This document shows, one piece after another, positions 1 to 64,000 of a DNA stretch of 64,000 nt. A model generated the notes under the pieces. It saw only the letters and a program-made list of their open reading frames with translations, had not been told where the DNA came from and did no database searches. Origin of the DNA: an uncultured Alphaproteobacteria bacterium (GTDB lineage Bacteria; Pseudomonadota; Alphaproteobacteria; RF32; CAG-239). Position 1 is the first letter of the stretch. The number at the start of each line of letters is the position of its first letter. The translations under genes were made by a program, and so were the position numbers. Location of the stretch: positions 123,136-187,135 of the forward strand of contig CAJTMA010000002.1 in the NCBI GenBank assembly GCA_910577205.1, given 5' to 3'.

Positions 1-947
1 AACCAAGCGAAAGCCGGTTCTTGAAGACTAAATCCCTGGCTCAACAGATAATAAATCAAGCCATATAATATCATATTAAAATATATCGCTTTGCGCCGCA
101 ATTCATCAATGAATAAGGCACCAAACAGTCCCCAAGCCATTGATGCGATGCCAAAAATATGCAAAAGCGGCAGAGAATAGCCAGACAAGGGCAGCAGCAT
201 GGCCGTTTTGCTTAAGATTATAATCCCGGCGATTGGTGTCGAGAGATAAGATAGCAGCATAATGCGGTTCATGCCCAGCATTCTCCATTCCTGCTGCGGA
301 GTATGAAATCCAAACAGCCCGGATTTAACAAACAAACACAAAAGCAGCAAAATACAAACCAAATCTTTGTGTTCACCGCGAGCGGCATAAAGCGAAAATC
401 TTTCCAGGCGAATGGTGTGGATATATCCCCAAAGCAAGGCAAAGAGCATAAACAGCCCCATATTTGCCAATAAATTATAGAAAATATATTTACGGCGGAC
501 ACGACTGTCATTGATTGCATAAAACCCAAAAATATCAATGATGCAAGCGCTTACCAGCAATTGAATAGCATTTTCACTGCAAATAAGCAAAGTCAGCGCC
601 GAAAGGTTAAAGCAAACCAGCCCGCTCAGGCGCAGGCGCTTTTCCTCAGCGGGAAGAAAGGTATTGAATAACAAAATCACTGCCGCCACGACAAAAAAGG
701 GCAACATCAGCATATAATGGGCGGCGTTGGAAAACATATTTATTTTGACGGGATAGTAACGCGACTTAACCCAGTCATAAGTAAAGTTATCGGTATAACC
801 GAGCTGCCAATTCTGGTATAATTTTAAGCATATCCCTGCAACAACAAAGGCCAGCAAGAGGGACAGAAATTTGGAAAATCTCTCGCCGCTGTATAGTGCC
901 GAGGCTGCGCCTATACCGATAAGCAGGAGAAAAATATCGATAATCAT
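1..947 (-). CDS. Polytopic membrane protein, 5-prime partial (runs off window start); possibly NuoN/MnhD-like proton-conducting membrane transporter family
   Basis: Open frame on minus strand from ATG at 947 to window edge, with many hydrophobic helices and a KSGLFGFHTPQQEW segment reminiscent of NuoL/M/N-type subunits. The track ORFs 106..288 and 269..538 are alternate frames of the same region. Not listed in the ORF track because it has no stop inside the window. Confidence 0.4.
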   Translation of the reverse strand, partial: MIIDIFLLLIGIGAASALYSGERFSKFLSLLLAFVVAGICLKLYQNWQLGYTDNFTYDWVKSRYYPVKINMFSNAAHYMLMLPFFVVAAVILLFNTFLPAEEKRLRLSGLVCFNLSALTLLICSENAIQLLVSACIIDIFGFYAINDSRVRRKYIFYNLLANMGLFMLFALLWGYIHTIRLERFSLYAARGEHKDLVCILLLLCLFVKSGLFGFHTPQQEWRMLGMNRIMLLSYLSTPIAGIIILSKTAMLLPLSGYSLPLLHIFGIASMAWGLFGALFIDELRRKAIYFNMILYGLIYYLLSQGFSLQEPAFAW

Positions 948-1048
948 TACGTAGTTTTCCTGTTAAAACGCCAATAACTTTTCGGTAATATAACTAAAGA
1001 ATGCCGTTTTTTAAAGTTTTATTACGCACTAATCACCAACTTGCGCGC

Positions 1049-1477
1049 CTATCTGCCATACACGCGTTTTCTCTCTTCGGCCAGCTGCGGGTTTCGCTCA
1101 AAGATGCCTTCACTGCCCCCTTTAATGATTTCATCATAATAGGCTATTTTATAATTGATTTTTTCCATATGCTTTTGCAGCTGAGCCATTTGCTCTTCCA
1201 GCTTTTGTTTTTGGCGGACAAACATATCAAGGCGTTTATGAAGAGTGGCATCCCCTTCGATGAACCAGTCTATATATTGTTTGATGTCTTTCAGCGGCAT
1301 TCCTGTCCCTTTTAAACACTCAATTAACGCCAGCCAATCCAAATCCGTTTCGGAGAAGACGCGCAGCCCCGAACCGCTTTTTTTAATAAAAGGCAGCAAT
1401 CCCTCTTTTTCATAATAACGTAAGGTATGTGTGGTTAATCCCGTTTTTTTGGCGACCTGCCCGATTGAATATCCCAT
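1049..1477 (-). CDS. MerR-family transcriptional regulator
   Basis: N-terminal HTH MGYSIGQVAKKTGLTTHTLRYYEKEGLL typical of MerR family, followed by a coiled-coil dimerisation region. Confidence 0.8.
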   Translation of the reverse strand: MGYSIGQVAKKTGLTTHTLRYYEKEGLLPFIKKSGSGLRVFSETDLDWLALIECLKGTGMPLKDIKQYIDWFIEGDATLHKRLDMFVRQKQKLEEQMAQLQKHMEKINYKIAYYDEIIKGGSEGIFERNPQLAEERKRVYGR

Positions 1478-1614
1478 ATCTAATCCTTTCTTAATTTCTT
1501 ATAAAATAACAAAACGGCATTAAGCTGTCAATAAAACACTTGACTTAGAGCAAGCTCTAACAAGTATGATGAATACAGAATCGCAATTGACTACTTTGGG
1601 GGAGATTTTTTATT

Positions 1615-2724
1615 ATGATCAGCTGTGCTGTTACGACTTCCGTTTTGGGATGCTTGGTTACAACTTACTTGTTTTTTCGCTACACTTGGTGTCTGGATTT
1701 TTCCTTGTTACAAAAATCGGCTGTTTATGCCCTGTTTCTTCTGGCCGGGTGTATTCCGCTGCTGGTTTCCTATCAAATGGAAAATTACTTAGGCAAATAT
1801 TATATTTTTTACAGATATGGTTTGTATGCTATTTTTATCGGCTGCATAATCCTTTTTACGCTGACCCTGCTGACTGACACGGCATTGCTGGCAATTTCTT
1901 ACAGCCCTCTGGCGCAGCATTTTAAGCATTTTTGCAGCTACATCAATCCGACATTAATTACAGCGGCAATTTTATGCAGTATTCTTGCGCTATATGCCGG
2001 AGTGAAAGTCCCTGACGTGAAGGAAGTTGTGATTTACTCCGATAAGATTACAGAAGAAAAAACTATTGTTTTGCTTAGCGATATTCACATTCACCGGGCT
2101 ATTTCTCCCGCAAAGGTAAAAGCAATTACAGACAAAAGCAACGCTATTTCTCCGGATATTATTCTTTTAGATGGAGATATTATTGATGACGACGTGGATA
2201 AAGTTTCCGACATTACGGCTTTGCTTAAAGGATTAAAAGCCAAACAAGGCATTTGGTTCGTGACCGGAAACCATGAATTTTATGCCGGATACAAAGAAAC
2301 GGCAGACGAGTTGCAAAAAATGGGATTTGGCTTTTTGGAAAATAACGGCGTTTCTTTGGGAGAAATTTATTTGGCAGGCATACCTGATCTCTTCTCCGGG
2401 AAAAATTATGGCAAGAATGCGGATTTATCTCAAGCTTTTGCTCAGGCAGAAGATAATCAATTCCGCTTATTGATGTCACATACACCGGTTGATTTTGGCA
2501 AGGATAACATTTTTGACCTTGAAGTTTCCGGTCATACCCATGGCGGGCAGATTTTTCCGTTTCATGTGTTGGCGAAGCTTCATAACCGTTATCTTGCCGG
2601 ATTATATCAAATGGAAAACGGCGCACAAATTTATGTCACCCGAGGAGCAGGCCAATGGGGACCGCAAATGCGATTTTTAGCCCCTTCAGAAATAACGGTT
2701 ATCAGACTGGCTTCCCTCAAATAA
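1615..2724 (+). CDS. Membrane-anchored calcineurin-like metallophosphoesterase
   Basis: N-terminal TM helices, then metallophosphatase motifs DIHIH, GDIID, GNHEF and GHTHGG. Confidence 0.75.
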   Translation: MISCAVTTSVLGCLVTTYLFFRYTWCLDFSLLQKSAVYALFLLAGCIPLLVSYQMENYLGKYYIFYRYGLYAIFIGCIILFTLTLLTDTALLAISYSPLAQHFKHFCSYINPTLITAAILCSILALYAGVKVPDVKEVVIYSDKITEEKTIVLLSDIHIHRAISPAKVKAITDKSNAISPDIILLDGDIIDDDVDKVSDITALLKGLKAKQGIWFVTGNHEFYAGYKETADELQKMGFGFLENNGVSLGEIYLAGIPDLFSGKNYGKNADLSQAFAQAEDNQFRLLMSHTPVDFGKDNIFDLEVSGHTHGGQIFPFHVLAKLHNRYLAGLYQMENGAQIYVTRGAGQWGPQMRFLAPSEITVIRLASLK

Positions 2725-2780
2725 CAATTGCAAAAAGGACGCTGTTTTATTACAGCGTCCTTAATGTTTGGAGATTTCGG

Positions 2781-4598
2781 TTAAAATCTCGGACAAGCGT
2801 CAGCTTGGCTTTTTTCTACATAAATAATATCATATGAACGTATTGTATCTGTCGCTTGAACCTGAATTGTACATTCTCCGCCGAAACAATTAAAGTATGT
2901 CGCATTTTGGATTGTACAAAATCTGTATTCTTTATCATTGATGTATATGTTACTGACGGACAACTGGATTTCCCCGTTTAGCAAAGCTTTGGACTGATTA
3001 AGCTCCATTACCCGACGTGAACCGCTGCAATAGCCATACATAAAGAACAAACGCGTATTATTGCCCGGTTCTTTATAATAAGCCGTCGTATACGGACCGC
3101 CACTACACGCCTCAGCATCGGGCATGACTTCGTTAATTGTTATTGTATTTTTGCATTGTCCATAGCAAGTCAGCCCTTTGTATGATACTGTCGTACACGT
3201 ATGGCCATTTGTTTTATCTAAATAACCACCATCTGAACATTTAGCCGCAACTACACAGCTATTTCCGCTTTGCATATATCCAGATTTACAAGTCCAAGCG
3301 GAGCATTTGAGAGAGCAATCATTGTAATAAGCGGAACATACGGCATTTGCGGGAATAGTCACGGCTGTCCGGTTATGACAGTTATCGCCATAAGCTATTT
3401 CGCATTTGGAGGGACAATCGCTCCAGGTTTTGGCGCAGCCATAAACTGTTGATGTTGAGTTGCGGTTATGGCAGTTATCGGGATAAGCAATCTGGCATTT
3501 TGACGTGCAATCTCCCCAAACCTGTTTACAGCCATATGGCGCGGATACGGCACTGCGGTTGCGGCAGTTGTCCGGATAAGCCCGTTCGCATTTAGAACTG
3601 CAATCGCTCCAATATTTTTCGCAGCCATAAGGCGCTGGCACAGAAGAGCGATTTCGGCAGTTATCAGCGTAAGCAACCTGACATTTTGACGCGCAGTCCC
3701 CCCATGCGCTCTGGCAGCCATAAGGCGCGTTAACCGAACCCCGGTTATGGCAGTTATCGGGATAAGCAATCTGGCATTTTGACGCACAATCTCCCCAAGC
3801 CTGCTTACAGCCATAAGGTGTAGGTACGGCATTACGATTGCGGCAGTTGTCTGTATAAGCCCGTTCGCATTTAGAGCCGCAATCGCCCCAATATTTCTCA
3901 CAGCCATAAGGCGTTTGAGCCGAGGCACGGTTACGGCAGTTATCCGCATAGGCTACTCTGCATACAGAGCCGCAAGGCGAAGGATAATATGTTTGGCATC
4001 CGTAAGGCGTTGGCACGCTGGTCGGACAGGTACAAGTCTGGTATCTTGTTCCGCTGTCATCCGTGCAGGCCGCTCCTTTAATCTGTGGCGCAACACAAGA
4101 AGCATAGGGATAAGTAGCCGGATCGCAATAACATTTATATTTGCCGCCACAAGTGTCAGAACTCAGTTTTTTAGGGGCGGCACATTGTGAGGGATTGTAT
4201 TTGTAGGTTGCATCACAACATTTGTCGTAAATCTTGTCATTATATGGGCAAGATTTATTAAACAACCCCGAAGCACAAGACTTAACAGTGAAGCCATAAC
4301 GGGCACAGGTTGTGTCTGTGGGATCGCCAAATTCATTTCCCATTCCAGCAGGACTGAAATTTTGTTCTTTATTATTGGTGATAAAATAGACGCCAGCGGT
4401 TTTATAGGCAGAAGCCGGCAGACGGGTAACCCCGCCTGCCAGTGATAAGGTTTCAAAAGTTTGGCTTTGATTTTGTTCTGCGAGGTGCGTGTATGATAAA
4501 GAGTTAACCTCAGGAGAAACCGTTAAAGCCTGAGCTTGAACGGCAGCAGCTGTTACTGCGATAGCAGATAAGCCCGAAAGAAGACCGACTTTCATCAT
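2781..4598 (-). CDS. Secreted cysteine-rich tandem-repeat protein (family member 1)
   Basis: Signal peptide MMKVGLLSGLSAIAVTAAAVQAQA. About seven 31-aa repeats PYGCxxxWGDCxSKCxxAYxDNC(R/H)NR. Cys-rich N- and C-terminal domains. N-terminus paralogous to the partial ORF at 63678. Confidence 0.7.
   Translation of the reverse strand: MMKVGLLSGLSAIAVTAAAVQAQALTVSPEVNSLSYTHLAEQNQSQTFETLSLAGGVTRLPASAYKTAGVYFITNNKEQNFSPAGMGNEFGDPTDTTCARYGFTVKSCASGLFNKSCPYNDKIYDKCCDATYKYNPSQCAAPKKLSSDTCGGKYKCYCDPATYPYASCVAPQIKGAACTDDSGTRYQTCTCPTSVPTPYGCQTYYPSPCGSVCRVAYADNCRNRASAQTPYGCEKYWGDCGSKCERAYTDNCRNRNAVPTPYGCKQAWGDCASKCQIAYPDNCHNRGSVNAPYGCQSAWGDCASKCQVAYADNCRNRSSVPAPYGCEKYWSDCSSKCERAYPDNCRNRSAVSAPYGCKQVWGDCTSKCQIAYPDNCHNRNSTSTVYGCAKTWSDCPSKCEIAYGDNCHNRTAVTIPANAVCSAYYNDCSLKCSAWTCKSGYMQSGNSCVVAAKCSDGGYLDKTNGHTCTTVSYKGLTCYGQCKNTITINEVMPDAEACSGGPYTTAYYKEPGNNTRLFFMYGYCSGSRRVMELNQSKALLNGEIQLSVSNIYINDKEYRFCTIQNATYFNCFGGECTIQVQATDTIRSYDIIYVEKSQADACPRF
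3351..4007 (-). repeat. About seven tandem 93-bp (31-codon) in-frame repeats inside CDS 2781..4598, with higher-order 279-bp identity
   Basis: Identical 40-mers (ggttatggcagttatcgggataagcaatctggcattttgacg) recur at about 3466 and 3745, a 279-bp spacing. The protein shows the PYGC...NCRNR periodicity. Confidence 0.75.
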
Positions 4599-4713
4599 AC
4601 ACCTCTCTTATAACTGAAACCATATCAATCATAAGATTACCACACCCGCTGTAATCTGTCAAGCATTAATAAGGGTCGGGTTTTTATTCGTCTAAAATTC
4701 TTAGATAATTCGC

Positions 4714-4742
4714 ATAAAAAAGGCCTCCAAATTAAGGAGGCC
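4714..4742 (-). terminator. Rho-independent terminator for CDS 4775..5275
   Basis: ggcctcc-aaattaa-ggaggcc hairpin followed by a T-run on the minus strand. Confidence 0.6.
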
Positions 4743-4774
4743 CGTATAGAGAAGTTTGCAGGTTAAATTGAAGA

Positions 4775-5275
4775 TTAGCAGCCAAGCCGCGCCAGGCATT
4801 CCGTATCCCAACAGCCTACCGTGCTGACATTATGCAGATTATGAACATAATTGGTAAATTCGCGTTTGAAAACGGTTATATCTCCGAAGCCCTGAGCAAT
4901 AAAAGCTGCCGCTGCGATATCGGCATAAGTTTTGGCATCAGGATTTATGGAAGCCAGAACATTTAATTTCTTAATCATCAGCTGCTTGTATTTGAAATTA
5001 TCTTTACCGAGAACTTTCATTGAGCTGATATCTTCCATTGTTTTGCGGACATTGTCACCGTTGCGGGCAATTTGAAATTTTGCCAAGCTGGCATCGTAAT
5101 TAACCAGTGCATCAAAATTTTTGACTTTATTAACAATACTGACAGCTTCTGCCTGAGGATATTCATTCTGAAGTGTATCTAACAAGAGCGAGAAAATATG
5201 CCCTTTGTTGCTTTTGGCTTTTTCAATCTTTTTAATGAAAATTTCGCCTTTTGTTTCCTTAACCAGAGCTACCAT
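4775..5275 (-). CDS. Hypothetical protein
   Basis: 166-aa ORF with its own terminator. No recognisable motif. Confidence 0.5.
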   Translation of the reverse strand: MVALVKETKGEIFIKKIEKAKSNKGHIFSLLLDTLQNEYPQAEAVSIVNKVKNFDALVNYDASLAKFQIARNGDNVRKTMEDISSMKVLGKDNFKYKQLMIKKLNVLASINPDAKTYADIAAAAFIAQGFGDITVFKREFTNYVHNLHNVSTVGCWDTECLARLGC

Positions 5276-5384
5276 GTTTACACTCCTTTGCCATAATTAT
5301 ATTCATTTATCTGTATGAGTTTAGTATAACACAAAATTGGCAGGCAAACAACATCTTTTTGTAACAAAACTGAAACAAATTTTA

Positions 5385-6389
5385 TTATAGAAAATGCCGA
5401 TACCAAAAATGTTTGGCTTTCTTCAGCAAAGGACCATAAAAAGGTGTTGCCTGGAGTTCTTCATTATCAAGAATGATAGGATTAGGGCAATTAAATATCT
5501 TCTCCCGTTTATGCCTTTCCCGGACAGCTATCCGACCGCGGCAGTCAGAGTCAATATCCAAGTGCTGAATTTGCGAAGCATCAATTGTCAGCGAGCCGCG
5601 AAAAGATTTGCCAATATAGACTTCTTTTTTACCCCAGTTTTCAGTCAGCTGCATGACGGCATAGCAGTAATACCCCGTTGTCAGGCGGTGAAAACAAGAA
5701 TCATGCAATTCAAGGCTGCCGCTGTAAACATCGCCGACAGACAAGTCAAAACACTTGCCGCTGCGCACGCAGGCAATATCACAACGGCAATTATCGCCGA
5801 GTTTGATATTTAATAAATTTGAACGGGAAAAAGTAAGGCGGCCGTTAAAGCCCTCACCGATGATAAGCGTATCTGTCCAGAGGTTGTCGCTAAAATCCAG
5901 TTCAGCTTTAGAATTAGGGCTGATGATGATTTTATCGGTCAGGATACGGCTAAAATTTAAGCGGCAGGGTTTGAGCGTCTGCGGAATAACCAAGCGGCGT
6001 TTTTGAATATGGTTAAAACTGATGGAAAGCGTATCATAATTTTGAAAGAATGTATTCAAACGCTTTGTTGTCATTTCTGACGGCGAAAAATATTCTTCCT
6101 TGCCATCACGGATGACAACAGAAAGGGACAATGCTGCCGCAGCCTCCTGGGTCAGGCTGTATTGGTATTCTTTTACAAACTTCTGCAAGACTGAGAGATA
6201 ATTTTTATCAGCCTCTGCCGCACGATACGGACGCACAGATGAGATTTTATCCTGATATATTTCCAAAACCACTAAAGGTTCGGCATATTTATCACGCAGA
6301 ATCATCATAAATTCTTTCCCCAAGACCCGGGTCAGATAATAACCTTTTGCCAAATGAAACTGCACATCTCCGTCGTTTGTTTTCACCAT
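5385..6389 (-). CDS. Hypothetical protein; C-terminal half possibly beta-helix or bactofilin-like
   Basis: 334-aa ORF. The C-terminus has short G/V/I-rich repeats (GRLTFSRSNLLNIKLGDNCRCDIACVRSGKCFDLSVGDVYSGSLEL). Confidence 0.5.
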   Translation of the reverse strand: MVKTNDGDVQFHLAKGYYLTRVLGKEFMMILRDKYAEPLVVLEIYQDKISSVRPYRAAEADKNYLSVLQKFVKEYQYSLTQEAAAALSLSVVIRDGKEEYFSPSEMTTKRLNTFFQNYDTLSISFNHIQKRRLVIPQTLKPCRLNFSRILTDKIIISPNSKAELDFSDNLWTDTLIIGEGFNGRLTFSRSNLLNIKLGDNCRCDIACVRSGKCFDLSVGDVYSGSLELHDSCFHRLTTGYYCYAVMQLTENWGKKEVYIGKSFRGSLTIDASQIQHLDIDSDCRGRIAVRERHKREKIFNCPNPIILDNEELQATPFYGPLLKKAKHFWYRHFL

Positions 6390-6560
6390 TCCCTCCCCTA
6401 AAAAAACGCAGCTTTAATGATAAGCTGAATCTAAGAACAGGCTGTGCAAATTCAATATAACTGTTCGGTTTAGGCCTCAGCGCCGCGGCTTGTGGAGAGC
6501 ACGGGATTTTTATTTGATTATTGGGAGAAACTGCTGTATCACTATGGGCAGGAGAAATTT

Positions 6561-7268
6561 ATGCAGAGAATTTGTTATTCATCGGAAGTATATCATCTTG
6601 ACCCGCAGGATTTGGCTGTGCTGGCCGACAGCCCGGACAGGATTGCTGCGGACAGTTCTGACAGCGTGGTTGTGTTAATCGGTGAAAAAGATATTTATGA
6701 TGCCAATAAGCCAGTGGTTTACGATACCCTGCTTAAAGGCCGGGAAATTGTTGAAAAAGCAGTTGCTGAAGGCAAAGCATTTATTCCCGTGCGAATTGCT
6801 TTTATTTCGCGTATCGGCAAGTGGGATTTTGTTTCCCCCTTAATCCGTGTACTGCGCTATAAATATAAAGCATACTCCAGCCATATATACCATATCAACC
6901 CGTTTGAAATCCGCAGTCTGAAAATCGAACGCAGTTTTCGCACGCCGGAAAATGCTTATCAATTCTCCAACCCTAAATACCAAATGTCTGAAGAAGAACG
7001 AAAAAAAATGTATCAGCAGCTCAAAGACAGCATGAGCACCCACGGCTATGACGACCGGTTTCCGCTGGATATTATGTTATGCCGCAATTTTGGCATTCAG
7101 GACACGTTAAACCAAGGACATCATCGGATGGGCGTTGCCATAGACTGCAATATCCAACGGGTTTCGGTGATGTTTTCTGCGGCAGGACAAGCCCCGCGTT
7201 TTCTGCATCCGCTGTTTAGGGTTGCCGCCCGGTTTAACTTGTGGTTCAAACAGTTATTTCAAAAATGA
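6561..7268 (+). CDS. Hypothetical protein, first gene of a three-gene operon
   Basis: ATG at 6561 preceded by AGGAGA at 6-nt spacing. The track start at 6492 is GTG. The stop is 9 nt before the next gene. Confidence 0.5.
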   Translation: MQRICYSSEVYHLDPQDLAVLADSPDRIAADSSDSVVVLIGEKDIYDANKPVVYDTLLKGREIVEKAVAEGKAFIPVRIAFISRIGKWDFVSPLIRVLRYKYKAYSSHIYHINPFEIRSLKIERSFRTPENAYQFSNPKYQMSEEERKKMYQQLKDSMSTHGYDDRFPLDIMLCRNFGIQDTLNQGHHRMGVAIDCNIQRVSVMFSAAGQAPRFLHPLFRVAARFNLWFKQLFQK

Positions 7269-7276
7269 GGCTGCCG

Positions 7277-8335
7277 ATGAAAAAAATTATTCATGTTTCC
7301 AATTTCAATCTTCTGCGCCTCAAAGGCTGCTTTCAGGTTGGTTTTCCTTTTAAAATTTCAAACGGGTTAATCCGCGCCGGCTATTCCGTTTTGAATTATC
7401 CTGACCGCGATTTGTGCCGGATGTTTGGGTTCGGGCATATGAATTTTATCGGGCAAAACCGGTTAAACAAACATTTGATTAATTACTGCAAAATGACAGA
7501 ACCTGATGCAATAGTCATCGGGCACGCCGACCTCATCCGCACAGATACACTGTTGGAAATAAAAAAGCTGTTTCCGCAGCTTAAAATCATGCAATGGAGT
7601 TGTGACTGGATTATGCCGGGATATGCCGAGCGCAACATCAAGGCCTTAACCTCGCGACTGGAAGCCGTCGATTTAACCATGGTCACCACCGGAGATAAGA
7701 AGCTGTTGCAACAATTCAGCCGCCAGGGAAAAGCTGCCGGTTATCTGCCAAACATTGCAGATGACAGCATTGAAACAGGGCGCGCATTTGAAACAGAAAC
7801 CCTGCCCTATGACATCATGCTTTGCGCCAATACCGGGAAACGCCAATTCTGCGGCACGGATGAAGAAGTTGATAAGATTATTGACGAGGCATCCCGTCGC
7901 GTTCCGGGATTAAAATGGAAACTGGCAGGCATAAAAAACGCCCCCGCGCTGAACGGTTATGCTTATATACGCGCGCTGGGCGAAAGTGCCATGGGATTTA
8001 ATTTAAGCCGGTTAAACGATATTTATCTGTATAGTTCTGATCGGATGGTTCATGGCATGGCTAACGGGCAGCTCGCATTATTGGACAAGCGCAACGGCTT
8101 TCAGGATTTGTTTACTGAAAACGAAGCTGTTTTTTATGACACTCCCGAAGAATTTTATGACAAACTGGCGTTCTATAAAAATAATCCGCAAGCCAGAATG
8201 AAAATCGCTGCCGCCGGACATCAGAAAATTCATCAGGAATACGGCATTACGCCTGTTTGCCGCTATATGGCAGACTTGCTGTTTGAAAACAAAACGGAAA
8301 CTTCCCGCCCCTGGCAGATTTTAATCAAGGACTAA
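7277..8335 (+). CDS. CgeB-like glycosyltransferase (DUF3880 / Glyco_trans_1_2-like)
   Basis: C-terminal AVFYDTPEEFYDKLAFYKNNPQARMKIAAAGHQKIHQEYGITPVCRYM resembles the CgeB-family C-terminal signature. GAGG RBS before ATG 7277. Confidence 0.55.
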   Translation: MKKIIHVSNFNLLRLKGCFQVGFPFKISNGLIRAGYSVLNYPDRDLCRMFGFGHMNFIGQNRLNKHLINYCKMTEPDAIVIGHADLIRTDTLLEIKKLFPQLKIMQWSCDWIMPGYAERNIKALTSRLEAVDLTMVTTGDKKLLQQFSRQGKAAGYLPNIADDSIETGRAFETETLPYDIMLCANTGKRQFCGTDEEVDKIIDEASRRVPGLKWKLAGIKNAPALNGYAYIRALGESAMGFNLSRLNDIYLYSSDRMVHGMANGQLALLDKRNGFQDLFTENEAVFYDTPEEFYDKLAFYKNNPQARMKIAAAGHQKIHQEYGITPVCRYMADLLFENKTETSRPWQILIKD

Positions 8336-8337
8336 TT

Positions 8338-8961
8338 ATGAACTACAATCACCAAGCAGCACAAACACTTTGGCATCAGTTTCAGGAGCGTTATAAAAGC
8401 CAGCTGACGCCGGCAATCCTTAAAGCCGGCGAATTTGCCCTGGAAGCACACCGCGGGCAAACCCGCAAATTAGACGGCACGCCTTATGTTTCCCATGTGT
8501 ATCATGTTGCGGGGATTATGCTGGATAATAATTTGGGAGAAAATACAGTTATTGCTGGCATTCTGCACGATATTATTGAAGATACCGAGCAAACGGCAGA
8601 AGACATTAAAGCTTTGTTTTCCGCCGAACAAGGCGAAGATGTGCTGCGCATTATCACAGCGGATAATGAGAGCAACAAAGCTGCCCCTTGGTGTGAGCGC
8701 AAGCAGGAAACCATTAATTACGCGCGCGAAACGACTGATACAGACGGCCTGCTTCTAATCTGCACCGATAAGATTTCTAACATGACCTCTATGGTTTGCG
8801 GATTGGAAGCTGACGGCGATTTGATGTGGCATTATTTTCACAGCCCTAAAGACAAACAGATATGGTATTATGAATCGCTGTATGACATTTTCAAAGATAA
8901 ATTAACAGATTACGAAGTTCTACTCAATCGCTACTTTAATCTTTTAAATCTGCTAAAATAA
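8338..8961 (+). CDS. Small alarmone hydrolase: RelA/SpoT-type HD-domain (p)ppGpp pyrophosphohydrolase, Mesh1/SAH-like
   Basis: AHRGQTRKLDGTPYVSHVYHVAGIML...VIAGILHDIIEDTEQTAEDIKALF matches the SpoT HD hydrolase motif AHxGQxRKSGEPYIxHPLxVAxILA...AALLHDVVEDT. 207 aa with no synthetase domain. Start 2 nt after the CgeB-like stop. Confidence 0.75.
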   Translation: MNYNHQAAQTLWHQFQERYKSQLTPAILKAGEFALEAHRGQTRKLDGTPYVSHVYHVAGIMLDNNLGENTVIAGILHDIIEDTEQTAEDIKALFSAEQGEDVLRIITADNESNKAAPWCERKQETINYARETTDTDGLLLICTDKISNMTSMVCGLEADGDLMWHYFHSPKDKQIWYYESLYDIFKDKLTDYEVLLNRYFNLLNLLK

Positions 8962-10038
8962 TCAATAGCGGATAATTTGATTCAATATCGTATCTTTATC
9001 TATTATTTGCAAAGCCCGGGCAAAACTATCCGGTTCGCTTAAGACGGTATAGTAATTAGCCTTGATTGTCGGCGCCATTTGCAAGGCTTTGATAAAGTCA
9101 TCTTTGCTCAACGGGTCTTGTTTAATATAATTGAAAAATCCGGTAACAGATAAAATATCGCGCACATACGAAGTGCTCGGATTATTTTGCAGCAGCGCGC
9201 AGAGGTAAGTTGCTACGCCGACTTGCAGTCCATGCATACGCGGGCGGCGAGATACCGCATCCAAACCATGGGAAATCAAATGTTCCGAACCGCTGGCCGG
9301 ACGTGAACTTCCGGCAATTTCCATGGCGATACCGCTGGTCAGCAGCGAATTGACCAAGCTGCGCTGAAATGATGTTTCGTTGATATTAGTACTATGCTTA
9401 TTGAAAAGTAAGGTCAGCGAATTGTAAGACATCAGTGAAGCGAAGTCATTATAGCGGTCAAGACCGCGCTCTGCCGCCTGTTTCCAATCATAAAGGGCGG
9501 TAATTTTAGAAACCATGTCCCCCACGCCGGAGTACAGGCAAATCTGCGGGGATTCCTTGATAACATCCAAGTCTGCAACTACACCAAAAGGTATGCTGGC
9601 TTTGACGGTTTTGCGCTTGCCATCGACTATCAGCGATGAATTGGGACTGCAAAATCCGTCATTGGACGTAGACGTCGGCACAGAAATAAAAGGCAGCCGG
9701 AGCAAGTGAGCACAAAACTTAGCAAAATCCAAAGCTTTTCCGCCGCCGATACCGATAATAACATCGGTTGTTTTGGGCAGGTTAAAGGTGATTTTGGTGA
9801 TTTCTTCAATGTTAATAAAGCGGACATCCTGTTCATAAACAATTTTGACCTTGTTTTCTTCCATACCGGGATAGAACCGCTCCGACAAAAGGTGTTGAAT
9901 ACCTTCGCTCCAGAAAACCGCAGCATTAAAAAGATTTTTATCGGCCAAATATTTGCCGATTTTTTTGACTTTGCCGCTGCCGATTTTTAACAGGTAGGGA
10001 ATATTAATTTGTTTGTTGGGATAAGGCGCGTAAAACAT
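8962..10038 (-). CDS. Dehydroquinate-synthase-like / iron-containing alcohol dehydrogenase superfamily enzyme, possibly glycerol-1-phosphate dehydrogenase (AraM/EgsA-like)
   Basis: GIGGGKALDFAKF nucleotide-binding motif and PTSTSNDGF. Strong AGGAGA RBS. Confidence 0.6.
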   Translation of the reverse strand: MFYAPYPNKQINIPYLLKIGSGKVKKIGKYLADKNLFNAAVFWSEGIQHLLSERFYPGMEENKVKIVYEQDVRFINIEEITKITFNLPKTTDVIIGIGGGKALDFAKFCAHLLRLPFISVPTSTSNDGFCSPNSSLIVDGKRKTVKASIPFGVVADLDVIKESPQICLYSGVGDMVSKITALYDWKQAAERGLDRYNDFASLMSYNSLTLLFNKHSTNINETSFQRSLVNSLLTSGIAMEIAGSSRPASGSEHLISHGLDAVSRRPRMHGLQVGVATYLCALLQNNPSTSYVRDILSVTGFFNYIKQDPLSKDDFIKALQMAPTIKANYYTVLSEPDSFARALQIIDKDTILNQIIRY

Positions 10039-10039
10039 C

Positions 10040-10690
10040 TTAATTCTCCTTCAAATAGCGGTAAATATCAGCAAACGAAGCAAAGTTTTCAGTCGGGATG
10101 TCTTCCTGACGGCAGAGCTCCAACAGTTTTTTCTTCGCAAAGACAACATCAGCCTCCCGCGCCGGCAGAATATCAGGCTTGCCATCTCCGGCAAAAACAA
10201 CGCGAAAGCCCTGCTCTTTCAGCTGCCGAACCACGCCAGCTTTGGATATGCCGATTTCATCGTCATAACAAGGGTGGTTTTGCGGCAGACGAGCCATCAC
10301 CAGCCCGGTTTTGGGGCTGTAGTCACAATGATTGGTAACCAAGCAAATATGATTTTCGCGGATAATGGAGCCGATAAGCAAATTAATATACCAATCACAG
10401 CCTGCGGAACAGATATATAACGGAATACGTTTGCGGCGGCAGAGTTCGGCTGTTTCGGGAAAACAGTTGTCGATGGCGATACTTTTGGTAAAACTTTCCA
10501 AATCAGGCAAGTTCTTCAATTGCTGAAACATCTCGTTCAAGGCATCAAAGTGTTTTTTCTCTCCGGCCTGATAAGCCCGCCAAGGCGCAAGCATTGCGTC
10601 ATCAAAATAGCGCGCCGCAGCCAAAGTAAAGAAATCATCGGCTGTGATTGTTCCGTCAAAGTCTGATACGAAGGCTAATGGTCGGGACAT
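10040..10690 (-). CDS. HAD-superfamily subfamily IB phosphatase (MtnX/PSP-like)
   Basis: Motif I FVSDFDGTIT and motif IV FAGDGKPD. 2-nt gap to the downstream DHQS-like gene. Confidence 0.7.
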   Translation of the reverse strand: MSRPLAFVSDFDGTITADDFFTLAAARYFDDAMLAPWRAYQAGEKKHFDALNEMFQQLKNLPDLESFTKSIAIDNCFPETAELCRRKRIPLYICSAGCDWYINLLIGSIIRENHICLVTNHCDYSPKTGLVMARLPQNHPCYDDEIGISKAGVVRQLKEQGFRVVFAGDGKPDILPAREADVVFAKKKLLELCRQEDIPTENFASFADIYRYLKEN

Positions 10691-10865
10691 GGCTGTTTCC
10701 TTTTGTTATGTTATAACATTATATCTTCTGCCCCGCTTTTTCAAGTTCTTATTATCCGCAGCGGGAGGATTTAAATTTCTCTGCCTGCGATTATATTAAG
10801 GCCAGCACATAAAAGAGAGAGTTATGCGCGATATGTTCCCGACATAGAAAAATCTTTGCCGAGAT

Positions 10866-10897
10866 ACAAAAAAGCCTGACAGATAAAACTGTCAGGC
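10866..10897 (-). terminator. Rho-independent terminator for CDS 10915..12624
   Basis: gcctgacag-ataaaa-ctgtcaggc hairpin flanked by A/T runs. Confidence 0.6.
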
Positions 10898-10914
10898 TTT
10901 TTCTTATGAGTAAC

Positions 10915-12624
10915 CTAGATTTCAAAATCAAGATTATCAAATGAATCCAGCGGGATAACTTTGTCCTCACCTTTTCCATAAGATATTTCTGCTTGGTCAC
11001 CGGGTTTGGTCCATTTAAGTTCCGGATAGAACTCCGTGCTGCCGGTAAACTCAACACCCTTCACCTCGTTAAAGAGAATGTAATATACATTGTTCTCTTG
11101 CACGATAGCGCGAACGGTCAACTTTTGAGTTTCCTTAACCACATCGCCGTCTTTTATTTTATCCTGAGATGTCTTTTTCAACATCCGCAGATAAGCGGCC
11201 TCAGCGTCTTGTTTAGCAGCACCGCAGCCAACAGCCTGACGGTTGTTAACAGCCAAGAAACAATAGCCAACCACATTGCCCGAACTGCCCTTCATGGTCA
11301 TGAAGTATGTCGGAATGCCGCGCACATTGTACAAAACCGGGAAATTGGCTTCATACCTCGCTGCTTTGGCAAACGGCTGGTCATTAGCTATACGCATAGC
11401 CTCTGTTTCATTGATACCAACCACACGGTAGAACTTAGCGGCCTTTGTTCTGGTATCAATCAGCATAAAACCGTTCGTTCCGTTGTCTGCTCCGGCTGAA
11501 CGGATACCTGTATACCAGAAGCTGCGCCCTTGGGAATAAACCAAAGTTGTTCCCGGGGTCGGTTCCTGTACGCCAATCTGTGCCCAGAAAGAATTCCACC
11601 ATCCGTCTTTATATTCGCCCCAGCAGCGTATCTGGTCTTCAATAAAGTCCTGCGGCTGGATGCGGTCAATCCAAGCGGGGGCGTCTTCAATGCTGTAAGC
11701 TTTGAGTTCGCCGGTTTGGGCATCAACGGTTATCGGACCTTCAGACTCTTCTCCGCAGAAACCGATTTTCTGATCATAGGAAGAAAGAACCCAATAAGGC
11801 GTGCCATTGCCGTCAATCTCAAAACAGTGGTCGTTTAAGCCCTTGGAGGCATAACCATGTTCTTTGATGTGGCGTTCAATGTCATCTCCGAAGCAACCGC
11901 TTTCAAGATACTTGATACGCAGAGGCTGTCCGTTAACTTCCGTTACCAGCCAACGCTTGGTGGCATCGGTTGCGTCAACAATGATGTAACCCGGGGTATA
12001 ACCGTTGCGCATCCACTTCCAGAAAGAGCGGTGTTCCAACGGGGCTACCCAAATCAAATCATCGTTAAACACCAGCTTTTTGCCATTGTTAATGGTAAAT
12101 TCGCCGGTGATGTTTTGGATGGTCATGTTACCAACCTCAACACGCGACCCAAGACCTAAGTCTTCACCCAGTTTGTCTTCAGCAACTTTGCGGGCCAATT
12201 TTCCGTCAACCGAAATCATTTTAGAAACCGGTATCGGGTGAACATCGGCATTGAAGACGCTGTCAGTGACAGTTTCCACTTTCAGACGATTGTAATACTC
12301 ATCAGCGTGGAACATCTCCCAGCTCTGAAACGCAGCAACAACCGCGGCCAAAAGCGTGATGCCTGTCGGAATGAAACGCACGAAGCTGCTTTTTTCCGTG
12401 CAGAAGCAATAGAAAGCGACTCCCAAAAGGGAAACGCAAAACGCCTCAATCCAAACGCCCTCAAATCCCCACCATTGGAGAACGGGCAAGTTGTTGTAGT
12501 TTATCAAACCGAAGAAAACGAAAACCAGCGTGCAAACAACAGCCCAAGCTGTTTTGTTCTCTTTGTGAAAACTCAGGACTGCAAACAAGGCAGTCATACC
12601 CAGTGTCAGCAAAAAATAGCTCAT
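10915..12624 (-). CDS. Membrane-anchored protein with large extracytoplasmic domain (hypothetical)
   Basis: Four N-terminal TM helices, then about 430 aa with no recognised motif. Confidence 0.55.
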   Translation of the reverse strand: MSYFLLTLGMTALFAVLSFHKENKTAWAVVCTLVFVFFGLINYNNLPVLQWWGFEGVWIEAFCVSLLGVAFYCFCTEKSSFVRFIPTGITLLAAVVAAFQSWEMFHADEYYNRLKVETVTDSVFNADVHPIPVSKMISVDGKLARKVAEDKLGEDLGLGSRVEVGNMTIQNITGEFTINNGKKLVFNDDLIWVAPLEHRSFWKWMRNGYTPGYIIVDATDATKRWLVTEVNGQPLRIKYLESGCFGDDIERHIKEHGYASKGLNDHCFEIDGNGTPYWVLSSYDQKIGFCGEESEGPITVDAQTGELKAYSIEDAPAWIDRIQPQDFIEDQIRCWGEYKDGWWNSFWAQIGVQEPTPGTTLVYSQGRSFWYTGIRSAGADNGTNGFMLIDTRTKAAKFYRVVGINETEAMRIANDQPFAKAARYEANFPVLYNVRGIPTYFMTMKGSSGNVVGYCFLAVNNRQAVGCGAAKQDAEAAYLRMLKKTSQDKIKDGDVVKETQKLTVRAIVQENNVYYILFNEVKGVEFTGSTEFYPELKWTKPGDQAEISYGKGEDKVIPLDSFDNLDFEI

Positions 12625-12649
12625 AATTTTATTTTTTATTTGGTTAATA

Positions 12650-12682
12650 ATTAGAATTCATAATTTGTTTTAGAATTCTAAT
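12650..12682. promoter_or_regulatory. Perfect 10-bp inverted repeat ATTAGAATTC-N13-GAATTCTAAT in the 5-prime region of CDS 10915..12624
   Basis: Palindromic arms lie 26-58 bp upstream of the start codon, a candidate operator for a dimeric regulator. Confidence 0.35.
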
Positions 12683-12733
12683 ATACCATATTTATGAGCT
12701 ACCGGCAATTATTTTTGTCAAAAAAAGAAGCGG

Positions 12734-13153
12734 CTATTCTTCAGATGTTTTTTGCTGACGATACCAGTCCGACCATAATTGTTTTTCAATAAACAATTCA
12801 CGGATAAGCGGTTTATTGTCCCAAAGGGCAAATTCCAACTGCATTAACGGGCGTTTTTTGAAAATCAGGCGCTCCATTTCTGCGGCATCGCTTTCTGGAA
12901 GATAAAAGCGGTAAATCTTTTCAAAAAGCTCTTTGGGGCAATCGTCCCGCGGAAATTGACGGCAATCGGTATCTTCCCAATTAACACGCAGCTGCAAATA
13001 GTGCCCTGAAATCAAACTGCGGGGATCATAGCCTTCAACGGTTACCATAACCCGGTTGGCAGCATTGCTGCGATATTCTAACCCCAGTATCCAAACAGCC
13101 AGAATAACAATCGGAAAAGCCAAGGCTATACGGACAAGATTGTTTCTAAACAT
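12734..13153 (-). CDS. GDYXXLXY-domain-like membrane-anchored protein
   Basis: N-terminal TM, then an SGHYLQLRV segment resembling the GDYxxLxY motif. Overlaps the upstream polytopic membrane protein by 8 nt. Confidence 0.5.
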   Translation of the reverse strand: MFRNNLVRIALAFPIVILAVWILGLEYRSNAANRVMVTVEGYDPRSLISGHYLQLRVNWEDTDCRQFPRDDCPKELFEKIYRFYLPESDAAEMERLIFKKRPLMQLEFALWDNKPLIRELFIEKQLWSDWYRQQKTSEE

Positions 13154-14273
13154 TGCTTTTCTCCCTTATTTTCGGAAACAAACGATTGCGTAACTTTTGC
13201 CAGAGTCCGGCTAATCCCAGAAAGACCAGTCCGGAAACAATAAGCCCTGCCCCTGTCGATAACAGTGAGCCAAAGACCTCAAGATATATACCAAACAGAC
13301 GTAGCGCAATCAGCACCGTAGCGACATTAAACAAGCGGGTTTGATGCGTGCAATATGCATAACTGCTGACAATTGCCAGCAAAGCAATAATCATTGCGGC
13401 TGATGCCATACCTTCCGCCGCGGGAAAAGCTTTTCCCAACACAGAATATCCCCAAATGACAGCCAATGCATAAGTTGCCGGCCAATAAGTTTTTTTGCGG
13501 TCAGAAAACCATAATGCGGCCAGCAGCAACAAAGCTGCGCCCCAATACGGCCAACCGACACTGTGACTGATTGACAACGTATTGACATTAAACATATCAA
13601 AAAAGACAGTCGCACAGACAAAAGCGGTGACCGTCCACCAACGCCAAGCCTGTTGCCATGCAGGCCGGGGCAGCTGTTTGATTAAACGGTAAAAGGCACT
13701 CAGCAGCCACAGAGAAAGCCATATCGCGAAATGATAATTTCTTGAAAACAGTGCATCCATTATCCGCTCAAACCACGAATATTCATAAAGCTTGTCACTC
13801 AACGACCAAATAAAACCAGGCAGCCATACTCCCGGAAAAAATGGCTTTGTGCACAGGAGCAGCAGCGGGAAACTCAACACCGACCAGAATAACACTGCTG
13901 ACAAGCCATCCGCCGGCAGATGGTATACCTGCCCGGCCAAACCAATGGATGCCATAATCAACAAAGCATAGAGAATTATCAGGCCTTCCAATAACAACAC
14001 TTTGCCCTGCTCGCGCAAGGTCCAAATTCCCCAAGCAACCGAAATCAACAGGATAAAATCAGCACATAGCTTTACCGCGGCCGGTATCGTTTCCCAATTG
14101 GCGGCAATGACGGCAATAAAGCCTATCCCGATACAAAAAGCGCTTAAAAATAACAAAGAGTAGAAGAGGATTGGCCGTTTGACATTGTTTTCATAGTCTA
14201 ATATTTGTTGCTGCTGCTCGGCGGTTATCAGCTGATGTTTTTGCCAATCAGACAATTTTGAAGCCAGATTCAT
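13146..14273 (-). CDS. Polytopic membrane protein (DUF2157/DUF4401-like)
   Basis: About 10 predicted TM helices. Conserved pairing with the GDYXXLXY-like gene. Confidence 0.5.
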   Translation of the reverse strand: MNLASKLSDWQKHQLITAEQQQQILDYENNVKRPILFYSLLFLSAFCIGIGFIAVIAANWETIPAAVKLCADFILLISVAWGIWTLREQGKVLLLEGLIILYALLIMASIGLAGQVYHLPADGLSAVLFWSVLSFPLLLLCTKPFFPGVWLPGFIWSLSDKLYEYSWFERIMDALFSRNYHFAIWLSLWLLSAFYRLIKQLPRPAWQQAWRWWTVTAFVCATVFFDMFNVNTLSISHSVGWPYWGAALLLLAALWFSDRKKTYWPATYALAVIWGYSVLGKAFPAAEGMASAAMIIALLAIVSSYAYCTHQTRLFNVATVLIALRLFGIYLEVFGSLLSTGAGLIVSGLVFLGLAGLWQKLRNRLFPKIREKSNV

Positions 14274-14475
14274 ATTCCTGTCCCTTAATCGTTATGATGA
14301 TTAAAAAAGCTACTCAAATCTATTCATTTAAGCAACTGATTTTTACCGTTAAAAGCATAAATCTTAAAAAAACATTAAAAAACGTGGTATAACTTTGCTG
14401 GCTGATTGACGAGAAACGCTCCATTGGTTAACAATACCTTGTCGACATTTATTTTTTAACCATGGTAGCAGATTG

Positions 14476-17400
14476 ATGACTTTTAAAATTTTCAATTTCA
14501 GGAGCATTGTTACATATCTGACAATTGTATCTTTTTATATTGCCTCAACGGTTTCAGCCGTTGCTGCTCCTATGCCGCCTATCAGCCTGGCACAAATGTA
14601 CAGCTTAGCAGCGCAGGGCAATGTCCGCGCGCTGAGAGCCGCGGTTCAGCGCGGTTTGAACATTGACGCTACCGACCGCTATGGCAACACCGGCTTATGT
14701 CACTCAATCTACCAGCATAACTACACTGCTTATAACGCTTTTCACGCATCCGGCGCGAACACACGCCATCCCTGCATTCAGAATATTCCGACCGAGCAAT
14801 ATGATTATTTTATGAACTCAAGCAGGGTTCAACCTATTACGGCGACTCCGCGTGATGCTTATAAAGAATTTGCTGACGGCGAATTTATTTTCTCCACGAC
14901 CACTTGGGTTGTCGGCGGTCTGCTGCTTGCCGGCGGAATCACAGCTTTAGTTTTGAGCAGCGGCGGCAAAAAGAAAAAGAAAGCTTATTACTTTCCGCCA
15001 AACAATGATAATACATTTAAGCCAACAGATGACAGTTTAGCTGCTTTTGCCGGAACTTTGACACCCTCTGATCCGGTCAGCAATCCTTATGTTCCGGTCA
15101 AAATTACCAATGGCTTAAACACGACTGACTTTATTTTAAATAATGACTCCCAAATTACGCTGGATGACGGCAGCAAAAAAAGTTTGGTTGATACCATTAA
15201 CTTTAACGACTCAGTTTTGGAATACAGTAAATATCTGCAAGTGGGTATGAAAGCTATTGACGGCAATCAGGTGGTTAACGGGCAAATTCCGTTAACGGGA
15301 ACAGAAGTCGGCACCACGATTACGCTCCTGAATAATACTGTCGGTATGGCTGCTTTGCATAATGCCAATGCTATCAATAACAATACATTAAAAATCATTG
15401 CCCGCAACGGCACTCTGGGGATGGTCGGCAGTGACCGCTCTTTGATACGCAACAACGGCAATATTGATATTGCCTTTCAGGGAACGTCCCCAACGGATCA
15501 GGTTAACGGAATGTACGTGGACACGTCGTCAACGGCTATTAATGACGGCAAGATTACCGGAAATGTTGCCGTAGACAGCGCCACGGGTACTCTTATCGGA
15601 ATGCAGGGACGCTTGATTAATCAAGTGTCTAATCCGGCCGGTTCTATCCCTATTCAACTGACAAACAACGGAAAAATTGAATTAAGCGCCACAGCGGCCG
15701 CGGGGAAAACCATTTCCAACTCGCTTATCGGGATGGGCAGTTTTCTGGAAAAAGCTTTTCTGGAAGGTACTAAACTGCTGCGTCGCACAGGTTTTATCGA
15801 TATTGCAAACTACGGCGATATTGATTTGAACGTTAATCTGGGCGATACCGGGACTTATGACTCGACACAGAGCAACCTTTATGACGGTACGGGCGGCATT
15901 ATCGGTATTCGTGCCGATGCGCACACCACCGCTTCCAATAACGGTAATATTAATTTGACTATTGCTCCGGAAAGCGCCGCCGGAATCGAAAATTCTCATG
16001 CCGGTATGTTCTCTGTTCATGGCGGAACGATTTCCAATAACAAAAACATCACCATCAGCGGCGGCATTGGCGGCTATGGGATGCTCGGGGTACGCGGCGA
16101 AGGCACTAACTCTGAATTTAACACTTTAAACCCGACTATTGTCAATTCGGCTTCCGGGACAATTACCGTTAACAGTGTTGACGGTTTTGGTATGGCAACC
16201 AGACATGGCGGCACTGTCGTTAATAACGGCACGATTATTATGGGCGACAAAGGTACTGGCTTACAGATTAATGCCGGAAGCGGCTCTAATACCGGCACAA
16301 TTACGCTTAATAACGGCGGTATCGGTATGGCGATTAAGAAAAACACGACTTCCAGCGATGGAACTATTTATAATGCCAGCACGGCCAAGCTGCAAAATGA
16401 AAACATAATTACAATCAACAACGCGAACGGCTCAAGCGGTATGTATATTGAAGACGGCCTGGCTAATAACTTAGGCGGCGTGATTAATGTCAACGGCATT
16501 AACACCACAACGGAATCGTCTTATGGTATCCGGGCGCTTAACGGAAAAGTTTTAAACAGCGGCGAAATCAATATGAATGTTCTGTTGTCCGGCGATTTGG
16601 ATTCTTACGGCATTTACGGGGATAACGCAACGACTGTCAATAACAGCGGAACAATTACATCTGTCCGCAAAGGCACGGGTATTTATACTACAAGCGGTTC
16701 AAGCACCAACTCTGGCAAAATTACCATGAACGGCCGGGGCAGCACGGGCATGGCTTCAGAAAGCGGCGCAATTACCAATACGGATAAAGGCGAAATAACC
16801 GTTATCAGCGGCACTGGTATCAAATCAACATCCGGACAAGTGATAAATGAAGGTAAAGTGATTATCACCGATGGCTCGGCATCAACCGGTATCTCCAGCG
16901 GCAGCAGTGTTATTAACTCCGGTTCAATCTCAATTACCGGCGCGGATTCGACCGGTATTGCCGTTGAAGAAAACGGCACAGCCTCCAACAGCGGTATTAT
17001 TACCCTGACCAGTAACCGTAACAGCACAGAAAACTTCGGTATGGTTTCGGCCGGAGGTGATCGGGCTCAGATTGAAAACAGCGGTATTATTACCCTAAAC
17101 GGCTATAACTACGCCTCCAGCAAAGAAAAAGGCTACGGAATGTCTATCGGTGACGGCCAAGCTATTAACAACAATATGATTACCATTAATCAGATGTACG
17201 GTTACGGCATGGCTTCCACTACCGGTACTTTGACAAATAACGGTGACATTACGTTAACCAACGGCGGTTACGGCATTAAAGGCGAAAGCGGTGAATCCTT
17301 TAACTCGGAAGGCGGCACAATTATCATTACCGGCACGCCCGTTTTGGAAAGCTCTTACGGTATGGCTATGGAAGACGGGACTGCCAAAAACTTTGGTAAA

Positions 17401-20400
17401 ATTGATGTTACCGGCAGCACGACAAATGATGCGACATATGGTATTTATGTCAATGGCGGTAACGGCATTAACCATAATCAGATTGATATGCGGTCAGACA
17501 ATGCTTATGGTATTTTTGACGCGGCATCCGGCGATGGTGCAATTACTAACTTTGCCGGCGCAGTCATCAACTTACATGGCAACAACTCTACCGGTATGCA
17601 AAGTTCCGGCAACAAAGCTGAAAACTACGGAACGATTAATATCGGCGTTAATAACGGCGGAACAGTTACCGGCGGTGTTAACGGCATCGGCATGACCGCA
17701 AATGACGGGACTACGGCCCTTAATTCCGGCCAGATTAACATGAACGGCGCAAATGCCGTCGGTATGTTTGCTGACGGCGGTACGGTTATCAACTCAGCTG
17801 ACGGCGTTATTACCATGAACGGCAATGGCGGCACAATCTTTAAAACCAGCAATGACGGTACGGCAATTAACCTGGGCGACATTGTCATTAATGCCCAAGA
17901 TTATAATCTGTTTACCACAACAGATACCGATGAAGGCAACTTTGTCAATAACGGCAATGTTACGGTCGGCGCTTCTGGATCACAGGTTATCCGCGTCGGA
18001 GATAACTCCAGCGTTACCAATAACAAAAATATTGATTTAAATGGCAGCAATGGTTTCATAATCTACACCAGCGGCAGCGGCAATGCGACCAATAACGGCA
18101 CTTTAAATATTGGTGCGGGAAGTGATAACTCGCATGGTATTTACATGAGCGAAACAGCTAACGGAACAGTTATTAATTCTTCGACAGGCATTATCAATGT
18201 TAACGGAAGCAATTCTAACGGCATGACGCTGGCTTCCAATGATACCTCTGCCAGCATTACCAACAAAGGTAAAATTAATGTCAGCGGTAATGGCTCAAAG
18301 GCGATTGCGGCCAGCAACGGCGGCACCATCAATAATGAGGGGACTATTACCATGAACGGCGGCAGCGCAGCCATTGAAGCGACTGGAGCTGTTGTCAATA
18401 ATAAAGCCGGCGCTACAATTACAACTGCCGCAAACAGCGATGCAGACGGCATAAAGGTCATCATGGGAGCAACACCTGACGCAGAAGCGGCAACGGTTAC
18501 CAATGACGGCACAATCATTATCAACGGTAATGGCGATGCTATTAATGCCAAAGGTTCGTCAACAGCCGCCGGTATGATGCATTCTATTACCAATAACAGT
18601 GTTATTACCATTAACGGTTCAGGCAGCGGCATTTTTGCAGATGCGGCAAATATCAATAACACCTCTTCGGCACGCATTAACATTAGCGGCAGCGGTTACG
18701 GCATCCGCCAGACCAGTGGTACAATCGACAACAGCGGGACAATTACAGTTACCGGAAATAACGGCACAGGTATTTCCAGCGGCGGAACGGCAACAAATAA
18801 CGGAACGATTACTGCCGGTGGAACAAATGCCAAAGGAATGGAACTTACTACAGGCGGCACAGGAACTAACAATTCCACAATTATAGCCAGCGGAACGGAT
18901 GCGGTCGGTATTTATGTTAATGGCGGCACTGCCGAGAATACAGGTAATATTTCAGCGTCAGGAACGGGCGCAACCGGCGTGTATGCAACAGGCGGAACAG
19001 CTTATAACCAGACCTCTATAAGCGTTAATGGCGATAATGCAATCGGCATGGCAGCAGGAAACGGCACAGTCACTAACGGCAAAACGATTGTCACGATTGA
19101 AACGGATGAAAGAGGCGATCCGGTTCTGGATGCTGATGGTAATGTTGTCACCAATACAGAACACAAACCCGGGGTTATTGATGTTACCGGAAATAATGCA
19201 GCCGGTATGAAATTAACCGGAACTGGAAAAGTCCTCAATAATACCGGCGCACTTATTTCTGTCAGCGGTGATGGCGCAACAGGTATTTGGGCTGCAGGCT
19301 CAGGCGTTGCCGAAAATGAAGGGACAATTACCGTATCTAACGCGACTAACGGCAGTTCGGGGATGAAAGCCACCAGCGGCACAGCCACAAATAAAGGCAC
19401 AATATCTGTCAGCGCAGACGGCGCTTGGGGAATGGATGCGGCCGGAGGCACTGTCGTCAATGACACAACCGGCATCATTGACCTTACGACAGCAAACAGT
19501 GTGGGTATTTATGTTCACAGCGGCAACGGCGAAAACAGAGGCGTTATCAACTTTACCGGAGAAAATACTATCGGGCTGTTGGCTGCCGGCGGAACAGCCA
19601 CTAATGCGGCGGATATAACAATCAACGGCACAGGTGTTGTCGGTTTATATGCTCATGGCGGAACGGTTGTTAATGCCAGCGGAAAAACTATTACCTTTAG
19701 TAACGGCGAAGCCGCTATCAAGGTTGACAGCGGCAGCGGTCGCAATGCAGGTACGATTAATGTCGACGGCGGAAACTTAAACGCTATTCTGGTTAGCGGT
19801 GGCAATGCCTCTAATGACGGCACGATAGAACTCACCTCCTCTGCCAGCGGCAGTATCGGCATGAAAGCAACTGCCGGAACAGCAACCAACAACGGGACGA
19901 TTACTATCGCCAGCAATGCGGCAGGTATGGATGCTTCCGGTTCAGGACAAGTCGCCAACAACAAAACAATTACTGTTTCCGGAGCAAATGCGGTTGGCAT
20001 GAGCGCTTCCGGCGGCACGGCGACCAATAACAGCAACGGCACGATTACAGTCACCGGAGCTAATGCGAAAGGTATGGCTGCCAGCAGCGGAACTGTCTTA
20101 AACAATGGCACAATCAATGCAACCGCAGCCAATACGATTGCGATGTATGCCAACGGCGGCACGGCCACTAACGGCAGCAGCGGCAAAATCAACACCTCGG
20201 CTTCCTCGGCATATGTTATGCTGGCTGAGGGAACAGGTACAGTCAACAACCAAGGGACAATATCTTATTCCGGTTCTGGGGCGGCCTTACAAGCGAATGG
20301 GGCAACGGCCAATAACAGCGGTATCATTACAGCCACTAACGGTACGGGCATGGCCGCGTACGGGACAGCATCTTCAGGAGGCAAAGCTGTCAACAGCGGC

Positions 20401-28693: not shown

Positions 28694-29536
28694 CTATGGG
28701 CGGCGGGTGCAGACAGGAATCTTGCAGATTTTAATTCTGGTAATCCCCTTGCTGTTGGTATGTTTACGGTACAAAAAGCGGCGGCTTTTGAATAACAGCA
28801 CTTGCAGTTTTTTACCGAAGCTGAAAGGTTCATATGAAGCTATTTGGGAATTCTGGGCATATACCAGCCAGCCCAATACTCGTTCCATTGCGTGAGCCAG
28901 CGTTCCGCCGGCATGATTAGGTGCAGGCACATCAAAATCATTTGCCATATAATTCAACTTGAGCAGCGGTTTCATCAATTTCGCACGGCAGATAAACATT
29001 GTTCCCGCAACAAACCTGCGTTCTTTGGGCGGCAACCCCAGTTGCTGCATTATCTCTTCAGCGCGGCGGGTAGCTTCCCTATCCTCTTTTCCTGATTTGA
29101 CGATTAATTTCCAATGGCTCAACATTCCGATTTCAGAATGTTTTTCCAGCAAATTATATGCTTCAACAAATGTTTGTCTGTCTTTCAAAAAGCCCATCAG
29201 GCAATTGCGCCATTCTGAATTTTTGAAACATCCATATGGCAAATGTGCCGGTTTAGGTAAATCGCGTTTGGTATGCAACTTTATCACATAACCATAGTCA
29301 TCCAAGCTCACGGATTGCAGCACCTTTAAAAACGGTGCCAAGTCATATCCTCGATTGTCAACCATCATAATCTGCGCATCATTTTTGAATGCTAAAATCT
29401 CTTTTTTTACCGCGTCACAATCTTTAACAAGCGTCACATACAAATCATATGCCCTGCCCTCCAAGCTGCGCAGGCTGTTCAACATTTCCGGAAGCATATC
29501 GGCATAATAAAGGTGGAGATGGACTAAGATTTTCAT
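28694..29536 (-). CDS. Polysaccharide biosynthesis protein, RgpF (rhamnan synthesis F)-like
   Basis: N-terminal MKILVHLHLYYADM resembles the HLHLFY motif of the RgpF family. AAGGA RBS before ATG 29536. Confidence 0.5.
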   Translation of the reverse strand: MKILVHLHLYYADMLPEMLNSLRSLEGRAYDLYVTLVKDCDAVKKEILAFKNDAQIMMVDNRGYDLAPFLKVLQSVSLDDYGYVIKLHTKRDLPKPAHLPYGCFKNSEWRNCLMGFLKDRQTFVEAYNLLEKHSEIGMLSHWKLIVKSGKEDREATRRAEEIMQQLGLPPKERRFVAGTMFICRAKLMKPLLKLNYMANDFDVPAPNHAGGTLAHAMERVLGWLVYAQNSQIASYEPFSFGKKLQVLLFKSRRFLYRKHTNSKGITRIKICKIPVCTRRP

Positions 29537-29622
29537 TTTTAATCCTTGGATAAAACTATTGCAATACCCGGGTGATTGTAATAGACTTCCGGTAATAGTC
29601 AACTCTAAACAGGAATTATCTC

Positions 29623-30510
29623 ATGGGCGCTACGCTTTTTGCCAAGAACCTTATCCGACTGCTGAAATTCGACCTCAAAGCTCATCACAAAGCCATAAAG
29701 AAATATGCTGATTATGAATATATGCTTGATAATCTCAAATATGAAATTTGTGATGAAATCAAATCTTTAAAACTGCCGAAAGTTTTAGGGCAGAAAGCAA
29801 GTGTTGCCAAAATTATCAAGGACAAGTGCAGTGTGGTTCGCTACGGTGATGGCGAATTTAACCTGATGTTCGGCAGAGCTATCGGTTTTCAGGAATATAC
29901 GCCCGAGATAGCCGCCCGTTTGACCGAAGTTCTTCAATCAAACGATCCAAATATTCTGGTCGGCATTCCCGACCGTTTCGGCTCTCTCGCGGATATTGAC
30001 GCGCAATCACGCGCTTATTGGCGGACATTTATGGCGAAGAACCGCTCTCAGATATATAACTATTTGAATTTTGAACAAACTTATGCCGATGCTTGTTTTA
30101 CGGCTCATGCTATTGAACCGGATAATGAAAATACCCCTAAAGATGAAGCGGAAATCGAAGCTTATTACAACGAAATCCGCAAAATTTGGGATGGTCGTGA
30201 TATTACCATCATCCGCGGCGAAGGCACTGAAGTTTTTCAACATGATATTTATGACAATGCCAAATCGGTTAATTATATCTATGCCCCTAAAGCCCATGCG
30301 TTCCGCGAATATAACCGTATTTTAGCCGAAGCGACAGCTCAACCCAAAAACCGGTTGATGATTGTGGTTCTCGGCCCGACCGCCACCGTTTTGGCTTATG
30401 ACCTCGCTAAAGCTGGTTATCAGGCTTTAGACATCGGGCATCTCGGCAAAGCCTATGACTGGCTCAAACGCAAAGAAAACATCATCATTGGTAAATTTTT
30501 CGCCTCCTAA
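29623..30510 (+). CDS. GT-D-type glycosyltransferase (DUF1792 / SP_1767-like)
   Basis: VVRYGDGEFNLMFG segment resembles the DUF1792 signature. Confidence 0.5.
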   Translation: MGATLFAKNLIRLLKFDLKAHHKAIKKYADYEYMLDNLKYEICDEIKSLKLPKVLGQKASVAKIIKDKCSVVRYGDGEFNLMFGRAIGFQEYTPEIAARLTEVLQSNDPNILVGIPDRFGSLADIDAQSRAYWRTFMAKNRSQIYNYLNFEQTYADACFTAHAIEPDNENTPKDEAEIEAYYNEIRKIWDGRDITIIRGEGTEVFQHDIYDNAKSVNYIYAPKAHAFREYNRILAEATAQPKNRLMIVVLGPTATVLAYDLAKAGYQALDIGHLGKAYDWLKRKENIIIGKFFAS

Positions 30511-30717
30511 ACCGAGGCGGTTAGCCAGGCGCGGCCTAGAGCGTTTGGTGCGACAACGCAGAGTGACAAAGCTCCCGCGTTGCTCTAAAATACAGATGGT
30601 TAAGTTAGCGCCATGATTAATAAAATTGGCGATTAGCCGAAGTTTAGCTGCTTTAAGAACTATGCTCTGAAGATGCTCGTTGGCGGCCTCATGCATAACT
30701 TCATTATGTGCCCTTGT

Positions 30718-31566
30718 TTATTTTTTACTTTGCCAAAGTGACAAGCGGAGTTTAAGTGCTGTCAGCCACGGAGGAGAACTTTTGATTTTGCGATTTTCGT
30801 AATTGTCTTTTGTTTTCGTTTGGCGGTAGAAATCAGCGGCATTCTCCAATGTCAGCGGAAAGTATTTCTGGTAGTCAGCTTCGTCATGGGCTGCCCAGAC
30901 AACATTTTCCTTAACTACTTTAGCAGGCATTCCCGCGGCGATGCAATGCGGCGGAATGTCCCGGCTGACAACACTGCCAAACCCAAGAATACAGCCATTG
31001 CCCAGAGTAACGCCTTTCAAAATAACCGTCCGGCGTCCGACCCATACATTGTCTTCGATGACAACATCTCGGTCATGGTTAATTATGTTTCCTGAAAAAT
31101 CATAAATCGGGTGATAATCCGTATTATAAATGGTCGTATCGGCCAAGCCGCAGTCTCCCATGGTGATTTTGCCGCCTTTGGCAGCGACCAGCGGCGGCCA
31201 AGTGCACCACAGCTTCTTAGCGGTCACGGTTGCGGCTTCTTTCAATTCCCATTCGCCGGTAACAGCCGAATTGCCGCCTATTTCCAAATATGAACCATCA
31301 AAAGCCGATACCTTGACATTCATTAGTTCGCAGCAACGGCCAAACTTCACATGGGCATTGCGGATAATAAACTGACAGCCTTGCAGATAACAGCCTTCTT
31401 CCAGTTCTAGGGATGAATCGCCATAGAGCTTAATTTTACTATCTTTAATAAACACCTTTTTACCGAGTTTTACACTGTTGTTTTTCCCCGAAAAATGAAT
31501 GGCGGCGTTTTTATAAAATTGCGGCAGCCCTTCAATGGTATTATTCTTTTTACGGTTTTGCATCAT
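30718..31566 (-). CDS. Hexapeptide-repeat (LbH) sugar O-acetyltransferase
   Basis: C-terminal VVIEDNVWVGRRTVILKGVTLGNGCILGFGSVV hexapeptide repeats. ATG 31566 with AGGAAAA RBS. Confidence 0.75.
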   Translation of the reverse strand: MMQNRKKNNTIEGLPQFYKNAAIHFSGKNNSVKLGKKVFIKDSKIKLYGDSSLELEEGCYLQGCQFIIRNAHVKFGRCCELMNVKVSAFDGSYLEIGGNSAVTGEWELKEAATVTAKKLWCTWPPLVAAKGGKITMGDCGLADTTIYNTDYHPIYDFSGNIINHDRDVVIEDNVWVGRRTVILKGVTLGNGCILGFGSVVSRDIPPHCIAAGMPAKVVKENVVWAAHDEADYQKYFPLTLENAADFYRQTKTKDNYENRKIKSSPPWLTALKLRLSLWQSKK

Positions 31567-31567
31567 C

Positions 31568-32533
31568 TTATTTTCCTGATATTTCCGGCACTTCAAAACC
31601 AAATTCGTTTTTTATTCTTTCAATAATTTCCCGGTTGTCATACTTGGCTTTGCCATCGCCTTGGTCAACCCAGACGGAATGCCCGGAATGCCCCTGCCAT
31701 GCGTGATCGTAGTAATCTGTCACTTTTTGCCCGGAAGCAATAAACGGATCGGCAAATTTATAGCCCAGATTTACCAACATCCCAAACCAATAAGCCCCGG
31801 TATCGGAATGCTTATACATATTGCCAAAAAAGCTGCGGCTTTTCTCAGTTATCTCTCGGGCATTTTTTACATTAACCATAGACACCCACTCGTTAATCCG
31901 GCATTCCCGGCTAAAGGCCTGCTTGGGATTAAATTTATGAATATCTTTTGTTTTGGGAGATGGTGTCAGCGGCCAATGCGGTGACGGGCGGCTGCCGTCC
32001 ATAATTTTTTGCGGATTGCATATTTCCGCAAAACGACAGCGCCAACATTGTCCCAATTCCCCGACGACAGCCATTTTTTCATCGCTTTGCAGCGTTTGGA
32101 GATACAGCGAGGCAACATCTTGCAGATACATCACATCATCATGCATCATCATCAGATAATCTTTATCCGTATGGTCTAAGGCATACTGATAACGAATGTC
32201 CTCGCGGTTATGCGAATATTTTTTGGAATAAAAACGCTTCCAGTTGCTAAGCATAAATTTTATTGTCCGCATATATTCCGGGCGAAAACCGCGAACATAT
32301 ACTTCTTTAATTCCGACATTGCGGGTATTGACCCGGACATCCAGTTTCCAAGGCTTAAAATATTCTGCCACTGCCGGGTGAGTATAAAGCTCGTAAGCAC
32401 CATTATTGGAGCAGTCATCATTGATATAAACCGTATCAATCAAATCGCCTGAATGTTTTTTTAAGGTCATTAACGTATAAAGCAGGGATTCCGGCTTTTT
32501 ATAAGAGTTAATCGCTACATCAATTTTAGTCAT
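31568..32533 (-). CDS. Hypothetical protein in polysaccharide cluster, possibly GT-A-fold glycosyltransferase
   Basis: 321 aa. NDDCSNNG segment and cluster context. Overlaps the upstream GT2 gene by 4 nt. Confidence 0.45.
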   Translation of the reverse strand: MTKIDVAINSYKKPESLLYTLMTLKKHSGDLIDTVYINDDCSNNGAYELYTHPAVAEYFKPWKLDVRVNTRNVGIKEVYVRGFRPEYMRTIKFMLSNWKRFYSKKYSHNREDIRYQYALDHTDKDYLMMMHDDVMYLQDVASLYLQTLQSDEKMAVVGELGQCWRCRFAEICNPQKIMDGSRPSPHWPLTPSPKTKDIHKFNPKQAFSRECRINEWVSMVNVKNAREITEKSRSFFGNMYKHSDTGAYWFGMLVNLGYKFADPFIASGQKVTDYYDHAWQGHSGHSVWVDQGDGKAKYDNREIIERIKNEFGFEVPEISGK

Positions 32534-33519
32534 ACAAATAATCTCGCTAAAGTAAAATGTCCGTTAAAGAACAGGCGGCAAGCCATAGATTTACGCCAGC
32601 CGAGAAGTTCCGGTTTCAAAGCTCCCTGCTCATACAAAGGCAAAACCAGTTCTCGCGCTTTCTCCAAAGACTGGCGGCGGGTTGCCTTATCTTTCATGCG
32701 GCGCAGCGGTTGCGAAATAACCGATTTGAAAATAAATCTGCTGATATAACGTTCCAGCAATTTATAATCATCCTTATTCTGCACGCGTTTAGATTTAAGG
32801 AAATAGTCATACAGCTCCTGTCCGGCCGCAGCGTGTACCCGAACATACTTATCGGTTTTGCCCTGATTCATGACTGATGTCGAGCTATCCCGGTAGTATA
32901 AAAGGCGCGTATCCGTATGGACGATATTCAAAACATGAAACATAGCTTTCAGCGTGAAAATCGTATCTTCCGCCGGTTGGATATCTTTAGGAAATTCAAT
33001 GCCGTCAATAGCGTCTTTTTTATACAGGCGATTCCAAACCAGCACCGAACCGCCACGCGGATTACGAAACCAAAAATGAAACGCATCATGCGAAAATTCG
33101 GCGGGTATTTTCTCAACGTCATAATGCGGCGGATTAACCATCACAAAATCATCAGGAACGGTTTCATTGGTAAATTCGGCAATATCCGCATTATATTTGG
33201 TAATCAAATAATAAAGAGCTTCCATCGCCTGGGGATGCAGCACATCATCCTGATCCAGCAAGGCAACATAGGGCGACACAGCGCTTTTTAATCCATGATT
33301 TCGCGCCATAGAACAGCCGGCATTTTCCTGTTCAATTAACCGAAAACGGGCATCTGCGGCAACATATTCGTTCACAATATCCGCCGTAGCGTCAGTAGAA
33401 CCGTCGTTGACGCAAATAATTTCCATATCGTCAAATGTTTGGTTTTTTACAGAATCTAAGCAAGGGCGAAGATACTTCTCAGCGTTATACAATGGGATAA
33501 TAAGCGAGATTGAGGGCAT
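32530..33519 (-). CDS. Family-2 glycosyltransferase
   Basis: ISLIIPLYNAEKYL...VNDGSTDAT...DQDD GT2 signatures. Confidence 0.8.
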   Translation of the reverse strand: MPSISLIIPLYNAEKYLRPCLDSVKNQTFDDMEIICVNDGSTDATADIVNEYVAADARFRLIEQENAGCSMARNHGLKSAVSPYVALLDQDDVLHPQAMEALYYLITKYNADIAEFTNETVPDDFVMVNPPHYDVEKIPAEFSHDAFHFWFRNPRGGSVLVWNRLYKKDAIDGIEFPKDIQPAEDTIFTLKAMFHVLNIVHTDTRLLYYRDSSTSVMNQGKTDKYVRVHAAAGQELYDYFLKSKRVQNKDDYKLLERYISRFIFKSVISQPLRRMKDKATRRQSLEKARELVLPLYEQGALKPELLGWRKSMACRLFFNGHFTLARLFV

Positions 33520-33591
33520 AGAAAAATTCCTTGATTTGCTAAATGATTTTTACTATACCCTCACAAATTTTTTAATGCAACAGCTTTTGCG

Positions 33592-34146
33592 CTATTCTCC
33601 CTCATAGCCCGGCAGAGAACATTTGCTGCTTTTATAAAGTTCCATCGCATTTATTAAAGTTTGCTTTGCCTCATTTGGGCCGAGGAAGGTTTCGATAACC
33701 ACTTCTTTATTTTCCAAGACTTTGTAATCTTCAAAAAAACGCTGCAATGTTTTTAACGTATGCGGCGGCAATTCGTCTATTGAATTGTAGTGGCTGTATT
33801 CAGGGTCATCAAGGTGAACCGCAATAATTTTGTCATCCATCTCGCCTTGATCAACCATCTTCATTACCCCAATCGGTTTGGCCCGCATAATTGACAAAGG
33901 CAAAACAGGTTCTTGCCCTAAAACCAAAATATCCAAGGGGTCGTTATCATCGCAATAGGTTTGGGGGATGAAACCGTAATTGGCAGGGTAATGCACGGCG
34001 CTGTATAAAATCCGGTCAACTTTCAGCAGGCCGCTTTTTTTATCCAGCTCATATTTGATATTCGAACCGCGGGGCACTTCAATCATTGCCGTTACAATAT
34101 CAGGAAAGCTTTCCCCATAACTGACGCCGTGCCAAGGATGTAACAT
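33592..34146 (-). CDS. ppa: Inorganic pyrophosphatase
   Basis: [23 protein letters not shown] and KIIAV motifs. GGGAGA RBS before ATG 34146. Confidence 0.9.
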
Positions 34147-34217
34147 AGTTTTATCTCCCATTATTAGTCAAACAATGGGAGATAAAATAGCTGTTTTATT
34201 CTAAAAGTCAAAAGTTT

Positions 34218-34877
34218 TTAAGCCCGGCGGCGACGTTTCCAATGATGGAAAACATAGATGACCAGCAAGACTGAGTAAAGGATACCCAACCCCCATAAAA
34301 TATAGGTCTTGACAGTTTCATCACTCCATTCGCGCGTGATTTCATTAACATTCAGCGCGCTGCCGGTAATTGCAAAGTCTGCATCCGGGTTTTCATGCAG
34401 CAAAGAAGCGGCAATTTGGTAGTCGGGATTAAGAAAGTCAAACTTGATTACCAAGTCGTCATTGACTTTTTCAAGTTTGGCGCTGATGGCATCCGTCGTA
34501 GCGGTTTTATCAAGGGTATAATGCACCAGTTTTGCCCCTTCAGGAACGGTGATACGTATCGGATCATGCCCGATTTGGGATACATCATTGCCTGACAATG
34601 CCGCCGCCCCTTTATTATGCAAATAAATTCTGGTCAGATATAAATCCTTATAATCTTTGTCATGAACTTTGACGGCATAGTCATTATCATTTTGCGAGGA
34701 AATAAATGTAACTTTTTCGGTTTCATATTTGAGAATCGGGCGGCTGATGTAAAATATGTAATAACCGACGACAATACCCGTTACGGCCAAAATAAATGCC
34801 CCTGTCTGACTGGTCCAAAAATTCCATATTGCTCCGGCAACAGCCCGCCAATCCTTACGCGCTTTTTTACTTATCAT
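34218..34877 (-). CDS. Hypothetical membrane-anchored protein
   Basis: 219 aa with one N-terminal and one C-terminal TM helix. Confidence 0.5.
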   Translation of the reverse strand: MISKKARKDWRAVAGAIWNFWTSQTGAFILAVTGIVVGYYIFYISRPILKYETEKVTFISSQNDNDYAVKVHDKDYKDLYLTRIYLHNKGAAALSGNDVSQIGHDPIRITVPEGAKLVHYTLDKTATTDAISAKLEKVNDDLVIKFDFLNPDYQIAASLLHENPDADFAITGSALNVNEITREWSDETVKTYILWGLGILYSVLLVIYVFHHWKRRRRA

Positions 34878-35031
34878 AACCCCTCACATGTCTTTTGTTT
34901 TCTTTTTAATATAGTCGTTTGCTGCAAAATTAAAAGAGTTCGTCTTCATGAGAAAAAATACGAAAGCTTATAAAAAAGTACTTGCATTTGCGAACAGAAA
35001 GCCTTATAGAATAGTGGTTAGCGATAACAAT

Positions 35032-35108
35032 CGGGATGTAGCGCAGCCTGGTAGCGCATTTGCATGGGGTGCAAGTGGTCGCTGGTTCGAATCCAGTCAT
35101 CCCGACCA
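35032..35108 (+). tRNA. tRNA-Pro (anticodon GGG)
   Basis: 77-nt cloverleaf: acceptor CGGGATG/CATCCCG, D-arm GCGC-AGCCTGGTA-GCGC, anticodon stem TTTGC/GCAAG with loop ATGGGGT, T-arm GCTGG-TTCGAAT-CCAGT, 3-prime CCA encoded. Confidence 0.9.
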
Positions 35109-35580
35109 ACCGCACGGCGGTAGCGATTAAGTGATTGTGTGCCGCAATAAAATAATGTGCTTTAAGAGTCAGCTTGTCTGGCTCTTTTTTATTGGATTGG
35201 GTGGCCGATGAGAACCAGCGAGGAAGCTGGTTTGACAAGGAGAAGCCGGCGAGACGGAAGTATCGCCGCTCTTGCGACGACGAAGCGGCGAAGTGAAACG
35301 AGCCAATCCAGTCAGCCGTACAACGGCACGGCGGTAGCGATTAAGCGATTGTGTGCCGCAATAAAATAATGTGCTTTAAGAGTCAGCTTGTCTGGCTCTT
35401 TTTTATTGGATTAGGCGGCCGATGAGAACCAGCAAGGAAGCTGGTTTGACAAGGAGAAGCCGGCGAGACGGAAGTATCGCCGCTCTTGCGACGACGAAGC
35501 GGCGAAGTGAAACGAGCCAATCCAGTCAGCCCGACCAACCGCACGGCGGTAGCGAAACCAACCGCACGGCGGTAGCATTA
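35109..35580 (+). repeat. Two tandem copies of a 214-bp unit plus two short 23-bp copies; each long copy ends in a pseudo tRNA-Pro 3-prime end (att-like direct repeats)
   Basis: cacggcggtagcga recurs at 35113, 35327 and 35542 (plus 35565). 35526-35554 (cagcccgaccaaccgcacggcggtagcg) matches tRNA 3-prime end plus flank 35098-35125 at 28 of 29 positions. Confidence 0.8.
35165..35190 (+). terminator. Terminator downstream of tRNA-Pro, repeated at 35379..35404
   Basis: agagtcag-cttgt-ctggctct hairpin plus TTTTTT. Confidence 0.6.
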
Positions 35581-35682
35581 AGTGATATAAAAAATCAAAA
35601 AAATATATCTTGAATAAAAAAAATAATTGACAATCTATATTTGTGTTTATAGACTTTTTAAGTTAAATCTCAAAGGAATGTT

Positions 35683-35799
35683 ATGGTAACAACAAGTCAA
35701 AATTTATTTATTTTTGAAAGCGCTAAGAACGGCGCTGCTTTGGTTTGCTTGTTGTCTATTTTCATTATTTCTATCTTGTTTCTGATTATCTGCCTCTGA
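35683..35799 (+). CDS. Candidate small hydrophobic protein (38 aa) MVTTSQNLFIFESAKNGAALVCLLSIFIISILFLIICL
   Basis: AAGGA RBS 7 nt upstream of the ATG. Single predicted TM helix. Lies between the att-like repeats and the island genes. Confidence 0.3.
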   Translation: MVTTSQNLFIFESAKNGAALVCLLSIFIISILFLIICL

Positions 35800-35891
35800 G
35801 CATTTTCTTTTGAATTAAAGTATGGGTGCTCAGGGGGAAACGCTGACATACTTTAGTTTGCAAAAAGTTCAGATAATCAGGATAAAACAGG

Positions 35892-37601
35892 ATGACACAC
35901 CAAACAGAAAATACAATAGAAGAAACCCAACAAACTTTCGCTGACTATTTTAATTTAGCAGGACAAAAGGATTTTAGAAAATTCTATTATGATTGGCATA
36001 TCGACAGTATGCTCGCGCCTTTTGCCGGCATGGCCGTACATTTTCAAAAAACATATGGGAAAGATGCCGAACTGCAATTTGCCAAACTTGCCGATGAAAT
36101 TACGCAGAATGTTCAAGACTACAATAATGACAAGCCCCAATTGAGTTTGCTCAAAACATCCAAGTTCAGCCATGGAAATACAAAGAGGCTTTCATCTTTA
36201 TTGGAGGGAATAGAAAGTTTTGGGTTTGATTTTCGGCAGTTTTTATACAGTTTTGCTCCGCAAGAAGACCACAACCGGGAATTTGGGAATTGGTTTGTCA
36301 AACCTAATATGCCCTACTCTAATCATCATGGGCTGATGGTCAGTTGCGATATTCTGCAATTTTTGAAAAAAATTTTTAACCAGATTGCCCAAGGCAACGA
36401 CACTTATCAACGGGCTTTATATGCGGCAGATGTTTATTTGCGGCAGCATATTGTCAAAGGTTACCGCTATGATGAAAATTATACTTTTTTCAGCCGCAGG
36501 AAATCAATGCGCCAATTACGCAGCCTGCGCAGTAAATTAAGCAAAAATTTTCGCCAGCAGCCGCTCAATGAAAATTTGCAGGATATATTCCAAACAGAAA
36601 AGCCCGGACTGCCACCGCAAAGCCGTTCCTACAGACCTAATGGTTTTGAGCTTGAATTTTATGTGCCTGAAGAATTTGGCAATTATGATAAGCTGATTAA
36701 TTATCTGAAAGAGAAAAACGGTTGGCAAAAATTGTATTCATCAAATAAAGATGCCGATGTTTATTTGGATGAAAATTCTGCCGGCGTTATCATGCGTGAT
36801 GAAAGCTTAGTCAGGTATAATAATCTGGCGGCTGTCGAATATGCCAGTTCTGTCATGCGGCGCAAGGAAGATGAACAAAACTGCCTTAAAATTCTTGATG
36901 CCTTTGACGAGGGGCACGTCAATGTCCATTGCTCCCTGCACCAGCATATATCAGCAGAAGGATTTGATTTGGCAACCTATAAGCGGCTTGTCAAACGGAT
37001 GATGCAGCATGAGGCGGAAATCGTCAGGGCTTTTGCCGCCCCGGAAAGGCGCGATAATAAATTGCTTTATGCAACTTATATCAGCCGCAATTTAAGCAAT
37101 AACGGCGAGAGAGATTATCCGTTTTTATGCGTTATGACCGATTTATGCGATAACAAACAGGAATTGCTTGATATGTCGGCTTTCGGACACAAATATAAAA
37201 CCTTAAACATACTGCCAAGCAAAACTGTCGAAATGCGTTTTATGAATGCAAATTTCAACAAGCGTTTTGTGGAGGCTTTCCTGCAATTCAACCGGGATTT
37301 TGTTAATGCCGCGGTAGAAAATTCTCCGCAGCATCTTAACCGGGCGGCTCTTAATAAATATAACTGGCATAACAATGTCGAAACAGACACGAAAACAGTC
37401 CAACACGGCCTGCCCTATTACTATCAGATTTCTTACGACACCTATAATCCAATGCGGCGCGATGCATCAAAAGAAGCTGTCGAAGGCGAGCAAACTTATG
37501 CACGTCTGGTTATGCACGCCTTGAATGAAACCGGAAAATTAAAGTATATTAATCCCGGTTACCATAAAAAGATGAAGGAGGTTATCGCTTATGGAAGATA
37601 A
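35892..37601 (+). CDS. Hypothetical 569-aa protein (candidate ligase or effector), translationally coupled to the downstream FGase-family gene
   Basis: Long ORF with no recognisable motif. Its stop overlaps the next start by 11 nt. Confidence 0.55.
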   Translation: MTHQTENTIEETQQTFADYFNLAGQKDFRKFYYDWHIDSMLAPFAGMAVHFQKTYGKDAELQFAKLADEITQNVQDYNNDKPQLSLLKTSKFSHGNTKRLSSLLEGIESFGFDFRQFLYSFAPQEDHNREFGNWFVKPNMPYSNHHGLMVSCDILQFLKKIFNQIAQGNDTYQRALYAADVYLRQHIVKGYRYDENYTFFSRRKSMRQLRSLRSKLSKNFRQQPLNENLQDIFQTEKPGLPPQSRSYRPNGFELEFYVPEEFGNYDKLINYLKEKNGWQKLYSSNKDADVYLDENSAGVIMRDESLVRYNNLAAVEYASSVMRRKEDEQNCLKILDAFDEGHVNVHCSLHQHISAEGFDLATYKRLVKRMMQHEAEIVRAFAAPERRDNKLLYATYISRNLSNNGERDYPFLCVMTDLCDNKQELLDMSAFGHKYKTLNILPSKTVEMRFMNANFNKRFVEAFLQFNRDFVNAAVENSPQHLNRAALNKYNWHNNVETDTKTVQHGLPYYYQISYDTYNPMRRDASKEAVEGEQTYARLVMHALNETGKLKYINPGYHKKMKEVIAYGR

Positions 37602-38328
37602 GCCTTTTGAATTTATTCCGGCAGCAAAAAGCAGCCCTTTTATCCTTACCTGCGAACACGCAGCCGCAGATATCCCTGACAAATATCATCATTTGGGATT
37701 GTCTGATGCAGACTTAAACAAACATATCGCCAGAGATAAAGGGGCTGGCGATATCTGCCGCTTGCTAGCAGAGAAGCTGGGCTGCGCTGCTTTTTTAGGA
37801 AAATATTCTCGGTTGTTAATTGACTTAAACCGCCGGACGGATGAAAGCGAACTCATCGTTAAGGAAAGCGATAAAATACAGATTCCCGGGAATGCCGATT
37901 TGTCTGATGCTGAACGGCAGAAGCGCATTGACCGTTTCTATGCCCCTTATTATAAAGCCATCAATGCCTACATTGATAATATGAAACAACAAGGCATAAC
38001 TCCGGTTATATTTTCAATTCACAGTTACACCCCGCAGCTTAAGGGAGGTAATTACCGTCCCTGGCAAGCAGGCGTTCTATATCACAAACCTGCGGCTTTT
38101 GCAGATTATCTTTATAAAAATTTAGCGAAAAGCTCTAAAGTCATTGGTGAAAATGTGCCTTATGATTTGCGGCAATATAACACCGGCGCGGTTATTATTT
38201 GCGGTGAAGAAAAAGGGTTGGATTATGGCCTGATTGAAATCCGCGATGACGAATTTGACAATCTGGCAGCCGGTGCTGCAGAATGGGCACAAATCCTCTC
38301 CGATATAATGTTAAAATACCGGAGCTGA
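37591..38328 (+). CDS. N-formylglutamate amidohydrolase (FGase) family hydrolase
   Basis: FILTCEHAAADIP, LIDLNRRTDE and IHSYTP segments resemble the FGase family. GGAGG RBS. Confidence 0.6.
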   Translation: MEDKPFEFIPAAKSSPFILTCEHAAADIPDKYHHLGLSDADLNKHIARDKGAGDICRLLAEKLGCAAFLGKYSRLLIDLNRRTDESELIVKESDKIQIPGNADLSDAERQKRIDRFYAPYYKAINAYIDNMKQQGITPVIFSIHSYTPQLKGGNYRPWQAGVLYHKPAAFADYLYKNLAKSSKVIGENVPYDLRQYNTGAVIICGEEKGLDYGLIEIRDDEFDNLAAGAAEWAQILSDIMLKYRS

Positions 38329-38332
38329 ATCA

Positions 38333-39613
38333 CTATTTGATTGTATTTTCCGCCTGCCAGCCTTTGGCAGCGCGGTTAATGCGATCATGGTATTGAGAGG
38401 CTGCACCGGGAATGGCAACCTGCCCGCAAACTAACGTTTTCCCCGATTGTAACAATTCCGGAAGCTCCCAAACTTTATTATCTAATTTATATCTGGCCAA
38501 ATCTGCAAATAATCTGGCTTCCATATAATCGCCAAACCCGGAAACAGTGATTGACGTTTTTCCGCCCAGGCGGCGTACCAAAGCGGCAAATTGCTGCCGG
38601 TGTTCCGGCAAGACTATCCCTTTTCCGGCAAGCAAATCTTCAAAACTTTTTTTAACGACCGGATTTTTCCAACCGCCGCCAAACAATATTATTCTATGGG
38701 GAATGGCAATATTTTCAGGAACTAAAGTCAGCGCCTGAACAGCGATATAAGCCGCAAAATATTCAAAGGTATGAACCGCATCCTCAAAACTAATCCCCAG
38801 CTGCTGAACATAGTTAAAAATTTCATTTTTATGATAATAAGCAGGATCTCCTGATTTAGGCAGAGGCAATTCATAATACCCTCGCCCAAAATTAAATAAC
38901 TCCTGCAATATGGTTTCATTCAGCCTGCCTTTTTTTCCGAACATTGCATCACGGTCAAAAGCTTCGTTGGTATGGCGGCGGATATAAGCATCCGTATATT
39001 CATTGAAAGGTCCGGCATCAGCGCCAATCCGTGCTACGCCATCAGCAACCAAAGCAAAATTGGAGGTATTGCCGCCATTATAATAACAGCCGTCCCCTTC
39101 GCTGGCGGAAATACGGGCATTATGAGGCGGCACTAAGGGCGCACCATCAAACCCGGCCATCAACAGGTCTGAACGGAAATCATAGATAACCGGAATACCG
39201 GTTAAGTCAGCCAGCATTTGCCCCGAGCCTATTTGCAATGTATAGGGCTGCGTCTTTTCTTTACGGGCTTTGGATGGCGGATTATGATCCAGCGTTTTGC
39301 CGTGAAAGCCTATTGCATCAACCGAGGTTTTATCAATTTTATTCAGCGCACACATTTCATTTATGCACTCGGCTATTTGGCTAATATATTCGTCATGAAT
39401 GTTTTGAAACTCCGGCAGAGCTTCAATTTCCGCCTTGGTCTTATTAAAAGCCCTGGCGCGCAGATATTCGATTTTATCTTGCATTTCTTTGGCATAGGGT
39501 TTGGTGTAGGTGCAGATGTCCTGCATAACATTGCCGTCAAACCTTGTCAGGACTAAATCAATGGCATCCATCGAATTGCCTGTCATATTCCCTATTATCG
39601 TATATACCGGCAT
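38333..39613 (-). CDS. Anhydro-N-acetylmuramic acid kinase (AnmK/UPF0075)-like sugar kinase, divergent
   Basis: N-terminal IIGNMTGNSMDAIDLVLTRF resembles the AnmK IGxMSGTSxDGID motif. 426 aa is longer than canonical AnmK. AGGGGAG RBS. Confidence 0.55.
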   Translation of the reverse strand: MPVYTIIGNMTGNSMDAIDLVLTRFDGNVMQDICTYTKPYAKEMQDKIEYLRARAFNKTKAEIEALPEFQNIHDEYISQIAECINEMCALNKIDKTSVDAIGFHGKTLDHNPPSKARKEKTQPYTLQIGSGQMLADLTGIPVIYDFRSDLLMAGFDGAPLVPPHNARISASEGDGCYYNGGNTSNFALVADGVARIGADAGPFNEYTDAYIRRHTNEAFDRDAMFGKKGRLNETILQELFNFGRGYYELPLPKSGDPAYYHKNEIFNYVQQLGISFEDAVHTFEYFAAYIAVQALTLVPENIAIPHRIILFGGGWKNPVVKKSFEDLLAGKGIVLPEHRQQFAALVRRLGGKTSITVSGFGDYMEARLFADLARYKLDNKVWELPELLQSGKTLVCGQVAIPGAASQYHDRINRAAKGWQAENTIK

Positions 39614-39751
39614 CTCCCCTCCTGCTATAAATGCTCTTTAATCAGTAGTACAAAAATAAAATTAAGAATTAATAAAATTTTTATAGCCAAAAAAATATTT
39701 TCCGGCTATAATGATTTTATAATGAACCAAAAATTTCAATGGAGATCAGAA

Positions 39752-41047
39752 ATGTCTGGGGATATTAAAAAAAGCATCAAAGGCCGTATTAACAAAATCA
39801 AAGATACGCTTTCCCGTAAAAAAGAATTAATTGCCGCCGGTTTTATGTTAGCAACAGGATCTACCGGAGTTTCCAGTAACCCCATACCTGAACATTTTAA
39901 TTCCGGCGAAGAAAAAGTTGTTCGTTTGCCTGAAAATCCATCCAGCAAAATTGTTCAGGATGCCGCCAGCGAAATGAAAAGCTTGTCAACAGAAGATGCC
40001 GTTCGTACTTTGGAAGAACATGGCGCGTTTTTTGTGGATTATGAAAACTTTGTTAAAACCGGCGATGTATCCTCCTCTATTGTATATTTTACACAAGAAC
40101 AAATGGCAGAAAAAGGCCTCAAATCCATCGGAACTTCCCCTTATGATGTCAGTTTGGCACGGGAAAACCACGCCGTTTTGACAGGAGATAAAGAAAAAGA
40201 TGCTGAAACTAAAATGAAAGCATTCAGCAATATTAAAGGCACGTTTAACGGTGGTTACCAATTTAATAAAAGCAATATGGAAAATATTGTTCTCTGGGGA
40301 TTGATTCAGGAAGATAACCAAGAAATCAAAGATTTTTGCAAAAAATTTGTCCGTCCGGGCGTGGATATTGAAAAAGACCAGCGATTTGCCAAATACAGCA
40401 ATCAGTGGCAAAAAGAGATGTCTAAAGTTAAGCAAGGTAAATATTCCGAAACGTATGCATTGAACCTTTTATGCCGGACAGATAACAGCAACCGCGCCTC
40501 TGCGCTTAGCTGTCTTGAGGTTAATAAACCTAATTTTAATAAAATATCTAAAGAAAATCCTAAAGCCAGCGAAATTGCCCAGCAGGGATTTTGCGATAAT
40601 GTCTATTTAAGGATGTCGAAGTATTATAAGGATTTCCGTAATGCCAGCTTTACGGCTGCTCCGGCGGCATTCAGCGCATATATTCATATGCCCAATGCCT
40701 CTGCAACGCCGGGAATTTTAAAGAATGCGGCTTTATCCGAACAACAAAAAGCACAGCAAATCATCAACAGGGAAAGCAGCCAAGGCTCTCATGGCAGAAA
40801 GCTTATGGAGCAGGCTCAGGCAAGTATTTATAATAAAGGCTTTCCGGAATTAGAATGCTTTAAGGAATGGGCTGAGATAACAGGACGGGAAGATGTTGTC
40901 AAAGGGATTAATAAAGGCGTAGAACTGCTTGCTTCCAGCCAGATAGAAAAAATCCCTGTCGATAAAAATATGTATGCTTCAATTACCACAAATGCTGAGG
41001 GAACAGCTCAGGCAATTTTCCAAAAGCAAAGCCAGCATACGCTTTAA
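39752..41047 (+). CDS. Hypothetical protein (431 aa), Lys/Glu/Asn-rich
   Basis: GGAGA RBS 6 nt before ATG 39752. No recognisable catalytic motif. Confidence 0.5.
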   Translation: MSGDIKKSIKGRINKIKDTLSRKKELIAAGFMLATGSTGVSSNPIPEHFNSGEEKVVRLPENPSSKIVQDAASEMKSLSTEDAVRTLEEHGAFFVDYENFVKTGDVSSSIVYFTQEQMAEKGLKSIGTSPYDVSLARENHAVLTGDKEKDAETKMKAFSNIKGTFNGGYQFNKSNMENIVLWGLIQEDNQEIKDFCKKFVRPGVDIEKDQRFAKYSNQWQKEMSKVKQGKYSETYALNLLCRTDNSNRASALSCLEVNKPNFNKISKENPKASEIAQQGFCDNVYLRMSKYYKDFRNASFTAAPAAFSAYIHMPNASATPGILKNAALSEQQKAQQIINRESSQGSHGRKLMEQAQASIYNKGFPELECFKEWAEITGREDVVKGINKGVELLASSQIEKIPVDKNMYASITTNAEGTAQAIFQKQSQHTL

Positions 41048-41058
41048 AACGTGATTTA

Positions 41059-41901
41059 TCAAGCTGCCGTCGCCAGATAAAACCATTCGGACTGCACGGC
41101 AGCTTCATGATTCGGGATTAAGATATAGCCGTTGTCAGGCGCGGCAAATTCCTCTCCGTCATCATACCGACCAATGACTTCTCCTGCAGAAATTTCATCC
41201 AAGTGCTTATAGTTTTTCAGAAGTTTTCCGGGTTTTTCCTTAATGACAACTTTTTCCAGTTTTAAGTAGGTTTTAGGCTGTTCGGTAAATTCTCCGGCTG
41301 TCATTCCCAGTTTTATTAATAAATTAACAATGCTTGCAAAAGCAACCTCTTCCGCCGCGTGATCATAGTGATAGCCGCATTCCAGCGTGATGCAGGATTT
41401 TCCCGATTTATGCGCAAAATATTCGGTACAGTAATCGGCTATCGGTGCATCCTTGTAAATGCCCGGCCAATTACAAATAACATAAGAGGCTGCTGCCGCA
41501 GAAACAAGTTTCCGATTCTCATCTGAGGGATAATCTAAAAAAACAAACGGAGGCTCTCCGGCATTATGGGTAGAATGCATATCCAGCACATAGTCATTAT
41601 TCAATATTTCAGTTGCGACTTCATGGGCAAATTCTTCTTCCGGGCAAGACGGGGCAACATAGAGGTTGATGAGGCGGTTCAAGTTTTTTTCCATGAAACG
41701 CACGCCGTGCTCATAAGCCAGCGGATTGCAGACAGGCAACAAAACCAAACTTCCGGATTTCAGGTTGATTTCATTGTTGTCCAGCGCAGACATCAATTTC
41801 CGGATGGCTTTGGTTCCGGCTGTTTCATTGCCATGAATTGCCCCCAGCAAAAGCAGTTTCGGACCGGGGATGCGGCTGTCGTAAATATATTTATCTAGCA
41901 T
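41059..41901 (-). CDS. Succinylglutamate desuccinylase / aspartoacylase (AstE/AspA) family zinc hydrolase
   Basis: LLLGAIHGNETAG zinc-binding motif. About 280 aa. Confidence 0.7.
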   Translation of the reverse strand: MLDKYIYDSRIPGPKLLLLGAIHGNETAGTKAIRKLMSALDNNEINLKSGSLVLLPVCNPLAYEHGVRFMEKNLNRLINLYVAPSCPEEEFAHEVATEILNNDYVLDMHSTHNAGEPPFVFLDYPSDENRKLVSAAAASYVICNWPGIYKDAPIADYCTEYFAHKSGKSCITLECGYHYDHAAEEVAFASIVNLLIKLGMTAGEFTEQPKTYLKLEKVVIKEKPGKLLKNYKHLDEISAGEVIGRYDDGEEFAAPDNGYILIPNHEAAVQSEWFYLATAA

Positions 41902-42694
41902 AGTTTCTCCTTGTTAAAAGCATCAGATTAGCAGGCTGATAATAGTCGCTGTTAACCAGCCGCAGGGCTTCTGTTTCCGAATTGTAACCAGTTGCAATAT
42001 GGCGGGCCGCAAATAATTTATTGAGGCTTTTATAATCATTCACCGGAATTTCGAAATGTTCATTTGACTGATATAAAGGCGTTTTATCCAATCGGCGATG
42101 CATTAAGGCGATATCTCCGCCATCAGAAGGATCAACATCTGCCCCCATCATAACAAACTCATTGGCAAAATACGGACGCATATTCCAAATATTTTTACGG
42201 TCAATAATCGAAACACAATCTGTCGCTCCAAGCAATTCCGCCTGTTTCATCCGGTATCTAATCATGTTTTCATTAATCCTGTTGCCGCGATAAGACGGGT
42301 GGACGCTGTCTGCCCCAAAACAGGCAACCTGAAATTCTTTCCCTAAAAAGGCATTGTTTCTGCTTGGAAACTCTTCAAATAATTCTTTCCGGCTACGGAC
42401 GATACGCACATAAGACATCGCAATAAGCTGGCCGCCATCAAAAGCTCCGACAAAATGCATTTTGGGGTTATCCATCATCTGTTCATAATATGTGCGGTCA
42501 TGCTGGTGAATAAAGCACTCCTGTCCTTTTTCCAGAGAATGATAAATGCAGGATGACAATTCGACCATCGCAGGAATATCCCGTACGCTGAGTTTGCGCA
42601 GGTGATAGAACTTTTCTGTTTCAACCGGCCGATGATTAATTTTATTCATGGAGGCATAAGCCAAAACTCTGTTTCCTCGGTTATAAATCTGCAT
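41891..42694 (-). CDS. Hypothetical protein, possibly GNAT-like acyltransferase; overlaps the AstE/AspA-family gene by 11 nt
   Basis: 267-aa ORF with a VHPSYRGNRINENMIRYRMKQAELLGA segment. Translationally coupled to the downstream hydrolase. Start uncertain: GTG at 42706 or ATG at 42694. Confidence 0.45.
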   Translation of the reverse strand: MQIYNRGNRVLAYASMNKINHRPVETEKFYHLRKLSVRDIPAMVELSSCIYHSLEKGQECFIHQHDRTYYEQMMDNPKMHFVGAFDGGQLIAMSYVRIVRSRKELFEEFPSRNNAFLGKEFQVACFGADSVHPSYRGNRINENMIRYRMKQAELLGATDCVSIIDRKNIWNMRPYFANEFVMMGADVDPSDGGDIALMHRRLDKTPLYQSNEHFEIPVNDYKSLNKLFAARHIATGYNSETEALRLVNSDYYQPANLMLLTRRNYAR

Positions 42695-42920
42695 TTTCTT
42701 TTCCACACAAAAAAAGCCGAAACTTTAAAGTTTCGACCCGTCTAAATTTTCATACTTTCAGTAACTACATGACATATACAAAAACAGGTCGAAAACTGCG
42801 TTTCGACTTCTGCTTGTTTTCAATTACAGTAAAATGGTTATTCATTCATACCTCTTGTTACTTACTTTGGCTAAGATAACCTCTGTTATTTATATTGTCA
42901 AGCAATAAGACAAAATTTGC

Positions 42921-42954
42921 AAAAAAACACCCTTTACCTAAAAGGCAAAGGGTG
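42921..42954 (-). terminator. Rho-independent terminator of the flotillin gene
   Basis: caccctttacc-taaaa-ggcaaagggtg hairpin followed by T7 on the minus strand. Confidence 0.6.
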
Positions 42955-42973
42955 TTCGTTGTAAGTGACGGGA

Positions 42974-44395
42974 TTATTTAGCGGCTGAGGATGTTAATCC
43001 TAATTTGCCGAGGAGCTTTTTACCTTCTTCCGTTGAGGCAAAGGTTTCAAGCATACCGGCAAGATTAAATCCACCTTTGGGAGAAAGCGCACCGGCAGCA
43101 CTGCTGATACCTCCGGCAACATCTCCTGCACCGGCAATAATCTTAATCTCTGCTCCCCTGATGTTTTCAGCTTGAGCCAGACCTACTTTTTCGTTGGCTT
43201 CCACCTGACGGATTTGGATCAGGTAACTCTGATAGCCGTCGTTAGAACCGATTTCGCTGGCCAGTTTCAACTGGGCTTCAACAGAAGCAAGCTGCATTTG
43301 CTTTTCGGCGGCAGCTTTAGCATCACCTTCAAGGCGGATACCTTCGGCTGATTTGGTTGAGGTAATCAACTGGCCGTCAGCCTGTTTGCTTACCCTAATC
43401 AGTTCAGCTTCGGCATCACGTTCGGCTTTTGCCTTGGCGGCATCAGCGTTGATTTCCGTTTCCCGTTTTTTGGCTTCGGCATTGATAACTGTTTGTTCGC
43501 GGTCGATTTCAGCCTGTTTGATGATTTCCACCTTTCTGACTTCCATCTCGCGTTCTTTCGTCATCTTAGCTTGCTCTTTGACGGCTTGCTCAGACTTTTC
43601 TTGAGCAATGCCGACTTCTTTTTCCACCTCAGCTTTTCTCAAGCCGACTTTCTGGGCTGCGTCCTGTTCTTTCAAATCAATCTGCCGCTTAGCTTCAATT
43701 TCAGCTTCACGGGCTTCCTGATCGTTTTTAGCAACGGCAACACGGGACTCCTTGGCGATTTCAGATTTCTTCTTTTTCATAATGTTCGAAATCACTTCTT
43801 CGCCTTTGGCATCCCTGACGTCCATCAGCTCAATATTCTTGACGGTTTCAACACCCCAAGATTTGAGTTCCTCTTTCACCTCATCAGTAAACTGCTGGCC
43901 GTATTTGGATCGTTCTCCCATGATTTCATTGAGGAAGTCCTTGGCCAAGATGGAGCGAACAGCACCTTGAACGATGCTGAGAAGCTGTCTTTTCAGTTCG
44001 TCTATCCGGCTGATGCGGGATGCCGCTATCTCATAATCAGAGATACGGAAGAAAGACTGAATGTCAACAACAAACGGCACGCGCTCTTTGTCAAAAGCCT
44101 CATAATCGTTGATGTCGATACCAAAGATTGACAACGGCATTTTCGTCACGGTTACACCGATAATCGGAAAAGACGCAGGAAACTCATAGTAGCAGTTGCC
44201 ACAAAATTGTTTTTCCTGCTCAACATTGCCTCGTTCGGGCGTTCCGTAAACCATGGTGTTTTTTCCACGGCGGACGATGTGAACTTCATTGGTTGGCACC
44301 ACACGGCGGAGAGAGAAAATGTACTTGATCACGAAGATCAGAACCAGAACTGCTACAAGGCAGATTCCCATCACAACATAAGTCATTGTGTTCAT
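42974..44395 (-). CDS. Flotillin-like SPFH/band-7 protein
   Basis: N-terminal TM, SPFH domain, then a long coiled-coil with EA/KA repeats (KAEREAEIEAKRQ...) typical of FloT/YuaG-like flotillins. Confidence 0.8.
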   Translation of the reverse strand: MNTMTYVVMGICLVAVLVLIFVIKYIFSLRRVVPTNEVHIVRRGKNTMVYGTPERGNVEQEKQFCGNCYYEFPASFPIIGVTVTKMPLSIFGIDINDYEAFDKERVPFVVDIQSFFRISDYEIAASRISRIDELKRQLLSIVQGAVRSILAKDFLNEIMGERSKYGQQFTDEVKEELKSWGVETVKNIELMDVRDAKGEEVISNIMKKKKSEIAKESRVAVAKNDQEAREAEIEAKRQIDLKEQDAAQKVGLRKAEVEKEVGIAQEKSEQAVKEQAKMTKEREMEVRKVEIIKQAEIDREQTVINAEAKKRETEINADAAKAKAERDAEAELIRVSKQADGQLITSTKSAEGIRLEGDAKAAAEKQMQLASVEAQLKLASEIGSNDGYQSYLIQIRQVEANEKVGLAQAENIRGAEIKIIAGAGDVAGGISSAAGALSPKGGFNLAGMLETFASTEEGKKLLGKLGLTSSAAK

Positions 44396-44642
44396 GATTG
44401 AAATAATTTTAAAAATTAATAAATATAGTTAATAAAAAAAGTTCATGATAAATGACCTGCTCATTGATAATGCATAGTCATAATAATTAGTTTATTGCCG
44501 CAACATAACATACATCGCACAGCTGCGCAAGTATTTTTTGTCTATTCTTTTGCAATGCTATTTATGGGATAAACAATGCAAGAAAATTTTAACTTACGGC
44601 TGATACTCTTTGAGCTGGTTAATTTTGTAAATGAGGCTGAAA

Positions 44643-45854
44643 ATGGAAAAGCTTACTGAAGTTCTTAAACACTATGGCGTCAATGGAAAAATCGCGGATA
44701 TTTCCGAAGGGCCGCTCGTTACATTAATCGAATTTAAGCCAGAACCGGGAACTAAGTTAAAAACTGTTACAGCCTCGCTTGACGATATTGCCCGCGAACT
44801 TGGCATTCCTTCACTGCGAGTAGAAGCCATTGAGAAAAACGGAACTATTGGTTTTGAAGTCCCTGCCGCTCAAAGGAAAAATATTGACTTCAAGCCCCTG
44901 CTCTCTTCTTCGGAGTTTCTGACTTTTCAAGGCGATTTGCCAATCATATTAGGAACGGATATCGCCGGACATCCGGTTATTGCCGATTTGGCAAAAATGC
45001 CGCATTTGCTGGTAGCCGGCACAACAGGTTCGGGGAAATCAGTGGGGCTGAATACATTTATTTTATCCCTCATTGCAAAAAAGAAACCAGCTGATTTGAA
45101 ACTCATTCTGATTGATCCGAAACGTATTGAATTCAGTATCTATAACCGTCAAAAATATATGCTCGCGCCGGTCGTTACAGAAATGAGCGATGCTGACAAT
45201 TGTTTGACTTATTTGGTTAATGAAATGGAGTCCCGGTACAGCTTATTTGAAAAAGCAATGGTTCGAAATATCAATGAATATAATTCAGATGCCGGACATT
45301 TGCCTTATATCGTTTGTGTCATAGATGAGTTTGCAGATCTTATGGCTGCCAACAAAAAAACGGAAGCGGCGGTTCAACGGCTGGCACAAAAATCCAGAGC
45401 AGCCGGCATACATATTATTTTAGCGACTCAGCGTCCTTCTGTGGATGTGGTAACAGGTGTTCTCAAGGCCAATTTTCCCTGCCGTCTGGCTTATAAAACC
45501 GCAAGCGCTGCAGATTCCCGTACGATTATCGACGGTTCAGGCGCAGAAAAACTTTTGGGACGCGGCGACGCCTTATATCTTGCCGCGGACGGACGGCAGC
45601 AAAGAGTGCATGGCGCTTATTTGCCCGGCTCGGAAATTGCCGCCATGCTTGAGCCTTATCGCGGTGAAGTGCAGCCCCTGCCGCAGATTTCTGCGCAATC
45701 TTCAAAAACAGAAACAGCGCCCCGCAAGTCTTTGGGCTTTTTCAAAAGTATGTGGAATTTTTGGGCTTCCCTGCGGCAAAAAGATAAAAAACTTATCATG
45801 AACGGGCTAAGCTTTTTATTCGGCCTGGTGACCGGAAATAAACGGAAGAAATGA
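44643..45854 (+). CDS. FtsK/SpoIIIE-family DNA translocase motor lacking the N-terminal membrane domain and the C-terminal gamma domain
   Basis: Walker A AGTTGSGKS and Walker B CVIDEFADL. FtsK alpha/beta domains only. C-terminal hydrophobic tail LIMNGLSFLFGLVTG. GAGG RBS before ATG 44643. Confidence 0.8.
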   Translation: MEKLTEVLKHYGVNGKIADISEGPLVTLIEFKPEPGTKLKTVTASLDDIARELGIPSLRVEAIEKNGTIGFEVPAAQRKNIDFKPLLSSSEFLTFQGDLPIILGTDIAGHPVIADLAKMPHLLVAGTTGSGKSVGLNTFILSLIAKKKPADLKLILIDPKRIEFSIYNRQKYMLAPVVTEMSDADNCLTYLVNEMESRYSLFEKAMVRNINEYNSDAGHLPYIVCVIDEFADLMAANKKTEAAVQRLAQKSRAAGIHIILATQRPSVDVVTGVLKANFPCRLAYKTASAADSRTIIDGSGAEKLLGRGDALYLAADGRQQRVHGAYLPGSEIAAMLEPYRGEVQPLPQISAQSSKTETAPRKSLGFFKSMWNFWASLRQKDKKLIMNGLSFLFGLVTGNKRKK

Positions 45855-45883
45855 CAAATTATTTATAATAAAAGCCTCTAAAA

Positions 45884-45907
45884 TCAGAGGCTTTTTTATT
45901 ATTTGTC
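45884..45907. terminator. Bidirectional rho-independent terminator between the ftsK-like gene (+) and the MerR-family regulator gene (-)
   Basis: gcctct-aaaatc-agaggc hairpin flanked by A-run and T-run, embedded in a larger palindrome tgacaaataat...attatttgtca. Confidence 0.7.
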
Positions 45908-45911
45908 ATTT

Positions 45912-46322
45912 TTAACCATTTACTTTGGCCAATGCCGCACCTAACTCGTCAGCCATGGATTTTAACTCATTACGCAGGTTAAGGATTAATTCCCGTCCCT
46001 GCTCATTCAATTCGACAGACTCGGCAGCTTCGTCAAAAAAATCTTTTTGAATTTCTTCGCCAAGGATAGCTTTAATGCCCTTTTCCTTGAACAGCTTTTG
46101 CACACCTTCAATGGTATAACGTTTTTCGTAGAGAAAATCACGAATCCGCTTAACCAGCTCCACATCATCCGGGCGGTAATAACGGCGGCCGCCGCTACGC
46201 TTCATCGGCTTAATTTGAGGAAATTTGGTTTCCCAGAAACGCAGAACATGGGTTGCCACCCCCAGTTCCTCGGCAACTTCGGCAATGGTGCGAAACGCAG
46301 CTTTTGATTTATTGACGACCAT
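45912..46322 (-). CDS. MerR-family transcriptional regulator, conserved downstream of ihfA in alphaproteobacteria
   Basis: [37 protein letters not shown]. Synteny with ihfA. Confidence 0.8.
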
Positions 46323-46338
46323 GCCTGCCTCTCAATGC

Positions 46339-46623
46339 TTATGCGTTAATGATTTTTCTCATGGTTTGAGAAGGTTTGAAAGAAATGACGCGGCGCGGTG
46401 AAATAACAGCATCAACACCGGTCTTGGGATTACGGCCGGCACGGGCTTTTTTGTTGCGCAAAGCAAAAGTGCCAAAAGAAGACAATTTTACATCGTTGCC
46501 CTTAACCAGTTCCTGAGTCATTTCATCAAGAATCATATCCAGAATATCCCCGGAATCTTTGCGGGACAAACCGATTTCTTCATAAATAGTCTCAGCAACA
46601 TCTGCACGAGTAATTGTTTTCAT
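46339..46623 (-). CDS. ihfA: Integration host factor alpha subunit
   Basis: RAGRNPKTGVDAVISPRRVISFKPS DNA-binding arm. 94 aa. Confidence 0.8.
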   Translation of the reverse strand: MKTITRADVAETIYEEIGLSRKDSGDILDMILDEMTQELVKGNDVKLSSFGTFALRNKKARAGRNPKTGVDAVISPRRVISFKPSQTMRKIINA

Positions 46624-46737
46624 TTCTTCCTATCCTTAGTTTTTGTTGGTTATCACACAATATAATTTGAAAATGGATTATATCATAATCCCAAGAAAGA
46701 CAAGCCTCTCTGTTGAGTATTAAACAGATAATTTCAA

Positions 46738-47718
46738 TTAGAGGCGAACCAGAGCCCCACCCCAGGTAAATCCGGCACCCATAGCAGTCAGAACAACCAA
46801 ATCGCCTTTCTTCAGGCGGCCATTGGCAACTTCTTCTGACAAGGCAACAGGAATAGTTGCAGCCGAAGTATTGGCAGTGTGGTCAATCGTTACAATCACT
46901 TTTTCGTCAGGCAAATTCAGTTTTTTGCCAACGTTTTCAATAATGCGCGCATTAGCCTGATGCGGCAGAAGCCAATCAATTTCCTCAGAAGACACACCAG
47001 CCATTTCCATCACAGTTTCAGCAGCTTGCGTCAGCGAGTTAACAGCATACTTGAAGACTTCTTTACCATCCATTGAAATAAAACCGGCTTTCTGGGTGGT
47101 GCTGACACCGCCGGTGGTTTTCAAATGTTCATAGTGAGAACCGTCAGCATAAAGCTTTGTTGCCAAAACACCGCGGTCAGCGGCTGTACCCTCGCCTTCG
47201 CCAGCGCGCAGGATAACTGCGCCTGCACCATCGCCAAACAAGACACAGGTATTTCTATCTGTCCAGTCAGTGATTTTAGACAAGGTTTCTGCACCGATAA
47301 CCATCGCGGTTTTAATCTGCCCCAAACGAATCATATTATCAGCCATTGTCATCGCATAGACGAATCCGGAGCAAGCCGCAGAAATATCTGTAGCAATCGT
47401 TCCGGGTTTTGTTCCGAGTTTGCCGGAAATCTTGGCTGCAGTTGACGGCGTGGTTTCGTCCGTGGTAACGGTTGCGACAATAATCATATCCAAATCTTCA
47501 GCTTGAATTCCAGCTAATTTCAAAGCGTTACGCGCCGCAACTAAAGAAATATCTGAAGTAAATTCATTCTCTGCAGCCACATGACGGGATTTAATACCGG
47601 TACGCGTACTAATCCATTCGTCATTGGTATCAACCATTTGGGCCATATCATCGTTTGTCAGGACTTTGGCCGGAAGATAGTGGCCAAATCCGATAAGTTC
47701 AGATCTAATAAGAGTCAT
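46738..47718 (-). CDS. fabH: 3-oxoacyl-ACP synthase III
   Basis: Active-site region AACSGFVYAM. C-terminal GAGFTWGGALVR. 326 aa. Confidence 0.9.
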   Translation of the reverse strand: MTLIRSELIGFGHYLPAKVLTNDDMAQMVDTNDEWISTRTGIKSRHVAAENEFTSDISLVAARNALKLAGIQAEDLDMIIVATVTTDETTPSTAAKISGKLGTKPGTIATDISAACSGFVYAMTMADNMIRLGQIKTAMVIGAETLSKITDWTDRNTCVLFGDGAGAVILRAGEGEGTAADRGVLATKLYADGSHYEHLKTTGGVSTTQKAGFISMDGKEVFKYAVNSLTQAAETVMEMAGVSSEEIDWLLPHQANARIIENVGKKLNLPDEKVIVTIDHTANTSAATIPVALSEEVANGRLKKGDLVVLTAMGAGFTWGGALVRL

Positions 47719-48766
47719 AAAGAATTTCCTGAGATAATAAGTCTAAATCAACGTTTTCGAGTTCATCCCGAATAGTGGCAACAAAATTCTGGCGAACCAG
47801 CTTCAGCGCATTGTCTACCGCTACAGAATAGCCAAGTGCGTCAGTTCCGCCATGGCTTTTGACAGACAAGCCGTTTAAGCCGACAAACATAGCTCCGTTA
47901 TACAAACGGGGATCCATGGTCTTTTTGAGGTTTAAAGCGACTCCGAGCATAAAGGGAATACCCAATTTGGCAAGAATTGATTTCTTGACCGAATTTTTTA
48001 TCAGGCGCAAAATAAGCCGGGCTGTCCCCTCAATAGATTTAAGGGCAATATTGCCGGTAAATCCGTCAGAAACAATGACATCGGCTTTGCCGTTGGGAAT
48101 TTCATGCGGCTCAATATAGCCGATAAAATCAATATTAAGCTGAGAATTGCGGATAATGTTGGCAGCTTGGTGAATTTCTTCTTTGCCTTTCATTTCCTCT
48201 GTGCCGATATTGAGCAGCGCAACGCGCGGTTTTTCAAGCCCCAGAGCGTGCTTGGCCAGAATATTGCCCATCAAAGCAAATTCTGCCAGATTAACAGCAT
48301 CACATTCGGTATTAGCCCCCAAATCCAGCATTACATACTTGCCATTTTGGTGCGGCATAATGCTGACGATAGCCGGGCGGTGAATACGCTGGATGGTTTT
48401 AAGCGTCAGCTTGGAAATCGCCATTAATGCACCGGTATTGCCTGCTGAAACGATGGCCTTTGCCTCCCCTTTGCGTACAGCGTCAATCGCCATATACATA
48501 CTGGTATTGCGGTTACGGATGACCTGCGAGGGTTTATCCTCATTACGGACAACCTCAGAAGCATGGCGCAATTCGCAAACTTTTTTCAGATTAGGGAAAG
48601 AGTTGAGGATGGGAAGTACCTTGCCTTCATCTCCGAAAAGCAGAAAACGCACATCGGGATTTTTTTTAGCGGCAATAGCAAGCCCTTCAATGACGACTCT
48701 GGGGGAATTATCTCCCCCCATAGCGTCTATTGATATGACCAGATTATCAGACAAAACCTGCTCCAT
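47705..48766 (-). CDS. plsX: Phosphate acyltransferase PlsX
   Basis: ISIDAMGGDNSP N-terminal motif. Overlaps fabH by 14 nt. Confidence 0.9.
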   Translation of the reverse strand: MEQVLSDNLVISIDAMGGDNSPRVVIEGLAIAAKKNPDVRFLLFGDEGKVLPILNSFPNLKKVCELRHASEVVRNEDKPSQVIRNRNTSMYMAIDAVRKGEAKAIVSAGNTGALMAISKLTLKTIQRIHRPAIVSIMPHQNGKYVMLDLGANTECDAVNLAEFALMGNILAKHALGLEKPRVALLNIGTEEMKGKEEIHQAANIIRNSQLNIDFIGYIEPHEIPNGKADVIVSDGFTGNIALKSIEGTARLILRLIKNSVKKSILAKLGIPFMLGVALNLKKTMDPRLYNGAMFVGLNGLSVKSHGGTDALGYSVAVDNALKLVRQNFVATIRDELENVDLDLLSQEILYDSY

Positions 48767-48811
48767 ATAATATATAATGACTTACTCAGAAATTCCGGTA
48801 AGCCGGGTGGA

Positions 48812-49003
48812 TTATTCCTTGGAAGCTGTTTCCTGAGCAACAACTTCACGCTTGTTGTATTGTCCGCAAGACGGGCATACATTGTGAGGTCTTTTCAACT
48901 CACCGCAGTTCGGGCATTCCTGATAAGAATTTGCACTCAAAGCATCATGAGAACGACGCATATTGCGGCGGGATGTTGAAGTTTTATGTTTTGGTGTAGC
49001 CAT
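48812..49003 (-). CDS. rpmF: 50S ribosomal protein L32 (zinc-ribbon type)
   Basis: [22 protein letters not shown] with CPNCG...CPSCG. Confidence 0.85.
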
Positions 49004-49156
49004 TTTTCTATACTCTAAAATTTATTTTTAATTAAAAACCAATTTTCCAGACGCCATTATTACCTTAATTCATTTTTAAAATCAACAGTTAAAATGGCCT
49101 TTGGAAAGCTTTAGCGCCTTTTTAGCTAAAAATTTGCCATTTGGCAAGCATAATTT

Positions 49157-49675
49157 TTATTTTTTAAGTTTTTCCAAAATTTTAAACGGGTTTTGAGCCT
49201 TATCATCCTCTTCATCAAATTCGCTCTCCCAATGGAAAACCTCTCCCTCCTTACGAGGATAATCTTCCATAACCAGCGCCAACTGTTCTATGGCTATCTG
49301 TCCAAGGTCAATCTGCCCGCCGATTATAACGTCAGGCAAATCATCCCCCAGTTCAGCCTCTTCTTCACGCTGGCTTTTTAAAGTCGCCTTGGTATCATAA
49401 ACCAGCTCAAATTCGGGAGAATAGCATTTAAAAAAGTTTTCAAGGCTGATAACGCTCTGCAGTTCCAATTCGGCAGAAACACTCCCCCAGACATTCAGCA
49501 TATGCGCCTTTTTGTTCAGCTTGGTATAGATTTCCGCAGAAAATGATTTGACAGAAGGCACTTTCAGAATCTCTGCCAGCTCAACGAGTTCGTCCGGCGT
49601 TGCCGTTAAATTGTATTTTTTTTCCGCTGCCGTTATCTCATCAACTATCAACGGATATGAAAAATTTTTTTGCAT
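49157..49675 (-). CDS. yceD: YceD/DUF177 family protein (23S rRNA accumulation)
   Basis: Conserved position upstream of rpmF-plsX-fabH. Acidic C-terminus. Confidence 0.7.
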   Translation of the reverse strand: MQKNFSYPLIVDEITAAEKKYNLTATPDELVELAEILKVPSVKSFSAEIYTKLNKKAHMLNVWGSVSAELELQSVISLENFFKCYSPEFELVYDTKATLKSQREEEAELGDDLPDVIIGGQIDLGQIAIEQLALVMEDYPRKEGEVFHWESEFDEEDDKAQNPFKILEKLKK

Positions 49676-49744
49676 TAATCTTTTCCTTATGCTATATGTT
49701 TTAGCAATGTAATTTAGATATGATTTAACGGTAAGGATTAAAAG

Positions 49745-50206
49745 ATGTCAATAAGCAAAGTATTTTTGTTAAACGCCTTCCTGATTATGTTTTCAACCGC
49801 TTGCAGCAACGATATGTTCATTACTCATAACGGCAATATGCCCTCCAATGAAAGAATCGGGCAAATCCAAACCGGTCAAAGCAAAGCGACAGTCCAAAGC
49901 ATTCTCGGCGCGCCGTCTAATGTTGTTTCGCTGGATCGCAACACCTGGATTTATATGTCTTCTGATATTAAAAAAGTGGCTTTTTTTGCCCCCAAGGAAG
50001 TTGAACGGGACGTTCTGACTATCCGCTTCAACAATCAGAATAAAGTTGAATCCATTGAACGCCTGTCCAAGAAAAATGGTAAAGAAGTTACAATTTGTGA
50101 AGACAAAACAGAAACTGTCGGACACAATCCCGGTTTCTTCCGCAAATATTTCGGCGGTGTCGGACAGTATATGCCGTTCCCGACAAACAACAATCCGAAT
50201 CAATAA
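49745..50206 (+). CDS. bamE: Outer-membrane lipoprotein, BamE (SmpA/OmlA)-like
   Basis: Lipoprotein signal ...STAC. GQSKATVQSILGAPSNVVSLDRNTWIYM resembles the SmpA_OmlA fold motif. Confidence 0.6.
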   Translation: MSISKVFLLNAFLIMFSTACSNDMFITHNGNMPSNERIGQIQTGQSKATVQSILGAPSNVVSLDRNTWIYMSSDIKKVAFFAPKEVERDVLTIRFNNQNKVESIERLSKKNGKEVTICEDKTETVGHNPGFFRKYFGGVGQYMPFPTNNNPNQ

Positions 50207-50212
50207 GAAAAA

Positions 50213-50238
50213 GCCCCGCAAACACGGGGCTTTCTTTT
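50213..50238. terminator. Bidirectional terminator between the bamE-like gene (+) and the DUF502 gene (-)
   Basis: gccccg-caaaca-cggggc hairpin with flanking A-run and T-run. Confidence 0.7.
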
Positions 50239-50947
50239 ACTGCTTTTTCTTCTTTCCGGCCATGTCCGGCGTAACCAAACCGCCAGAAATCACAAATTTA
50301 ATTCCCTCTTCTACCGTCATATCAATATCTATTGTATCTTCTTTAGGCACAAAAATTAAAAAGCCGGATGTCGGGTTCGGGGTTGTCGGAATAAACACAT
50401 TCAACATTTCCCGTCCGAGCCTGTCTTTCACTTCGCCTTTGGTTTCAGAGCTGACGAACCCAAGAATCCAAATATCTTTACGGGGATATTCCAGCAGAAC
50501 CACTTGGCTGAACGCATTATTTTTATTTGACAGGAAAGTTTGAAAAACCTGTTTCAGCAAAGAATAGACGCTTGAAACAAAAGGCATTTTATAAACCAGC
50601 CATTCGCCAAGGCTCAGGAAAAACTTTCCCAGAAAACCGGCGGCAAACATACCTATTAAAATCATTGCCAGCACCAGCAAAACCACACCTAAGCCGGGGA
50701 TACTGTACGGCAGATAGCTGTCCGGACGAAACTCCAGCGGAATGAGCTTATTGACACTGACATCAATCCATGAAATCAGCTTATAAGCCAAATAAAAAGT
50801 CATGGAAACCGGTGCCGTCACCAAAATACCGGTAAAAAAATAGGCCTTGATTTTAGAGCCTAAGCGCATAAAAATTGCCCTTTCCCGCTCCAGGCGTATA
50901 CGTTTGATATTTTTCGCCCGCTTGGCAATATTTTTATTGTTCTTCAT
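50237..50947 (-). CDS. DUF502 (COG2928) membrane protein
   Basis: Two TM helices and a conserved PTTPNPTSGFLIFVP segment. Overlaps recJ by 4 nt. Confidence 0.65.
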   Translation of the reverse strand: MKNNKNIAKRAKNIKRIRLERERAIFMRLGSKIKAYFFTGILVTAPVSMTFYLAYKLISWIDVSVNKLIPLEFRPDSYLPYSIPGLGVVLLVLAMILIGMFAAGFLGKFFLSLGEWLVYKMPFVSSVYSLLKQVFQTFLSNKNNAFSQVVLLEYPRKDIWILGFVSSETKGEVKDRLGREMLNVFIPTTPNPTSGFLIFVPKEDTIDIDMTVEEGIKFVISGGLVTPDMAGKKKKQ

Positions 50948-52713
50948 TCTACCCTCATCACGTCTTCAATAATAAATTGTACGGAATTTCGCCCCTGCCA
51001 ATTATCATGGCGCAAAACGCCGACCAGATTAAAGCAGTCGCCATTGCTGTTTAACAGCGCCGGGCCGATTGCCGTATCAGCCACCCGGAAAGCCATAGCT
51101 TTTAATCCACCGCCCCCCGCAGCACTCAGCCAGCAGCTGACATGGCCGCTGCCGACCATACGCGCTCTGCTGACCCGCACCCGAGGCAGAACCAGTTTCG
51201 GCTCGCTGTTGCCTGCTCCGTATGGCTCAAGCAAATCAAGTTTCCCGGCCATTTCAACTGTCGCGGCAGCCAAATCAAGCACGCCGTCAACCTCTATTAC
51301 CGGAGTTATTGCTTCATGACCGATTTCTTTTTGCACATATTCCCCGACAAAACGGCGAAAATCATCAATCCGGTCTTTTTCCAGTGAAAATCCGGCGGCC
51401 ATCGTGTGTCCGCCTCCTTTGGTAATAACGCCTTTTTCCTTGGCGGCAATAATCAAAGCGCCTAAATCTACCCCGGGAATGGAACGAGCCGACCCTTTAA
51501 CCTCATCATCTTCAATAGACATGACAAAGGCCGGAAGGTTATAACGTTCCTTGAGTTTTCCGGCAACAATGCCAATAACACCTTGATGCCAGTCATCTCC
51601 GGCAACAAAAGCTATCGGATATTCTTGCGGCGTTCCTTCCAGCATTTCAATGGCTCTTTCCAGAACGTAACCTTCAATTTCTTTCCGACGGTCATTAAAT
51701 TCATTCAGCTTATCCGCCAAAAGCGATGCCTGAAACTCATCTTTAATACATAACAGGCGGTTGCCGAGCGCCGCTTCTCCGACTCGACCGCAAGCATTAA
51801 TCCGCGGCCCTAATACAAACCCCAGATGGAAAGCGCCGGGCGCTTCGCTTATGGCAGCCTTGTCAATCAAGGCGCGTAAACCAATATTACGCCGCTGAGC
51901 CATTACTTTCAGCCCCTGGCGGACAAATGCCCGGTTTAAGCCTAAAAGCGGCACAACGTCACAGACTGTTCCTAGCGCCACCAAATCCAGCCATTCCAAT
52001 AAGTTTGGCTCAGGACGGGATTGGTAGAAGCCTCGCTCCCGCAGTTCGCGATTGACAGCAACCATGGTGACAAAAACCACGCCGACTGCCGCCATATATT
52101 TCAAATACGGATAATCGTTGTTTTCATCCAAACGCTTGGGATTAACCACGGCATAAACATCAGGCAGTTTGGCTTCAGCTTCATGGTGGTCTAAAACGAT
52201 AATTTCAAATCCCTTTTCGCGGGCATAGTCAAAAACGCTGAAAGCCGTCGTGCCGCAATCGACAGTTATGACAAAGTCTACGCCTTGTGCGGCAAATTTA
52301 TCAAAAGCCATAATGCTGGGACCATAGCCTTCATCTCGTTCAGGAATATGGATTATCGGCTCAACACCGACACTTTCCAAAAATAAGCGCAAGACCGATG
52401 ACGACGTTGCGCCATCGACATCATAGTCGCCGATAACGGCGATTTTGCGTCCGGACATGACGGCTTCGGCAATCTTGCGGCTGGCTTCAGCCATCCCTTT
52501 CATGACCGACGGATCGGGCAACAGATTTTGCAATTTGGGATTAATAAAACTGCCGACCTCATCAGGCGCAATACCCCGGGAGGCAATAATGCGCGCAATC
52601 AGCGGCGGCAGTTCATAACGCTGGGAAATGAGTTCGGCTTTGCGGTCATCTGCAACAGCGGTTTTCCACAAATTTCCGCCGAGAGATTTGACATTTTCAA
52701 AACTAAAACTCAC
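50944..52713 (-). CDS. recJ: Single-stranded-DNA-specific exonuclease RecJ
   Basis: DHH motifs IAVIGDYDVDGATSS and ITVDCGT. DHHA1 motif GGGHTMAAG. 589 aa. Confidence 0.9.
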   Translation of the reverse strand: MSFSFENVKSLGGNLWKTAVADDRKAELISQRYELPPLIARIIASRGIAPDEVGSFINPKLQNLLPDPSVMKGMAEASRKIAEAVMSGRKIAVIGDYDVDGATSSSVLRLFLESVGVEPIIHIPERDEGYGPSIMAFDKFAAQGVDFVITVDCGTTAFSVFDYAREKGFEIIVLDHHEAEAKLPDVYAVVNPKRLDENNDYPYLKYMAAVGVVFVTMVAVNRELRERGFYQSRPEPNLLEWLDLVALGTVCDVVPLLGLNRAFVRQGLKVMAQRRNIGLRALIDKAAISEAPGAFHLGFVLGPRINACGRVGEAALGNRLLCIKDEFQASLLADKLNEFNDRRKEIEGYVLERAIEMLEGTPQEYPIAFVAGDDWHQGVIGIVAGKLKERYNLPAFVMSIEDDEVKGSARSIPGVDLGALIIAAKEKGVITKGGGHTMAAGFSLEKDRIDDFRRFVGEYVQKEIGHEAITPVIEVDGVLDLAAATVEMAGKLDLLEPYGAGNSEPKLVLPRVRVSRARMVGSGHVSCWLSAAGGGGLKAMAFRVADTAIGPALLNSNGDCFNLVGVLRHDNWQGRNSVQFIIEDVMRVE

Positions 52714-52727
52714 CTTTTTTCCTTAGA

Positions 52728-53519
52728 TTAATAACTGATATAGACTTCGGCGCGGCGGTTTAAGCGCTCGCCTTCGGGCATAACTTCCAAATAAGCCGGA
52801 CGATTGTCAGACATCGCCTCGACCAAGATTTTAGACGCGGGCATTCCGGCACGGCGCAATGCCGCAGCGACAGCTTCAGCTCTTTCCTGAGATACTTTAA
52901 AGTTTGCCATTTTATGACTGGCCATATCCGTATTGCGGGTGCGGCTGGAGGCAAAGCCCATCACCCGGACAAAAGCGTTATTGCGTTTGGCTTCGCGGAC
53001 AATCTGGCGGATTTTGGCATTAGAACCGGCTGCCAAAGCAGAACCGCCATTATCAAAGTAAAAAGTTTCGGCCAAATAAGTTACGCTGGGAATAACCGGT
53101 GCGGCTTTTGAGGGGGATGCAGGTTTGGACACAGAAGATTTAGCTGCTGTTTTCTGTTGTTTTTTGCTTGTTTTTTTAACAGGGGCATCAGCTTCCTGGT
53201 CAAAAGGGACACCGAAGAAATCAACATCTTCACCGTCAAAGACCGACTCTTCCTTGTTCAAATCTCCCGCGTCAGCTACAATTATCGGCGTTGTTTTGGC
53301 GGGAACAACCGTTTCGACAATGTTCTCGTCATCATAAGCGATATTTTTTCCATCGCTCAGCAGCCCGTTACCCTCTTTAAGGACGCGTTCGCCCTGCTCA
53401 GAAACCATTTCGGAAGACTCATCTTCGATTTCGGGAAAAGAAGCGCTGGTACAGGACACAGACAAAAACAAAGCACTGCCCAACACTGCCGTAACTCTCA
53501 CATTTTTCAACAAAGACAT
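52728..53519 (-). CDS. OmpA-family peptidoglycan-binding lipoprotein
   Basis: Lipobox LSVSC. C-terminal OmpA_C domain (FDNGGSA...NRRAEVYI). Start at 53519 or at 53543; both are ATG. Confidence 0.75.
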   Translation of the reverse strand: MSLLKNVRVTAVLGSALFLSVSCTSASFPEIEDESSEMVSEQGERVLKEGNGLLSDGKNIAYDDENIVETVVPAKTTPIIVADAGDLNKEESVFDGEDVDFFGVPFDQEADAPVKKTSKKQQKTAAKSSVSKPASPSKAAPVIPSVTYLAETFYFDNGGSALAAGSNAKIRQIVREAKRNNAFVRVMGFASSRTRNTDMASHKMANFKVSQERAEAVAAALRRAGMPASKILVEAMSDNRPAYLEVMPEGERLNRRAEVYISY

Positions 53520-53731
53520 TTGATAAACCCTAATTAAAATCATCTAGAATCATAACCGCTTGTTGTCTTCAAAGCGGCGCTTGGATATATTGATAACGTA
53601 ATAACAAGATTAAAACAAGAACAAAAATAAATACAAACAGAAAAATATACGCGCTTAACTTATTAAAAATATTTGTGTTTATCATATAACTGGTGTATAA
53701 TTCAGACCTAAATGTTATGAAAGGACGCAAG

Positions 53732-54271
53732 ATGGCAGTTCCGGCAACGGATACGGCAATTGATGTTGCTTATTGGTTTTTTAACCGGGCAGAAAAAGAC
53801 GGTCTTTACCTTGAGACGGAGAATATGCAGTATTTGCTGTTTTTGGCTCAGGTTCATTATGCCATGGCTTATAATATGGAAATGCTGACTCCCAGCTTGT
53901 TTGTCTGCAATCACAGCGGTTTTTTTGAGCCTAACCTTAAACGCATTTTTGCCATGGGCAGACCATTTATGCCTCCGGTTAAATTTCCTCAGAAAATAAA
54001 TGCTTTTCTTGAGGGAATCTGGCAAAAATATGGTTCTTTGCCTCTTGCCCGACTAGAAAAACTTATTAAAACTTCCTCCGCATTTAAAAATAATTGTTTG
54101 GAAGGAACGCTTAATACCATCGATTTCAAATCCGTGGTCGACAGTTTCATCAAAGCCGGCAAAAAAAATCAACAGAATAATGCCTTTTCAGATAATCGCA
54201 AAAAAGTTATGCTTTCGCAAAACGGCCCGGTCGTTGTTTCTAAATGGCAACCGCGGAAAATTGACACCTAA
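53732..54271 (+). CDS. Panacea (DUF4065)-domain-like protein, candidate antitoxin of a PanAT-type TA module
   Basis: IDVAYWFFNRAEKDG...NMQYLLFLAQVHYAMAYN...LTPSLFVCNHSGFFEPNL parallels the Panacea consensus (IANYFL...LKLQKLLYYAQGWHLA...PLFDE..EAWKHGPVVPEV). AAGGA RBS 6 nt before ATG 53732. Confidence 0.45.
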   Translation: MAVPATDTAIDVAYWFFNRAEKDGLYLETENMQYLLFLAQVHYAMAYNMEMLTPSLFVCNHSGFFEPNLKRIFAMGRPFMPPVKFPQKINAFLEGIWQKYGSLPLARLEKLIKTSSAFKNNCLEGTLNTIDFKSVVDSFIKAGKKNQQNNAFSDNRKKVMLSQNGPVVVSKWQPRKIDT

Positions 54272-54287
54272 TCCAAAGGAGATGACT

Positions 54288-54845
54288 ATGAGCAAATTTT
54301 TAAATTTATTTCTGGCTTTAATGATTATTGCCGGCTGTTCCCCGAAAAAAGAAGACGGCAATCTGGTTATCTCTACAGAAAACGGAGATGTCATTTATAA
54401 TGTTGAGGAAGCCCAAAAGCCCGAAGAACTGGAAAAAGGCCTTATGAACCGTGAACAGTTGGCTGAAAATGGCGGAATGATTTTTGATTTATCCAAAGTC
54501 GACAATCAGGTTGCCATGTGGATGAAAGATACGCAACTCTCTTTGGATATGCTGTTTGTCAATGCTAACGGGAAAATTTTCTTTATCAAAGAAAAAGCGA
54601 CACCGATGTCCGAAGAGTTGATTATCGCCCCCGAACCGGCGATGGCTGTGGTTGAGCTTAATGCCGGAGATGTTGAAAAACACGGGATTAAAATCGGCGA
54701 TACAGTCAAACATCACTTTTTCAGCGATTACAATAAAGAAATTTATGAAGCTGACGGCAAGCTTCCACCGCGTGAAGAAACAGCCATGCCCGAGGAAGCA
54801 GAAGAAATTGTTGACGAAGTTTCAGAAGTTCCTACCGCAGAATAG
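54288..54845 (+). CDS. DUF192 (COG1430) family lipoprotein
   Basis: Lipoprotein signal MSKFLNLFLALMIIAGCS. AAGGAG RBS 6 nt before ATG 54288. Acidic C-terminal tail. 16 nt downstream of the Panacea-like gene. Confidence 0.6.
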   Translation: MSKFLNLFLALMIIAGCSPKKEDGNLVISTENGDVIYNVEEAQKPEELEKGLMNREQLAENGGMIFDLSKVDNQVAMWMKDTQLSLDMLFVNANGKIFFIKEKATPMSEELIIAPEPAMAVVELNAGDVEKHGIKIGDTVKHHFFSDYNKEIYEADGKLPPREETAMPEEAEEIVDEVSEVPTAE

Positions 54846-54868
54846 TTGTCTGCTTCTTATAAAATTCA

Positions 54869-54894
54869 GCGCCCTTTTCCTGGGCGCTTTTTTA
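54869..54894 (+). terminator. Rho-independent terminator of the DUF192 gene
   Basis: gcgccc-ttttcct-gggcgc hairpin plus TTTTTT. Confidence 0.7.
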
Positions 54895-54907
54895 TTAAAC
54901 TTTTCAT

Positions 54908-54960
54908 TATTCTGTATAGTTTTCCGTAATGATTAACGTTGCATCTCCGGTATAGCTACC
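54908..54960 (-). pseudogene. 3-prime remnant (about 17 codons, ...YTGDATLIITENYTE-stop) of a paralog of CDS 55736..56992
   Basis: About 65 bp (54887-54950) are near-identical to 55717-55780, which encodes the C-terminus SGDVTLIITENYTE of the intact gene. An in-frame stop lies just upstream of the fragment. Confidence 0.45.
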
Positions 54961-55217
54961 TCATCGTTATAAACCAATTCTACTTTAATTGTTCCTTTAT
55001 TTGGGATATAGCTGTTTTTCTATTTTGTCCATTTTCGAAAATAATAGTTTACAGACCATATATTTTGTGATATAAAAAAATGTATTTCAAATTATTATAG
55101 ATGCTGTATGTATGTTTTCATTTGTTTGTGGTTTTTACCATTACTTTGAAATATCTTGCTTTGTAATGATTTGATTAATTTATATCAGAACCTAAACCTA
55201 ACTAAAACATAAAAAAA

Positions 55218-55691
55218 ATGAAAACAAAAAAAATGAAATGGGCAGTTGTTGCCGTTACAGTTATTACGTTTTTATCGTATCTAATTTTCTTTCGCATAGA
55301 TGTTCCTGAGGGATTGATAAAGGGACGGATGTTTATATCCGAAGAAAAAACCTCAAAGCTGACAGTTACAGACCAGCAAAAAGATGTGATTTGGCTTGAG
55401 GATGGAACGATTTGGGGACATCCTAGCTTTTCGGAACTAGATCTTAAGGGAAAAAAAATCCTTTTGTATGGGGCCAATGAATTCAGATACGATGGTGAAT
55501 TTTTTGAAGAACAACTGTACTATAAAGGAGAACCTGTAAATCATGTGGTTTCTGACAGGTCACGGGTGAGGCTTCTCACATCTACTACTGATGACAGCTT
55601 TCTCTTTGGCTCATTTCTCATTGTGATGAGAAATGAAACAGAAAGTGATATATATCACCTACTGGGATGTTATCAATTTGTACAAAAATAA
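55218..55691 (+). CDS. Hypothetical membrane-anchored protein
   Basis: 157 aa with an N-terminal TM helix. No SD motif. Confidence 0.45.
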   Translation: MKTKKMKWAVVAVTVITFLSYLIFFRIDVPEGLIKGRMFISEEKTSKLTVTDQQKDVIWLEDGTIWGHPSFSELDLKGKKILLYGANEFRYDGEFFEEQLYYKGEPVNHVVSDRSRVRLLTSTTDDSFLFGSFLIVMRNETESDIYHLLGCYQFVQK

Positions 55692-55696
55692 AAAAA

Positions 55697-55722
55697 GCGC
55701 CCTAGAAACAGGGCGTTTTTTT
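55697..55722. terminator. Bidirectional terminator shared by convergent genes 55218..55691 (+) and 55736..56992 (-)
   Basis: cgccc-tagaaaca-gggcg hairpin flanked by A6 and T7. Confidence 0.7.
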
Positions 55723-55735
55723 ATTAAACTTTTCG

Positions 55736-56992
55736 TTATTCTGTATAATTTTCCGTAATGATTAATGTTACATCTCCTGAGCAAGTAGCAATAGTTTCAT
55801 CATTATCATACTCCCAAGCAATCTTAACAGAACCCTTATTATAAGCGTATTCATGAAGATATTCGCCGCTATCTTCGGTTAAAAACTCCACGCCCAGAGG
55901 GAGATTTGAACAAGTCTTCGAGAAAGAAGATATATAAGCTCCGTCCCCGATATAACCAATACGCTCCGCTCCCGGATCTAAAATAATTTCTGCCCAGTTA
56001 CTCCAAGCATTAGCGCTGACATTCCCTGAAAGAGCAACCTCTGTTACCGTCCCCCTCTTCCCTGTGCTGCTCTCTACAACAATGCTGCTATCAGCTTGTT
56101 TTACAGAACATACATTTCCATTCTTTTGTCCTACAAAATTTAAATACAAATACCATTTTTCATTCGTACATACATCACCACTTTCTTTCGGCTCGCCATA
56201 ATAAACCACCGGGCGAACGTAATCATCACTATTTTTGTAATTTGTATTTTTAGTGTTATCGCTCTTGTCAAATTCCCATGCCGTCTCTTTATCATACTCA
56301 CAAGAAGACCAATACCATTTTGCTTCAAATGGCACAGTTCCATAATCTTTTAACATTGCTATTGTTGTGTCTAACAGCTTCCCAACAGAATACATTTGTG
56401 AAAATTCTTTAATGCTGGGCAGAAACCATTTTGTTTTCTTACAGAAATCCTGAGTACATCCCGCAGGCTGATAGCTATTGGCTGCCGTCGCCGCCGGCGT
56501 TCCGCCACAGCTGCTTCCACAGGCTAATATTTTATCCGTATTAGAACGACCATCCACACTACAACTATCTACCGACGCGGGATTGTCATTATATTGGCAA
56601 TTCGTTAAGTTCGGCATATCATAGCTATTGTTTGACCAATACATCGTTTCACTTCCTGCTGTGCCATCTTTCTTCACGTCAGTCAATGAAACTGCTAATT
56701 TGTTGGTTTCATCAAAAACAATACCTATTGGCGTTTTGCCGGAAATAACATTTTTGCTGACCGTACCGTCGCCATACAAAATCGGCAAAGAATTTTCAGA
56801 GGATTTTTTGGGGCAAAAAACTTTAGACATATCTGTCGGACACTTAACGGCAACTTGCCCCTCACAATCCGCCGCGCTCATCGTATAGCCTAAGTCAGCG
56901 CAGTCCGGCGCAAGGGTACAAACAGCATAAAGGGGAGAAGAATAAAGGATTGTTCCGGATAATAAAACGGACGCAAACAGGGGAGTTTTCAT
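55736..56992 (-). CDS. Secreted cysteine-rich protein (family member 2)
   Basis: Signal peptide MKTPLFASVLLSGTILYSSPLYA. 27 Cys. Same architecture class as 2781..4598. Its 3-prime end and terminator are duplicated at 54887-54960. Confidence 0.6.
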   Translation of the reverse strand: MKTPLFASVLLSGTILYSSPLYAVCTLAPDCADLGYTMSAADCEGQVAVKCPTDMSKVFCPKKSSENSLPILYGDGTVSKNVISGKTPIGIVFDETNKLAVSLTDVKKDGTAGSETMYWSNNSYDMPNLTNCQYNDNPASVDSCSVDGRSNTDKILACGSSCGGTPAATAANSYQPAGCTQDFCKKTKWFLPSIKEFSQMYSVGKLLDTTIAMLKDYGTVPFEAKWYWSSCEYDKETAWEFDKSDNTKNTNYKNSDDYVRPVVYYGEPKESGDVCTNEKWYLYLNFVGQKNGNVCSVKQADSSIVVESSTGKRGTVTEVALSGNVSANAWSNWAEIILDPGAERIGYIGDGAYISSFSKTCSNLPLGVEFLTEDSGEYLHEYAYNKGSVKIAWEYDNDETIATCSGDVTLIITENYTE

Positions 56993-57197
56993 AACACACC
57001 TCGTAGATATTACTAAATCAAAACCTGTATTCAGAATATCATACTGTTAGGCATTTGTAAAGGTATTATGAACATGGGGTTTATTTTTGGCTAAAGGAAA
57101 TAGGTAAAACAGCTATGCCGGTATTACGCCAAGGCTATAGCGTGAAGATGAAGCCTCTACCGAGAGCATCATGGGGCAATAGCTATCCCAGATTTTA

Positions 57198-57893
57198 TTA
57201 AAACTCTATATCCGGTTCTATGCCGTATTCGCGGAGGGTTTGAATAATTTCTGCCAGATACAGGCGTTCCGTATAACTGATGATACCGTCAGACGCGCTG
57301 ATTTTCAGAGCTTCGCGAATCAGGTCTTCCACGTCTTCCGGGGTTTGGGTATTCAATTTTTTTACAGCAGCCAAGAAATCTTGTTCATTTGGCGTCAAAG
57401 CTTTCAGATAGCTACTGATGTATTGGTCACTCAAGATTTGTGTCTGCGGAAGGCGGTGCATAATGTAATCGCGCAGAGCCTGATTTTTTATCTGGTTAAA
57501 CTTATCCGTACATTTGGCCATAAATGTCAGGATTATCAAATTGTCTTTTATTGGGGCAAGAAGTTTAAAGTCAGAATCCTGTTTTCCGGAATCTCCGCTG
57601 CAAGCCTCCATTCCCTGACGGGACAGGTAATCACAATAATCGGCAATAAAAAGTTCCGCCGAAGCGTAAAATTTTTCATTGCTCAAATCCAGAAAATCTT
57701 TGATGTAGACGCTGTCAATAACCTGCGAGCGTTTTGTGCGATAGAAATACAAATCCAGAAAAACCAGATTGTCTTTCTGCCAGATGTTTTTTACCGCGAC
57801 ATTTTCTTCCCGCGTTTTTCCATTGGCGATTAAATGCACCAGCATATTATAAAAATGCAACGGACAGGACAGATGGCCGGTTTCCCCCATCAA
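57198..57893 (-). CDS. Hypothetical protein overlapping the mfd stop by 4 nt (ATGA); C-terminus weakly TerB-like
   Basis: 231 aa. ISASDGIISYTERLYLAEIIQTL segment. Confidence 0.5.
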   Translation of the reverse strand: MMGETGHLSCPLHFYNMLVHLIANGKTREENVAVKNIWQKDNLVFLDLYFYRTKRSQVIDSVYIKDFLDLSNEKFYASAELFIADYCDYLSRQGMEACSGDSGKQDSDFKLLAPIKDNLIILTFMAKCTDKFNQIKNQALRDYIMHRLPQTQILSDQYISSYLKALTPNEQDFLAAVKKLNTQTPEDVEDLIREALKISASDGIISYTERLYLAEIIQTLREYGIEPDIEF

Positions 57894-60800
57894 ATTACTC
57901 CCAACAGGCTGATAAGCTTACGCAGATAAGTTTTAATCGTATCGACGCGCACAGCATAATCCTCAAGATTTTTTTCAATAAACAGTTTCTGATCCGGGCG
58001 GATTTTAACAGCGCCAAACTGCTTGGTTACAAATTCTATCAGCTTATCCGGCGCGGCAAAAGTATTGTTATGAAAACTCATCAAAATGCCTTTGCCGCCG
58101 GCATCGATTTTTTCGACATTAGCCATCACCGCCAATTGTTTGATTTCGACGGTTTTCAGCAGGTTGTCCACTTCCGGCGGAAGCTTGCCGAAACGATCCA
58201 CCAATTCTTCGCGCATATCCAGCAATGCGGATTGTTCCTTAATTTCGCCGATACGTTTATACAGCCCCAGACGGACACCCAAATCTTTAACATAGGTTTC
58301 GGGAATCATAATCGGAATACCGGTGGTAATCTGCGGCGCCCATTCCGCGGCAGCTTGTTTGTCCTGTTCAAATTCTCCGGCTTTCAGACGGGCGATTTCT
58401 TCTTCCAGCATATGTTGGTATAACGCCACGCCGACTTCTTTGATATGCCCGGACTGTTCTTCGCCCAAGATATTTCCCGAGCCGCGGATATCCATGTCAT
58501 GGCTGGCCAAAGAGAACCCTGCGCCCAAAGTATCCAGTGCCTGCAAAATACTCAAGCGGCGCTCGGCAATAGGTTTCAAATTTTTCTGTTTGGGAACAGT
58601 AAAGTAACAATAGCCGCGCAGCTTGCCGCGCCCTACCCGGCCGCGCAGCTGGTATAATTGCGCCAGACCAAACATATCCGCCCGGTGGACAATCATGGTA
58701 TTAACCGAGGGCATATCAATACCGGATTCAATAATGGTCGTTGACAGCAGCAAATCGGCCTTGCCATCGGCAAAATCATTCATGACTTGTTCCAGTTGTT
58801 TCACCGGCATTTGCCCATGTGCCACCGAAATTTTAATATCGGGAACTAACTCCCGCAATTCTTTTTCCACACCGAAAATATCTGATACGCGGGGGCAGAC
58901 AAAGAACGTCTGGCCGTTACGGAATTTCTCGCGGTAAATAGCTTCTTTTATCATCACCTTGTCAAAAGGCATGACAAAAGTTCTGGCAGCCAAACGGTCT
59001 ACCGGCGGCGTACCGATAATGCTTAATTGTTTTACCCCCGTCAAAGACATTTGCAACGTCCGGGGAATTGGGGTTGCGGTCAGGGTCAGCACATGAACGT
59101 CAGACTTCAGGGATTTGAGTTTCTCTTTATGCGCTACGCCAAAGTGCTGCTCCTCATCAATAATCAATAAACCGAGATTGCAGAATTTTATATCCTTTGA
59201 CAACAGGGCGTGCGTGCCGATGACGATTTCAACCGAACCGTCAGCCAAACCGCGGCGGGTTTCTTCTGCCTCGCGCGGCGTAATCAAACGCGACAGCATT
59301 TTCACTCTGACAGGAAAACCTTCCATACGTTTTTTGAAGTTATAATAGTGTTGGCGCGCCAATAGTGTGGTGGGCACAATCAAAGCCACCTGAGCGCCGG
59401 ATACTGCCACGGCAAAAGCCGCACGCAATGCAACTTCGGTCTTGCCGAAACCGACATCGCCGCAAACCAGCCGATCCATCGGAGATCCCTGCCCTAAATC
59501 TTTTAATACATCGGTAATGGCATTTAACTGGTCATCGGTTTCGCTGTATGGAAACTTCGCACAAAATTCGTCATAAGTTCCTGATGGCGGGATGAAGACA
59601 TCCGCATCCTTCAAATGGCGTTCGGCGGCAATTTTAATCAGCTTTTCGGCAATATCGCGGATTTTAGCCTTAACTTTGGCTTTTTTGGCCTGCCATGCCA
59701 CGCCGCCCAAGGTATCCAGCTGGATGTTGTCGTCTTCCAGGCCATAACGGGACACCATATCGATATTTTCGACAGGAACAAACAGTTTGGCATCATTGGC
59801 ATAGAGGATTTTTAAGCAATCGTGGGGCGCTCCGCCGGCGGTAATATTTTCCAGTCCTAAAAATTTGCCGATACCGTGTTCGACGTGGACAACTAATTCA
59901 CCGACAGATAATGAAGAAACATCGGCAATAAAATCTTTGGCGGTTACTTTTTTAGTTGTCCGGCGGTTTTGCCTCTCGCCGAGAATATCCTGTTCGGAAA
60001 TCAAACACCAGCCATCCCCCTTAAAGCCATGCGGCAAATTCATAACGGTCAAGGCGGTTTTCTTATGGCCGGTTTTACTTAAAGCTTCTGCCCAATTATC
60101 GGCCAATGCCATATTATCTATGCCATACTCGCTCATAAGTGACGTTAAACGCTCGCGCGAGCCTTCGCTGTAGCAGCAGATAATGCGTTTTAATTTGCCG
60201 TTTTCAGACAGATAATCTTTCAAATCAGCATAAACCTGCGCGGCACTGACATTTTTGGCATTTGAGAAATCTCTCCCGGGGATGACGCCCGCAGAAACAT
60301 TGTCATCCGAAGCAGGCAGCGACATATTAGTAAAAGTTATTGCCCTGCGGCTGCGAAGAATATCTTTAAACTGTTTGTCATTCAGGTAAAACAACTCAGG
60401 GGCTATCGGGCGATAAACATCCGCCTCATTAACAGACTTAATGCTTAAGGCCTCTAACCGCGCCTGATAATAATCGGCAATGCTTTCTTCCTTAGACTTT
60501 ACGGCCTCGCGGACATTGCGCCCGACAATCACATAAGCTTGCGGTAGATAATCAAACAGCGTCGGCAGTGTTTCATCATAAAAAAACGGCAGCCAGTTTT
60601 CCATGCCCATATATTTCTGCCCGGATGAAATCGTTTCATACAATTCATCGGTTGTGCCGCCCGCGCCGAAAGCTTCGCGGTATTTGGCACGAAAGGTTTT
60701 AACGGTGTTGTTATCAAGCGCCACTTCGCCCATAACCTGAAAAGTATAACTTTTCAACTCGCCGGCAGTCCGTTGGGTCAAAGGGTCAAAAGTGCGGATT

Positions 60801-61369
60801 TTTTCTACCTCATCGCCAAAGAGGTCAACGCGCAGCGGCAATTCGCTGCCAACCGGAAAAATATCAAGGATATCACCGCGGACAGCATATTCTCCCGGTT
60901 CCATCACCTGCTCTACCCGATTATAACCGTTCACAACGGCATAGTGCACAAAATCGTTGAAATTTAATTCGCCGCCGACGCGGATGTTTTTCATGGAATT
61001 CAAAAAAATCTTTTTTAGCGGCAGCCGCTGGATGGCTGCTCCGGCACTGGCGATGATAATCCGCGGCTTTTTAGGATTAGGCTGCTGCGCCAGAGCGCTC
61101 AGAACGTTTACTCTGGCTGCGGTAATATTAACATTCGGCGACACGCGGTCATAAGGAACTGTATCCCAAGCCGGAAATTTCAAAACTTCCGCTTCCGGCC
61201 GGACAACCGACAGGATATGCGCCGTATTTTCCAGCGCAACGCCATCGCTGACAATGTATAAAATATCATGTTTTGATTTTTCCCACAGCGAAGCCAGCAG
61301 AAAAGCATCATAGCCATCCGGCACTGAGGAAACCGTGCAATTTTCAAGAGCGGAAATATCTTCTAACAT
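57890..61369 (-). CDS. mfd: Transcription-repair coupling factor
   Basis: 1159 aa. SF2 helicase motifs GDVGFGKTEVA, DEEQHFG and QLRGRVGR. TRG/CarD-like region. Confidence 0.95.
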   Translation of the reverse strand: MLEDISALENCTVSSVPDGYDAFLLASLWEKSKHDILYIVSDGVALENTAHILSVVRPEAEVLKFPAWDTVPYDRVSPNVNITAARVNVLSALAQQPNPKKPRIIIASAGAAIQRLPLKKIFLNSMKNIRVGGELNFNDFVHYAVVNGYNRVEQVMEPGEYAVRGDILDIFPVGSELPLRVDLFGDEVEKIRTFDPLTQRTAGELKSYTFQVMGEVALDNNTVKTFRAKYREAFGAGGTTDELYETISSGQKYMGMENWLPFFYDETLPTLFDYLPQAYVIVGRNVREAVKSKEESIADYYQARLEALSIKSVNEADVYRPIAPELFYLNDKQFKDILRSRRAITFTNMSLPASDDNVSAGVIPGRDFSNAKNVSAAQVYADLKDYLSENGKLKRIICCYSEGSRERLTSLMSEYGIDNMALADNWAEALSKTGHKKTALTVMNLPHGFKGDGWCLISEQDILGERQNRRTTKKVTAKDFIADVSSLSVGELVVHVEHGIGKFLGLENITAGGAPHDCLKILYANDAKLFVPVENIDMVSRYGLEDDNIQLDTLGGVAWQAKKAKVKAKIRDIAEKLIKIAAERHLKDADVFIPPSGTYDEFCAKFPYSETDDQLNAITDVLKDLGQGSPMDRLVCGDVGFGKTEVALRAAFAVAVSGAQVALIVPTTLLARQHYYNFKKRMEGFPVRVKMLSRLITPREAEETRRGLADGSVEIVIGTHALLSKDIKFCNLGLLIIDEEQHFGVAHKEKLKSLKSDVHVLTLTATPIPRTLQMSLTGVKQLSIIGTPPVDRLAARTFVMPFDKVMIKEAIYREKFRNGQTFFVCPRVSDIFGVEKELRELVPDIKISVAHGQMPVKQLEQVMNDFADGKADLLLSTTIIESGIDMPSVNTMIVHRADMFGLAQLYQLRGRVGRGKLRGYCYFTVPKQKNLKPIAERRLSILQALDTLGAGFSLASHDMDIRGSGNILGEEQSGHIKEVGVALYQHMLEEEIARLKAGEFEQDKQAAAEWAPQITTGIPIMIPETYVKDLGVRLGLYKRIGEIKEQSALLDMREELVDRFGKLPPEVDNLLKTVEIKQLAVMANVEKIDAGGKGILMSFHNNTFAAPDKLIEFVTKQFGAVKIRPDQKLFIEKNLEDYAVRVDTIKTYLRKLISLLGVI

Positions 61370-61453
61370 TTTTCTAATCTTACCATTTACTTTATATTGA
61401 AAATATATACAATAACCAATAAGTGCAACTGTTTTCTTGATTTAAGGATAAAA

Positions 61454-63535
61454 ATGCGGCCGCAGATTTTATTTCCGTTATTTGCCTCAATAAACTCGCT
61501 GAAAGGTATCGGCACTAAAACTGCCGGATTTTTATCCCGTTTGTGCGGTGAACGGGTGATTGACTTAATATGGCATTTGCCAGCCGGGCTGATTGACCGC
61601 ACTTATTGCCCCAAACTGGCCAATGCCCGTCCGAATGTGATTTGCACGATTAAAGTTAAGGTTATTGAACATATCGCGCCCAAAACCCGCAAACAGCCAT
61701 ACAGAGTGCTTTGCAGCGACGGGACTGACGATATCATGCTGATTTTTTTCAAAGCTTATCCCGATTCAATTCAGAAAAATTTACCCGTCGGGACTGAGCG
61801 GGGTATCAGCGGCAAGCTTGAAAATTTTAACGGCCAATGGCAAATGAGCCACCCCGACTACATTGTCCGGCCGGAAGAAATAGCCAGCGTGCTTGGCGTA
61901 GAACCGGTTTATCCGCTCACTGCCGGCATTAGCAATAAAATGCTCAATAAAATAATGAAACAGGCCTTGGCAGCCGTGCCAACCTTGCCGGAATGGCAGG
62001 ATGAACATTATTTGAAAACAACCGACTGGCCAAGTTTTAACCAAGCGCTCAAACTGGCGCACCATCCGGTCAAGCCAATAGATTTAGAACCCTCTGACCC
62101 GGCTCGCTCCCGATTGGCTTATGACGAACTTCTGGCTAATCAGCTGGCTTTGGCAATCGTCAGGGAAAGAGTTAAAAAGCAACAAGGGCGCGAAATTAAA
62201 GGCAACGGACTGCTGCGCAAAAAAGTTTTAGACACGCTGCCATTCAAGCTTACAGCCGCGCAGGAAAAGGTTTTGCAAGAGATTTTTGCAGATCAGGCTG
62301 CGCCTTACAGAATGCTGCGCCTGTTACAAGGGGATGTGGGCAGCGGCAAGACTATTGTCGCGCTGCTTACCATGCTTAATGCAGTGGAATGCGGCACGCA
62401 AGCTGCAATTATGGCGCCGACAGAAATCCTTGCCAAACAGCATTTGGAAACCATACAGCCGTTGTGTGAAGAAACGGGCATTCGCGCCGAATTGCTGACA
62501 GGACGGGTTAAAGGCAAAGCCCGCGCAAAAATTCTGGAAGATTTGGCAGACGGCCGCATTGATATTCTTATCGGTACTCATGCCCTGTTTGTGGAAGATG
62601 TCACATTTAAAGATTTGGCCTGTGTCATTGTTGACGAGCAGCACCGCTTTGGCGTTCACCAACGACTGGCGCTTTCCAACAAGGGCAATAAGGCTGATAT
62701 TTTGGTGATGACCGCCACCCCTATTCCCCGGTCGCTGGTTCTGACCGCATACGGCGATATGGAATATTCAAAAATTGATCAAGTTCCCGAAGGGCGCAAA
62801 CCGGTAGATACAAGAGTTATGCCCGTTGCCAAGATGGAAGTCGTGGTAGCTGCCCTGCAACGCAAACTGGCCGAGGGATGCCGCGCTTATTGGGTTTGCC
62901 CGCTGGTGGAGGAATCTGAAAAAAGCGACTTGGCTGCAGCGGAAGAACGCTTTGCCACGCTGCAAAAGCTGTTTGGCGATAAGGTCGGTTTAGTTCATGG
63001 CAAAATGAAAGAAAAAGACAAAGACGAAGTCATGGAACGGTTTAAATCCGGCGAACTCTCCCTGTTGGTGGCAACAACAGTGATTGAAGTGGGAGTAAAT
63101 GTGCCCGAAGCCACGGTGATGATTATTGAACACGCCGAACGCTTTGGCTTGGCGCAATTACACCAGTTACGCGGACGTATAAAACGCGGCTTTCAAGCCT
63201 CTACCTGCATTCTGCTGTATTCATACCCGCTCAGTGAAACCTCTCGTCAACGGCTGAATACCATGCGTGAAACTGAAGATGGTTTTGAAATTGCCGAAAA
63301 AGATTTGGAATTGCGCGGCGGCGGTGAAATTCTTGGCACAAGACAATCAGGGTTTAATGAGTTTTGTTTGGCTGATATGACGGTTCATAAAAATCTTCTG
63401 CTGACAGCAAATAAAGATGCCCGCATGATGTTAGAACTTGATCCTAACCTCAAAACCCCGCGCGGGGAAGCTTTGCGTATTCTGCTCTATTTATTTGAAC
63501 GTGATGATGCCGTCAAAACCTATCTTGCAGGCTGA
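61454..63535 (+). CDS. recG: ATP-dependent DNA helicase RecG
   Basis: GDVGSGKT, DEQHRFG and QLRGRIKRG motifs. AAGGA RBS before ATG 61454; the track start at 61397 lies further upstream. Confidence 0.95.
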   Translation: MRPQILFPLFASINSLKGIGTKTAGFLSRLCGERVIDLIWHLPAGLIDRTYCPKLANARPNVICTIKVKVIEHIAPKTRKQPYRVLCSDGTDDIMLIFFKAYPDSIQKNLPVGTERGISGKLENFNGQWQMSHPDYIVRPEEIASVLGVEPVYPLTAGISNKMLNKIMKQALAAVPTLPEWQDEHYLKTTDWPSFNQALKLAHHPVKPIDLEPSDPARSRLAYDELLANQLALAIVRERVKKQQGREIKGNGLLRKKVLDTLPFKLTAAQEKVLQEIFADQAAPYRMLRLLQGDVGSGKTIVALLTMLNAVECGTQAAIMAPTEILAKQHLETIQPLCEETGIRAELLTGRVKGKARAKILEDLADGRIDILIGTHALFVEDVTFKDLACVIVDEQHRFGVHQRLALSNKGNKADILVMTATPIPRSLVLTAYGDMEYSKIDQVPEGRKPVDTRVMPVAKMEVVVAALQRKLAEGCRAYWVCPLVEESEKSDLAAAEERFATLQKLFGDKVGLVHGKMKEKDKDEVMERFKSGELSLLVATTVIEVGVNVPEATVMIIEHAERFGLAQLHQLRGRIKRGFQASTCILLYSYPLSETSRQRLNTMRETEDGFEIAEKDLELRGGGEILGTRQSGFNEFCLADMTVHKNLLLTANKDARMMLELDPNLKTPRGEALRILLYLFERDDAVKTYLAG

Positions 63536-63677
63536 TTTGCAATACGCAAACTTCTGATAAATCTTAATATCTATTCCTTTTAGACCAATAAAAAATTGCC
63601 TCTCATTAATGATTGACAGATCGCAGATTGTGTGATAGCCTTATAACTGATATGGTTTCAGTTATAAGAGAGGTGTA

Positions 63678-64000
63678 TGATGAAAGTCGGTCTTCTTCTG
63701 GGCTTATCTGCTTTGGCAGGTATCGCTGCCACCATTATAGCAGGGACTGGTGACCCTTTATCATACCCACACCTCACACAACTAAATCAAAGCCAAACTT
63801 GTGAAACCTTATCTTTGGCAGACGGGATAACCCGTCTGCCTGCTTCAGCCTATAAAACTGCTAAGGTTCATTTTGTGGTCAATTCATCTGATAAGATGGG
63901 TTTTGATTACAAGGAGCAGGAGTTTAATCACGACAATATTAACCGTTGCAAAGCACTGGGTTTTAGTAAGACAGGTGCTTGCGCTGCCGGGCAGTATGCC
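63678..64000 (+). CDS. Secreted cysteine-rich protein (family member 3), 3-prime partial; N-terminal paralog of CDS 2781..4598
   Basis: MKVGLLLGLSALAGIAATIIA...SYPHLTQLNQSQTCETLSLADGITRLPASAYKTAKV closely parallels MMKVGLLSGLSAIAVTAAA...SYTHLAEQNQSQTFETLSLAGGVTRLPASAYKTAGV. Runs off the window end. Confidence 0.6.

Follow-up and report, generated by a model that had tools for sequence, protein, structure and literature searches.

The window (the whole 64-kb stretch of DNA that we analysed) comes from an uncultured gut alphaproteobacterium and carries a gene for an exported, cysteine-rich protein whose stalk of tandem four-cysteine units is polymorphic in length between related strains: the syntenic locus in close relatives carries four, five, six or seven units, as an earlier note on this DNA had proposed in calling the repeat number variable. 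The gene belongs to a narrow, undescribed family. We lean towards the view that its product is exported, modular and made for binding, probably as an adhesin or lectin-like protein, which would act at the surface or outside the cell and would bear a disulfide-stapled stalk of polymorphic length.

The gene is a complete coding sequence of 605 aa plus stop codon at positions 2781..4598 of the minus strand (ORF list and translation), and 56 residues of its product (9%) are cysteines. The N-terminus, MMKVGLLSGLSAIAVTAAAVQAQA followed by LT, has the usual form of a Sec signal, with AXA before the cleavage site (aa 1-24, 4527..4598; MMK, a hydrophobic core and AQA directly before L), so that the protein is exported, in line with the earlier claim of secretion; no lipobox cysteine is present in these 24 residues when read from the translation. 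The following segment (aa 25-93, 4320..4526), delimited by alignment A2 and pLDDT, carries the conserved motifs NQSQ, LP.S.YK.AGVYFIT and F.DPT in A2, and its predicted structure is of low confidence (pLDDT ~45-60); in distant relatives a VYWLPD/VRFIT motif comes directly after the signal peptide. The family-defining N-terminal Cys-rich domain (aa 94-196, 4011..4319) was delimited by the invariant columns of alignments A2 and A4 and by pLDDT. It has ~14 invariant cysteines and the motifs CPYN and CGGKY.C.C, and also occurs as a stand-alone domain of ~90 aa. Seven tandem units (aa 197-414, 3357..4010) lead to a cap module (aa 415-449, IPANAVCSAYYNDCSLKCSAWTCKSGYMQSGNSCV, 3252..3356), which alignment A2 shows to be kept across the family, with P416, C421, C428, K431, C437 and C448 invariant, and which adjoins a variable C-terminal head (aa 450-605, 2784..3251). 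The head of the window protein is mainly beta, has 11 cysteines and ends in ...ACPRF. All these features lie on the minus strand.

The seven units stand head to tail from position 4010 to 3357, all in phase; the first has 32 codons (96 bp) and the other six have 31 (93 bp each), in agreement with the tandem, in-phase units of ~93 bp described before. TRF independently gave a period of 93, 4.8 copies and a score of 338. The consensus is PYGC-x4-W-x-DC-x-SKC-x2-AY-x-DNC-(R/H)-NR, with four conserved cysteines (in YGC, DC, SKC and DNC) and not the six that the earlier note had counted. Unit 1 is clearly the most divergent and contains a one-residue insertion. A higher-order period of 279 bp, also claimed, holds for units 2 and 5 (86% DNA identity) and 3 and 6 (81%) and fails for 4 and 7 (60%); identical 40-mers at this offset do exist, the longest exact match being a 43-mer at 3784..3742. 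No GXY periodicity was found in the array.

AlphaFold2 with a 72-sequence alignment modelled aa 94-284 at pLDDT of at least 95; the units follow one another without a break, each folded as a beta-hairpin with a short helix. In the full-length model the remaining units keep the same hairpin and helix pattern at pLDDT 65-85, and the N- and C-terminal domains are too poor for use, the head being of low confidence. The suggestion that each unit folds independently thus stands in so far as a self-contained small Cys-rich module is predicted with high confidence, and falls as regards six cysteines. The first and third cysteines of each unit lie on facing strands of the modelled hairpin and could therefore form a cross-strand disulfide; two disulfides per unit, probably C1-C3 and C2-C4, would be expected. 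The 605-aa protein matched no Pfam or NCBIfam family at E≤10, so the module remains without a named family, as the earlier note had it, and no PHROGs entry at E≤0.01; searches of the PDB by sequence, profile and fold gave no significant likeness to any solved chain. The head matched nothing in Pfam or the PDB and no known binding domain, and no known homologue of the constant N-terminal part was found. The top Foldseek structures were eukaryotic small disulfide-rich modules (the EGF-like modules of Pfs25 and MSP1-19, the cysteine-rich domains of TNFR, and the Cys-rich region of the Entamoeba Gal/GalNAc lectin). Like the units as we picture them, these are short beta-hairpin modules (30-40 aa) that disulfides hold together and that line up as rods on extracellular proteins. 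PF12946 (EGF_MSP1_1) was matched by 5 of 39 relatives in alignment A2 and 1 of 99 in A3.

Upstream of the gene lies a conserved block of promoter and 5' leader (4600..4697, minus strand), defined by alignment with the upstream regions of paralogs. It comprises a -35 box TTGACA (4662..4657), a 17-nt spacer, a -10 box TAATCT (4639..4634) and an invariant 28-nt leader with ribosome-binding site (TGATATGGTTTCAGTTATAAGAGAGGTG, 4627..4600). The block can be aligned upstream of the second paralog in the window and of the family loci L003 and L006, and the DNA farther upstream is unrelated. The leader 28-mer occurs exactly twice in the window (0 expected); its other occurrence (63648..63675) belongs to that second paralog, at 63558..64000 on the plus strand, which shares this promoter and leader and has a coding sequence that begins at 63677 (MMKVGLLLGLSALAG...) and continues beyond the end of the window. 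The earlier note, which had described a single gene, was right that the gene is real and had overlooked both the multigene family and this second copy. The leader core was found at at least 120 metagenome loci, and all 59 of the 59 complete ORFs downstream of it start with a family signal peptide (MMKVLPWFALL… or MMKAVLGLG…); two ORFs are cut short at 140-145 aa. An Rfam scan of the leader returned only chance-level matches (E at least 0.19, far under gathering scores). None of the family copies examined lacks an intact promoter and start codon of its own.

The gene appears to be monocistronic. It is bounded by terminators on both sides, one upstream (4743..4721) and one downstream, a hairpin followed by a T-run directly past the stop codon (~2760..2732), which was read from the sequence and is absent from the terminator scan list. 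The downstream neighbour is a convergent metallophosphoesterase gene, and there is no immunity-like small gene downstream. Chromosomal housekeeping neighbours in the window include Mfd, RecG, RecJ, PlsX, FabH and AdhE; a phage tail fibre was considered and rejected, given these neighbours and the lack of PHROGs matches. No invertase, recombinase or inverted repeats were seen flanking the locus, and no secretion-system genes, dedicated T5, T6 and T7 systems included, within the 64-kb window. Neither an outer-membrane route nor an anchor motif or lipobox was identified for the protein, and a periplasmic location is possible. The window also encodes a separate secreted protein of 418 aa (55736..56992, minus strand) with a DUF1566/Lcl_C-like domain that is 37-40% identical to the heads of family members such as P0031 (BLASTP E 4e-38); its Pfam Lcl_C match, at E 3e-6, is under the curated cutoff.

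Clustered at 50% identity, the family amounts to 161 clusters in a set of 1.84 billion proteins; a set of 5.8 billion sequences yielded 640 homologues. All its named members come from metagenome-assembled genomes of uncultured Alphaproteobacteria; a scan of a genome collection gave only two distant loci and not the window's own species, and we found nothing in the literature on the RF32 gut lineage bearing on the family. The layout consists of the shared promoter and 28-nt leader, the N-terminal Cys-rich domain, one to seven units, the cap and one head. The window gene has all the defining marks: the leader and promoter, the cysteine pattern of the N-domain, PYGC units, and the cap pattern C-x6-C-x2-K-x3-W-x-C...C. 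There are at least 34 C-terminal head types, several of them small (85-110 aa) and very Cys-rich. Relatives' heads match Lcl_C/DUF1566 (PF07603, in 8 of 39 relatives in one alignment and 6 of 99 in another), BspA-type LRR_5, DUF285, PKD and a pectate-lyase-like adhesive domain, and one relative bears the NCBI name 'BspA family leucine-rich repeat surface protein'. Domain families of these kinds typically occur in proteins outside the cell or on its surface. Identity of the N-terminal halves is 96-98% inside a lineage and 53-63% from one lineage to another; the heads instead cluster by type across lineages, at 65-78% identity. In one sample, assembled at ~90x, two copies are 100% identical over the first 195 aa and have unrelated heads. 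L006 matches window positions 4710..3749 at 93.6% DNA identity and is unrelated beyond unit 3. The near-identical 5' halves of paralogs take in promoter, leader, N-domain and first units. Another paralog, L012, stands isolated among housekeeping genes.

To follow unit number, we defined orthologous loci by identical flanking genes and took the alleles from metagenome assemblies. Seven units were present in P0001 and P0267 (the latter on 66 contigs), six in P0270, five in P0271 and P0275, and four in P0002, P0281, P0282 and P0284, with at least six different junctions among the length alleles, all in frame. Four to seven units, in a module of no named family, are the opposite of an invariant array of a known housekeeping domain, the outcome that the earlier note had set against its own reading. 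Could these alleles be short-read assembly artefacts, of a gene that always has seven units in an evolutionarily stable array? We hold this to be very unlikely. P0281 is a hybrid of units 3 and 6 whose junction falls exactly within the 43-nt identical stretch, and P0002 a hybrid of units 2 and 5 with its junction within a 21-nt identical stretch; De Bruijn assemblers are able to collapse repeats at identical stretches of such length, and these two junctions could be assembler collapses. Coverage of L005 is only ~3.5x, which would also fit an artefact. However, the P0282 junction (units 4/7) shares at most 5 nt and that of P0270 (unit 5 lost) shares 8 nt, below any assembler k and thus too short for k-mer assembly collapse, and P0270 was recovered from three separate assemblies, one of them as a 121-kb contig. 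Moreover, assemblies from ENA, NCBI and Logan alike contain the 511-aa class, in which at least four junctions can be told apart, and other head types also differ in unit number (2, 3 or 4). The largest head type has three units in 52 of 52 sequences, with no length variation.

Variation of this kind had been taken for a contingency or antigenic-variation signal, a reading that our results do not bear out. A simple-sequence contingency locus can be rejected: the longest exact repeat is 43 nt, and TRF found no short-period tract in 1..9000. Units of 93 bp that are only 60-86% alike do not make a hypermutable simple-sequence tract, and because every change of unit number is in frame and involves whole codons, what changes is the length of the protein and not whether it is expressed. 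A programmed variable-surface-antigen system, in which paralogs with identical 5' halves would swap heads and units by frequent gene conversion and a clonal population would continuously alter its surface, evading antibodies or phages, is in our judgement unlikely. It would fit the identical 5' halves with different heads inside one genome, the patchy identity between the alleles and L006 across the 5' half, the polymorphic unit number and the promoter and leader common to all copies. Yet the intact promoter and start of each copy examined give no hint of silent cassettes or of one shared expression site, the locus has no flanking invertase, recombinase or inverted repeats, and slow concerted evolution explains the pattern equally well. 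Recombination signals in a sliding-window comparison of the 5' halves of two head types were weak and patchy. That the dispersed copies form a surface-variation system of gut Alphaproteobacteria, with the shared half as a recombination substrate that reshuffles heads and unit number, is a tentative idea to which we give a small but real chance; if true, it would mean adhesive or antigenic variation on a previously unseen bacterial disulfide-rich fold. We see little likelihood in a polymorphic toxin or bacteriocin, in which trafficking would fall to the constant N-terminal half and the head would be a toxic domain aimed at competitors. Polymorphic toxins are characteristically laid out in this way, one constant N-terminal half being joined to many unrelated C-termini, and several heads are small and Cys-rich, although the likeness of single hairpins to alpha-defensins in Foldseek was weak and not significant (E>2). 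But no head matches a toxin family, those with any match being adhesin-type domains; no immunity-like gene follows 2781..4598, L012 is likewise solitary, and T5, T6 and T7 secretion genes are absent nearby. The CdiA/Rhs toxins and the Mycoplasma Vlp/Vsa proteins, for which repeat-length variation is also known in the latter, resemble this family in having a constant 5' or N-terminal half in many copies with diverse C-termini; they differ in that here no toxin domains, adjacent immunity genes, simple-sequence promoter tract or invertible element were seen, and each copy has its own complete promoter. Least probable to us is a periplasmic or envelope Cys-rich protein with a structural or metal-binding role, serving metal coordination or redox buffering with no external ligand. 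The 9% of cysteines and the failure to identify an outer-membrane export signal would suit such a role; against it, the facing C1 and C3 may form a cross-strand disulfide, an exported location favors disulfides, relatives' heads are extracellular-type binding domains, and at least 34 head types make little sense for a metal buffer.

For the exported modular binding protein that we favour, we propose the following mechanism. The Sec signal peptide would carry the protein over the inner membrane, and its numerous cysteines would be oxidised in the periplasm. Residues 25-196 would act as a constant base, common to the whole family, for onward export, for attachment to the cell envelope, or for both; as this N-terminal part has no known homologue, such a role in anchoring or export is conjecture. 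The seven 31-aa four-cysteine hairpin units would stack into a stiff, disulfide-stapled stalk, which the conserved cap would link with the variable C-terminal head, the putative binding part. We propose that the stalk is polymorphic in length because in-frame recombination or deletion between 93-bp units drops whole units, and that the family diversifies further because paralogs retain near-identical 5' halves yet bear unrelated heads. Stalk length may itself carry functional weight.

The closest parallel in layout is an adhesin that has been studied by experiment. Lcl of Legionella pneumophila has a signal peptide, a stalk of variable repeat number and a DUF1566 head, and is exported by type II secretion (PMC11162425, PMC6460258); its repeat number correlates with binding and biofilm formation (PMC6460258), and its head binds glycosaminoglycans (PMC11162425). 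Both are 'lollipops' of a signal peptide, a short N-terminal region, a strain-variable tandem-repeat stalk and a C-terminal head, and many family members bear a PF07603 head. When the window protein is compared with an Lcl-type protein, polymorphic repeat number (4, 5, 6 and 7 units) is found, and the GXY stalk and PF07603 head are not: where Lcl has a collagen triple helix of GXY repeats, the stalk here is made of 31-aa four-cysteine beta-hairpins, the head of the window protein has no PF07603 match, and its N-terminal part is a large Cys-rich module as against a 30-residue helix. Tandem-repeat surface proteins of Gram-positive cocci, such as alpha C/Rib of group B Streptococcus, M proteins and Staphylococcus Sdr/Clf, also have strain-variable repeat numbers. 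They share with our gene long intragenic repeats gained or lost in frame by recombination, which change protein length without destroying the protein. Their repeats, however, are usually near-identical, Ig-like or low-complexity, cysteine-free and LPXTG-anchored, whereas here the units are 60-86% identical, probably disulfide-rich and found in a Gram-negative lineage.

Judged by the metagenome records that bear the leader, the host Alphaproteobacteria are common in the human gut, and to our knowledge the interactions of this lineage with host or microbes are largely unstudied. The family equips them with exported proteins that combine a stalk of adjustable length with one of at least 34 alternative tips, and so stands out as a candidate for attachment to host, mucus or other cells. 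Because the N-domain and the unit are confidently predicted (pLDDT at least 95) and resemble nothing in Pfam, NCBIfam or the PDB, they lend themselves well to structure determination and to being defined as a new domain family. The series of alleles with four to seven units and the 28-nt leader can serve as markers, for strain typing and for tracking the family in metagenomes.

The gene is a single ORF at 2781..4598 on the minus strand, exactly where the earlier note had placed it, and encodes 605 aa with 56 cysteines. The N-terminus of the protein, MMKVGLLSGLSAIAVTAAAVQAQA followed by LT, has a positive start, a hydrophobic core and an AXA site but no lipobox, and we read it as a probable Sec signal peptide. 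Seven head-to-tail PYGC units lie in phase at aa 197-414 (4010..3357, minus strand), as had been proposed, except that unit 1 measures 32 codons and only the other six measure 31 codons (93 bp) each. Tandem Repeats Finder independently reported a period of 93 with 4.8 copies, 69% matches and a score of 338. Units 2-7 are 60%-86% identical to each other in DNA, and the higher-order period of 279 bp that had also been claimed holds for the pairs 2/5 and 3/6, since these are 86% and 81% identical, but fails for 4/7 (only 60%); the longest exact match at an offset of 279 is a 43-mer (3784..3742). The unit consensus, PYGC-x4-W-x-DC-x-SKC-x2-AY-x-DNC-(R/H)-NR, contains four cysteines, six having been a miscount. 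We take a 184-aa ORF inside the array in another frame (3395..3949, minus strand) to be a by-product of the periodic sequence and no gene. An N-x-S/T sequon is frequent in the linkers between units (3357..4010, minus strand), reading NRS at units 4 and 5, NST at unit 6 and NRT at unit 7; across the family this position has the consensus CRNRTAV, and several glycosyltransferase genes are present in the window.

Repeat number varies between strains, as the earlier note had anticipated, with 4, 5, 6 and 7 units at the same locus. Four metagenome loci (L004, L007, L008 and L011) share the neighbours of the window gene as far as their contigs extend. L007 and L008 cover both sides (166-aa and 334-aa genes upstream; MerR and a ~370-aa gene, which Pfam identifies in L008 as a metallophosphoesterase, downstream), while L004 covers the downstream side only and L011 the upstream side only. 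Within the 90%-identity clusters from which alleles were taken, the full array of seven units is found in the homologous proteins P0001 and P0267 (603-605 aa, the latter on 66 contigs), and six units in P0270 (572 aa, without unit 5). Five units are found in P0271 (543 aa, without units 4 and 5) and P0275 (542 aa, a 3/5 hybrid), and four in P0002 (511 aa, 2/5 hybrid), P0280 and P0281 (511 aa, 3/6 hybrid), P0282 (511 aa, 4/7 hybrid) and P0284 (512 aa, a further arrangement); no allele with more than seven was seen in these clusters. Junctions were located by painting the DNA of each allele against the window units, and every short allele with a mapped junction (P0284 excepted) can be derived from the seven-unit form by one in-frame deletion. 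The 3/6 and 2/5 junctions fall within identical stretches of 43 nt and 21 nt, where collapse by the assembler could in principle have produced length alleles artificially. However, the 4/7 junction shares at most 5 nt and the unit-5 deletion 8 nt (TATGGCTG), and three assemblies contain the unit-5-deletion allele, one of them on a 121-kb contig. We therefore accept the repeat-number polymorphism as real, leaving only slight room for an assembly artefact. This demonstrates that the length of an exported protein is polymorphic at strain level. Counted over distinct sequences, which are not population frequencies, other types of C-terminal head come with 2, 3 or 4 units (TYTLKW and DSNAY) or with 2 or 3 (CLCRR), and the largest head type has 3 units in all 52 of its 52 sequences.

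A search of 5.8 billion proteins yielded 640 homologues, almost all from gut metagenome assemblies, with the few named ones annotated as 'MAG: Alphaproteobacteria bacterium'. When 1.84 billion cluster representatives were searched exhaustively, only 161 clusters were found at E<=1e-3, and the named distant members are likewise Alphaproteobacteria MAGs; the family is thus narrow and limited to this lineage. Alignment reveals a common plan of signal peptide, motif segment, N-domain, PYGC units, cap and head. The segment after the signal peptide has conserved NQSQ and AGVYFIT motifs and a low-confidence model, the N-terminal domain has ~14 invariant cysteines, and the cap is conserved as C-x6-C-x2-K-x3-W-x-C-x2-GY-x-x-SGN-x-C. 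Among the best 120 of the 640 homologues the units number 2-7 per protein (mode 3), and 1-unit forms are present among the ORFs found by scanning for the leader described below. Stand-alone secreted proteins of ~90 aa when mature (P0232, P0233, P0239, P0246, P0247, P0249, P0254, P0260 and P0262) consist of a signal peptide and the N-domain core only, with the pattern GVRFIT...C..GY..T.C...CPY...Y..CC..Y.Y...C....CGG.Y.C. In many larger distant relatives, VYWLPD(F/Y) opens the mature chain right after the signal peptide.

The earlier note could not place the module in any named family, and our searches agree: the window protein had no matches in Pfam-A and NCBIfam at E<=10 or in PHROGs, nor among PDB sequences, whether searched as a single protein or with profiles of its N-terminal half or head. 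From 39 homologues, AlphaFold2 gave a full-length model of poor overall quality (mean pLDDT 53), in which the units scored 65-85. For aa 25-290, a second model from 72 diverse relatives had a mean pLDDT of 85 and values of at least 95 throughout aa 94-284. This second model predicts each unit to be a beta-hairpin and then a short helix, with C1 on strand 1, C2 and C3 on strand 2 and C4 at the helix, and the modelled units continue the N-terminal Cys-rich domain without a gap. From the strand register we infer that C1 would lie opposite C3 on the facing strand, a geometry that points to disulfide pairs C1-C3 and C2-C4. Foldseek found nothing in the PDB below E 0.66, its top entries being EGF-like (MSP1-19, Pfs25), TNFR and alpha-defensin hairpins, all at E >=0.66.

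Clustering of the heads gave 34 types. Pfam recognises Lcl_C/DUF1566, DUF285, BspA-type LRR_5, PKD, a pectate-lyase-like adhesive domain, an ALK/LTK glycine-rich domain and EGF_MSP1_1 among them, most of which are typical of extracellular or surface proteins, and NCBI names one relative 'BspA family leucine-rich repeat surface protein'. The window head (aa 450-605) has relatives in a few family members only, at 27-47% identity, and matches nothing known. A secreted 418-aa protein at 55736..56992 (minus strand) joins a short Cys-rich N-terminus to a DUF1566/Lcl_C-like domain 37-40% identical (E 4e-38) to the heads of family members such as P0031, and this genome thus places the same head module on another scaffold.

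About 100 bp 5' of the start codon are conserved between the window gene (4600..4697, minus strand), a second copy at the window end (63558..63675, plus strand) and loci with unrelated DNA further upstream. In this block TTGACA and TAATCT are separated by a 17-nt spacer, and an invariant 28-nt leader containing the ribosome-binding site comes after them. The leader, TGATATGGTTTCAGTTATAAGAGAGGTG, occurs exactly twice in the window (4627..4600, minus strand; 63648..63675, plus strand), with none expected by chance, and is not recognised by Rfam; in some relatives it is mis-called as coding sequence, 'MVSVIERC'. Its core is found at 120 or more metagenome-contig loci, from human gut metagenome assemblies where the source is stated. 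All 59 complete ORFs after it (59/59) open with the family signal peptide and N-terminal sequence, and two of the 59 are cut short, at 140 and 145 aa, and do not reach a PYGC unit. The leader is kept at the nucleotide level even across lineages whose proteins are only ~57% identical. It may be a family-specific regulatory element.

The second family member (63677..64000, plus strand) starts MMKVGLLLGLSALAG and runs past the window end; the closest relative of full length is P0139 (417 aa), in which the N-domain is present and PYGC units are absent. Across the family, N-terminal parts cluster by lineage (P0001/P0004 96%; P0042, P0010 and P0014 97-98%; 53-63% between lineages), whereas heads cluster by type across lineages (P0004 versus P0042 65%, versus P0116 78%). 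Two loci of one sample at ~90x, L076 and L088, are 100% identical in the first 195 aa and all three units and have unrelated heads; L013 is a third copy on the same 312-kb contig as L076. L006, which encodes P0004, has 93.6% DNA identity to 4710..3749 of the window and is unrelated beyond unit 3; this is the one case mapped in DNA, and its breakpoint is in the region of the repeats and cap. These shared 5' halves with unrelated heads imply either that the 5' half evolves in concert among paralogs or that heads are swapped.

The window is ordinary chromosome (44% G+C) with genes for MerR, a metallophosphoesterase, glycosyltransferases, AdhE, PPase, FtsK, PlsX/FabH, RecJ, Mfd and RecG. Synteny with L003 is lost ~100 bp upstream of the gene (from about 4697 upward; 4775..6389 and beyond): HU and Lon occupy this side in L003, whereas the window, L007, L008 and L011 have 166-aa, 334-aa and 235/258-aa genes, all without matches in Pfam and PHROGs, and a glycosyltransferase, an arrangement suggestive of a strain-variable insertion adjoining the gene. 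A giant ORF of 2596 aa (14473..22263, plus strand, TTG start) has no Pfam match at all; in the related genome L012, a family member takes the place beside the homologous histidine-phosphatase gene.

The finding of the earlier note is real and was mostly read correctly. Its contingency locus does not hold in the strict sense, the array being without a simple-sequence tract and all changes being in frame. Programmed antigenic variation, a polymorphic toxin and a periplasmic or metal-binding protein are rivals to an exported modular binding protein, the best-supported reading. Family copies occur singly and dispersed, each under a promoter of its own, and none of those examined showed silent cassettes, invertases or immunity-like genes. 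Among analogues studied by experiment, Legionella Lcl is the closest: a type II-secreted, surface-associated 'lollipop' with a variable-repeat stalk and a DUF1566 head, in which binding and biofilm formation correlate with the number of repeats (PMC11162425, PMC6460258). The likeness lies in the layout and, for some relatives, in the head domain; the window protein falls outside the Lcl family because its stalk chemistry is wholly unlike and its own head is not Lcl_C. Exported repeat proteins with variable repeat number are already well known, whereas neither this module nor the N-domain nor the organisation of the family has been described. As a modular binding protein, the window protein would have a constant N-terminal base with a role in export or attachment, a stiff stalk whose reach would be set by how many disulfide-stapled hairpin units it contains, and a cap followed by an exchangeable head that would bind a ligand.

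Follow-up and report, generated by a model that had tools for sequence, protein, structure and literature searches.

A giant predicted autotransporter of gut Alphaproteobacteria carries an ankyrin-like domain and a hydrophobic helix ahead of its passenger

Among secretion systems, autotransporters are the textbook 'simple' case, and they are much used for display. Their passengers are thought to lack membrane-spanning segments and to contain only tight disulfide loops. The window analysed here, a stretch of 64,000 nucleotides from an uncultured Alphaproteobacteria bacterium, encodes a very large protein in which a signal peptide is followed by an ankyrin-like repeat, a hydrophobic segment and a poly-Lys run. 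Unlike what the above rule holds, the long members of its family that we examined keep a TM-grade helix and a Cys pair with a spacing of 25 ahead of a giant passenger. Is this N-terminus a genuine part of an autotransporter, and where does it reside in the finished protein? The combination of an ankyrin-helix N-terminus with a type Va architecture is not explained by standard secretion models.

The gene is intact. The open reading frame spans positions 14473..22263 of the plus strand, is initiated by TTG and comprises 2596 codons; translation from the first ATG at 14476 to the stop at 22263 gives a protein of 2595 aa. The features are listed below, with their basis in parentheses.

14476..22263, plus strand: complete autotransporter gene, stop codon at 22261-22263 (ORF list, translation)
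14476..14565, plus strand: Sec signal peptide, residues 1-30 (K4/R9 n-region, h-region, c-region S-A-V-A↓A-P)
14572..14880, plus strand: ankyrin-like domain, residues ~33-135 (two Ank-type helix pairs and extra helices)
14698-14700, plus strand: invariant C75 (sequence, relatives)
14773-14775, plus strand: invariant C100 (sequence, relatives)
14905..14961, plus strand: Trp-capped, Gly/Ala-rich hydrophobic helix WVVGGLLLAGGITALVLSS, residues 144-162 (W144-S162), 19 aa (hydropathy, relatives)
14962..14982, plus strand: linker GG-KKKKK, residues 163-169, encoded by GGC GGC AAA AAG AAA AAG AAA (sequence)
14983..15240, plus strand: Pro/Asp-rich spacer, residues 170-255 (conserved motifs YYFP and DDSL..F.GT in the alignment; AF2 pLDDT <50)
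15241..20790, plus strand: beta-helical passenger, residues ~256-2105 (~1850 aa), ~80 coils, ~38 nm (period, AF2, Foldseek)
20797..20820, plus strand: Cys loop C2108-C2115 (CEDGTNTC) at the passenger base (sequence, spacing 7)
20821..21507, plus strand: junction region with acidic low-complexity residues 2215-2246 and a putative pore-linker helix at residues 2302-2326 (read from sequence)
21508..22260, plus strand: autotransporter beta-barrel domain, PF03797 match at residues 2345-2574, running to the terminal AGLTYAF

[quoted passage not shown] A Pfam scan of the full protein missed the barrel and gave only a sub-threshold Ank_4 match, and an NCBIfam scan of the full protein gave no match, with nothing relevant in scans of its pieces. 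When the C-terminus was scanned alone, PF03797 matched its 230 C-terminal residues with 59.2 bits (cut-off 26, E 7e-16, model positions 11-253 of 255). The same domain scores 44-80 bits in eight diverse family members, and barrel homologues with a terminal Phe are present in all 26 of 26 complete relatives. A phmmer search with the C-terminus against PDB sequences gave no match. The passenger has an autocorrelation period of 23 residues, a content of 17% Gly, 13% Asn and 13% Thr, and internal paralogy. The AF2 model of residues 1001-1500 (pLDDT 88.5, pTM 0.88) exhibits three strands per coil, and its best Foldseek matches are Ag43 (7koh/4kh3), Fap2 (9qe7), TibA (4q1q) and pertactin (1dab). The Fap2 structure among these top matches was deposited as the membrane-distal part of the extracellular domain of a giant autotransporter. 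A precomputed match to PF27417 (BigA_3rd) also lies in the passenger. The giant autotransporter and the C-terminal beta-barrel of the original prediction are thus confirmed by the PF03797 match of the isolated C-terminus, the terminal aromatic residue and the beta-helical passenger model. The predicted PATR-like passenger repeats had to be abandoned, with PF12951 (E ≤ 10) and the NCBIfam PATR model (E ≤ 1) silent on the thirds of the passenger.

The two Cys residues at the passenger base have a spacing of 7, which is typical for autotransporter passengers (PMC8151025). The junction region that follows is less conserved than any other part of the protein, and we infer that its helix at residues 2302-2326 may thread the pore as a linker. 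Purifying selection on the barrel and the passenger is clear. From its sequence, the protein is an intact, classical (type Va) autotransporter, and display at the cell surface is predicted.

The signal peptide was identified by inspection of the sequence only. It has an n-h-c organization ending in SAVA↓AP (A-V-A↓A at residues 28-31), and the AF2 model places a helix at residues 8-25 within it. AxA-type cleavage sites are conserved among the relatives, in keeping with the assignment made at the outset. The signal peptide is of ordinary length, and the first 200 residues do not match the ESPR model (PF13018) at E ≤ 1. There is no lipobox, as no Cys occurs at the cleavage site or anywhere before residue 75. 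Downstream of the helix, no alternative start with a signal peptide was found. A true start 3' of the helix was ruled out because the signal peptide would be lost and because the N-terminus is the most conserved region.

The ankyrin-like domain has a length of ~105 aa, and its repeat LAAQGNVRALRAAVQRGLNIDATDRYGNTGLCH corresponds to residues 44-76. On the window protein, Ank_4 scores 18.7-22.1 bits, just below the Pfam cut-off of 22.7, and it matches 19 of 25 relatives at E ≤ 0.01 (best 4.9e-6). When a family profile was compared with solved structures in the PDB, nearly all of the 60 matches listed were ankyrin proteins, including 5d66_A (E 4e-8), KIDINS220 (1.1e-7) and ankyrin-1/2 (1.1e-5); AnkB (9iq8, E 1.5e-3) and Bd3460 (5cea, E 0.055) matched more weakly. 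The AF2 model, for which a 40-row alignment of database proteins was used as input, has a pLDDT of 87-95 over residues 35-130 and shows helices at 38-46/50-58 and 73-79/83-91 (pLDDT ~90). Every Foldseek match of this model was an ankyrin or DARPin structure. The alignments to DARPins and Skd3 cover ~57 columns with an rmsd of ~3 Å and a probability of 1.0, but with E values of only ~1e-2. The spacing of 25 between Cys75 and Cys100 is kept in 88 of 95 relatives. These family-level profile matches and the structural model indicate a real but divergent ankyrin-type fold, so that the ankyrin-like repeat claimed for the window protein stands at the level of the family.

The hydrophobic stretch noted originally is located at residues 144-162 and was found in every full-length relative. 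Its mean Kyte-Doolittle value is 1.86. Besides the signal peptide, it is the sole TM-grade segment of the protein, with a simple Hessa-scale sum of +0.8 versus at least +7.2 elsewhere. In a comparison made with approximate scale values, the fused helices (n = 64) have a mean sum of +1.8, compared with -0.35 for the stand-alone C-terminal anchors (n = 4 only; p = 0.017), and the VacA segment, taken with an approximate sequence, gives +3.2. The flanks lack a positive-inside bias, with a net charge of approximately -0.2 before and -0.4 after the helix. AF2 confidence is low for this segment. The Lys run is indeed present (residues 165-169) but is not an architectural feature: it is lineage-specific because nearly all relatives have a run of 5-10 Gly residues at the same place.

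All N-terminal elements of the original prediction were found in the translation where it had put them, and the atypical N-terminus is conserved and not accidental: its ankyrin-like domain, although divergent, is real, and a TM-like helix comes next. We found neither a lack of ankyrin support nor a start beyond the helix, and more than 100 relatives retain the module at the protein level. With a threshold of E ≤ 1e-30, the N-terminal module has matches in at least 124 clusters of 50% identity, most of which contain proteins of 1000-4291 aa. The same layout occurs as uninterrupted ORFs in 26 species-level genomes (26 genome loci) and in 64 long proteins among the matches listed. The ankyrin module is the best conserved region, above the barrel, and together with the first 400 passenger residues it forms the most conserved parts of proteins that range from 1000 to 4291 aa in length. 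A conserved head with a stalk of variable length is a pattern that fits a functional head on a spacer. In 19 of the 64 relatives, 10-28 Cys residues lie directly after the Gly run, and P0155 has EGF_2 and EGF_Teneurin matches above threshold on the passenger side. The module also exists on its own: P0040 and P0044 are exported proteins with a signal peptide and an Ank domain and no autotransporter downstream, and some small stand-alone proteins end in a C-terminal membrane helix, stopping exactly at the helix end. A 4-TM protein is encoded beside stand-alone forms. The long proteins form a large autotransporter family, so far unnamed, in which the layout is fixed: signal peptide, ankyrin domain, helix, Gly run, beta-helix and PF03797 barrel.

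Public assemblies contain the identical 2595-aa protein in 37 blocks, from which 22 contigs were read. The cluster of this protein at 90% identity holds 44 members, and no name is attached to any of the 40 read. A literature search for ankyrin-bearing autotransporters or autotransporters of RF32-type gut Alphaproteobacteria returned nothing pertinent. Within the 64-kb window, there is no second copy of the N-terminal module or of the barrel, and promoter and terminator scans of the gene flanks gave matches at chance level only.

Uncultured gut or rumen MAGs are the source of all 32 related genome loci, of which 31 are labelled as Alphaproteobacteria, proteobacteria or Pseudomonadota (the remaining one as Lactobacillaceae). 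The closest related genome is that of Ca. Scatocola faecipullorum. The neighbours in the window encode AdhE, a MATE pump, Mfd and RecG, an ordinary content for a free-living anaerobe. The host is a gut alphaproteobacterium of free-living type near Ca. Scatocola. The suggested link between the ankyrin repeat and intracellular bacteria therefore finds no support in the related loci or the neighbouring genes. Clustering of flanking ORFs at 27 loci gave no conserved partner gene for a protease, chaperone or Dsb protein. The flanking synteny is lineage-limited, as DUF2157, GDYXXLXY, HAD and G1P-dehydrogenase-like genes occur in 12-13 of the 27 loci and none is universal.

The location of the helix can be approached from its two sides. 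The ankyrin domain appears to be exported because it follows the signal peptide, contains the invariant Cys pair and also occurs in stand-alone proteins with a signal peptide. The part after the helix should lie outside the cytoplasm because it comprises the passenger, the barrel and, for some relatives, Cys-rich modules of EGF type. The protein has no further hydrophobic segment able to re-initiate export. Both flanks can thus be placed fairly firmly outside the cytoplasm, and therefore the helix would not be an inner-membrane span in the finished protein. It would have to pass SecYEG without integrating, aided by its Gly-diluted, borderline hydrophobicity, as the Gly-rich N-terminal helix of Helicobacter pylori VacA does. 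The signal peptide at the N-terminus, the stand-alone forms and the Cys pair all contradict a model in which the helix is the signal peptide of the passenger and the ankyrin domain is cytoplasmic.

Our preferred reading, which we hold tentatively and with less than even confidence, is that the protein may be an adhesin with a distal ankyrin head and a VacA-like helix that is membrane-active or self-associating. Autotransporter passengers exit C-terminus first, so that the ankyrin head and the helix would come out last and end at the membrane-distal tip of the stalk. The strongly conserved head might bind a conserved partner at this tip. The helix is thin and rich in small residues; with the Gly run as its hinge, it might enter a target membrane or zip with the helices of other copies. 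In VacA, a Sec-exported autotransporter, the N-terminal hydrophobic GXXXG segment of 32 residues dimerises and forms membrane channels, and a 12-residue N-terminal extension, as in type s2, abolishes activity (PMC4926140). Against the likeness to VacA, 110 residues precede the helix here, compared with a position at the extreme N-terminus in VacA. Against a distal tip, the most conserved part of a surface protein of a gut bacterium is more usually periplasmic than an exposed tip, and the stand-alone homologues look periplasmic or inner-membrane-anchored, which hints at a periplasmic partner.

These observations lead to the main alternative, which is possible but, in our judgement, doubtful. 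The ankyrin domain would fold in the periplasm, close its disulfide there and remain inside the outer membrane for good. It might then act as a permanent plug, with the helix and the Gly run of minimal cross-section filling the pore or the outer membrane like the C-terminus of HMW1-type TpsA, or as a transient tether that holds the N-terminus of the very long passenger at the envelope and recruits periplasmic factors until secretion is done, a role like the one proposed for the ESPR. If oxidised in the periplasm, C75 and C100 would close a 25-residue loop in a folded domain, and the head might therefore never pass the outer membrane. For comparison, secretion of the autotransporter Pet was blocked by loops that exceeded 20 residues, according to Leyton 2011 as cited in PMC10269718. 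The spacing of 25 exceeds this limit of ~20 residues, and the second Cys pair of the window protein has the spacing of 7 usual for secreted passengers. The conservation of the module above that of the barrel favours periplasmic retention, as do the stand-alone proteins, which are best read as periplasmic or inner-membrane-anchored, and the periplasmic-type bacterial ankyrin proteins AnkB (9iq8) and Bd3460 (5cea) among the profile matches. Precedents are available in the transient inner-membrane anchoring by ESPR and in the disulfide domain of TpsA that is retained in the periplasm (PMC8151025). Because the present family lacks an ESPR, another device for very long passengers is plausible. However, a permanent plug faces a geometric difficulty: the ~38-nm rod is fixed to the barrel by its C-terminal base, and an N-terminal end at the same pore would need ~6% of the passenger to be unfolded, or a fold-back (our estimate). 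The spacer beyond the helix has only ~90 residues. The EGF-like, Cys-rich modules on the passenger side (19 of 64 relatives) speak against retention since disulfide-rich parts are evidently exported by the family, and no conserved partner gene adjoins the locus (27 loci).

It is improbable that the helix and the Gly run are a processing or sorting signal. A rhombosortase-, exosortase- or signal-peptidase-like enzyme would recognise them and cut the Ank-helix piece off the passenger or transfer one part to a lipid or cell-wall anchor. The window protein has a GlyGly-CTERM-type outline, namely GG at the helix start, a hydrophobic helix and a basic cluster. The segment also resembles an internal signal peptide, often with K or R before the helix and with small residues and the Gly run after it, and the stand-alone forms stop exactly at the helix end. 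Nevertheless, the basic cluster is missing in nearly all relatives, the segment is internal rather than C-terminal, and NCBIfam sorting-signal models are silent on residues 33-175 and on the first 200 residues. The flanking genes (27 loci) include no conserved protease gene, and the required N-in/C-out orientation is at odds with an exported ankyrin domain.

Ankyrin repeats are common among secreted effectors, and the domain is small, very conserved and N-terminal to a single helix. It is conceivable, though quite improbable, that the helix at the tip enters the membrane of a eukaryotic or bacterial target cell and brings the ankyrin domain to the other side, where it would bind a cytosolic protein. 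The invariant Cys pair and the exported stand-alone forms point instead to an extracytoplasmic working environment, the host bacteria are gut-lumen MAGs and not intracellular lineages, and we know of no precedent for an autotransporter that moves a folded N-terminal domain across a target membrane.

An artefact, in which misassembly across the low-complexity run joined a small signal-peptide-Ank-TM gene in frame to an autotransporter, or a dead gene, in which the helix is a stop-transfer sequence and the 'passenger' is cytoplasmic, is largely refuted and very improbable: the Gly/Lys run is where several gene calls from metagenomes (P0003, P0005, P0007, P0009 and P0018) are cut short or chimeric, and the helix is TM-grade on simple scales, but the 37 blocks are independent assemblies, the 26 genomes and 64 long proteins share the layout, the autotransporter part lacks a separate signal peptide, and the barrel and passenger are under clear purifying selection. 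An assembly chimera in particular is contradicted by the many independent identical copies.

More broadly, it is possible, though less likely than not, that the family represents a new sub-mode of type V secretion, in which a conserved membrane helix and an ankyrin module stapled by a disulfide are part of the passenger itself. This sub-mode may take one of two forms: a periplasmic arrest or anchor with the poly-Gly run in the pore, or a 'harpoon' on a 40-nm rod directed into the membrane of another cell. If true, neither the arrest device nor the harpoon would have a described counterpart among classical autotransporters, and the mechanism would be widespread in gut Alphaproteobacteria. Humans, poultry and ruminants all harbour gut or rumen bacteria with this module. 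Knowing where the module finally resides would test the limits of Sec stop-transfer and outer-membrane translocation and could reveal a new mechanism of tip adhesion or secretion arrest. It would also open a first way into the function of the main surface protein in a group of gut Alphaproteobacteria about which little is known.

The window protein shares a Sec signal peptide, a long right-handed beta-helix and a PF03797 barrel with a terminal Phe with Ag43, TibA, pertactin, Salmonella BigA and Fusobacterium Fap2, and its giant size and rod shape with Fap2 in particular. To our knowledge, none of these proteins has an ankyrin-like domain, a TM-grade helix and a poly-Gly hinge before the beta-helix. 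The Sca autotransporters of Rickettsiales are also large alphaproteobacterial type Va proteins, but the host lineage here is gut Ca. Scatocola-like and not Rickettsiales, and gives no evidence of a specific relationship. Pseudomonas aeruginosa AnkB (9iq8), Bdellovibrio Bd3460 (5cea) and 5d66_A are small ankyrin-repeat domains among the best profile or fold matches. AnkB and Bd3460 act outside the cytoplasm, and the stand-alone family members share the signal-peptide-Ank(-TM) outline with them. In contrast to these three, the domain of the window protein has approximately two repeats with unique helices and a Cys pair and is fused to an autotransporter, and the matches are weak.

Lipoprotein autotransporters of the NalP and SphB1 type and ESPR-bearing proteins resemble the window protein in having an N-terminal device that keeps or delays the passenger N-terminus at a membrane (PMC8151025). 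The window protein differs in that it has neither a lipobox Cys nor an ESPR match, and its hydrophobic element is a protein helix located 110 residues inside the mature chain. VacA differs in several respects. No sequence relationship was detected, and no VacA family appeared in the Pfam scans of the window protein. The helix of the window protein lies behind a folded domain of 110 residues and not at the extreme mature N-terminus, it contains a GG-x4-GG motif compared with the tandem GXXXG of VacA, and it precedes a passenger that is ~3 times longer. The two are alike in the following respect: VacA is an autotransporter whose sole hydrophobic segment of TM length, Gly-rich and located in the mature N-terminal region, still passes the Sec machinery and the outer membrane, and the helix of the window protein is likewise the only such segment and rich in small residues.

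The autotransporter is encoded by a single uninterrupted frame on the + strand (window 14473 to 22263), whose first ATG, at 14476, gives a protein of 2595 residues. The following N-terminal elements all lie where the original prediction placed them.

Residues 1-30: predicted signal peptide, read from the sequence (K4/R9, hydrophobic core, S-A-V-A / A-P cleavage motif)
Residues 44-76: ankyrin-like string
Residues 144-162: hydrophobic stretch WVVGGLLLAGGITALVLSS
Residues 163-169 (window 14962-14982): GG-KKKKK, codons GGC GGC AAA AAG AAA AAG AAA

When the C-terminal 320-427 residues were scanned alone, nearly the full PF03797 barrel model was matched (59 bits, cut-off 26), and the chain ends in ...AGLTYAF. 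Full-length HMM scans of the 2595-residue protein missed the barrel; Pfam returned a weak Ank_4 match alone and NCBIfam nothing. The 59-bit match came only from the separate scan of the C-terminus (window 20980-22260) and is absent from that of the whole protein (14476-22260), presumably because the composition-bias filter was set off by the passenger, which is rich in G (17%), N (13%), and T (13%). Autotransporters among such giants may be under-called by automated annotation. The passenger has an autocorrelation period of 23 residues, with harmonics, and its segments are paralogous to one another. In an AF2 model of residues 1001-1500 (pLDDT 88.5, pTM 0.88), built with a pseudo-alignment of the protein's own paralogous segments, each coil consists of three short strands, and the best matches among solved structures are the autotransporter beta-helices of Ag43, Fap2, TibA, and pertactin. 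The coil count (about 80) gives an estimated rod length of roughly 38 nm. PF27417 (BigA_3rd) is listed for the protein in the public collection's precomputed Pfam annotation. With its barrel HMM match, signal peptide, beta-signal, and beta-helix, the window protein is a type Va autotransporter. The barrel and the fold thus bear out the earlier designation as canonical type Va, but not the PATR-like repeats that had been part of it: scans of the passenger in thirds matched neither PF12951 (E<=10) nor the PATR model of NCBIfam (E<=1).

The ankyrin-like character proposed for the N-terminus is clear at the family level, where the evidence shows a divergent domain with about two repeats. The window protein alone scores 22.0-22.1 bits for Ank_4, slightly below the Pfam threshold of 22.7, and the His of its TPLH motif is replaced by C75, but 19 of 25 relatives match the model (best E 4.9e-6). 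A profile of 25 family N-termini reached solved ankyrin proteins (5d66_A, E 4e-8; KIDINS220, 1.1e-7; ankyrin-1/2, 1.1e-5); nearly all of the 60 matches listed are ankyrin proteins, including bacterial AnkB (9iq8) and Bd3460 (5cea). Residues 35-130 were modeled by AF2 from a 40-row alignment with pLDDT 87-95, showing helix pairs at residues 38-58 and 73-91 followed by three more helices. The top Foldseek matches are all ankyrin or DARPin structures (~57 columns, rmsd ~3 Å, probability 1.0, E ~1e-2).

One genome per species was scanned with a degenerate pattern, which gave 32 loci, every one in uncultured gut or rumen MAGs, with hosts in the record titles that include chicken, Hadza humans, cattle (rumen RUGs), deer, and yak. 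The nearest relative, at 77% identity, is from Ca. Scatocola faecipullorum. Thirty-one loci are labeled Alphaproteobacteria, proteobacteria, or Pseudomonadota. The remaining one, a full alphaproteobacterial-type autotransporter on an 829-kb contig (JAISVX010000003.1), comes from a MAG labeled 'Lactobacillaceae bacterium', which is probably a mislabeled or contaminated bin. Given these gut and rumen sources, and neighboring genes for AdhE, a MATE pump, a histidine phosphatase, Mfd, and RecG, the suggested link to intracellular bacteria is not supported. Complete ORFs (1610-3320 aa) in 26 loci share one order of parts: AxA signal peptide, ankyrin-like domain, W-capped hydrophobic helix rich in Gly/Ala, Gly run, passenger, and a homologous barrel terminating in F. 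An exhaustive profile search against 1.84 billion cluster representatives produced 655 matches with E<=1e-3, of which 124 reached E<=1e-30. Among those listed, most are proteins of 1000-4291 aa whose module spans residues 1 to about 170, and a few are ankyrin proteins of the generic multi-repeat kind that fall outside the autotransporter family. The helix and Gly run are present in all long family members examined, and eight of eight diverse C-termini matched PF03797. Poly-Lys is confined to the cluster of the window protein; in other members the longest run of Gly typically measures 5-10 residues. Six metagenome proteins (P0003, P0005, P0007, P0009, P0018, and P0043) carry a truncated module or one fused to an unrelated protein (HflX-like GTPase, TPR, annexin-like). 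Often the break falls at or near the Gly/Lys run, but in P0009 and P0043 it lies inside the ankyrin module; frameshifts in gene calling or chimeric assembly at the low-complexity repeat are the probable cause.

Conservation along the window protein peaks in the ankyrin module. In close relatives this module is 87-92% identical, compared with 75-76% for the barrel, 62-68% for the mid-passenger, and 51-60% for the junction between passenger and barrel; the corresponding values in distant relatives are about 50%, 27-31%, 27-31%, and 26-32%. Of 95 relatives, 88 have two cysteines at a spacing of exactly 25, and in 83 the module holds exactly two Cys. The window protein has only four cysteines in all, the second pair being C2108 and C2115 (spacing 7). 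Directly behind the Gly run, 19 of 64 relatives have 10-28 Cys, and in one of them (P0155) EGF_2 and EGF_Teneurin score above threshold. A sub-family (P0155, P0136, P0129, P0138, and P0105) carries 20-39 inserted Cys between poly-Gly and beta-helix, in EGF-like or other Cys-rich repeats. Autotransporter passengers are normally Cys-poor, and such an insert is unusual.

The module also occurs without a passenger. Database protein P0040 (121 aa) consists of a signal peptide and the ankyrin-like domain only; this variant and two others (P0034 and P0035) all terminate in ...KAW(Q/R)L. In others, such as P0044, P0125, P0153, P0156, and P0160, signal peptide and domain are followed by a helix that forms the very C-terminus, without a Gly run. 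Stand-alone genes at two genome loci (L033 and L034) have a conserved context, with a small 4-TM protein and no autotransporter downstream.

L033 10001-10726 and L034 812-1621: stand-alone genes (signal peptide and ankyrin-like domain, 121 aa; signal peptide, ankyrin-like domain, and C-terminal helix, 150 aa), each followed by a conserved 4-TM protein (113-115 aa)

The module is thus an autonomous exported unit, and the simplest reading of its stand-alone form is a protein of the periplasm or one with an inner-membrane anchor. The stand-alone gene and the 4-TM gene could be a functional pair, hinting at the native partner of the module. An OMP_b-brl gene lies upstream of each stand-alone gene. 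A -1 slip on AAA AAG within window 14962-14982 would, from a reading of the sequence, meet a stop 11 codons on (…EKESLLLSAKQ); purely speculatively, it might yield a signal-peptide-ankyrin-helix protein of ~177 aa with a charged tail, like the stand-alone forms. The poly-Gly relatives do not have this tract. Other genes around these loci are as follows.

Window 12734-14273 (-): DUF2157 membrane protein (375 aa) and GDYXXLXY protein (139 aa), a divergently transcribed gene pair directly upstream of the autotransporter
Window 8962-10690 (-): glycerol-1-phosphate-dehydrogenase-like gene (NF002022, E 9e-71, under the curated cut-off) beside a HAD hydrolase
Window 55736-56992 (-): Cys-rich secreted protein, bordering a low-GC stretch (54-56 kb, GC 0.37)
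L033 9117-9923: Cys-rich secreted protein, immediately upstream of the stand-alone gene

In 13 of 27 loci the DUF2157/GDYXXLXY pair is syntenic with the autotransporter gene, which is likely lineage synteny only. The dehydrogenase/HAD pair is kept in 12-13 related loci; this dehydrogenase type is uncommon for an alphaproteobacterium. The Cys-rich proteins share the N-terminal motif …C T.. PDCAD(L/M)GYT…C…KCP.D.SK.FC… and are an uncharacterised family.

Integration of both hydrophobic segments into the inner membrane would leave 2400 residues, the barrel among them, in the cytoplasm, an arrangement that is senseless for an autotransporter. By simple sums of scale values, the helix scores +0.8 and the best of the remaining segments +7.2, and no hydrophobic segment further along could restart export. 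The flanks of the helix have no positive-inside bias. Helices of the fused proteins are more strongly diluted with Gly, and less hydrophobic, than stand-alone C-terminal anchors (+1.8 against -0.35, p=0.017, n=4 for the latter) and fall between these and the VacA helix (+3.2), a comparison that is indicative only. The domain side of the helix would be extracytoplasmic because of the signal peptide, the Cys pair, and the stand-alone forms, and the other side because of the passenger, the barrel, the Cys-rich stretches of the 19 relatives, and the lack of a restart segment. We conclude with fair confidence that the helix passes SecYEG without integrating and, in the finished protein, lies outside the inner membrane.

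Passengers of autotransporters come out C-terminus first (PMC8151025), so that head and helix would leave last and end up at the far tip of the ~38-nm rod. This is our leading model, which we hold tentatively. The first 400 passenger residues are conserved alongside the module and the stalks differ greatly in length among relatives, which fits a functional head on a spacer. The second surviving model, somewhat less likely, is a periplasmic stopper or tether, in which the head stays in the periplasm, as does the disulfide-bonded end of HMW1-type TpsA proteins (PMC8151025). It is favored by how extremely the module is conserved, by the periplasm type of the stand-alone forms, and by the lack of an ESPR (the extended signal peptide of some autotransporters), as well as by the Cys spacing of 25, since secretion of Pet was blocked by loops of >20 residues (Leyton 2011, as cited in PMC10269718). 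However, relatives evidently export Cys-rich EGF-like modules, and the far end of a base-anchored straight rod could return as a permanent plug to its own pore only with ~6% of the passenger unfolded, by our estimate. Compared with the distal-tip placement, it is improbable that the helix region is a processing or sorting signal, and more so that the protein delivers an effector into a target cell. An artefact or dead gene is very improbable; the identical protein is recorded in 37 blocks of public assemblies (22 contigs read) and its 90%-identity cluster has 44 members (none of the 40 read bears a name), so the window protein is not an assembly accident.

Our literature searches turned up no autotransporter described as carrying an N-terminal ankyrin-helix-polyGly module. 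Membership of the window protein in the PATR-bearing, ESPR-bearing, or lipoprotein autotransporters, in the VacA family, or among GlyGly-CTERM substrates was rejected. The sole likeness to VacA is a Gly-rich helix of TM length near the passenger N-terminus, which in VacA takes the autotransporter route and then serves TM dimerisation and channel formation (PMC4926140), a precedent for the distal-tip model. For the type V secretion field, the interest of this layout is that it breaks two working rules, namely no TM segment and tight disulfide loops only, and that it is kept across a large family of gut bacteria.

Follow-up and report, generated by a model that had tools for sequence, protein, structure and literature searches.

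An overlapping pair of enzyme genes

In the 64,000-nucleotide stretch of DNA analysed here (the window), we found two adjacent ORFs encoding a 569-aa protein with an Amidoligase_2 (PF12224) core, hereafter the ligase, and a 245-aa hydrolase of the FGase family, preceded by a conserved leader (Table 1). The reading frame of the ligase gene ends with GCT TAT GGA AGA TAA (stop codon at positions 37599-37601), and the ATG codon of the hydrolase gene is located at 37591-37593, resulting in an overlap of 11 nt. Both ORFs and their overlap were found exactly as the first-pass annotation had described them. An AGGAGG motif (37576-37581) lies 9 nt upstream of the ATG codon of the hydrolase gene.

Table 1. 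Positions of the genes, domains and leader elements at the locus, numbered from the first nucleotide of the window
Feature	Positions	Strand	Remarks
tRNA-Pro(GGG)	35032-35108		
Two tandem 214-nt copies	35102-35529		repeat the 3' end of the tRNA
Conserved non-coding/leader element	35617-35901	+	~280 nt, 5' of the ligase gene; blastn, nhmmer, profile
Promoter-like site	35627-35655	+	TTGACA-17 nt-TAGACT; consensus scan, 10/12 matches
Leader ORF	35683-35799	+	38 codons; MVTTSQNLFIFESAKNGAALVCLLSIFIISILFLIICL; preceded by AAAGGAA
Structured leader RNA	35781-35881	+	helices D, A and B
Helix D	35781-35790 with 35872-35881		
Helix A	35793-35802 with 35827-35836		
Helix B	35817-35824 with 35847-35854		
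Alternative terminator-like hairpin	35817-35859	+	helix B enclosing helix C, then U-rich stretch
Ligase ORF	35892-37601	+	569 aa
N-terminal domain of the ligase	35892-36626	+	residues 1-245; all-helical, clade-specific
Amidoligase_2 catalytic core	36627-37331	+	residues 246-480; glutamine-synthetase-like fold
C-terminal extension of the ligase	37332-37601	+	residues 481-569 and stop codon; conserved
Hydrolase ORF	37591-38328	+	245 aa; FGase-family metallo-amidohydrolase; predicted translationally coupled

The arrangement of the two genes is conserved. The start of the hydrolase gene overlapped the end of the ligase gene by 8-17 nt in 48 of the 49 homologous loci, each from a different species (11 nt in 22 loci, 17 nt in 16, 14 nt in nine and 8 nt in one), and given this record chance is ruled out as the origin of the overlap. 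A purine-rich, Shine-Dalgarno-like stretch precedes the start of the hydrolase gene in the homologous loci as well. At the level of species, the two genes were adjacent in 49 out of 51 genomes, all of which are metagenome-assembled genomes of gut or rumen Alphaproteobacteria. The flanking genes were otherwise unrelated between loci; clustering of every ORF of 70 aa or more in the surroundings of 52 loci revealed no third conserved protein gene within 6 kb of the pair. The neighbours in the window are genes for AnmK, a pyrophosphatase, an AstE-like protein and a GNAT protein, and an ORF with no recognised function.

The pair had also been described as lying downstream of an att scar. The scar is real as a sequence, as a tRNA-Pro gene is followed by tandem copies of its 3' end, and this tRNA gene is the only Rfam match at the gathering level in the window. 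The scar is nevertheless incidental to the pair, because homologous pairs elsewhere sit in unrelated contexts. A phage or island origin was rejected, since (i) the locus gave no PADLOC match, (ii) no relatives were found on viral contigs, (iii) the GC content is flat (~0.42 across the locus), and (iv) the match to the PHROG 'amidoligase' is weak. A role in defence was set aside on the PADLOC result. The other ORF of 569 aa in the window (10915-12624) is unrelated to the ligase (best BLASTP E value of 0.30).

The two enzymes and their relatives

The ligase matched PF12224 with 29.2 bits against a cut-off of 22 (residues 312-470, profile positions 73-244). Its homologues carry the same precomputed PF12224 annotation, and distant two-domain relatives scored 25-70 bits. 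Residues G251, E253, E255, D303, S305, E316, S319, H350, H352, E374, Y435, N439, E447 and R449 correspond to invariant or nearly invariant columns in 19 minimal PF12224 members, and the same residues are (near-)invariant across 31 members of the family. The signatures of PF12224, i.e., the G-x-E-x-E strand, D-x-S, E...S-P, H-x-H and E-x-R, are thus all present. The 569-aa protein, which the first-pass annotation had left unrecognised while proposing a search for amidoligase or glutamine-synthetase-like folds, has an Amidoligase_2 core with the glutamine-synthetase-like fold of carboxylate-amine ligases. Since enzymes of this fold may also be amidases, as exemplified by Dop, the role of a ligase is not proven.

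Outside the core, the C-terminal extension is kept in the family alignment and partly in distant relatives, with a TGKL..P/N motif, and was modelled at pLDDT 64-92. A profile of the whole ligase matched no PDB entry even at an E value of 10, and one of the N-terminal domain gave noise only (E value of 0.5). With respect to YbdK/GCS2 ligases, glutamine synthetase and glutamate-cysteine ligase, we detected no sequence similarity between the ligase and any PDB chain, and the domain architecture differs in that the ligase lacks the beta-grasp N-terminal domain of glutamine synthetase.

The hydrolase matched PF05013 (FGase) with 114.5 bits against a cut-off of 28.9 (E value of 1e-32), residues 15-220 covering positions 1-216 of the 219 in the profile. 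H23, D49, D78, N80, R81, H144, R156, W158, E216 and R218 were invariant in 30 homologs. Seven of these (H23 in a CEH motif, D78, N80, R81, H144, E216 and R218) were also invariant in outgroups and align with Atu2144 (PDB 2ODF), the best solved relative of the hydrolase (E value of 2e-31, aligned over residues 11-239). The substrates of characterised FGase-family enzymes are small N-acyl amino acids. Among the structures resembling the poly-gamma-glutamate hydrolase PghL, 2ODF and 2Q7S, both of the FGase fold, come next after the PghL homologue PghP, and by analogy with PghL and carboxypeptidases the conserved residues are putative zinc ligands or the general base (PMC6506827). The FGase family is conserved in Alphaproteobacteria (PMC12559287). 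The Atu2144-type proteins include CCNA_00780 of Caulobacter, which is encoded beside the alphaR8 sRNA. Outgroup members share ~40% identity with the hydrolase and are encoded beside DUF1244 and GapR without a ligase.

Distant relatives of the ligase are accompanied by other hydrolases. In sister clades of the two-domain ligase, the gene directly downstream encodes AstE/AspA, with an overlap of 23 nt, or a Peptidase_C26 gamma-glutamyl hydrolase, at a distance of 1-2 nt, or a beta-lactamase-fold hydrolase belongs to the same operon. Amides of glutamate or aspartate are the substrates common to FGase, AstE/AspA and C26 enzymes. As the distant relatives swap in other hydrolases of Glu/Asp amides downstream, we regard the ligase and the hydrolase as a conserved unit, and the swap points to acidic amino acids as the partners in the amide, which restricts the possible chemistry. 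The proposal that an amide-forming enzyme and the FGase-type hydrolase work as a pair is supported by these comparisons and by the adjacency described above, which the first-pass annotation had suggested checking. Amino-acid racemases adjoin two distant relatives of the ligase, and sister clades have the ligase in clusters that look biosynthetic, together with genes for a RimK ATP-grasp ligase and for radical SAM, aminotransferase and GNAT proteins.

Amidoligase_2 proteins constitute a large family in bacteria, phages and fungi, and their genes are described as adjacent to those for a GATase-like thiol peptidase or an AIG2-type cyclotransferase. Iyer, Abhiman, Burroughs and Aravind reportedly predicted in 2009 that Amidoligase_2 systems are widespread in phages and proteobacteria beside a glutamine-amidotransferase-like gene. 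The locus in the window resembles these systems in possessing the same catalytic domain with all invariant residues, and in the order of a ligase gene followed by a gene for an amide-cleaving enzyme. It differs in three respects: (i) the partner is an FGase-family metallo-hydrolase (49/51) instead of a thiol peptidase or cyclotransferase, a Peptidase_C26/GATase neighbour being seen only in the distant sister clade; (ii) the ligase carries the ~245-residue N-terminal helical domain and a C-terminal extension of ~90 residues, whereas typical PF12224 members are 260-330 aa in length; and (iii) the pair is chromosomal in gut Alphaproteobacteria, is equipped with its own leader switch and is absent from viral contigs. 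The pairing of a phage amidoligase (PF12224) with a GATase has been termed functionally unexplored (PMC10580990). Our literature search found no published account of an amidoligase paired with an FGase-family enzyme. Likewise, it found no PF12224 member with a demonstrated substrate, and the bond chemistry considered below is therefore read only from the partner enzymes.

A conserved leader with a small ORF and alternative helices

With the window sequence as the query, blastn and nhmmer matched the leader at the same position in ~28 loci. A profile built from 20 copies matched all loci of the clade with at least 55% identity (E values of 1e-27 to 1e-62), an unpaired paralog (L042) among them, and gave weak matches in the ~52% clade. 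Its single match in the window is the copy upstream of the ligase gene, and the one match in a metagenome scan with the leader motif was again directly 5' of a ligase-hydrolase pair. No Rfam covariance model matched the leader; the best sub-threshold hit in 35540-35950 was to an unrelated viral snRNA model (E value of 0.48). An alphaR8 RNA, considered because FGase genes adjoin it in other Alphaproteobacteria, was likewise not detected in the window with the Rfam models, which may not include this RNA. TTGACA and a TATA-type box occupy the same alignment columns in the homologous loci, and the number of promoter-like sites in the region does not exceed the shuffled expectation.

An in-frame leader ORF of 35-42 codons is present at the same position in 36 out of 36 loci, with a conserved AAGGA-N-ATG at its start. 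Its last 20 residues are rich in Leu (30%), Ile (24%), Ser (13%) and Phe (7.5%), compared with 9%, 5%, 5.5% and 5.3%, respectively, in the two enzymes. The Ile and Leu codons are interspersed in a U-rich region, with no run of a single amino acid. Conservation at the three codon positions is 0.70, 0.76 and 0.70, with no relaxation at the third. This pattern fits a regulatory ORF, and its translation is predicted. The leader ORF ends with TGA in the window and with TAG or TAA in other clades, and in every case the stop codon falls within the 5' arm of helix A. We also considered that the small hydrophobic ORF might encode a type I toxin, but set this aside, as the ORF is strictly syntenic with the ligase gene across ~50 species.

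The helices of the leader are supported by covariation among 20 sequences. Helix A was 100% paired with four compensatory pairs and was recovered on its own by RNAalifold; helix B was 98.8% paired, with compensatory changes at five of eight pairs; and helix D was 86% paired with three compensatory pairs. Sliding the registers by 1-3 columns as a control reduced pairing to 32-51%. Helix C has two compensatory pairs. The fold of helices D and A amounts to -39.2 kcal/mol (z = -5.0), and the 3' arm of helix D overlaps the Shine-Dalgarno sequence AGGA of the ligase gene (35880-35883). Helix A and the alternative hairpin are mutually exclusive, because the 3' arm of the former and helix C of the latter both need the same TGCTCAG. 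The copy of the alternative hairpin in the window is weak (-13.5 to -17.4 kcal/mol, the latter value with z = -4.7, followed by six U), and a simple terminator scan made no call on it. The hairpins in four other loci (L008, L023, L050 and L055) are strong, at -21 to -28 kcal/mol with 7-10 U per 12 nt; in the folding that gave -17.4 kcal/mol for the window, L008 and L050 reached -20.4 and -30.4 kcal/mol, respectively, with U runs behind the hairpin. At least seven U occur in the 12 nt after the hairpin in 10 of the 20 members, and about half of the members have a weak version of it. Divergent clades with TAG or TAA stop codons share the same layout.

The leader resembles the attenuators of the ilv, leu, trp and his operons in combining a short ORF enriched in particular codons, mutually exclusive helices and a terminator-like hairpin followed, in about half of the members, by a U stretch, and it resembles ermC-like leaders in that a helix covers the downstream ribosome-binding site. 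Unlike in the attenuators, (i) the leader precedes a ligase-hydrolase pair rather than a biosynthetic operon, (ii) the arm that would serve as antiterminator contains the stop codon itself in every clade, and (iii) there is neither a homopolymeric codon run nor a match to an Rfam leader family. Judging from sequence comparisons, the leader appears to be a small-peptide/RNA switch that had not been described before, and it is a candidate for listing among regulatory RNAs as a new one.

Possible functions of the ligase-hydrolase pair

We consider it somewhat better than an even chance (roughly 55%) that the locus is a self-contained operon, in which a leader ORF/RNA switch is combined with genes for an ATP-dependent carboxylate-amine ligase and a hydrolase of amides. 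The ligase, with its glutamine-synthetase-type core, would activate a carboxylate, probably as an acyl-phosphate, and join it to an amine, the clade-specific N-terminal helical domain probably selecting the second substrate. Its product may be an amide involving an acidic amino acid, that is, a gamma-glutamyl or an N-acyl-Glu/Asp linkage. The putative zinc-type amidohydrolase, which would be made in a fixed ratio with the ligase from the overlapping gene, may cut the very bond that the ligase forms, or an N-acyl-amino-acid bond chemically next to it. The pair would then either put an amide 'handle' on a small molecule and take it off later, or adjust how much of an amino-acid conjugate is present. 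Translation of the Ile/Leu-rich leader ORF would control expression. A ribosome at the leader stop codon would block helix A and let the competing terminator-like hairpin form, while a ribosome stalled earlier would permit helix A; helix D, in turn, would hide the ribosome-binding site of the ligase gene until translation reaches the end of the leader ORF.

A co-expressed ligase and hydrolase acting on the same bond would constitute a futile cycle, unless an intermediate step or regulation separates them. No conserved gene for an intermediate enzyme was found near the pair in the 52 loci. ATP-dependent amide ligases are known to work with hydrolases that remove the added glutamyl group, as in PuuA/PuuD, EgtA/EgtC and LysX/LysK, and a PuuD-type Peptidase_C26 enzyme occupies the position of the hydrolase in a sister clade. 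Pathways of the PuuA/PuuD type nevertheless contain intermediate enzymes between the two steps, whereas only two enzyme genes, of other families, are conserved here.

A more specific version of the operon reading is tentative and less likely than not: an Ile/Leu-sensing leader switch may turn on a glutamine-synthetase-fold ligase with a new substrate-selecting domain together with an FGase-type deacylase, to make or convert a conjugate such as a gamma-glutamyl or N-acyl branched-chain amino acid.

In an alternative reading, both enzymes would break bonds. Genes under amino-acid-responsive attenuators usually serve to increase the supply of whichever amino acid is sensed, and the leader ORF, with Ile and Leu making up 54% of its tail, has the architecture of such attenuators. 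A Dop-like, ATP/ADP-assisted amidase and an FGase-type deacylase, switched on when ribosomes stall at Ile/Leu codons, might liberate an amino acid, possibly Ile or Leu, from a conjugate available in the gut; deacylation is what the FGase, AstE/AspA and C26 partners have in common. We regard this catabolic or salvage role as rather unlikely, as sister clades reside in the biosynthetic-looking clusters described above and no transporter gene was conserved beside the pair in the 52 loci. The family-wide residues are the same as those in ligases, and the sequence cannot tell a ligase from an amidase.

Reversible tagging of proteins or peptides, similar to that by the Pup ligase and depupylase or by RimK, is an unlikely alternative, in which the ligase would attach an amino acid or peptide to the side chain or terminus of a protein, the hydrolase would remove the tag and the helical N-terminal domain would recognise the target. 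The idea reportedly originates from Iyer et al. (2009). The fold is common to PafA and Dop, and the large extra domain could bind a macromolecule. Against this, the locus encodes neither a small tag protein with a C-terminal Gln or Glu nor a proteasome/Mpa linkage as in PafA/Dop systems; the sole small conserved ORF is hydrophobic, ends with Leu and is embedded in the regulatory RNA; and no proteasome or target gene was conserved near the pair in the 52 loci. The activity of characterised FGase-family enzymes on small N-acyl amino acids likewise speaks against tagging.

That small ORF might instead encode a functional product, either a small membrane protein acting in concert with the two enzymes or a precursor peptide that the ligase would modify at a carboxylate before the hydrolase trims it. 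Its frame is kept in all 36 loci, even loci with weak DNA similarity retain the hydrophobic tail of ~20 residues and an ending similar to 'LLIS(L)', and a position directly 5' of modifying enzymes is reminiscent of precursor-peptide loci. Nevertheless, R, Q and N break the hydrophobic stretch in several species, the third codon position is not relaxed, and the stop codon lies in a covarying helix. The 5' arms of helices D and A are built from the last six codons, which explains much of the conservation at the C-terminus at the RNA level. A functional product appears improbable. Finally, ordinary histidine utilisation, with the 245-aa protein as HutG (N-formylglutamate deformylase) and the neighbouring gene unrelated, was rejected as highly implausible in spite of the strong Pfam FGase match and the automatic annotation of close homologs as 'N-formylglutamate amidohydrolase', since the hydrolase scored only 33.9 bits against the cut-off of 278.75 for the HutG equivalog (TIGR02017), no hut genes lie near the pair in the window or are conserved around the 52 loci, the closest relatives outside the clade are Atu2144-type FGases in an unrelated context (FGase-DUF1244-GapR), and the adjacency and overlap with the ligase gene are conserved.

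To return to the operon of a ligase, a hydrolase and their leader, the locus offers a clean entry point to the Amidoligase_2 family, being a two-enzyme module with no other conserved genes. The pair is confined to essentially one lineage of abundant gut and rumen bacteria, and its dedicated leader switch means that the inducing signal would point to the purpose of the pathway. If the Ile/Leu-switch reading is genuinely true, Amidoligase_2 would gain its first physiological role along with its first regulatory signal, and a new class of cis-regulatory RNA would be added.

A translationally coupled gene pair on the native chromosome

The first-pass annotation proposed a co-expressed, overlapping pair encoding an unrecognised 569-aa protein (henceforth the ligase) and a 245-aa FGase-family amidohydrolase (the hydrolase). 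Both ORFs were recovered (see the table), and the ligase reading frame finishes with A-Y-G-R-TAA (TAA at 37599-37601), overlapping the hydrolase gene, whose ATG lies at 37591, by 11 nt as proposed. The hydrolase ATG is preceded by AGGAGG 9 nt 5'. As the AnmK gene is convergent, the transcription unit ends with the 245-aa gene.

Features of the ligase-hydrolase locus and its leader RNA (window coordinates, or residues of the ligase)
Feature	Position	Orientation	Description
tRNA-Pro(GGG)	35032-35108		upstream of the pair
Tandem 214-nt copies	35102-35315 and 35316-35529		97% identical to each other
Conserved leader	35617-35901		upstream of the ligase gene; DNA-level conservation
Leader ORF	35683..35799		38 codons, rich in Ile and Leu
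Helix D	35781-35790 with 35872-35881		86% of cells paired; 3 compensatory pairs
Helix A	35793-35802 with 35827-35836		100% of cells paired; 4 compensatory pairs
Helix B	35817-35824 with 35847-35854		98.8% of cells paired; 5 of 8 pairs compensatory
Ligase gene	35892..37601	+	ORF, 569 aa
Hydrolase gene	37591..38328	+	ORF, 245 aa
AnmK kinase gene	38333..39613	convergent to the pair	next gene downstream
Ligase N-terminal domain	residues 1-245		all-helical
Ligase C-terminal extension	residues 481-569		conserved

The GC content is flat over the region of the pair (~0.42), and the other window proteins are chromosomal housekeeping ones (Mfd, RecG, RecJ, AdhE, an FtsK-like protein and pyrophosphatase). 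On these grounds an island origin was rejected, and the locus is native chromosome. The att scar postulated upstream is borne out as to the tRNA-Pro and its 3' end, which is repeated at 35519-35555 by the tandem copies; an att site and a simple tandem duplication are equally possible readings of this repeat. No integrase or cargo was found between the copies (35102-35529).

Elsewhere in the window, we noticed an AstE/AspA-family deacylase gene (41059..41901, - strand) 2.7 kb from the pair, overlapped by a weak GNAT acetyltransferase-like ORF (41891..42706, - strand), so that 41059-42706 constitutes a second acyl-amino-acid enzyme pair. Its closeness to the ligase-hydrolase pair is not kept in other loci. 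A giant ORF with a TTG start (14473-22263, +, 2596 aa) had no Pfam match at E <= 1e-3, and the ORFs at 39722-41047 (+, 441 aa) and 10915-12624 (-, 568 aa) matched no significant Pfam family. The latter is nearly equal in length to the ligase, yet was rejected as a relative (BLASTP E 0.30).

A word-indexed search retrieved 112 clusters of full-length ligase homologs (43-99% identity), the named ones being from uncultured Alphaproteobacteria. Taking a single genome for each species, we found 51 loci, every one of them in a MAG of gut or rumen origin, under labels such as Alphaproteobacteria, 'Proteobacteria bacterium CAG:495' and 'Acetobacter sp. 46_36'. An FGase homolog lies directly downstream of the ligase in 49 of the 51 (tblastn), and in 48 of these 49 the ligase gene runs 8-17 nt past the inferred start of the hydrolase gene. 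The flanking genes vary from locus to locus; the neighbourhood check suggested in the first-pass annotation thus favours the pairing. The two exceptions, L042 (MAG JAZKXV01) and L051 (CAZRHI01), are FGase-less paralogs, each an extra copy in a MAG with a paired one (L017 and L010, respectively). The order is reversed in the most divergent branch (P0107), where the FGase gene lies upstream of the ligase. Clustering of all ORFs (70 aa or longer) up to 6 kb from 52 loci gave only the ligase (52/52) and the hydrolase (50/52) as recurrent families; no third conserved protein partner emerged, the next commonest family occurring in 15 loci. The exact proteins of the window are present on many public contigs and on no viral contig. 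These data show that the two genes form an obligate, translationally coupled pair without any other conserved protein partner.

The two enzymes and their distant relatives

The ligase, for which an amidoligase or glutamine synthetase (GS)-like fold had been suggested as a check, matches Pfam Amidoligase_2 (PF12224; 29.2 bits vs the curated cut-off of 22). No NCBIfam model matched, and sequence searches, profile search included, picked up no PDB chain. The AlphaFold2 model computed from an alignment of 31 homologs was confident (pLDDT 88.5, pTM 0.89), and its top Foldseek match was YbdK (probability 0.99). In an alignment with 19 'minimal' PF12224 members of about 270-330 aa, ligase residues 246-480 hold all family-invariant or near-invariant positions (G251, E253, E255, D303, S305, E316, S319, H350, H352, E374, Y435, N439, E447 and R449), most of which are invariant, and the remainder nearly so, among 31 full-length homologs. 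The ligase therefore has an Amidoligase_2 domain of GS fold whose catalytic signature is intact and, judging from its family, probably spends ATP on making an acyl-phosphate and from this an amide.

The FGase-family assignment of the 245-aa protein was correct (PF05013, 1e-32), and ten residues do not vary across 30 homologs and outgroups (H23, D49, D78, N80, R81, H144, R156, W158, E216 and R218). Family knowledge suggests a metal-dependent N-acyl-amino-acid or gamma-glutamyl amidase. The score on the equivalog model of HutG, N-formylglutamate deformylase, was far below the cut-off (33.9 bits vs 278.75). Direct reading of the two protein sequences revealed no obvious signal sequence. The nearest solved structure is the structural-genomics protein Atu2144 (2ODF, 2e-31). 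The FGase partner derives from an Atu2144-type protein, which is conserved in Alphaproteobacteria (PMC12559287); outgroups of ~40% identity adjoin DUF1244 and GapR without any ligase. Apart from its homologue PghP, the structures closest to the poly-gamma-glutamate hydrolase PghL are of the FGase fold (PMC6506827).

An exhaustive ligase profile search over 1.84 billion representatives (E <= 1e-3) yielded only 78 proteins. Among them are a few distant full-length relatives that align over the N-terminal helical domain too, and the remaining matches include minimal amidoligases aligning to ligase residues ~300-480 only. In P0129, an AstE/AspA-family deacylase gene overlaps the ligase relative by 23 nt; this family, the same as that of the deacylase in the window, supplies the hydrolase coupled to a distant relative at L063. 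P0130, P0132 and P0134 lie in a cluster of aminotransferase, radical SAM, RimK ATP-grasp, ligase, Peptidase_C26 and GNAT genes, the Peptidase_C26 (gamma-glutamyl hydrolase type) beginning 1-2 nt after the ligase for P0132 and P0134. The contexts of these two-domain relatives point to a conserved theme, ligase followed by amide hydrolase, with non-orthologous replacement of the latter. Glutamate or aspartate amides are the substrates of FGase, AstE/AspA and C26 enzymes alike.

A recurrent cluster at L062 and L065-L067 (PrnB-like or unknown gene, aminotransferase, radical SAM, RimK, two-domain amidoligase, Peptidase_C26 and GNAT) links another two-domain branch to biosynthesis of a small molecule or peptide. 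P0118 is a fusion with a DUF2156/LPG_synthase_C domain, an aminoacyl-tRNA-dependent transferase, and after it come genes for alanine racemase, a beta-lactamase-fold hydrolase and a paralogous ligase; such a series, headed by a DUF2156-fused relative, appears to be an operon at L058 (6001-13097), a hint that the chemistry of this branch concerns D-Ala or the cell envelope. P0123 comes after an Asp/Glu-racemase-like gene.

A conserved leader with mutually exclusive helices

Intergenic gaps upstream of the ligase genes are consistently long (about 290-800 nt), and ~280 nt 5' of the ligase ATG are conserved as DNA despite protein identities of 55-78% and differing upstream genes. This leader, found ahead of the pair in essentially every related locus, holds a promoter-like TTGACA/TATA pair and AAGGA-ATG. 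An in-frame leader ORF of 35-42 codons was found in 36/36 loci examined, divergent clades included, and its final 20 residues comprise 30% Leu and 24% Ile. The FGase-less paralog L042 retains the leader element, and an ICMT/PEMT-like membrane methyltransferase gene comes after its ligase gene.

Counting pairing and compensatory changes on 20 sequences gave strong comparative support for helices formed by the 3' part of the leader ORF and the next ~85 nt (see the table); control registers shifted along the alignment paired in only 32-51%. Helix A was found unaided by RNAalifold. Helix C (GGTGCTC with GAGCACC), which lies inside helix B and shows covariation, shares nucleotides with the 3' arm of helix A, so that A excludes the B+C hairpin and vice versa. 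This hairpin precedes U-rich sequence; several species have a strong version (-20 to -30 kcal/mol, z -4.6 to -7.0), and the window copy is weak. In every clade the leader stop codon falls within helix A, on its 5' arm, and where the codon reads TAG or TAA the opposite strand is altered to match. In helix D, the last leader codons pair with sequence including the ligase Shine-Dalgarno AGGA (35880-35883); the D+A fold reaches -39.2 kcal/mol (z -5.0). The leader ORF is thus conserved and translated-looking, and accompanied by mutually exclusive helices and a helix masking the ribosome-binding site. An Rfam search found no family matching the leader, and the motif's single match in metagenomes was again 5' of a ligase-hydrolase pair.

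Proposed function and known systems

A ribosome at the leader stop would block helix A and favour the competing hairpin (off state), whereas earlier stalling, plausibly at Ile or Leu codons, would favour helix A (on state); translation through the leader end would open helix D and free the ligase ribosome-binding site. From gene context, we infer that the bond made involves a Glu/Asp-type residue, with D-amino acids as a possibility, and that both enzymes probably act on the same or successive intermediates. It is unlikely that the pair is instead catabolic, a Dop-like amidase (Dop being the GS-fold depupylase) and a deacylase that together free an amino acid when Ile/Leu are limiting, and slightly less likely again that the two enzymes reversibly tag proteins. 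That the leader ORF yields a functional peptide seems improbable. Plain histidine utilisation is contradicted by both the HutG score and the lack of any further conserved gene family around the 52 loci, and can practically be dismissed.

An Amidoligase_2 gene adjoining one for an amide-cleaving enzyme was reportedly predicted in 2009, and the present system is of this kind. In phages, pairing of amidoligase and GATase is commonly noted, its role being unknown (PMC10580990). The pair belongs to PF12224 and PF05013, and falls outside HutG, the PafA/Dop (Pup ligase/depupylase) systems and any Rfam family. New with respect to the literature found are (i) an FGase as amidoligase partner, (ii) the two-domain ligase with its orphan helical domain, (iii) the restriction of the pair to one gut alphaproteobacterial lineage, (iv) the swapping of hydrolase partners in sister clades and (v) the leader ORF with its RNA switch. 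The function of the pair, so far deduced indirectly, is now open to direct testing.

Follow-up and report, generated by a model that had tools for sequence, protein, structure and literature searches.

Proteins with the Panacea domain (PanA; PF13274/DUF4065) act as antitoxins in PanAT toxin–antitoxin (TA) systems, and the in-silico criteria of Kurata et al. for such pairs were a gap of at most 100 nt, presence in at least two species, an operon of at most three genes and an antitoxin gene in the first position (PMC8832971). The same authors located a GPV motif in strand β2 of PanA that matters for neutralization in the V. harveyi protein, and approximately half of the DUF4065 proteins were found outside TA-like loci (PMC8832971). 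One Panacea protein, SocA, is in addition a ClpXP adaptor (PMC8832971, PMC5422525). Furthermore, DUF4065 proteins are homologous to the C-terminal domain (CTD) of DarG (7YK3), according to a separate report (PMC13621843).

We analyzed a two-gene locus in a window of 64 kb, by which we mean the whole stretch of DNA under analysis. The first-pass annotation had described here a Panacea-like putative antitoxin, hereafter PanL, followed by a DUF192 lipoprotein gene. We confirmed the coordinates of both ORFs, their location on the plus strand and the gap of 16 nt between them, and the second product proved indeed to be a DUF192 lipoprotein; it matched PF02643 (E = 1.1e-26; 93.2 bits compared with a cut-off of 27; model positions 2–96 of 96) and contains a signal peptide and a lipobox (Table 1). 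A putative promoter common to PanL and the DUF192 gene was read from the sequence, and its two hexamers and their spacing occupy the same position in relatives; it had been missed by a consensus scan because its –35 element matches only three of the six consensus positions. The intergenic region separating PanL from the OmpA-like gene is AT-rich, spans 188 bp and is common to both divergent genes. The farther flanks contain genes for RecJ, DUF502 and BamE beyond the OmpA-like gene, and a TerB-like gene and Mfd beyond the DUF192 gene; Rfam and tRNA scans found no match near the locus.

Table 1. Features of the PanL–DUF192 locus (positions refer to the window)
Feature	Position	Strand	Details
OmpA-family lipoprotein gene	52728..53543	–	divergent from PanL
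53-aa hydrophobic ORF	53569..53730	–	judged not to be a gene; only small-ORF candidate; 38 aa from internal ATG; single-TM
Putative promoter of the two-gene operon	53673..53701	+	TTGTGT (53673-53678), 17-nt spacer, TATAAT (53696-53701); read from sequence
PanL ribosome-binding site	53720-53725	+	AAAGGA; 6 nt 5΄ of PanL
PanL	53732..54271	+	179 aa; predicted cytoplasmic; diverged protein of the Panacea/DarG-CTD fold superfamily
Panacea-like domain, PanL aa 1-130	53732..54121	+	six helices about central helix 29-46, plus small beta-sheet
G63-F64-F65, at the Panacea GPV position	53918..53926	+	opposite gp27 GPV in hhalign
Low-complexity linker, PanL aa 145-157	54164..54202	+	pLDDT <50 at residues 149-158
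C-terminal motif SQNGPVVVSKWQPRK, PanL aa 162-176	54215..54259	+	predicted beta-hairpin
DUF192 gene ribosome-binding site	54275-54281	+	AAAGGAG
DUF192/COG1430 lipoprotein gene	54288..54845	+	185 aa; PF02643
Signal peptide and lipobox, DUF192 protein aa 1-17	54288-54338	+	LMIIAG/C17
DUF192 domain, aa 38-142	54399-54713	+	acidic tail also in protein
Intrinsic terminator 3΄ of DUF192 gene	54868..54895	+	ends operon; 7-bp GC-rich stem, 7-nt loop, T-run

The resemblance of PanL to Panacea had been seen by eye, and with respect to existing family models it did not stand. The PF13274 HMM, which the first-pass annotation had named as the check, gave no match to the window protein even at E ≤ 1 (hmmscan, Pfam; gathering score, 25.7 bits), and neither NCBIfam nor PADLOC contained a matching model. 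The sole match in PHROGs was phrog_1281, a family of unknown function (E = 8e-4), a profile search of PDB sequences with PanL returned chance matches only, and Foldseek found no match in the PDB. At the superfamily level, the resemblance did stand. We collected 135 close homologues, all unannotated and all from gut and rumen alphaproteobacterial MAGs; among 70 of these, eight displayed weak PF13274 matches (best E = 0.0025), which made PF13274 the family matched most often. A profile built from the 70 homologues recruited 505 cluster representatives at E ≤ 1e-3 from 1.8 billion proteins, and PF13274 was matched at E ≤ 1e-3 by 22 of 78 distant relatives recruited with the family profile; a third homologue search (alignment A4) returned three proteins. 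The orthologues from Telmatospirillum sp. J64-1 (L077) and Pararhodospirillum oryzae (L080) scored 34.3 and 30.5 bits, respectively, both above the PF13274 gathering score, and a subfamily member from Oceanibacterium is already named a Panacea-domain protein by NCBI and UniRef.

As the canonical PanA reference for hhalign, we used gp27 of Listeria phage B025 (PF13274, E = 7e-19), which appears as an antitoxin in the list of pairs of Kurata et al. (PMC8832971). The broad profile, built from an alignment (A2) of 79 sequences with the window PanL as the first row and 78 distant relatives below it, aligned with gp27 at a probability of 95.7% (E = 1e-8, 93 columns), compared with 33% for the narrow profile of close homologues alone. 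Predicted viral structures in BFVD matched PanL at TM scores of 0.6–0.74, and one lower-ranked match carries the name SocA-like Panacea protein. The elements of the Panacea fold, namely a central helix, five helices around it and a small three-stranded sheet, were all found in PanL. These comparisons of sequences and profiles indicate that PanL is a very diverged relative of Panacea at the superfamily level, below the threshold of Pfam.

Compared with PanA (PF13274/DUF4065; PMC8832971), PanL has a similar central helix containing LQxLLyLAQ, a small β-sheet, a glycine at the GPV position and a length of ∼170–180 aa, and its gene likewise precedes that of its neighbour in a two-gene operon, at a short distance. 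However, the window protein is undetected by the Pfam model and carries GFF in place of GPV; PanL is single-copy, vertically inherited and, at the BLAST level, absent from plasmids and phages; its neighbour is an exported lipoprotein and not a recognizable toxin, with no conserved neighbour at all in most lineages; and behind a linker that differs in length between lineages, PanL carries an additional, invariant motif at its C-terminus. SocA, the type VI antitoxin of Caulobacter (NF047745), is also an alphaproteobacterial Panacea protein and provides a precedent for an adaptor logic. Nevertheless, PanL of the window did not match NF047745, and the scores of outgroup members, confined to the N-terminal ∼70 residues, did not exceed 32.7 bits, compared with a cut-off of 190; the C-terminal half does not align, no SocB-like gene adjoins PanL, and the NCBIfam scan of DUF192 lists no family named SocB. 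The sequence comparison thus places the PanL subfamily as related to SocA, yet not as SocA. With the CTD of DarG (PDB 7YK3, M. tuberculosis DarTG), PanL shares 10% sequence identity; it is 179 aa long, has no macrodomain match and has no DarT-like neighbour.

Of the residues opposite GPV of gp27, G63 is invariant among the 70 homologues and F64 is conserved in at least 90%. The proline of GPV was lost in the gut clade, and PanL therein does not carry the GPV motif. In all relatives whose PanL does not adjoin DUF192, GP is kept, and outside the gut clade the site reads GP[VILM]EPN. The loss of the proline coincides exactly with the adjacency to DUF192, an observation that runs against the explanation we prefer below. 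The loss could be an adaptation to a new partner; it may also be that proline loss and DUF192 pairing both mark one clade, such that the coincidence reflects single events.

Behind the Panacea-like domain, the linker is disordered in the model and varies greatly in length across distant relatives, the linker block occupying ∼175 alignment columns. The C-terminal motif contains eight residues that are invariant in the 70 sequences (S162, Q163, G165, P166, V167, V169, W172 and P174), and all members of the gut clade carry SQNGPVVVSxWxPRK at this end. Its G..V..W.P core was retained by 57 of the 79 A2 sequences, often in the form ...RFTxDGRxVTRWxPKRR. It was modelled as a β-hairpin, at a pLDDT of only 58–60, and neither the PDB nor the family models yielded a counterpart; a profile of the motif matched ribosomal protein bL35 in the PDB without significance (E = 0.37). 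A tethered adaptor of the SspB type consists of a substrate-binding domain, a flexible linker and a C-terminal peptide that binds ClpX. PanL shares this architecture, in that its folded domain is joined by a linker of variable length to a peptide conserved at the C-terminus; there is no kinship in sequence or fold between the two, and the comparison is one of analogy only. From this analogy, we infer that the C-terminal motif may have an adaptor or docking role.

The DUF192 protein is homologous to 3pjy and 3m7a, two uncharacterized structural-genomics structures that are its closest solved relatives. Export as a lipoprotein was predicted at each of the 73 orthologous loci, every orthologue starting with a signal peptide and a cysteine, and 65 of the 73 matched the strict lipobox pattern. 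No defence or toxin model matched DUF192, and this family is absent from the part of the Kurata et al. supplement that is available as text (PMC8832971). The statement of the first-pass annotation that no toxin is recognized at this locus was confirmed.

We examined the conservation of the locus in 80 loci from 80 different assemblies, taking one genome per species. The order DUF502(–) RecJ(–) OmpA-like(–) followed by PanL(+) DUF192(+) was found in ∼70 gut and rumen species among the 80 representative genomes, and in these ∼70 genomes the gap between PanL and DUF192 ranged from –8 to +37 nt. Overlaps of 4 and 8 nt were frequent, which suggests translational coupling. A fusion of the two genes in three loci (L020–L022) was considered and ruled out, the TAG stop codon being present. 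The identity of PanL to the window protein was correlated with that of RecJ (Spearman 0.62, n = 71), and the correlation between PanL and DUF192 identities was slightly higher (0.68). The dN/dS values of PanL, computed from unsaturated pairs, were 0.06–0.14 and resembled those of neighbouring genes, indicating from sequence divergence that PanL is under purifying selection. The 64-kb window contains one copy of PanL, and in BLAST-level searches of 72 556 plasmids and 50 697 phages, tblastn with the window PanL or the Telmatospirillum orthologue returned no match.

Canonical PanA is mobile and its phylogeny disagrees with taxonomy (PMC8832971), and the pattern of PanL is the opposite of this. 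Patchy distribution, phylogenetic incongruence and swapping of partners, by which the mobility of PanAT is recognized, were not observed for PanL, which occupies one fixed location. The fixed block, the tracking of RecJ, the low dN/dS and the lack of plasmid and phage matches therefore indicate a vertically inherited core gene, and on these comparative grounds PanL represents an old, single-copy, chromosomal lineage of Alphaproteobacteria.

The PanL subfamily ranges from free-living lineages of the Rhodospirillales type to a large clade made up of MAGs from gut and rumen, and outside this clade PanL does not adjoin DUF192. Each lineage examined there (Oceanibacterium, a Rhodospirillales MAG and several metagenomic contigs) has its own, unrelated set of genes around PanL, among them CoxG, ChaN, YdbH-like, DctM, pspABC, RadC and a CHASE2 cyclase. 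No neighbour gene of the PanL subfamily is conserved across lineages. The subfamily is not strictly devoid of co-oriented neighbours, given that a conserved two-TM protein (TM162) is encoded 16–130 nt after PanL in Telmatospirillum-type genomes. The order in four Telmatospirillum genomes was geneU(+) PanL(+) TM162(+) ChaN(–) DUF192(+), and that in a freshwater contig was PanL(+) ChaN(–) CitMHS CSD DUF192(+); in all five, DUF192 is located 1.7–3.4 kb downstream of PanL on the same strand. We considered geneU and TM162 as possible partners and rejected both, as neither matched any family nor adjoins PanL in other lineages. A basal member of the gut clade (L069, UBA5343) is intermediate: its PanL adjoins DUF192, yet it contains GAIEP and an outgroup-like C-terminus. 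Because DUF192 is already 1.7–3.4 kb downstream in relatives, the adjacency of PanL and DUF192 looks like a collapse of synteny.

On the whole, we consider it probable that PanL is a domesticated cytoplasmic protein of a very diverged Panacea fold, functional, strongly constrained and without a conserved partner gene, that its adjacency to DUF192 arose by gene loss, and that it is most likely not a TA component; as to the pair alone, we hold with slightly firmer confidence that PanL–DUF192 is not a TA module. The gut clade would have lost the genes between PanL and DUF192 (TM162, ChaN and others) in the course of genome reduction, leaving a two-gene operon through synteny collapse. The Panacea-like domain would bind a protein client encoded elsewhere, PanL thus acting in trans, and the tethered C-terminal peptide might dock the complex of PanL and client onto a conserved cellular machine. 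DUF192 would be exported to the envelope and act independently of PanL. The first-pass annotation had left three options, namely that DUF192 is a new toxin partner, that the Panacea protein is orphaned, or that a small toxin ORF is hidden nearby. An orphaned protein agrees best with these results and can be extended from the single gene to a subfamily without a neighbour conserved across lineages.

The pair nevertheless fits, in formal terms, the neighbourhood criteria of Kurata et al. for PanAT, which runs against the preferred explanation: the gap is within 100 nt, the pair occurs in more than one species, the operon has no more than three genes and the antitoxin-like gene comes first. Because the five-gene block is syntenic and PanL and DUF192 are not adjacent in relatives beyond the clade, these criteria cannot separate the inheritance of an operon from TA pairing.

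With regard to the hidden-toxin option, the only candidate was the 53-aa ORF on the minus strand between the divergent genes, and the idea that it encodes a small hydrophobic toxin beside PanL is one to which we attach very little probability. Its peptide is strongly hydrophobic, as are some membrane-depolarizing PanT toxins, and in six loci (L001–L005 and L011) tblastn detected peptides resembling it at the corresponding position (E down to 6e-12). However, most relatives lack a start codon and the frame is broken by stops (for example, in L010, L013 and L017), and we accordingly rejected it as a gene. The conserved intergenic blocks keep their DNA sequence in differing reading frames and coincide with the promoter-like hexamers of both divergent genes, the second block being located 5΄ of the OmpA-like gene; the apparent conservation of the ORF is thus due to shared promoter motifs at the DNA level. 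In addition, peptides rich in F, I and L are what AT-rich DNA such as this region yields on translation. Moreover, the ORF is divergent from PanL and not co-transcribed with it. No other conserved ORF of at least 20 aa was found in 53544-53731 or 54846-55217, the intergenic region and the 3΄ flank.

Another alternative is that PanL and DUF192 form an undescribed pair of the PanAT type, in which DUF192 or its unexported precursor is harmful and PanL neutralizes or chaperones it in the cytoplasm. The tight operon with its own putative promoter and terminator, the gaps of –8 to +37 nt across ∼70 species, the antitoxin-first order within the published 100-nt rule (PMC8832971) and the coincidence of GPV proline loss with the pairing are all in keeping with this possibility, and some validated PanT toxins do target membranes (PMC8832971). 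Nevertheless, every DUF192 orthologue carries a Sec/lipoprotein signal that directs it to a compartment other than that of PanL, no defence or toxin model matches it, and the portion of the Kurata et al. supplementary files available as text does not name it. Outside the gut clade, PanL has no adjacent DUF192, and where both are present they are 1.7–3.4 kb apart with genes between them; the pair also lacks mobility and keeps a single chromosomal location. We therefore regard this pairing as improbable, and the earlier suggestion of DUF192 as a new toxin partner is disfavoured for an exported lipoprotein (73/73 loci) that belongs to a housekeeping block and is unpaired outside the clade.

We assign a somewhat higher, though still low, probability to PanL being an orphan antitoxin that acts in trans against a toxin encoded elsewhere (SocB-like) or borne by a phage or plasmid, that is, in anti-addiction or immunity. 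The fold of PanL is that of a toxin-binding domain, outgroup members matched the NCBIfam SocA model weakly (best E = 5e-8), and pairs of the SocA/SocB type are common in Alphaproteobacteria, including Rhodospirillales (PMC8832971 supplement). However, these matches, which do not exceed 33 bits compared with the cut-off of 190, cover only the first ∼70 residues, and the 64-kb window contains no toxin candidate. Deep vertical conservation under strong purifying selection, across lineages that differ in the genes they contain, is more in keeping with a housekeeping client than with a mobile toxin. That the Panacea likeness itself is spurious, with PanL belonging to an unrelated helical family, is hardly credible to us: the window protein lacks matches in Pfam, NCBIfam and PADLOC and, by Foldseek, in the PDB, and the narrow profile reached only 33% in hhalign, but the broad profile aligned with a canonical PanA at 95.7% (E = 1e-8), orthologues exceed the Pfam gathering score, one member bears the Panacea name at NCBI and UniRef, and the BFVD matches (TM 0.6–0.74) include a lower-ranked one named SocA-like Panacea protein.

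Starting from the preferred explanation of a constrained PanL without a conserved partner, a bolder extension can be formulated, which we offer tentatively and consider rather unlikely as a whole. The PanL subfamily might be the first lineage of the Panacea fold in a housekeeping, non-TA role, as a tethered adaptor or anti-factor whose invariant G..V..W.P hairpin at the C-terminus would dock on a conserved machine, for instance the membrane or an AAA+ protease. A change from GPV to GF would have rewired PanL in the gut clade, where translational coupling to DUF192 would point to a link with envelope biogenesis or quality control.

If the preferred explanation is true, the locus serves as a warning with regard to neighbourhood-based TA prediction, in that a gene of the Panacea fold coupled tightly to a downstream neighbour can pass the in-silico criteria as part of an inherited operon. 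The analysis yields neither a function for DUF192 nor a new toxin. It defines a vertically inherited Panacea subfamily that has no conserved partner gene and carries a conserved, docking-like C-terminal motif, and this subfamily could reveal roles of the Panacea fold beyond the neutralization of toxins.

We compared the GPV signature motif of the Panacea fold, which reads G63-F64-F65 in the PanL protein of the window (179 aa; motif at 53918-53926), with that of relatives in other genomes, among them L069 and L072-L088. The proline was retained in 16/16 loci in which PanL does not adjoin the DUF192 lipoprotein gene, and was replaced, giving GF, GI, GV, GL, GY or GA, in all readable DUF192-adjacent loci, a count outside which stand five DUF192-adjacent loci with an unreadable motif. 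In this comparison, L069 (UBA5343) looks intermediate.

Two conserved unannotated genes flank PanL in the Telmatospirillum-type genomes (L073; also L072, L075, L078 and L084), with reference coordinates L073:5456-5863 and L073:6598-7086. The product of one is 135 aa long and has a conserved C-terminus, YEFNMKLFAGAY..QGSVINR. The second gene lies 16-130 nt 3' of PanL; its product, of 162 aa, contains two hydrophobic stretches predicted to span the membrane and a C-terminal region that is charged. No significant family match was found for either protein in Pfam or NCBIfam.

The intergenic region between PanL and the divergent OmpA-like gene (53544-53731) contains DNA blocks that are conserved among relatives. 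These probably represent two divergent promoters or an operator. Searches of the 64-kb window with Rfam and ARAGORN yielded a single RNA gene, tRNA-Pro(GGG) at 35032-35108, and no other match.

Features of the PanL upstream region and of the segment downstream of DUF192 (window coordinates)
Feature	Position	Strand	Remark
TTGTGT-17-TATAAT	53673-53701		Upstream of PanL; conserved DNA block
Block TTTTTGTTCTTGT…TTATCAATAT	Within 53544-53731	-	Upstream of OmpA-like gene; conserved DNA block
Unannotated protein, 157 aa	55218-55691	+	Inside low-GC segment
Lcl_C/DUF1566-like secreted protein, 418 aa	55736-56992	-	Inside low-GC segment; PF07603 E=3e-6, below threshold
TerB-like protein, 231 aa	57198-57893	-	Weak C-terminal match, E=0.0015

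The TerB-like gene is located immediately upstream of Mfd, overlapping its start by 4 nt, and 11 close relatives keep this pairing (L002-L009, L011). Between DUF192 and these two genes, GC content is low (0.31-0.40 at 54900-57100). This low-GC segment is absent from L002-L004 and L011, in which the TerB-like gene and then Mfd directly follow DUF192. Because Lcl_C-like paralogues are differently placed in other loci, 54900-57100 looks like a variable insertion spot.

What the first reader, a model, noticed from the sequence alone, without database searches (positions are those of the whole stretch)
63678..64000. Inverted paralogs of the Cys-rich secreted family at both ends of the window
The N-terminal about 70 aa of the partial ORF at 63678 (+) and of CDS 2781..4598 (-) are near-identical in signal peptide and first domain, yet lie about 59 kb apart in opposite orientation. 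Inverted paralogs are substrates for large inversions. Together with a third Cys-rich gene at 55736 this is a multigene family concentrated in one chromosomal neighbourhood, suggesting host- or surface-interaction proteins under diversification.
Basis: seen in the sequence. Interest (0 to 1): 0.6.

Follow-up and report, generated by a model that had tools for sequence, protein, structure and literature searches.

The report
Variable secreted-protein family, shared start cassette
The two genes at the window ends belong to an undescribed, strain-variable family of exported cysteine-rich proteins in uncultured gut Alphaproteobacteria; each member starts with the same promoter, leader and signal-peptide cassette, and nothing indicates that the pair drives a 59-kb inversion.

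Summary
The similarity is real but overstated. The right ORF starts at 63677, not 63678. The repeat is 80-82% identical DNA (4374-4707 vs 63568-63883) and includes about 110 bp of non-coding upstream sequence. It contains one 50-bp perfect block. Protein identity is 46-49%, not near-identical. Both genes carry the same cassette: an upstream box, TTGACA 33 nt later, a weak -10, a roughly 30-nt 5' leader, a Sec signal peptide, an N-domain and a Cys-rich core. The leader is 93-100% identical across species whose flanking DNA is only 41-59% identical. Downstream, family members are built from interchangeable modules: 31-aa four-Cys repeats that vary in number, DUF1566/Lcl_C-like domains and others. 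The third gene (55736) is not a sequence homologue of the other two. It does share the promoter architecture, and its DUF1566 module is the C-terminal module of other members. No inversion was seen: 24 contigs keep the parental left junction and two ~210-kb contigs are collinear with the window. In the commonest lineage the RecG-adjacent slot holds a different family member, so the inverted pair is strain-specific. No recombinase gene lies in the window. The closest analogue is the Borrelia Erp/upstream-homology-box family. I class it as a new member of a known kind, of moderate interest.

The parts
63677..64000 (+). First 108 codons of the right-hand family gene, cut by the window end: Sec-type signal peptide, N-domain (NQSQ..E..S.ADG..RLPASAYKTA.V.F) and the start of the Cys-rich core.
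   Evidence: The orthologue P0123 is 94% identical; full-length homologues P0126 and P0127 are 687 and 719 aa.
63568..63676 (+). Right promoter-leader module: box TTAGAC 63580-63585, -35 TTGACA 63613-63618, 17-nt spacer, -10-like TAGCCT 63636-63641, near-invariant leader 63648-63676 with SD GAGGTG 63670-63675.
   Evidence: The promoter assignment is inferred from conservation; the TSS has not been mapped.
2781..4598 (-). Left family gene, 605 aa: signal peptide, N-domain, Cys-rich core to about aa 192, seven 31-aa four-Cys repeats, then a C-terminal module shared with P0003 and P0005.
   Evidence: No Pfam, NCBIfam or PDB match.
4599..4707 (-). Left promoter-leader module: box TTAGAC 4695-4690, -35 TTGACA 4662-4657, -10-like TAATCT 4639-4634, leader 4627-4599 with SD 4605-4600.
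   Evidence: Strains carry at least 4 promoter alleles at this locus while the leader is invariant.
4374..4707 (.). Left arm of the inverted repeat.
   Evidence: Longest perfect block 4578-4627.
63568..63883 (.). Right arm of the inverted repeat.
   Evidence: Longest perfect block 63648-63697.
3340..4013 (-). Seven tandem 93-bp (31-aa) repeats (motif AY.DNC.NR....PYGC..W.DC.SKC). Copy number differs between strains.
   Evidence: TRF 3470-3913, period 93; motif every 93 nt from 3392 to 3950; products of 511-605 aa; indels and pi up to 0.10.
4721..4743 (-). Intrinsic-terminator-like hairpin of the upstream 166-aa gene. It marks the outer edge of the left module, so the left gene is its own transcription unit.
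55736..56992 (-). Third gene, 418 aa: a different signal peptide, the same short Cys motif (C..LGY..C..CP.D), and a DUF1566/Lcl_C-like module that forms the C-terminal module of other family members.
   Evidence: PF07603, 27.9 bits, below the 34.9 cut-off; 45% over 250 aa to P0107, E 1e-55. Its DUF1566 segment is mosaic between strains.
56993..57094 (-). Diverged copy of the same promoter-leader architecture in front of the third gene: TTAGCC box 33 nt before TTTACA, and SD context GAGGTGTGTTATGA.
   Evidence: Box-plus-(-35) and the SD context each occur exactly three times in the window, at these three genes.

Best explanation
The two window-end genes are paralogues in a lineage-specific multigene family of Sec-exported, disulfide-rich modular proteins. 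The hosts are uncultured gut Alphaproteobacteria (Candidatus Scatocola and relatives, Rhodospirillales).

Each member carries its own copy of a conserved 'expression-export cassette'. In order, the cassette consists of:
- an upstream T(T/A)AG(A/C)C box at a fixed distance from a TTGACA -35 element;
- a weak -10;
- a 5' leader of about 30 nt with a strong SD, almost invariant across species;
- a signal peptide, an N-domain and a Cys-rich core.

Behind the cassette, genes are assembled from interchangeable modules: 31-aa four-Cys repeats of variable number, DUF1566/Lcl_C-like domains and several unnamed C-terminal domains.

The inverted repeat is therefore two copies of this cassette. They are kept alike by common descent and by purifying selection on the cis-regulatory leader, possibly helped by occasional gene conversion. 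It is not a device for inversion. Chromosomal slots that hold a member are replaced between strains; the RecG-adjacent slot holds different members in different lineages.

Shown: homology, cassette anatomy, leader conservation, modularity, strain variability and collinearity of the 59-kb segment.
Inferred: that the box, -35 and -10 form the promoter; that the leader acts in translation or post-transcriptional control and makes the members co-regulated; that the products are surface or extracellular binding proteins with a constant base, a stalk of variable length and a variable tip.
For: - Repeat anatomy.
- Cassette in independent genes found by protein similarity, not by the motif (L003, L005, L006): the leader is 93-100% identical, against 41-59% for the adjacent promoter and CDS.
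- The leader motif occurs 5 times in the Ca. Scatocola faecipullorum MAG and in no other of 185,579 species representatives. It occurs at 120 or more human-gut metagenome loci.
- Upstream of the box every locus is unique; at least 16 different flanks were seen.
- One N-terminus is joined to bodies of 267-694 aa.
- The left protein and the right orthologue are 46% identical over 198 aa and then have different architectures.
- The third gene shares the box spacing, the SD context and a Cys motif. Its DUF1566 module is 45% identical to the C-terminus of family member P0107.
- Strain diversity peaks at the promoter, linker and repeats.
- Slot replacement next to RecG.
- No recombinase or transposase gene in the window.
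Against: - There are no expression data and no mapped TSS. The consensus promoter scan did not call TTGACA-17-TAGCCT/TAATCT because the -10 is weak.
- What the leader does is unknown. It has no significant RNA structure and no Rfam match.
- Localisation and ligand are inferred only. The AF2 model is poor (mean pLDDT 56.6) and has no structural neighbours.
- Much of the flank/body reassortment in the related abundant species could be assembly chimeras across a ~1-kb constant region, and some 'alleles' are frameshifts.
- Part of the leader's apparent invariance in the metagenome set was imposed by the search pattern. Only the protein-derived set is unbiased.
Confidence: 0.7

Rival explanations
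1. One reading: the inverted 5' repeats are substrates for RecA-mediated inversion of the intervening 59 kb, producing an inversion polymorphism.
For: A 50-bp perfect block within about 310 bp of 80-82% identity exceeds the minimal length usually quoted for RecA recombination (own knowledge). Because both copies carry a promoter, an exchange inside the leader would leave both genes intact. One contig (L002) joins the left gene body to a different upstream flank exactly at the module edge.
Against: 0 of 24 contigs show the recombinant left junction. NODE_19 and Ga0081460_1000056 span both loci and are collinear with the window. The commonest lineage has a different gene in the right slot, with only 16 bp of perfect identity to the left copy. 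L002 is not the product expected from this inversion (its flank is Lon-HU, not RecG); it has 4x coverage and may be a chimera. The segment carries housekeeping genes.
Confidence: 0.07
2. The invariant leader is a site for a dedicated site-specific recombinase that moves gene bodies between slots whose promoters differ in strength, as in the Mycoplasma vpma/vsp systems.
For: Synteny breaks fall exactly at the module edge in L002, L148 and L149. Upstream flanks are reassorted with body plus downstream flank in the related species. Promoter spacers are hypervariable next to an invariant leader.
Against: No recombinase gene lies in 64 kb. Every copy has its own -35/-10, so no silent cassettes exist. 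In the window-versus-L149 replacement the whole intergenic region, promoter included, differs, so the break is at the RecG stop rather than in the leader. Chimeric assembly and species-level rearrangement explain much of the reassortment.
Confidence: 0.08
3. The 5' similarity is only recent duplication or gene conversion between paralogues, and the leader has no function of its own.
For: Paralogues within the abundant related species share near-identical sequence over hundreds of residues. Promoter alleles at the left locus look mosaic, with patches of the right-copy type.
Against: The leader stays 93-100% identical between species in which the adjacent promoter and the first codons are only 41-59% identical. 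Conversion within a genome cannot produce that. In the window, identity falls on both sides of the 50-bp block.
Confidence: 0.12
4. Polymorphic-toxin-like system: a constant N-terminal delivery region with variable C-terminal toxin domains and downstream immunity genes.
For: The architecture is a constant N-terminus followed by a variable C-terminus, with allelic replacement of C-termini.
Against: No toxin domain was found by Pfam. The gene downstream of the left gene is a convergent metallophosphoesterase, not an immunity-like ORF. The identifiable variable module is DUF1566/Lcl_C, a binding-type domain.
Confidence: 0.03

Closest known systems
Borrelia burgdorferi Erp (OspE/OspF/Elp) 'upstream homology box' family
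   Same: Many genes share conserved promoter/operator DNA, a conserved leader peptide and the first mature residues. The remainder of the proteins is diverse and recombinant, and members occupy allelic slots that differ between strains. [quoted passage not shown] This matches the anatomy found here.
   Different: Erp proteins are lipoproteins encoded on cp32 prophage plasmids and are regulated by BpaB, BpuR and EbfC. Here the genes are chromosomal and sit among housekeeping genes. There is no lipobox and no prophage context, the proteins are Cys-rich with tandem repeats, the most conserved element is the 5' UTR, and the regulators are unknown.
Mycoplasma variable surface protein families (Vlp, Vsp, Vpma, Vsa) (own knowledge)
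   Same: Paralogues have a highly conserved 5' UTR and signal peptide. Tandem repeats in the mature part change in number and produce size variation.
   Different: Those systems switch through homopolymer tracts in the promoter spacer, or through a locus-encoded recombinase acting at a site in the 5' region, usually with a single active promoter. Here there are no such tracts, no recombinase gene, and a promoter in front of every copy.
'Putative mobile promoters': near-identical 5' regulatory regions upstream of non-homologous genes in prokaryotes (own knowledge of the 2012 Nucleic Acids Research study by van Passel and colleagues)
   Same: The same promoter/leader DNA is found in many genomic contexts, with sharp boundaries to locus-specific flanks.
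   Different: Here the repeated unit continues into the coding sequence (signal peptide, N-domain, Cys core), so it is a gene 5' module rather than a promoter alone.
Legionella pneumophila Lcl adhesin, C-terminal domain (Pfam PF07603 Lcl_C / DUF1566)
   Same: A related domain forms the variable C-terminal module of several family members (P0031 scores 40.2 bits, above the cut-off) and the core of the third window gene.
   Different: There are no collagen-like repeats. The third gene scores below Pfam's cut-off. The left and right genes of the window lack this domain.

Membership tests
Erp/UHB-type family (shared promoter-leader-signal cassette with diverse mature parts) | Conserved promoter/operator DNA upstream of every member | tested here: met
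   box, -35, -10 and leader stand at fixed spacing in front of all members examined.
Erp/UHB-type family (shared promoter-leader-signal cassette with diverse mature parts) | Conserved leader peptide and first mature residues joined to diverse bodies | tested here: met
Erp/UHB-type family (shared promoter-leader-signal cassette with diverse mature parts) | Allelic slots that hold different members in different strains | tested here: met
   The RecG-adjacent slot holds the window-type gene or a 687-aa double-DUF1566 gene.
Erp/UHB-type family (shared promoter-leader-signal cassette with diverse mature parts) | Lipoproteins encoded on cp32 prophage plasmids (needed for true Erp membership) | tested here: not met
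   There is no lipobox Cys in either signal peptide. The context is chromosomal housekeeping genes. The family therefore works like Erp but is not a member.
Erp/UHB-type family (shared promoter-leader-signal cassette with diverse mature parts) | Simultaneous co-expression of members | not testable with these tools
   Needs transcriptomics.
Invertible-DNA antigenic/phase variation (Hin/Fim, Mycoplasma vpma-Xer1 type) | Site-specific recombinase encoded at the locus | tested here: not met
   A Pfam scan of the window ORFs found no integrase, invertase or transposase.
Invertible-DNA antigenic/phase variation (Hin/Fim, Mycoplasma vpma-Xer1 type) | A single expression site with promoterless silent copies | tested here: not met
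   Every copy has its own TTGACA and -10.
Invertible-DNA antigenic/phase variation (Hin/Fim, Mycoplasma vpma-Xer1 type) | Both orientations present in populations | tested here: not met
   24 of 24 contigs are parental at the left junction and two spanning contigs are collinear. Short-read assemblies only, so rare variants would be missed.
Slipped-strand phase variation (Mycoplasma vlp type) | Homopolymer or short tandem tract in the promoter spacer or 5' CDS | tested here: not met
   The spacers GATCGCAGATTGTGTGA and GATTACAGCGGGTGTGG and their alleles have no runs longer than 3.
Pfam PF07603 Lcl_C / DUF1566 (third gene) | Score at or above the Pfam gathering threshold | tested here: inconclusive
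   27.9 bits against a cut-off of 34.9. The gene is nonetheless 45% identical to the C-terminal module of P0107, and related member P0031 passes at 40.2 bits.
Bacterial lipoprotein | Lipobox with an invariant Cys at the end of the signal peptide | tested here: not met
   MMKVGLLSGLSAIAVTAAAVQAQA/LTV and MMKVGLLLGLSALAGIAATIIAGTG contain no Cys.
Polymorphic toxin (CdiA/Rhs-like) | C-terminal toxin domain with a co-oriented immunity gene downstream | tested here: not met
   No toxin domain was found. The downstream gene is a convergent metallophosphoesterase.

The most novel reading that the evidence does not exclude
The roughly 30-nt leader, invariant across species, is the recognition element of a dedicated system. 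That system could be a trans-acting RNA or protein that allows only one or a few family members to be translated at a time. Alternatively it could be a recombination site used to exchange gene bodies between slots whose promoters have hypervariable spacers. Either would amount to a new adhesin or antigen variation mechanism in common but uncultured human-gut Alphaproteobacteria.
Probability: 0.1. Interest if true: 0.65.

Novelty: new member of a known kind. Interest (0 to 1): 0.35.

Why it matters
The host organism is widespread in human gut metagenomes: one of its proteins is listed, with an identical sequence, in 819 blocks of the collection's index. It is nevertheless uncultured and its surface biology is unknown. 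This family is its most strain-variable feature in the window and has no Pfam, NCBIfam, PDB or literature annotation. If the products are host- or glycan-binding surface proteins, they are candidate determinants of strain-level colonisation. The invariant leader gives a simple DNA probe for listing all members. It also explains the recurrent contig breaks in short-read assemblies of these genomes.

Tried and rejected
- **RNA hairpin.** CTTATAACTGA-N7-TCAGTTATAAG in front of the SD looked attractive, with wobble-compatible changes in the left copy. It is not conserved in L003, the 5' arm overlaps the -10/TSS region, and folding is no better than shuffled controls (z = +0.2 to +1.0 in 4 of 5 sequences). 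No Rfam family matched at gathering or E<=1 thresholds.
- **Structure.** AF2 with a 44-sequence alignment gave mean pLDDT 56.6; only the repeat hairpins were confident. Foldseek against the PDB found nothing at E<=0.001. phmmer against the PDB, NCBIfam and Pfam gave nothing for the left and right genes.
- **Peptide scan of GTDB genomes** with the 108-aa fragment found nothing.
- **Word-indexed protein search** with that fragment found only two fragments. The exhaustive phmmer search was needed to find P0123, P0126 and P0127.
- **Full-length window-type right gene with its native downstream context** was not recovered. Contigs carrying the window's RecG or Mfd end inside the 50-bp shared block, and P0123 comes from a frameshifted 0.6x contig at a different locus.
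- **Upstream 166-aa gene as a conserved partner:** rejected, since it has no similarity to the gene upstream of P0005.
- **Also rejected:** lipoprotein, polymorphic toxin, autotransporter and recombinase-driven shufflon (see the membership tests).
- **Literature searches** for Scatocola and for DUF1566/cysteine-rich/Alphaproteobacteria found nothing on this family.

Full report
**1. Checking the observation**

The right-end ORF starts at 63677 (ATGATG...). Reading from 63678, as the finding states, is out of frame. Its 108 codons read MMKVGLLLGLSALAGIAATIIAGTGDPLSYPHLTQLNQSQTCETLSLADGITRLPASAYKTAKVHF... The left gene, 2781..4598 (-), encodes 605 aa beginning MMKVGLLSGLSAIAVTAAAVQAQALTVSPEVNSLSYTHLAEQNQSQTFETLSLAGGVTRLPASAYKTAGVYF.

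BLASTP gives 41/84 identities (49%, E 5e-19). At the DNA level the pair is the only inverted repeat of 40 nt or more in the window. The arms are 4534-4707/63568-63741 (80%) and 4374-4504/63753-63883 (82%), separated by an 18-nt indel. The longest perfect block is 50 bp, 63648-63697 = 4627-4578.

The homology, orientation and 59-kb spacing are therefore real. 'Near-identical over 70 aa' is an overstatement.

**2. What the repeated unit is**

I fetched upstream regions of homologues found by protein similarity alone: L003/P0005, L005/P0007 and L006/P0003, which are 57-61% identical to the left protein. They align with both window copies. All share the same layout:
- a box ..TTTTAGAC.AA.AAAAA..;
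- TTGACA exactly 33 nt after the TTAG;
- a 17-nt spacer;
- a weak -10-like hexamer (TAGCCT, TAATCT or CATTCT, often preceded by TG);
- the leader TGATATGGTTTCAGTTAT(A)AGAGAGGTGTATGATGAA.

Between species the leader is 93-100% identical. The promoter segment is 49-59% identical and the first 60-70 nt of CDS 41-44%. Upstream of the box nothing aligns. The left module begins right after the terminator of the preceding 166-aa gene.

The leader has no significant secondary structure and no Rfam match. An 11-bp palindrome that I noticed in the right copy is not conserved in L003, so I dropped the hairpin idea. No gene for a recombinase, integrase or transposase lies anywhere in the window.

**3. Distribution**

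Among one genome for each of 185,579 species, the leader pattern occurs only in a Candidatus Scatocola faecipullorum MAG (Rhodospirillales, chicken gut). It occurs there five times, nearly always at contig ends.

Most of those loci belong to another abundant relative. In that species one N-terminus (MMKVLPWFALLFACTAVPADAH...) precedes bodies of 268-694 aa, and a second (MMKAVLGL...) precedes a 267-aa protein. At least 16 different upstream flanks abut the box.

The exhaustive phmmer search with the right-end fragment found only 25 cluster representatives among 1.84 billion, two of them spurious low-complexity repeats. The family is therefore narrow in taxonomic range. NCBI labels the left-gene cluster only 'hypothetical protein [Alphaproteobacteria bacterium]'.

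**4. Architecture of the proteins**

The 94%-identical orthologue of the right gene (P0123) aligns with the left protein at 46% over 198 aa (E 1e-42). The aligned part covers the signal peptide, the N-domain and a Cys-rich core ending ..C.CP. After that the two differ:
- The left gene has seven 31-aa four-Cys repeats with a 93-bp period and a C-terminal domain shared with P0003 and P0005.
- The right type has other Cys-rich segments and a long C-terminal region (P0126 and P0127, 687 and 719 aa).

Other members end in one or two DUF1566/Lcl_C-like modules or in small Cys-rich domains. There is no lipobox, so these are not lipoproteins. No Pfam, NCBIfam or PDB relative exists for the N-domain, core or repeats. 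The AF2 model is confident only for the β-hairpin repeats, and Foldseek finds nothing.

**5. The third gene**

Gene 55736..56992 is not similar to the left gene by BLASTP (E 0.1). Three links tie it to the family:
- Residues 20-265 are 45% identical (E 1e-55) to the C-terminal DUF1566 module of P0107, which has the family N-domain and repeats.
- It carries the same short motif C..xG[FY]..C..CP.[DN] as the left gene. These are the only two hits in the six-frame translation.
- Its upstream region is a diverged copy of the same architecture. The box-33 nt-TT[GT]ACA pattern and the SD context GAGGTGT.T.ATGA each occur exactly three times in 64 kb, at these three genes.

**6. Diversification**

Across seven strains of the window species, nucleotide diversity is about 0.01 in the flanks. 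It rises to 0.08-0.11 in the promoter (4601-4720) and at 4241-4360 (the linker after the N-domain), and to 0.05-0.10 with indels in the repeats. At least four promoter alleles exist at the left locus, differing mainly in the -35/-10 spacer, while the leader never changes. Products of 511-605 aa reflect repeat-number changes. In the third gene the DUF1566 segment is replaced by a diverged version in other strains, inside flanks that are 99% identical.

**7. The inversion hypothesis**

The 166-aa protein encoded upstream of the left gene is found with an identical sequence in 819 blocks of the collection. All 24 contigs read show it followed by the left gene, which is the parental junction.

NODE_19 (211 kb) carries the left gene at 85.7 kb and Mfd at 30.3-33.8 kb on the same relative strands as in the window. 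The JGI contig Ga0081460_1000056 does the same. The segment is therefore collinear.

In these strains the gene next to RecG is a different family member: 687 aa, MKRISNTLF..., with two DUF1566-like modules. Nucleotide similarity to the window stops at the RecG stop codon, window 63531. Its promoter and leader are a diverged variant that shares only 16 bp of perfect identity with the left copy. This allele accompanies the commonest Mfd variant (222 blocks, 24 of 24 contigs read). The window's Mfd and RecG variants occupy 30 and 35 blocks.

The inverted pair is thus a strain-specific state of a replaceable slot. A 92.8%-identical copy of the right gene sits behind an unrelated flank in L148.

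One 4x-coverage contig, L002, joins Lon-HU and a third promoter variant to the left gene body. I cannot tell whether this is a real rearrangement or a chimera across the shared block. Logan (k=31) contigs end inside that block, which explains the many contig breaks.

**8. Reassortment in the related species**

I classified upstream flank, C-terminus and downstream flank for each locus. This shows one slot (U03..D02) with truly different bodies of 402 and 532 aa. It also shows many cases in which the upstream flank is reassorted with body plus downstream flank. Some apparent alleles are frameshifts. A constant region of about 1 kb invites mis-assembly, so I treat this only as suggestive of recombination within the cassette.

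**9. Interpretation**

The best-supported reading is a paralogous family built on a shared promoter-leader-signal-N-domain cassette with exchangeable bodies. The closest described analogue is the Borrelia Erp/upstream-homology-box family. [quoted passage not shown]

This is not a member of that family: there is no lipobox and no cp32 context, and the proteins are unrelated. Mycoplasma Vlp/Vsp/Vpma systems (own knowledge) resemble it in the conserved 5' UTR and signal peptide and in repeat-size variation. Their switching devices, homopolymer tracts or a locus recombinase with a single promoter, were looked for here and not found.

Function is inferred. Sec export, many disulfides, a repeat stalk of variable length and Lcl_C-like tips suggest extracellular or surface binding proteins under diversifying selection. 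Why the 5' leader is nearly invariant across species remains unexplained and is the most interesting loose end.

**10. Verdict**

The family and diversification parts of the interpretation are supported; the inversion part is not. I class this as a new member of a known kind, interest 0.35.

Noticed in passing
window 63536-64000 versus L149:5616-7835 (also L150, L154, L155): The slot downstream of recG holds entirely different family genes in different strains of one species whose flanks are 98-99% identical. The window has the MMKVGLLL... gene. The commonest lineage has a 687-aa gene with two DUF1566-like modules. Similarity ends at the recG stop codon.
   Followed up: yes
window 56218-56694 (third gene, aa ~100-258) versus L149:14692-15156: The DUF1566-like core of the third gene is a diverged mosaic segment between strains (overall 74% aa identity), inside flanks that are 99% identical. 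Products are 414 or 418 aa.
   Followed up: partly
L002:1-7430: One low-coverage contig places FliN-Lon-HU and a third promoter variant directly upstream of the left gene body. The break with the window lies exactly at the module edge. It is either a real rearrangement or an assembly chimera.
   Followed up: partly
window 14473-22263 (+): A giant 2596-aa ORF with strongly positive AT skew and no Pfam hit in my scan. The collection's precomputed annotation lists PF27417 BigA_3rd. Its length varies between strains (2595 or 2618 aa). It is probably a large adhesin.
   Followed up: no
window 4775-5275 (-) and 5385-6389 (-): Two hypothetical proteins (166 and 334 aa) upstream of the left gene match no family. 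The 166-aa protein is exceptionally invariant: the identical sequence occurs in 819 blocks of the collection.
   Followed up: partly
window 28694-33519: A cluster of surface-polysaccharide genes lies inside the 59-kb segment: RgpF-like, GT-D, a hexapeptide transferase and GT2.
   Followed up: no
window 44631-45854 (+): An FtsK/SpoIIIE-like ORF of only 407 aa (alpha and motor domains, no N-terminal membrane part). It is 403 aa in other strains.
   Followed up: no
L098, L140, L071, L111, L127 (related abundant species): Several family genes are frameshifted, two of them right after the polymorphic ..STADG(D/N)(F/L).. site. They may be pseudogenes, assembly errors or an on/off mechanism.
   Followed up: no
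window 56993-57000; L023-L027 contig ends: Logan unitigs also break a few bases upstream of the third gene's ATG, inside its SD/ATG context. That 5' end therefore appears to be repeated or variable in the genome as well.
   Followed up: partly
window 3395-3949 (-): A 184-aa ORF in another frame of the 93-bp repeats is a by-product of the repeat periodicity, not a gene.
   Followed up: no
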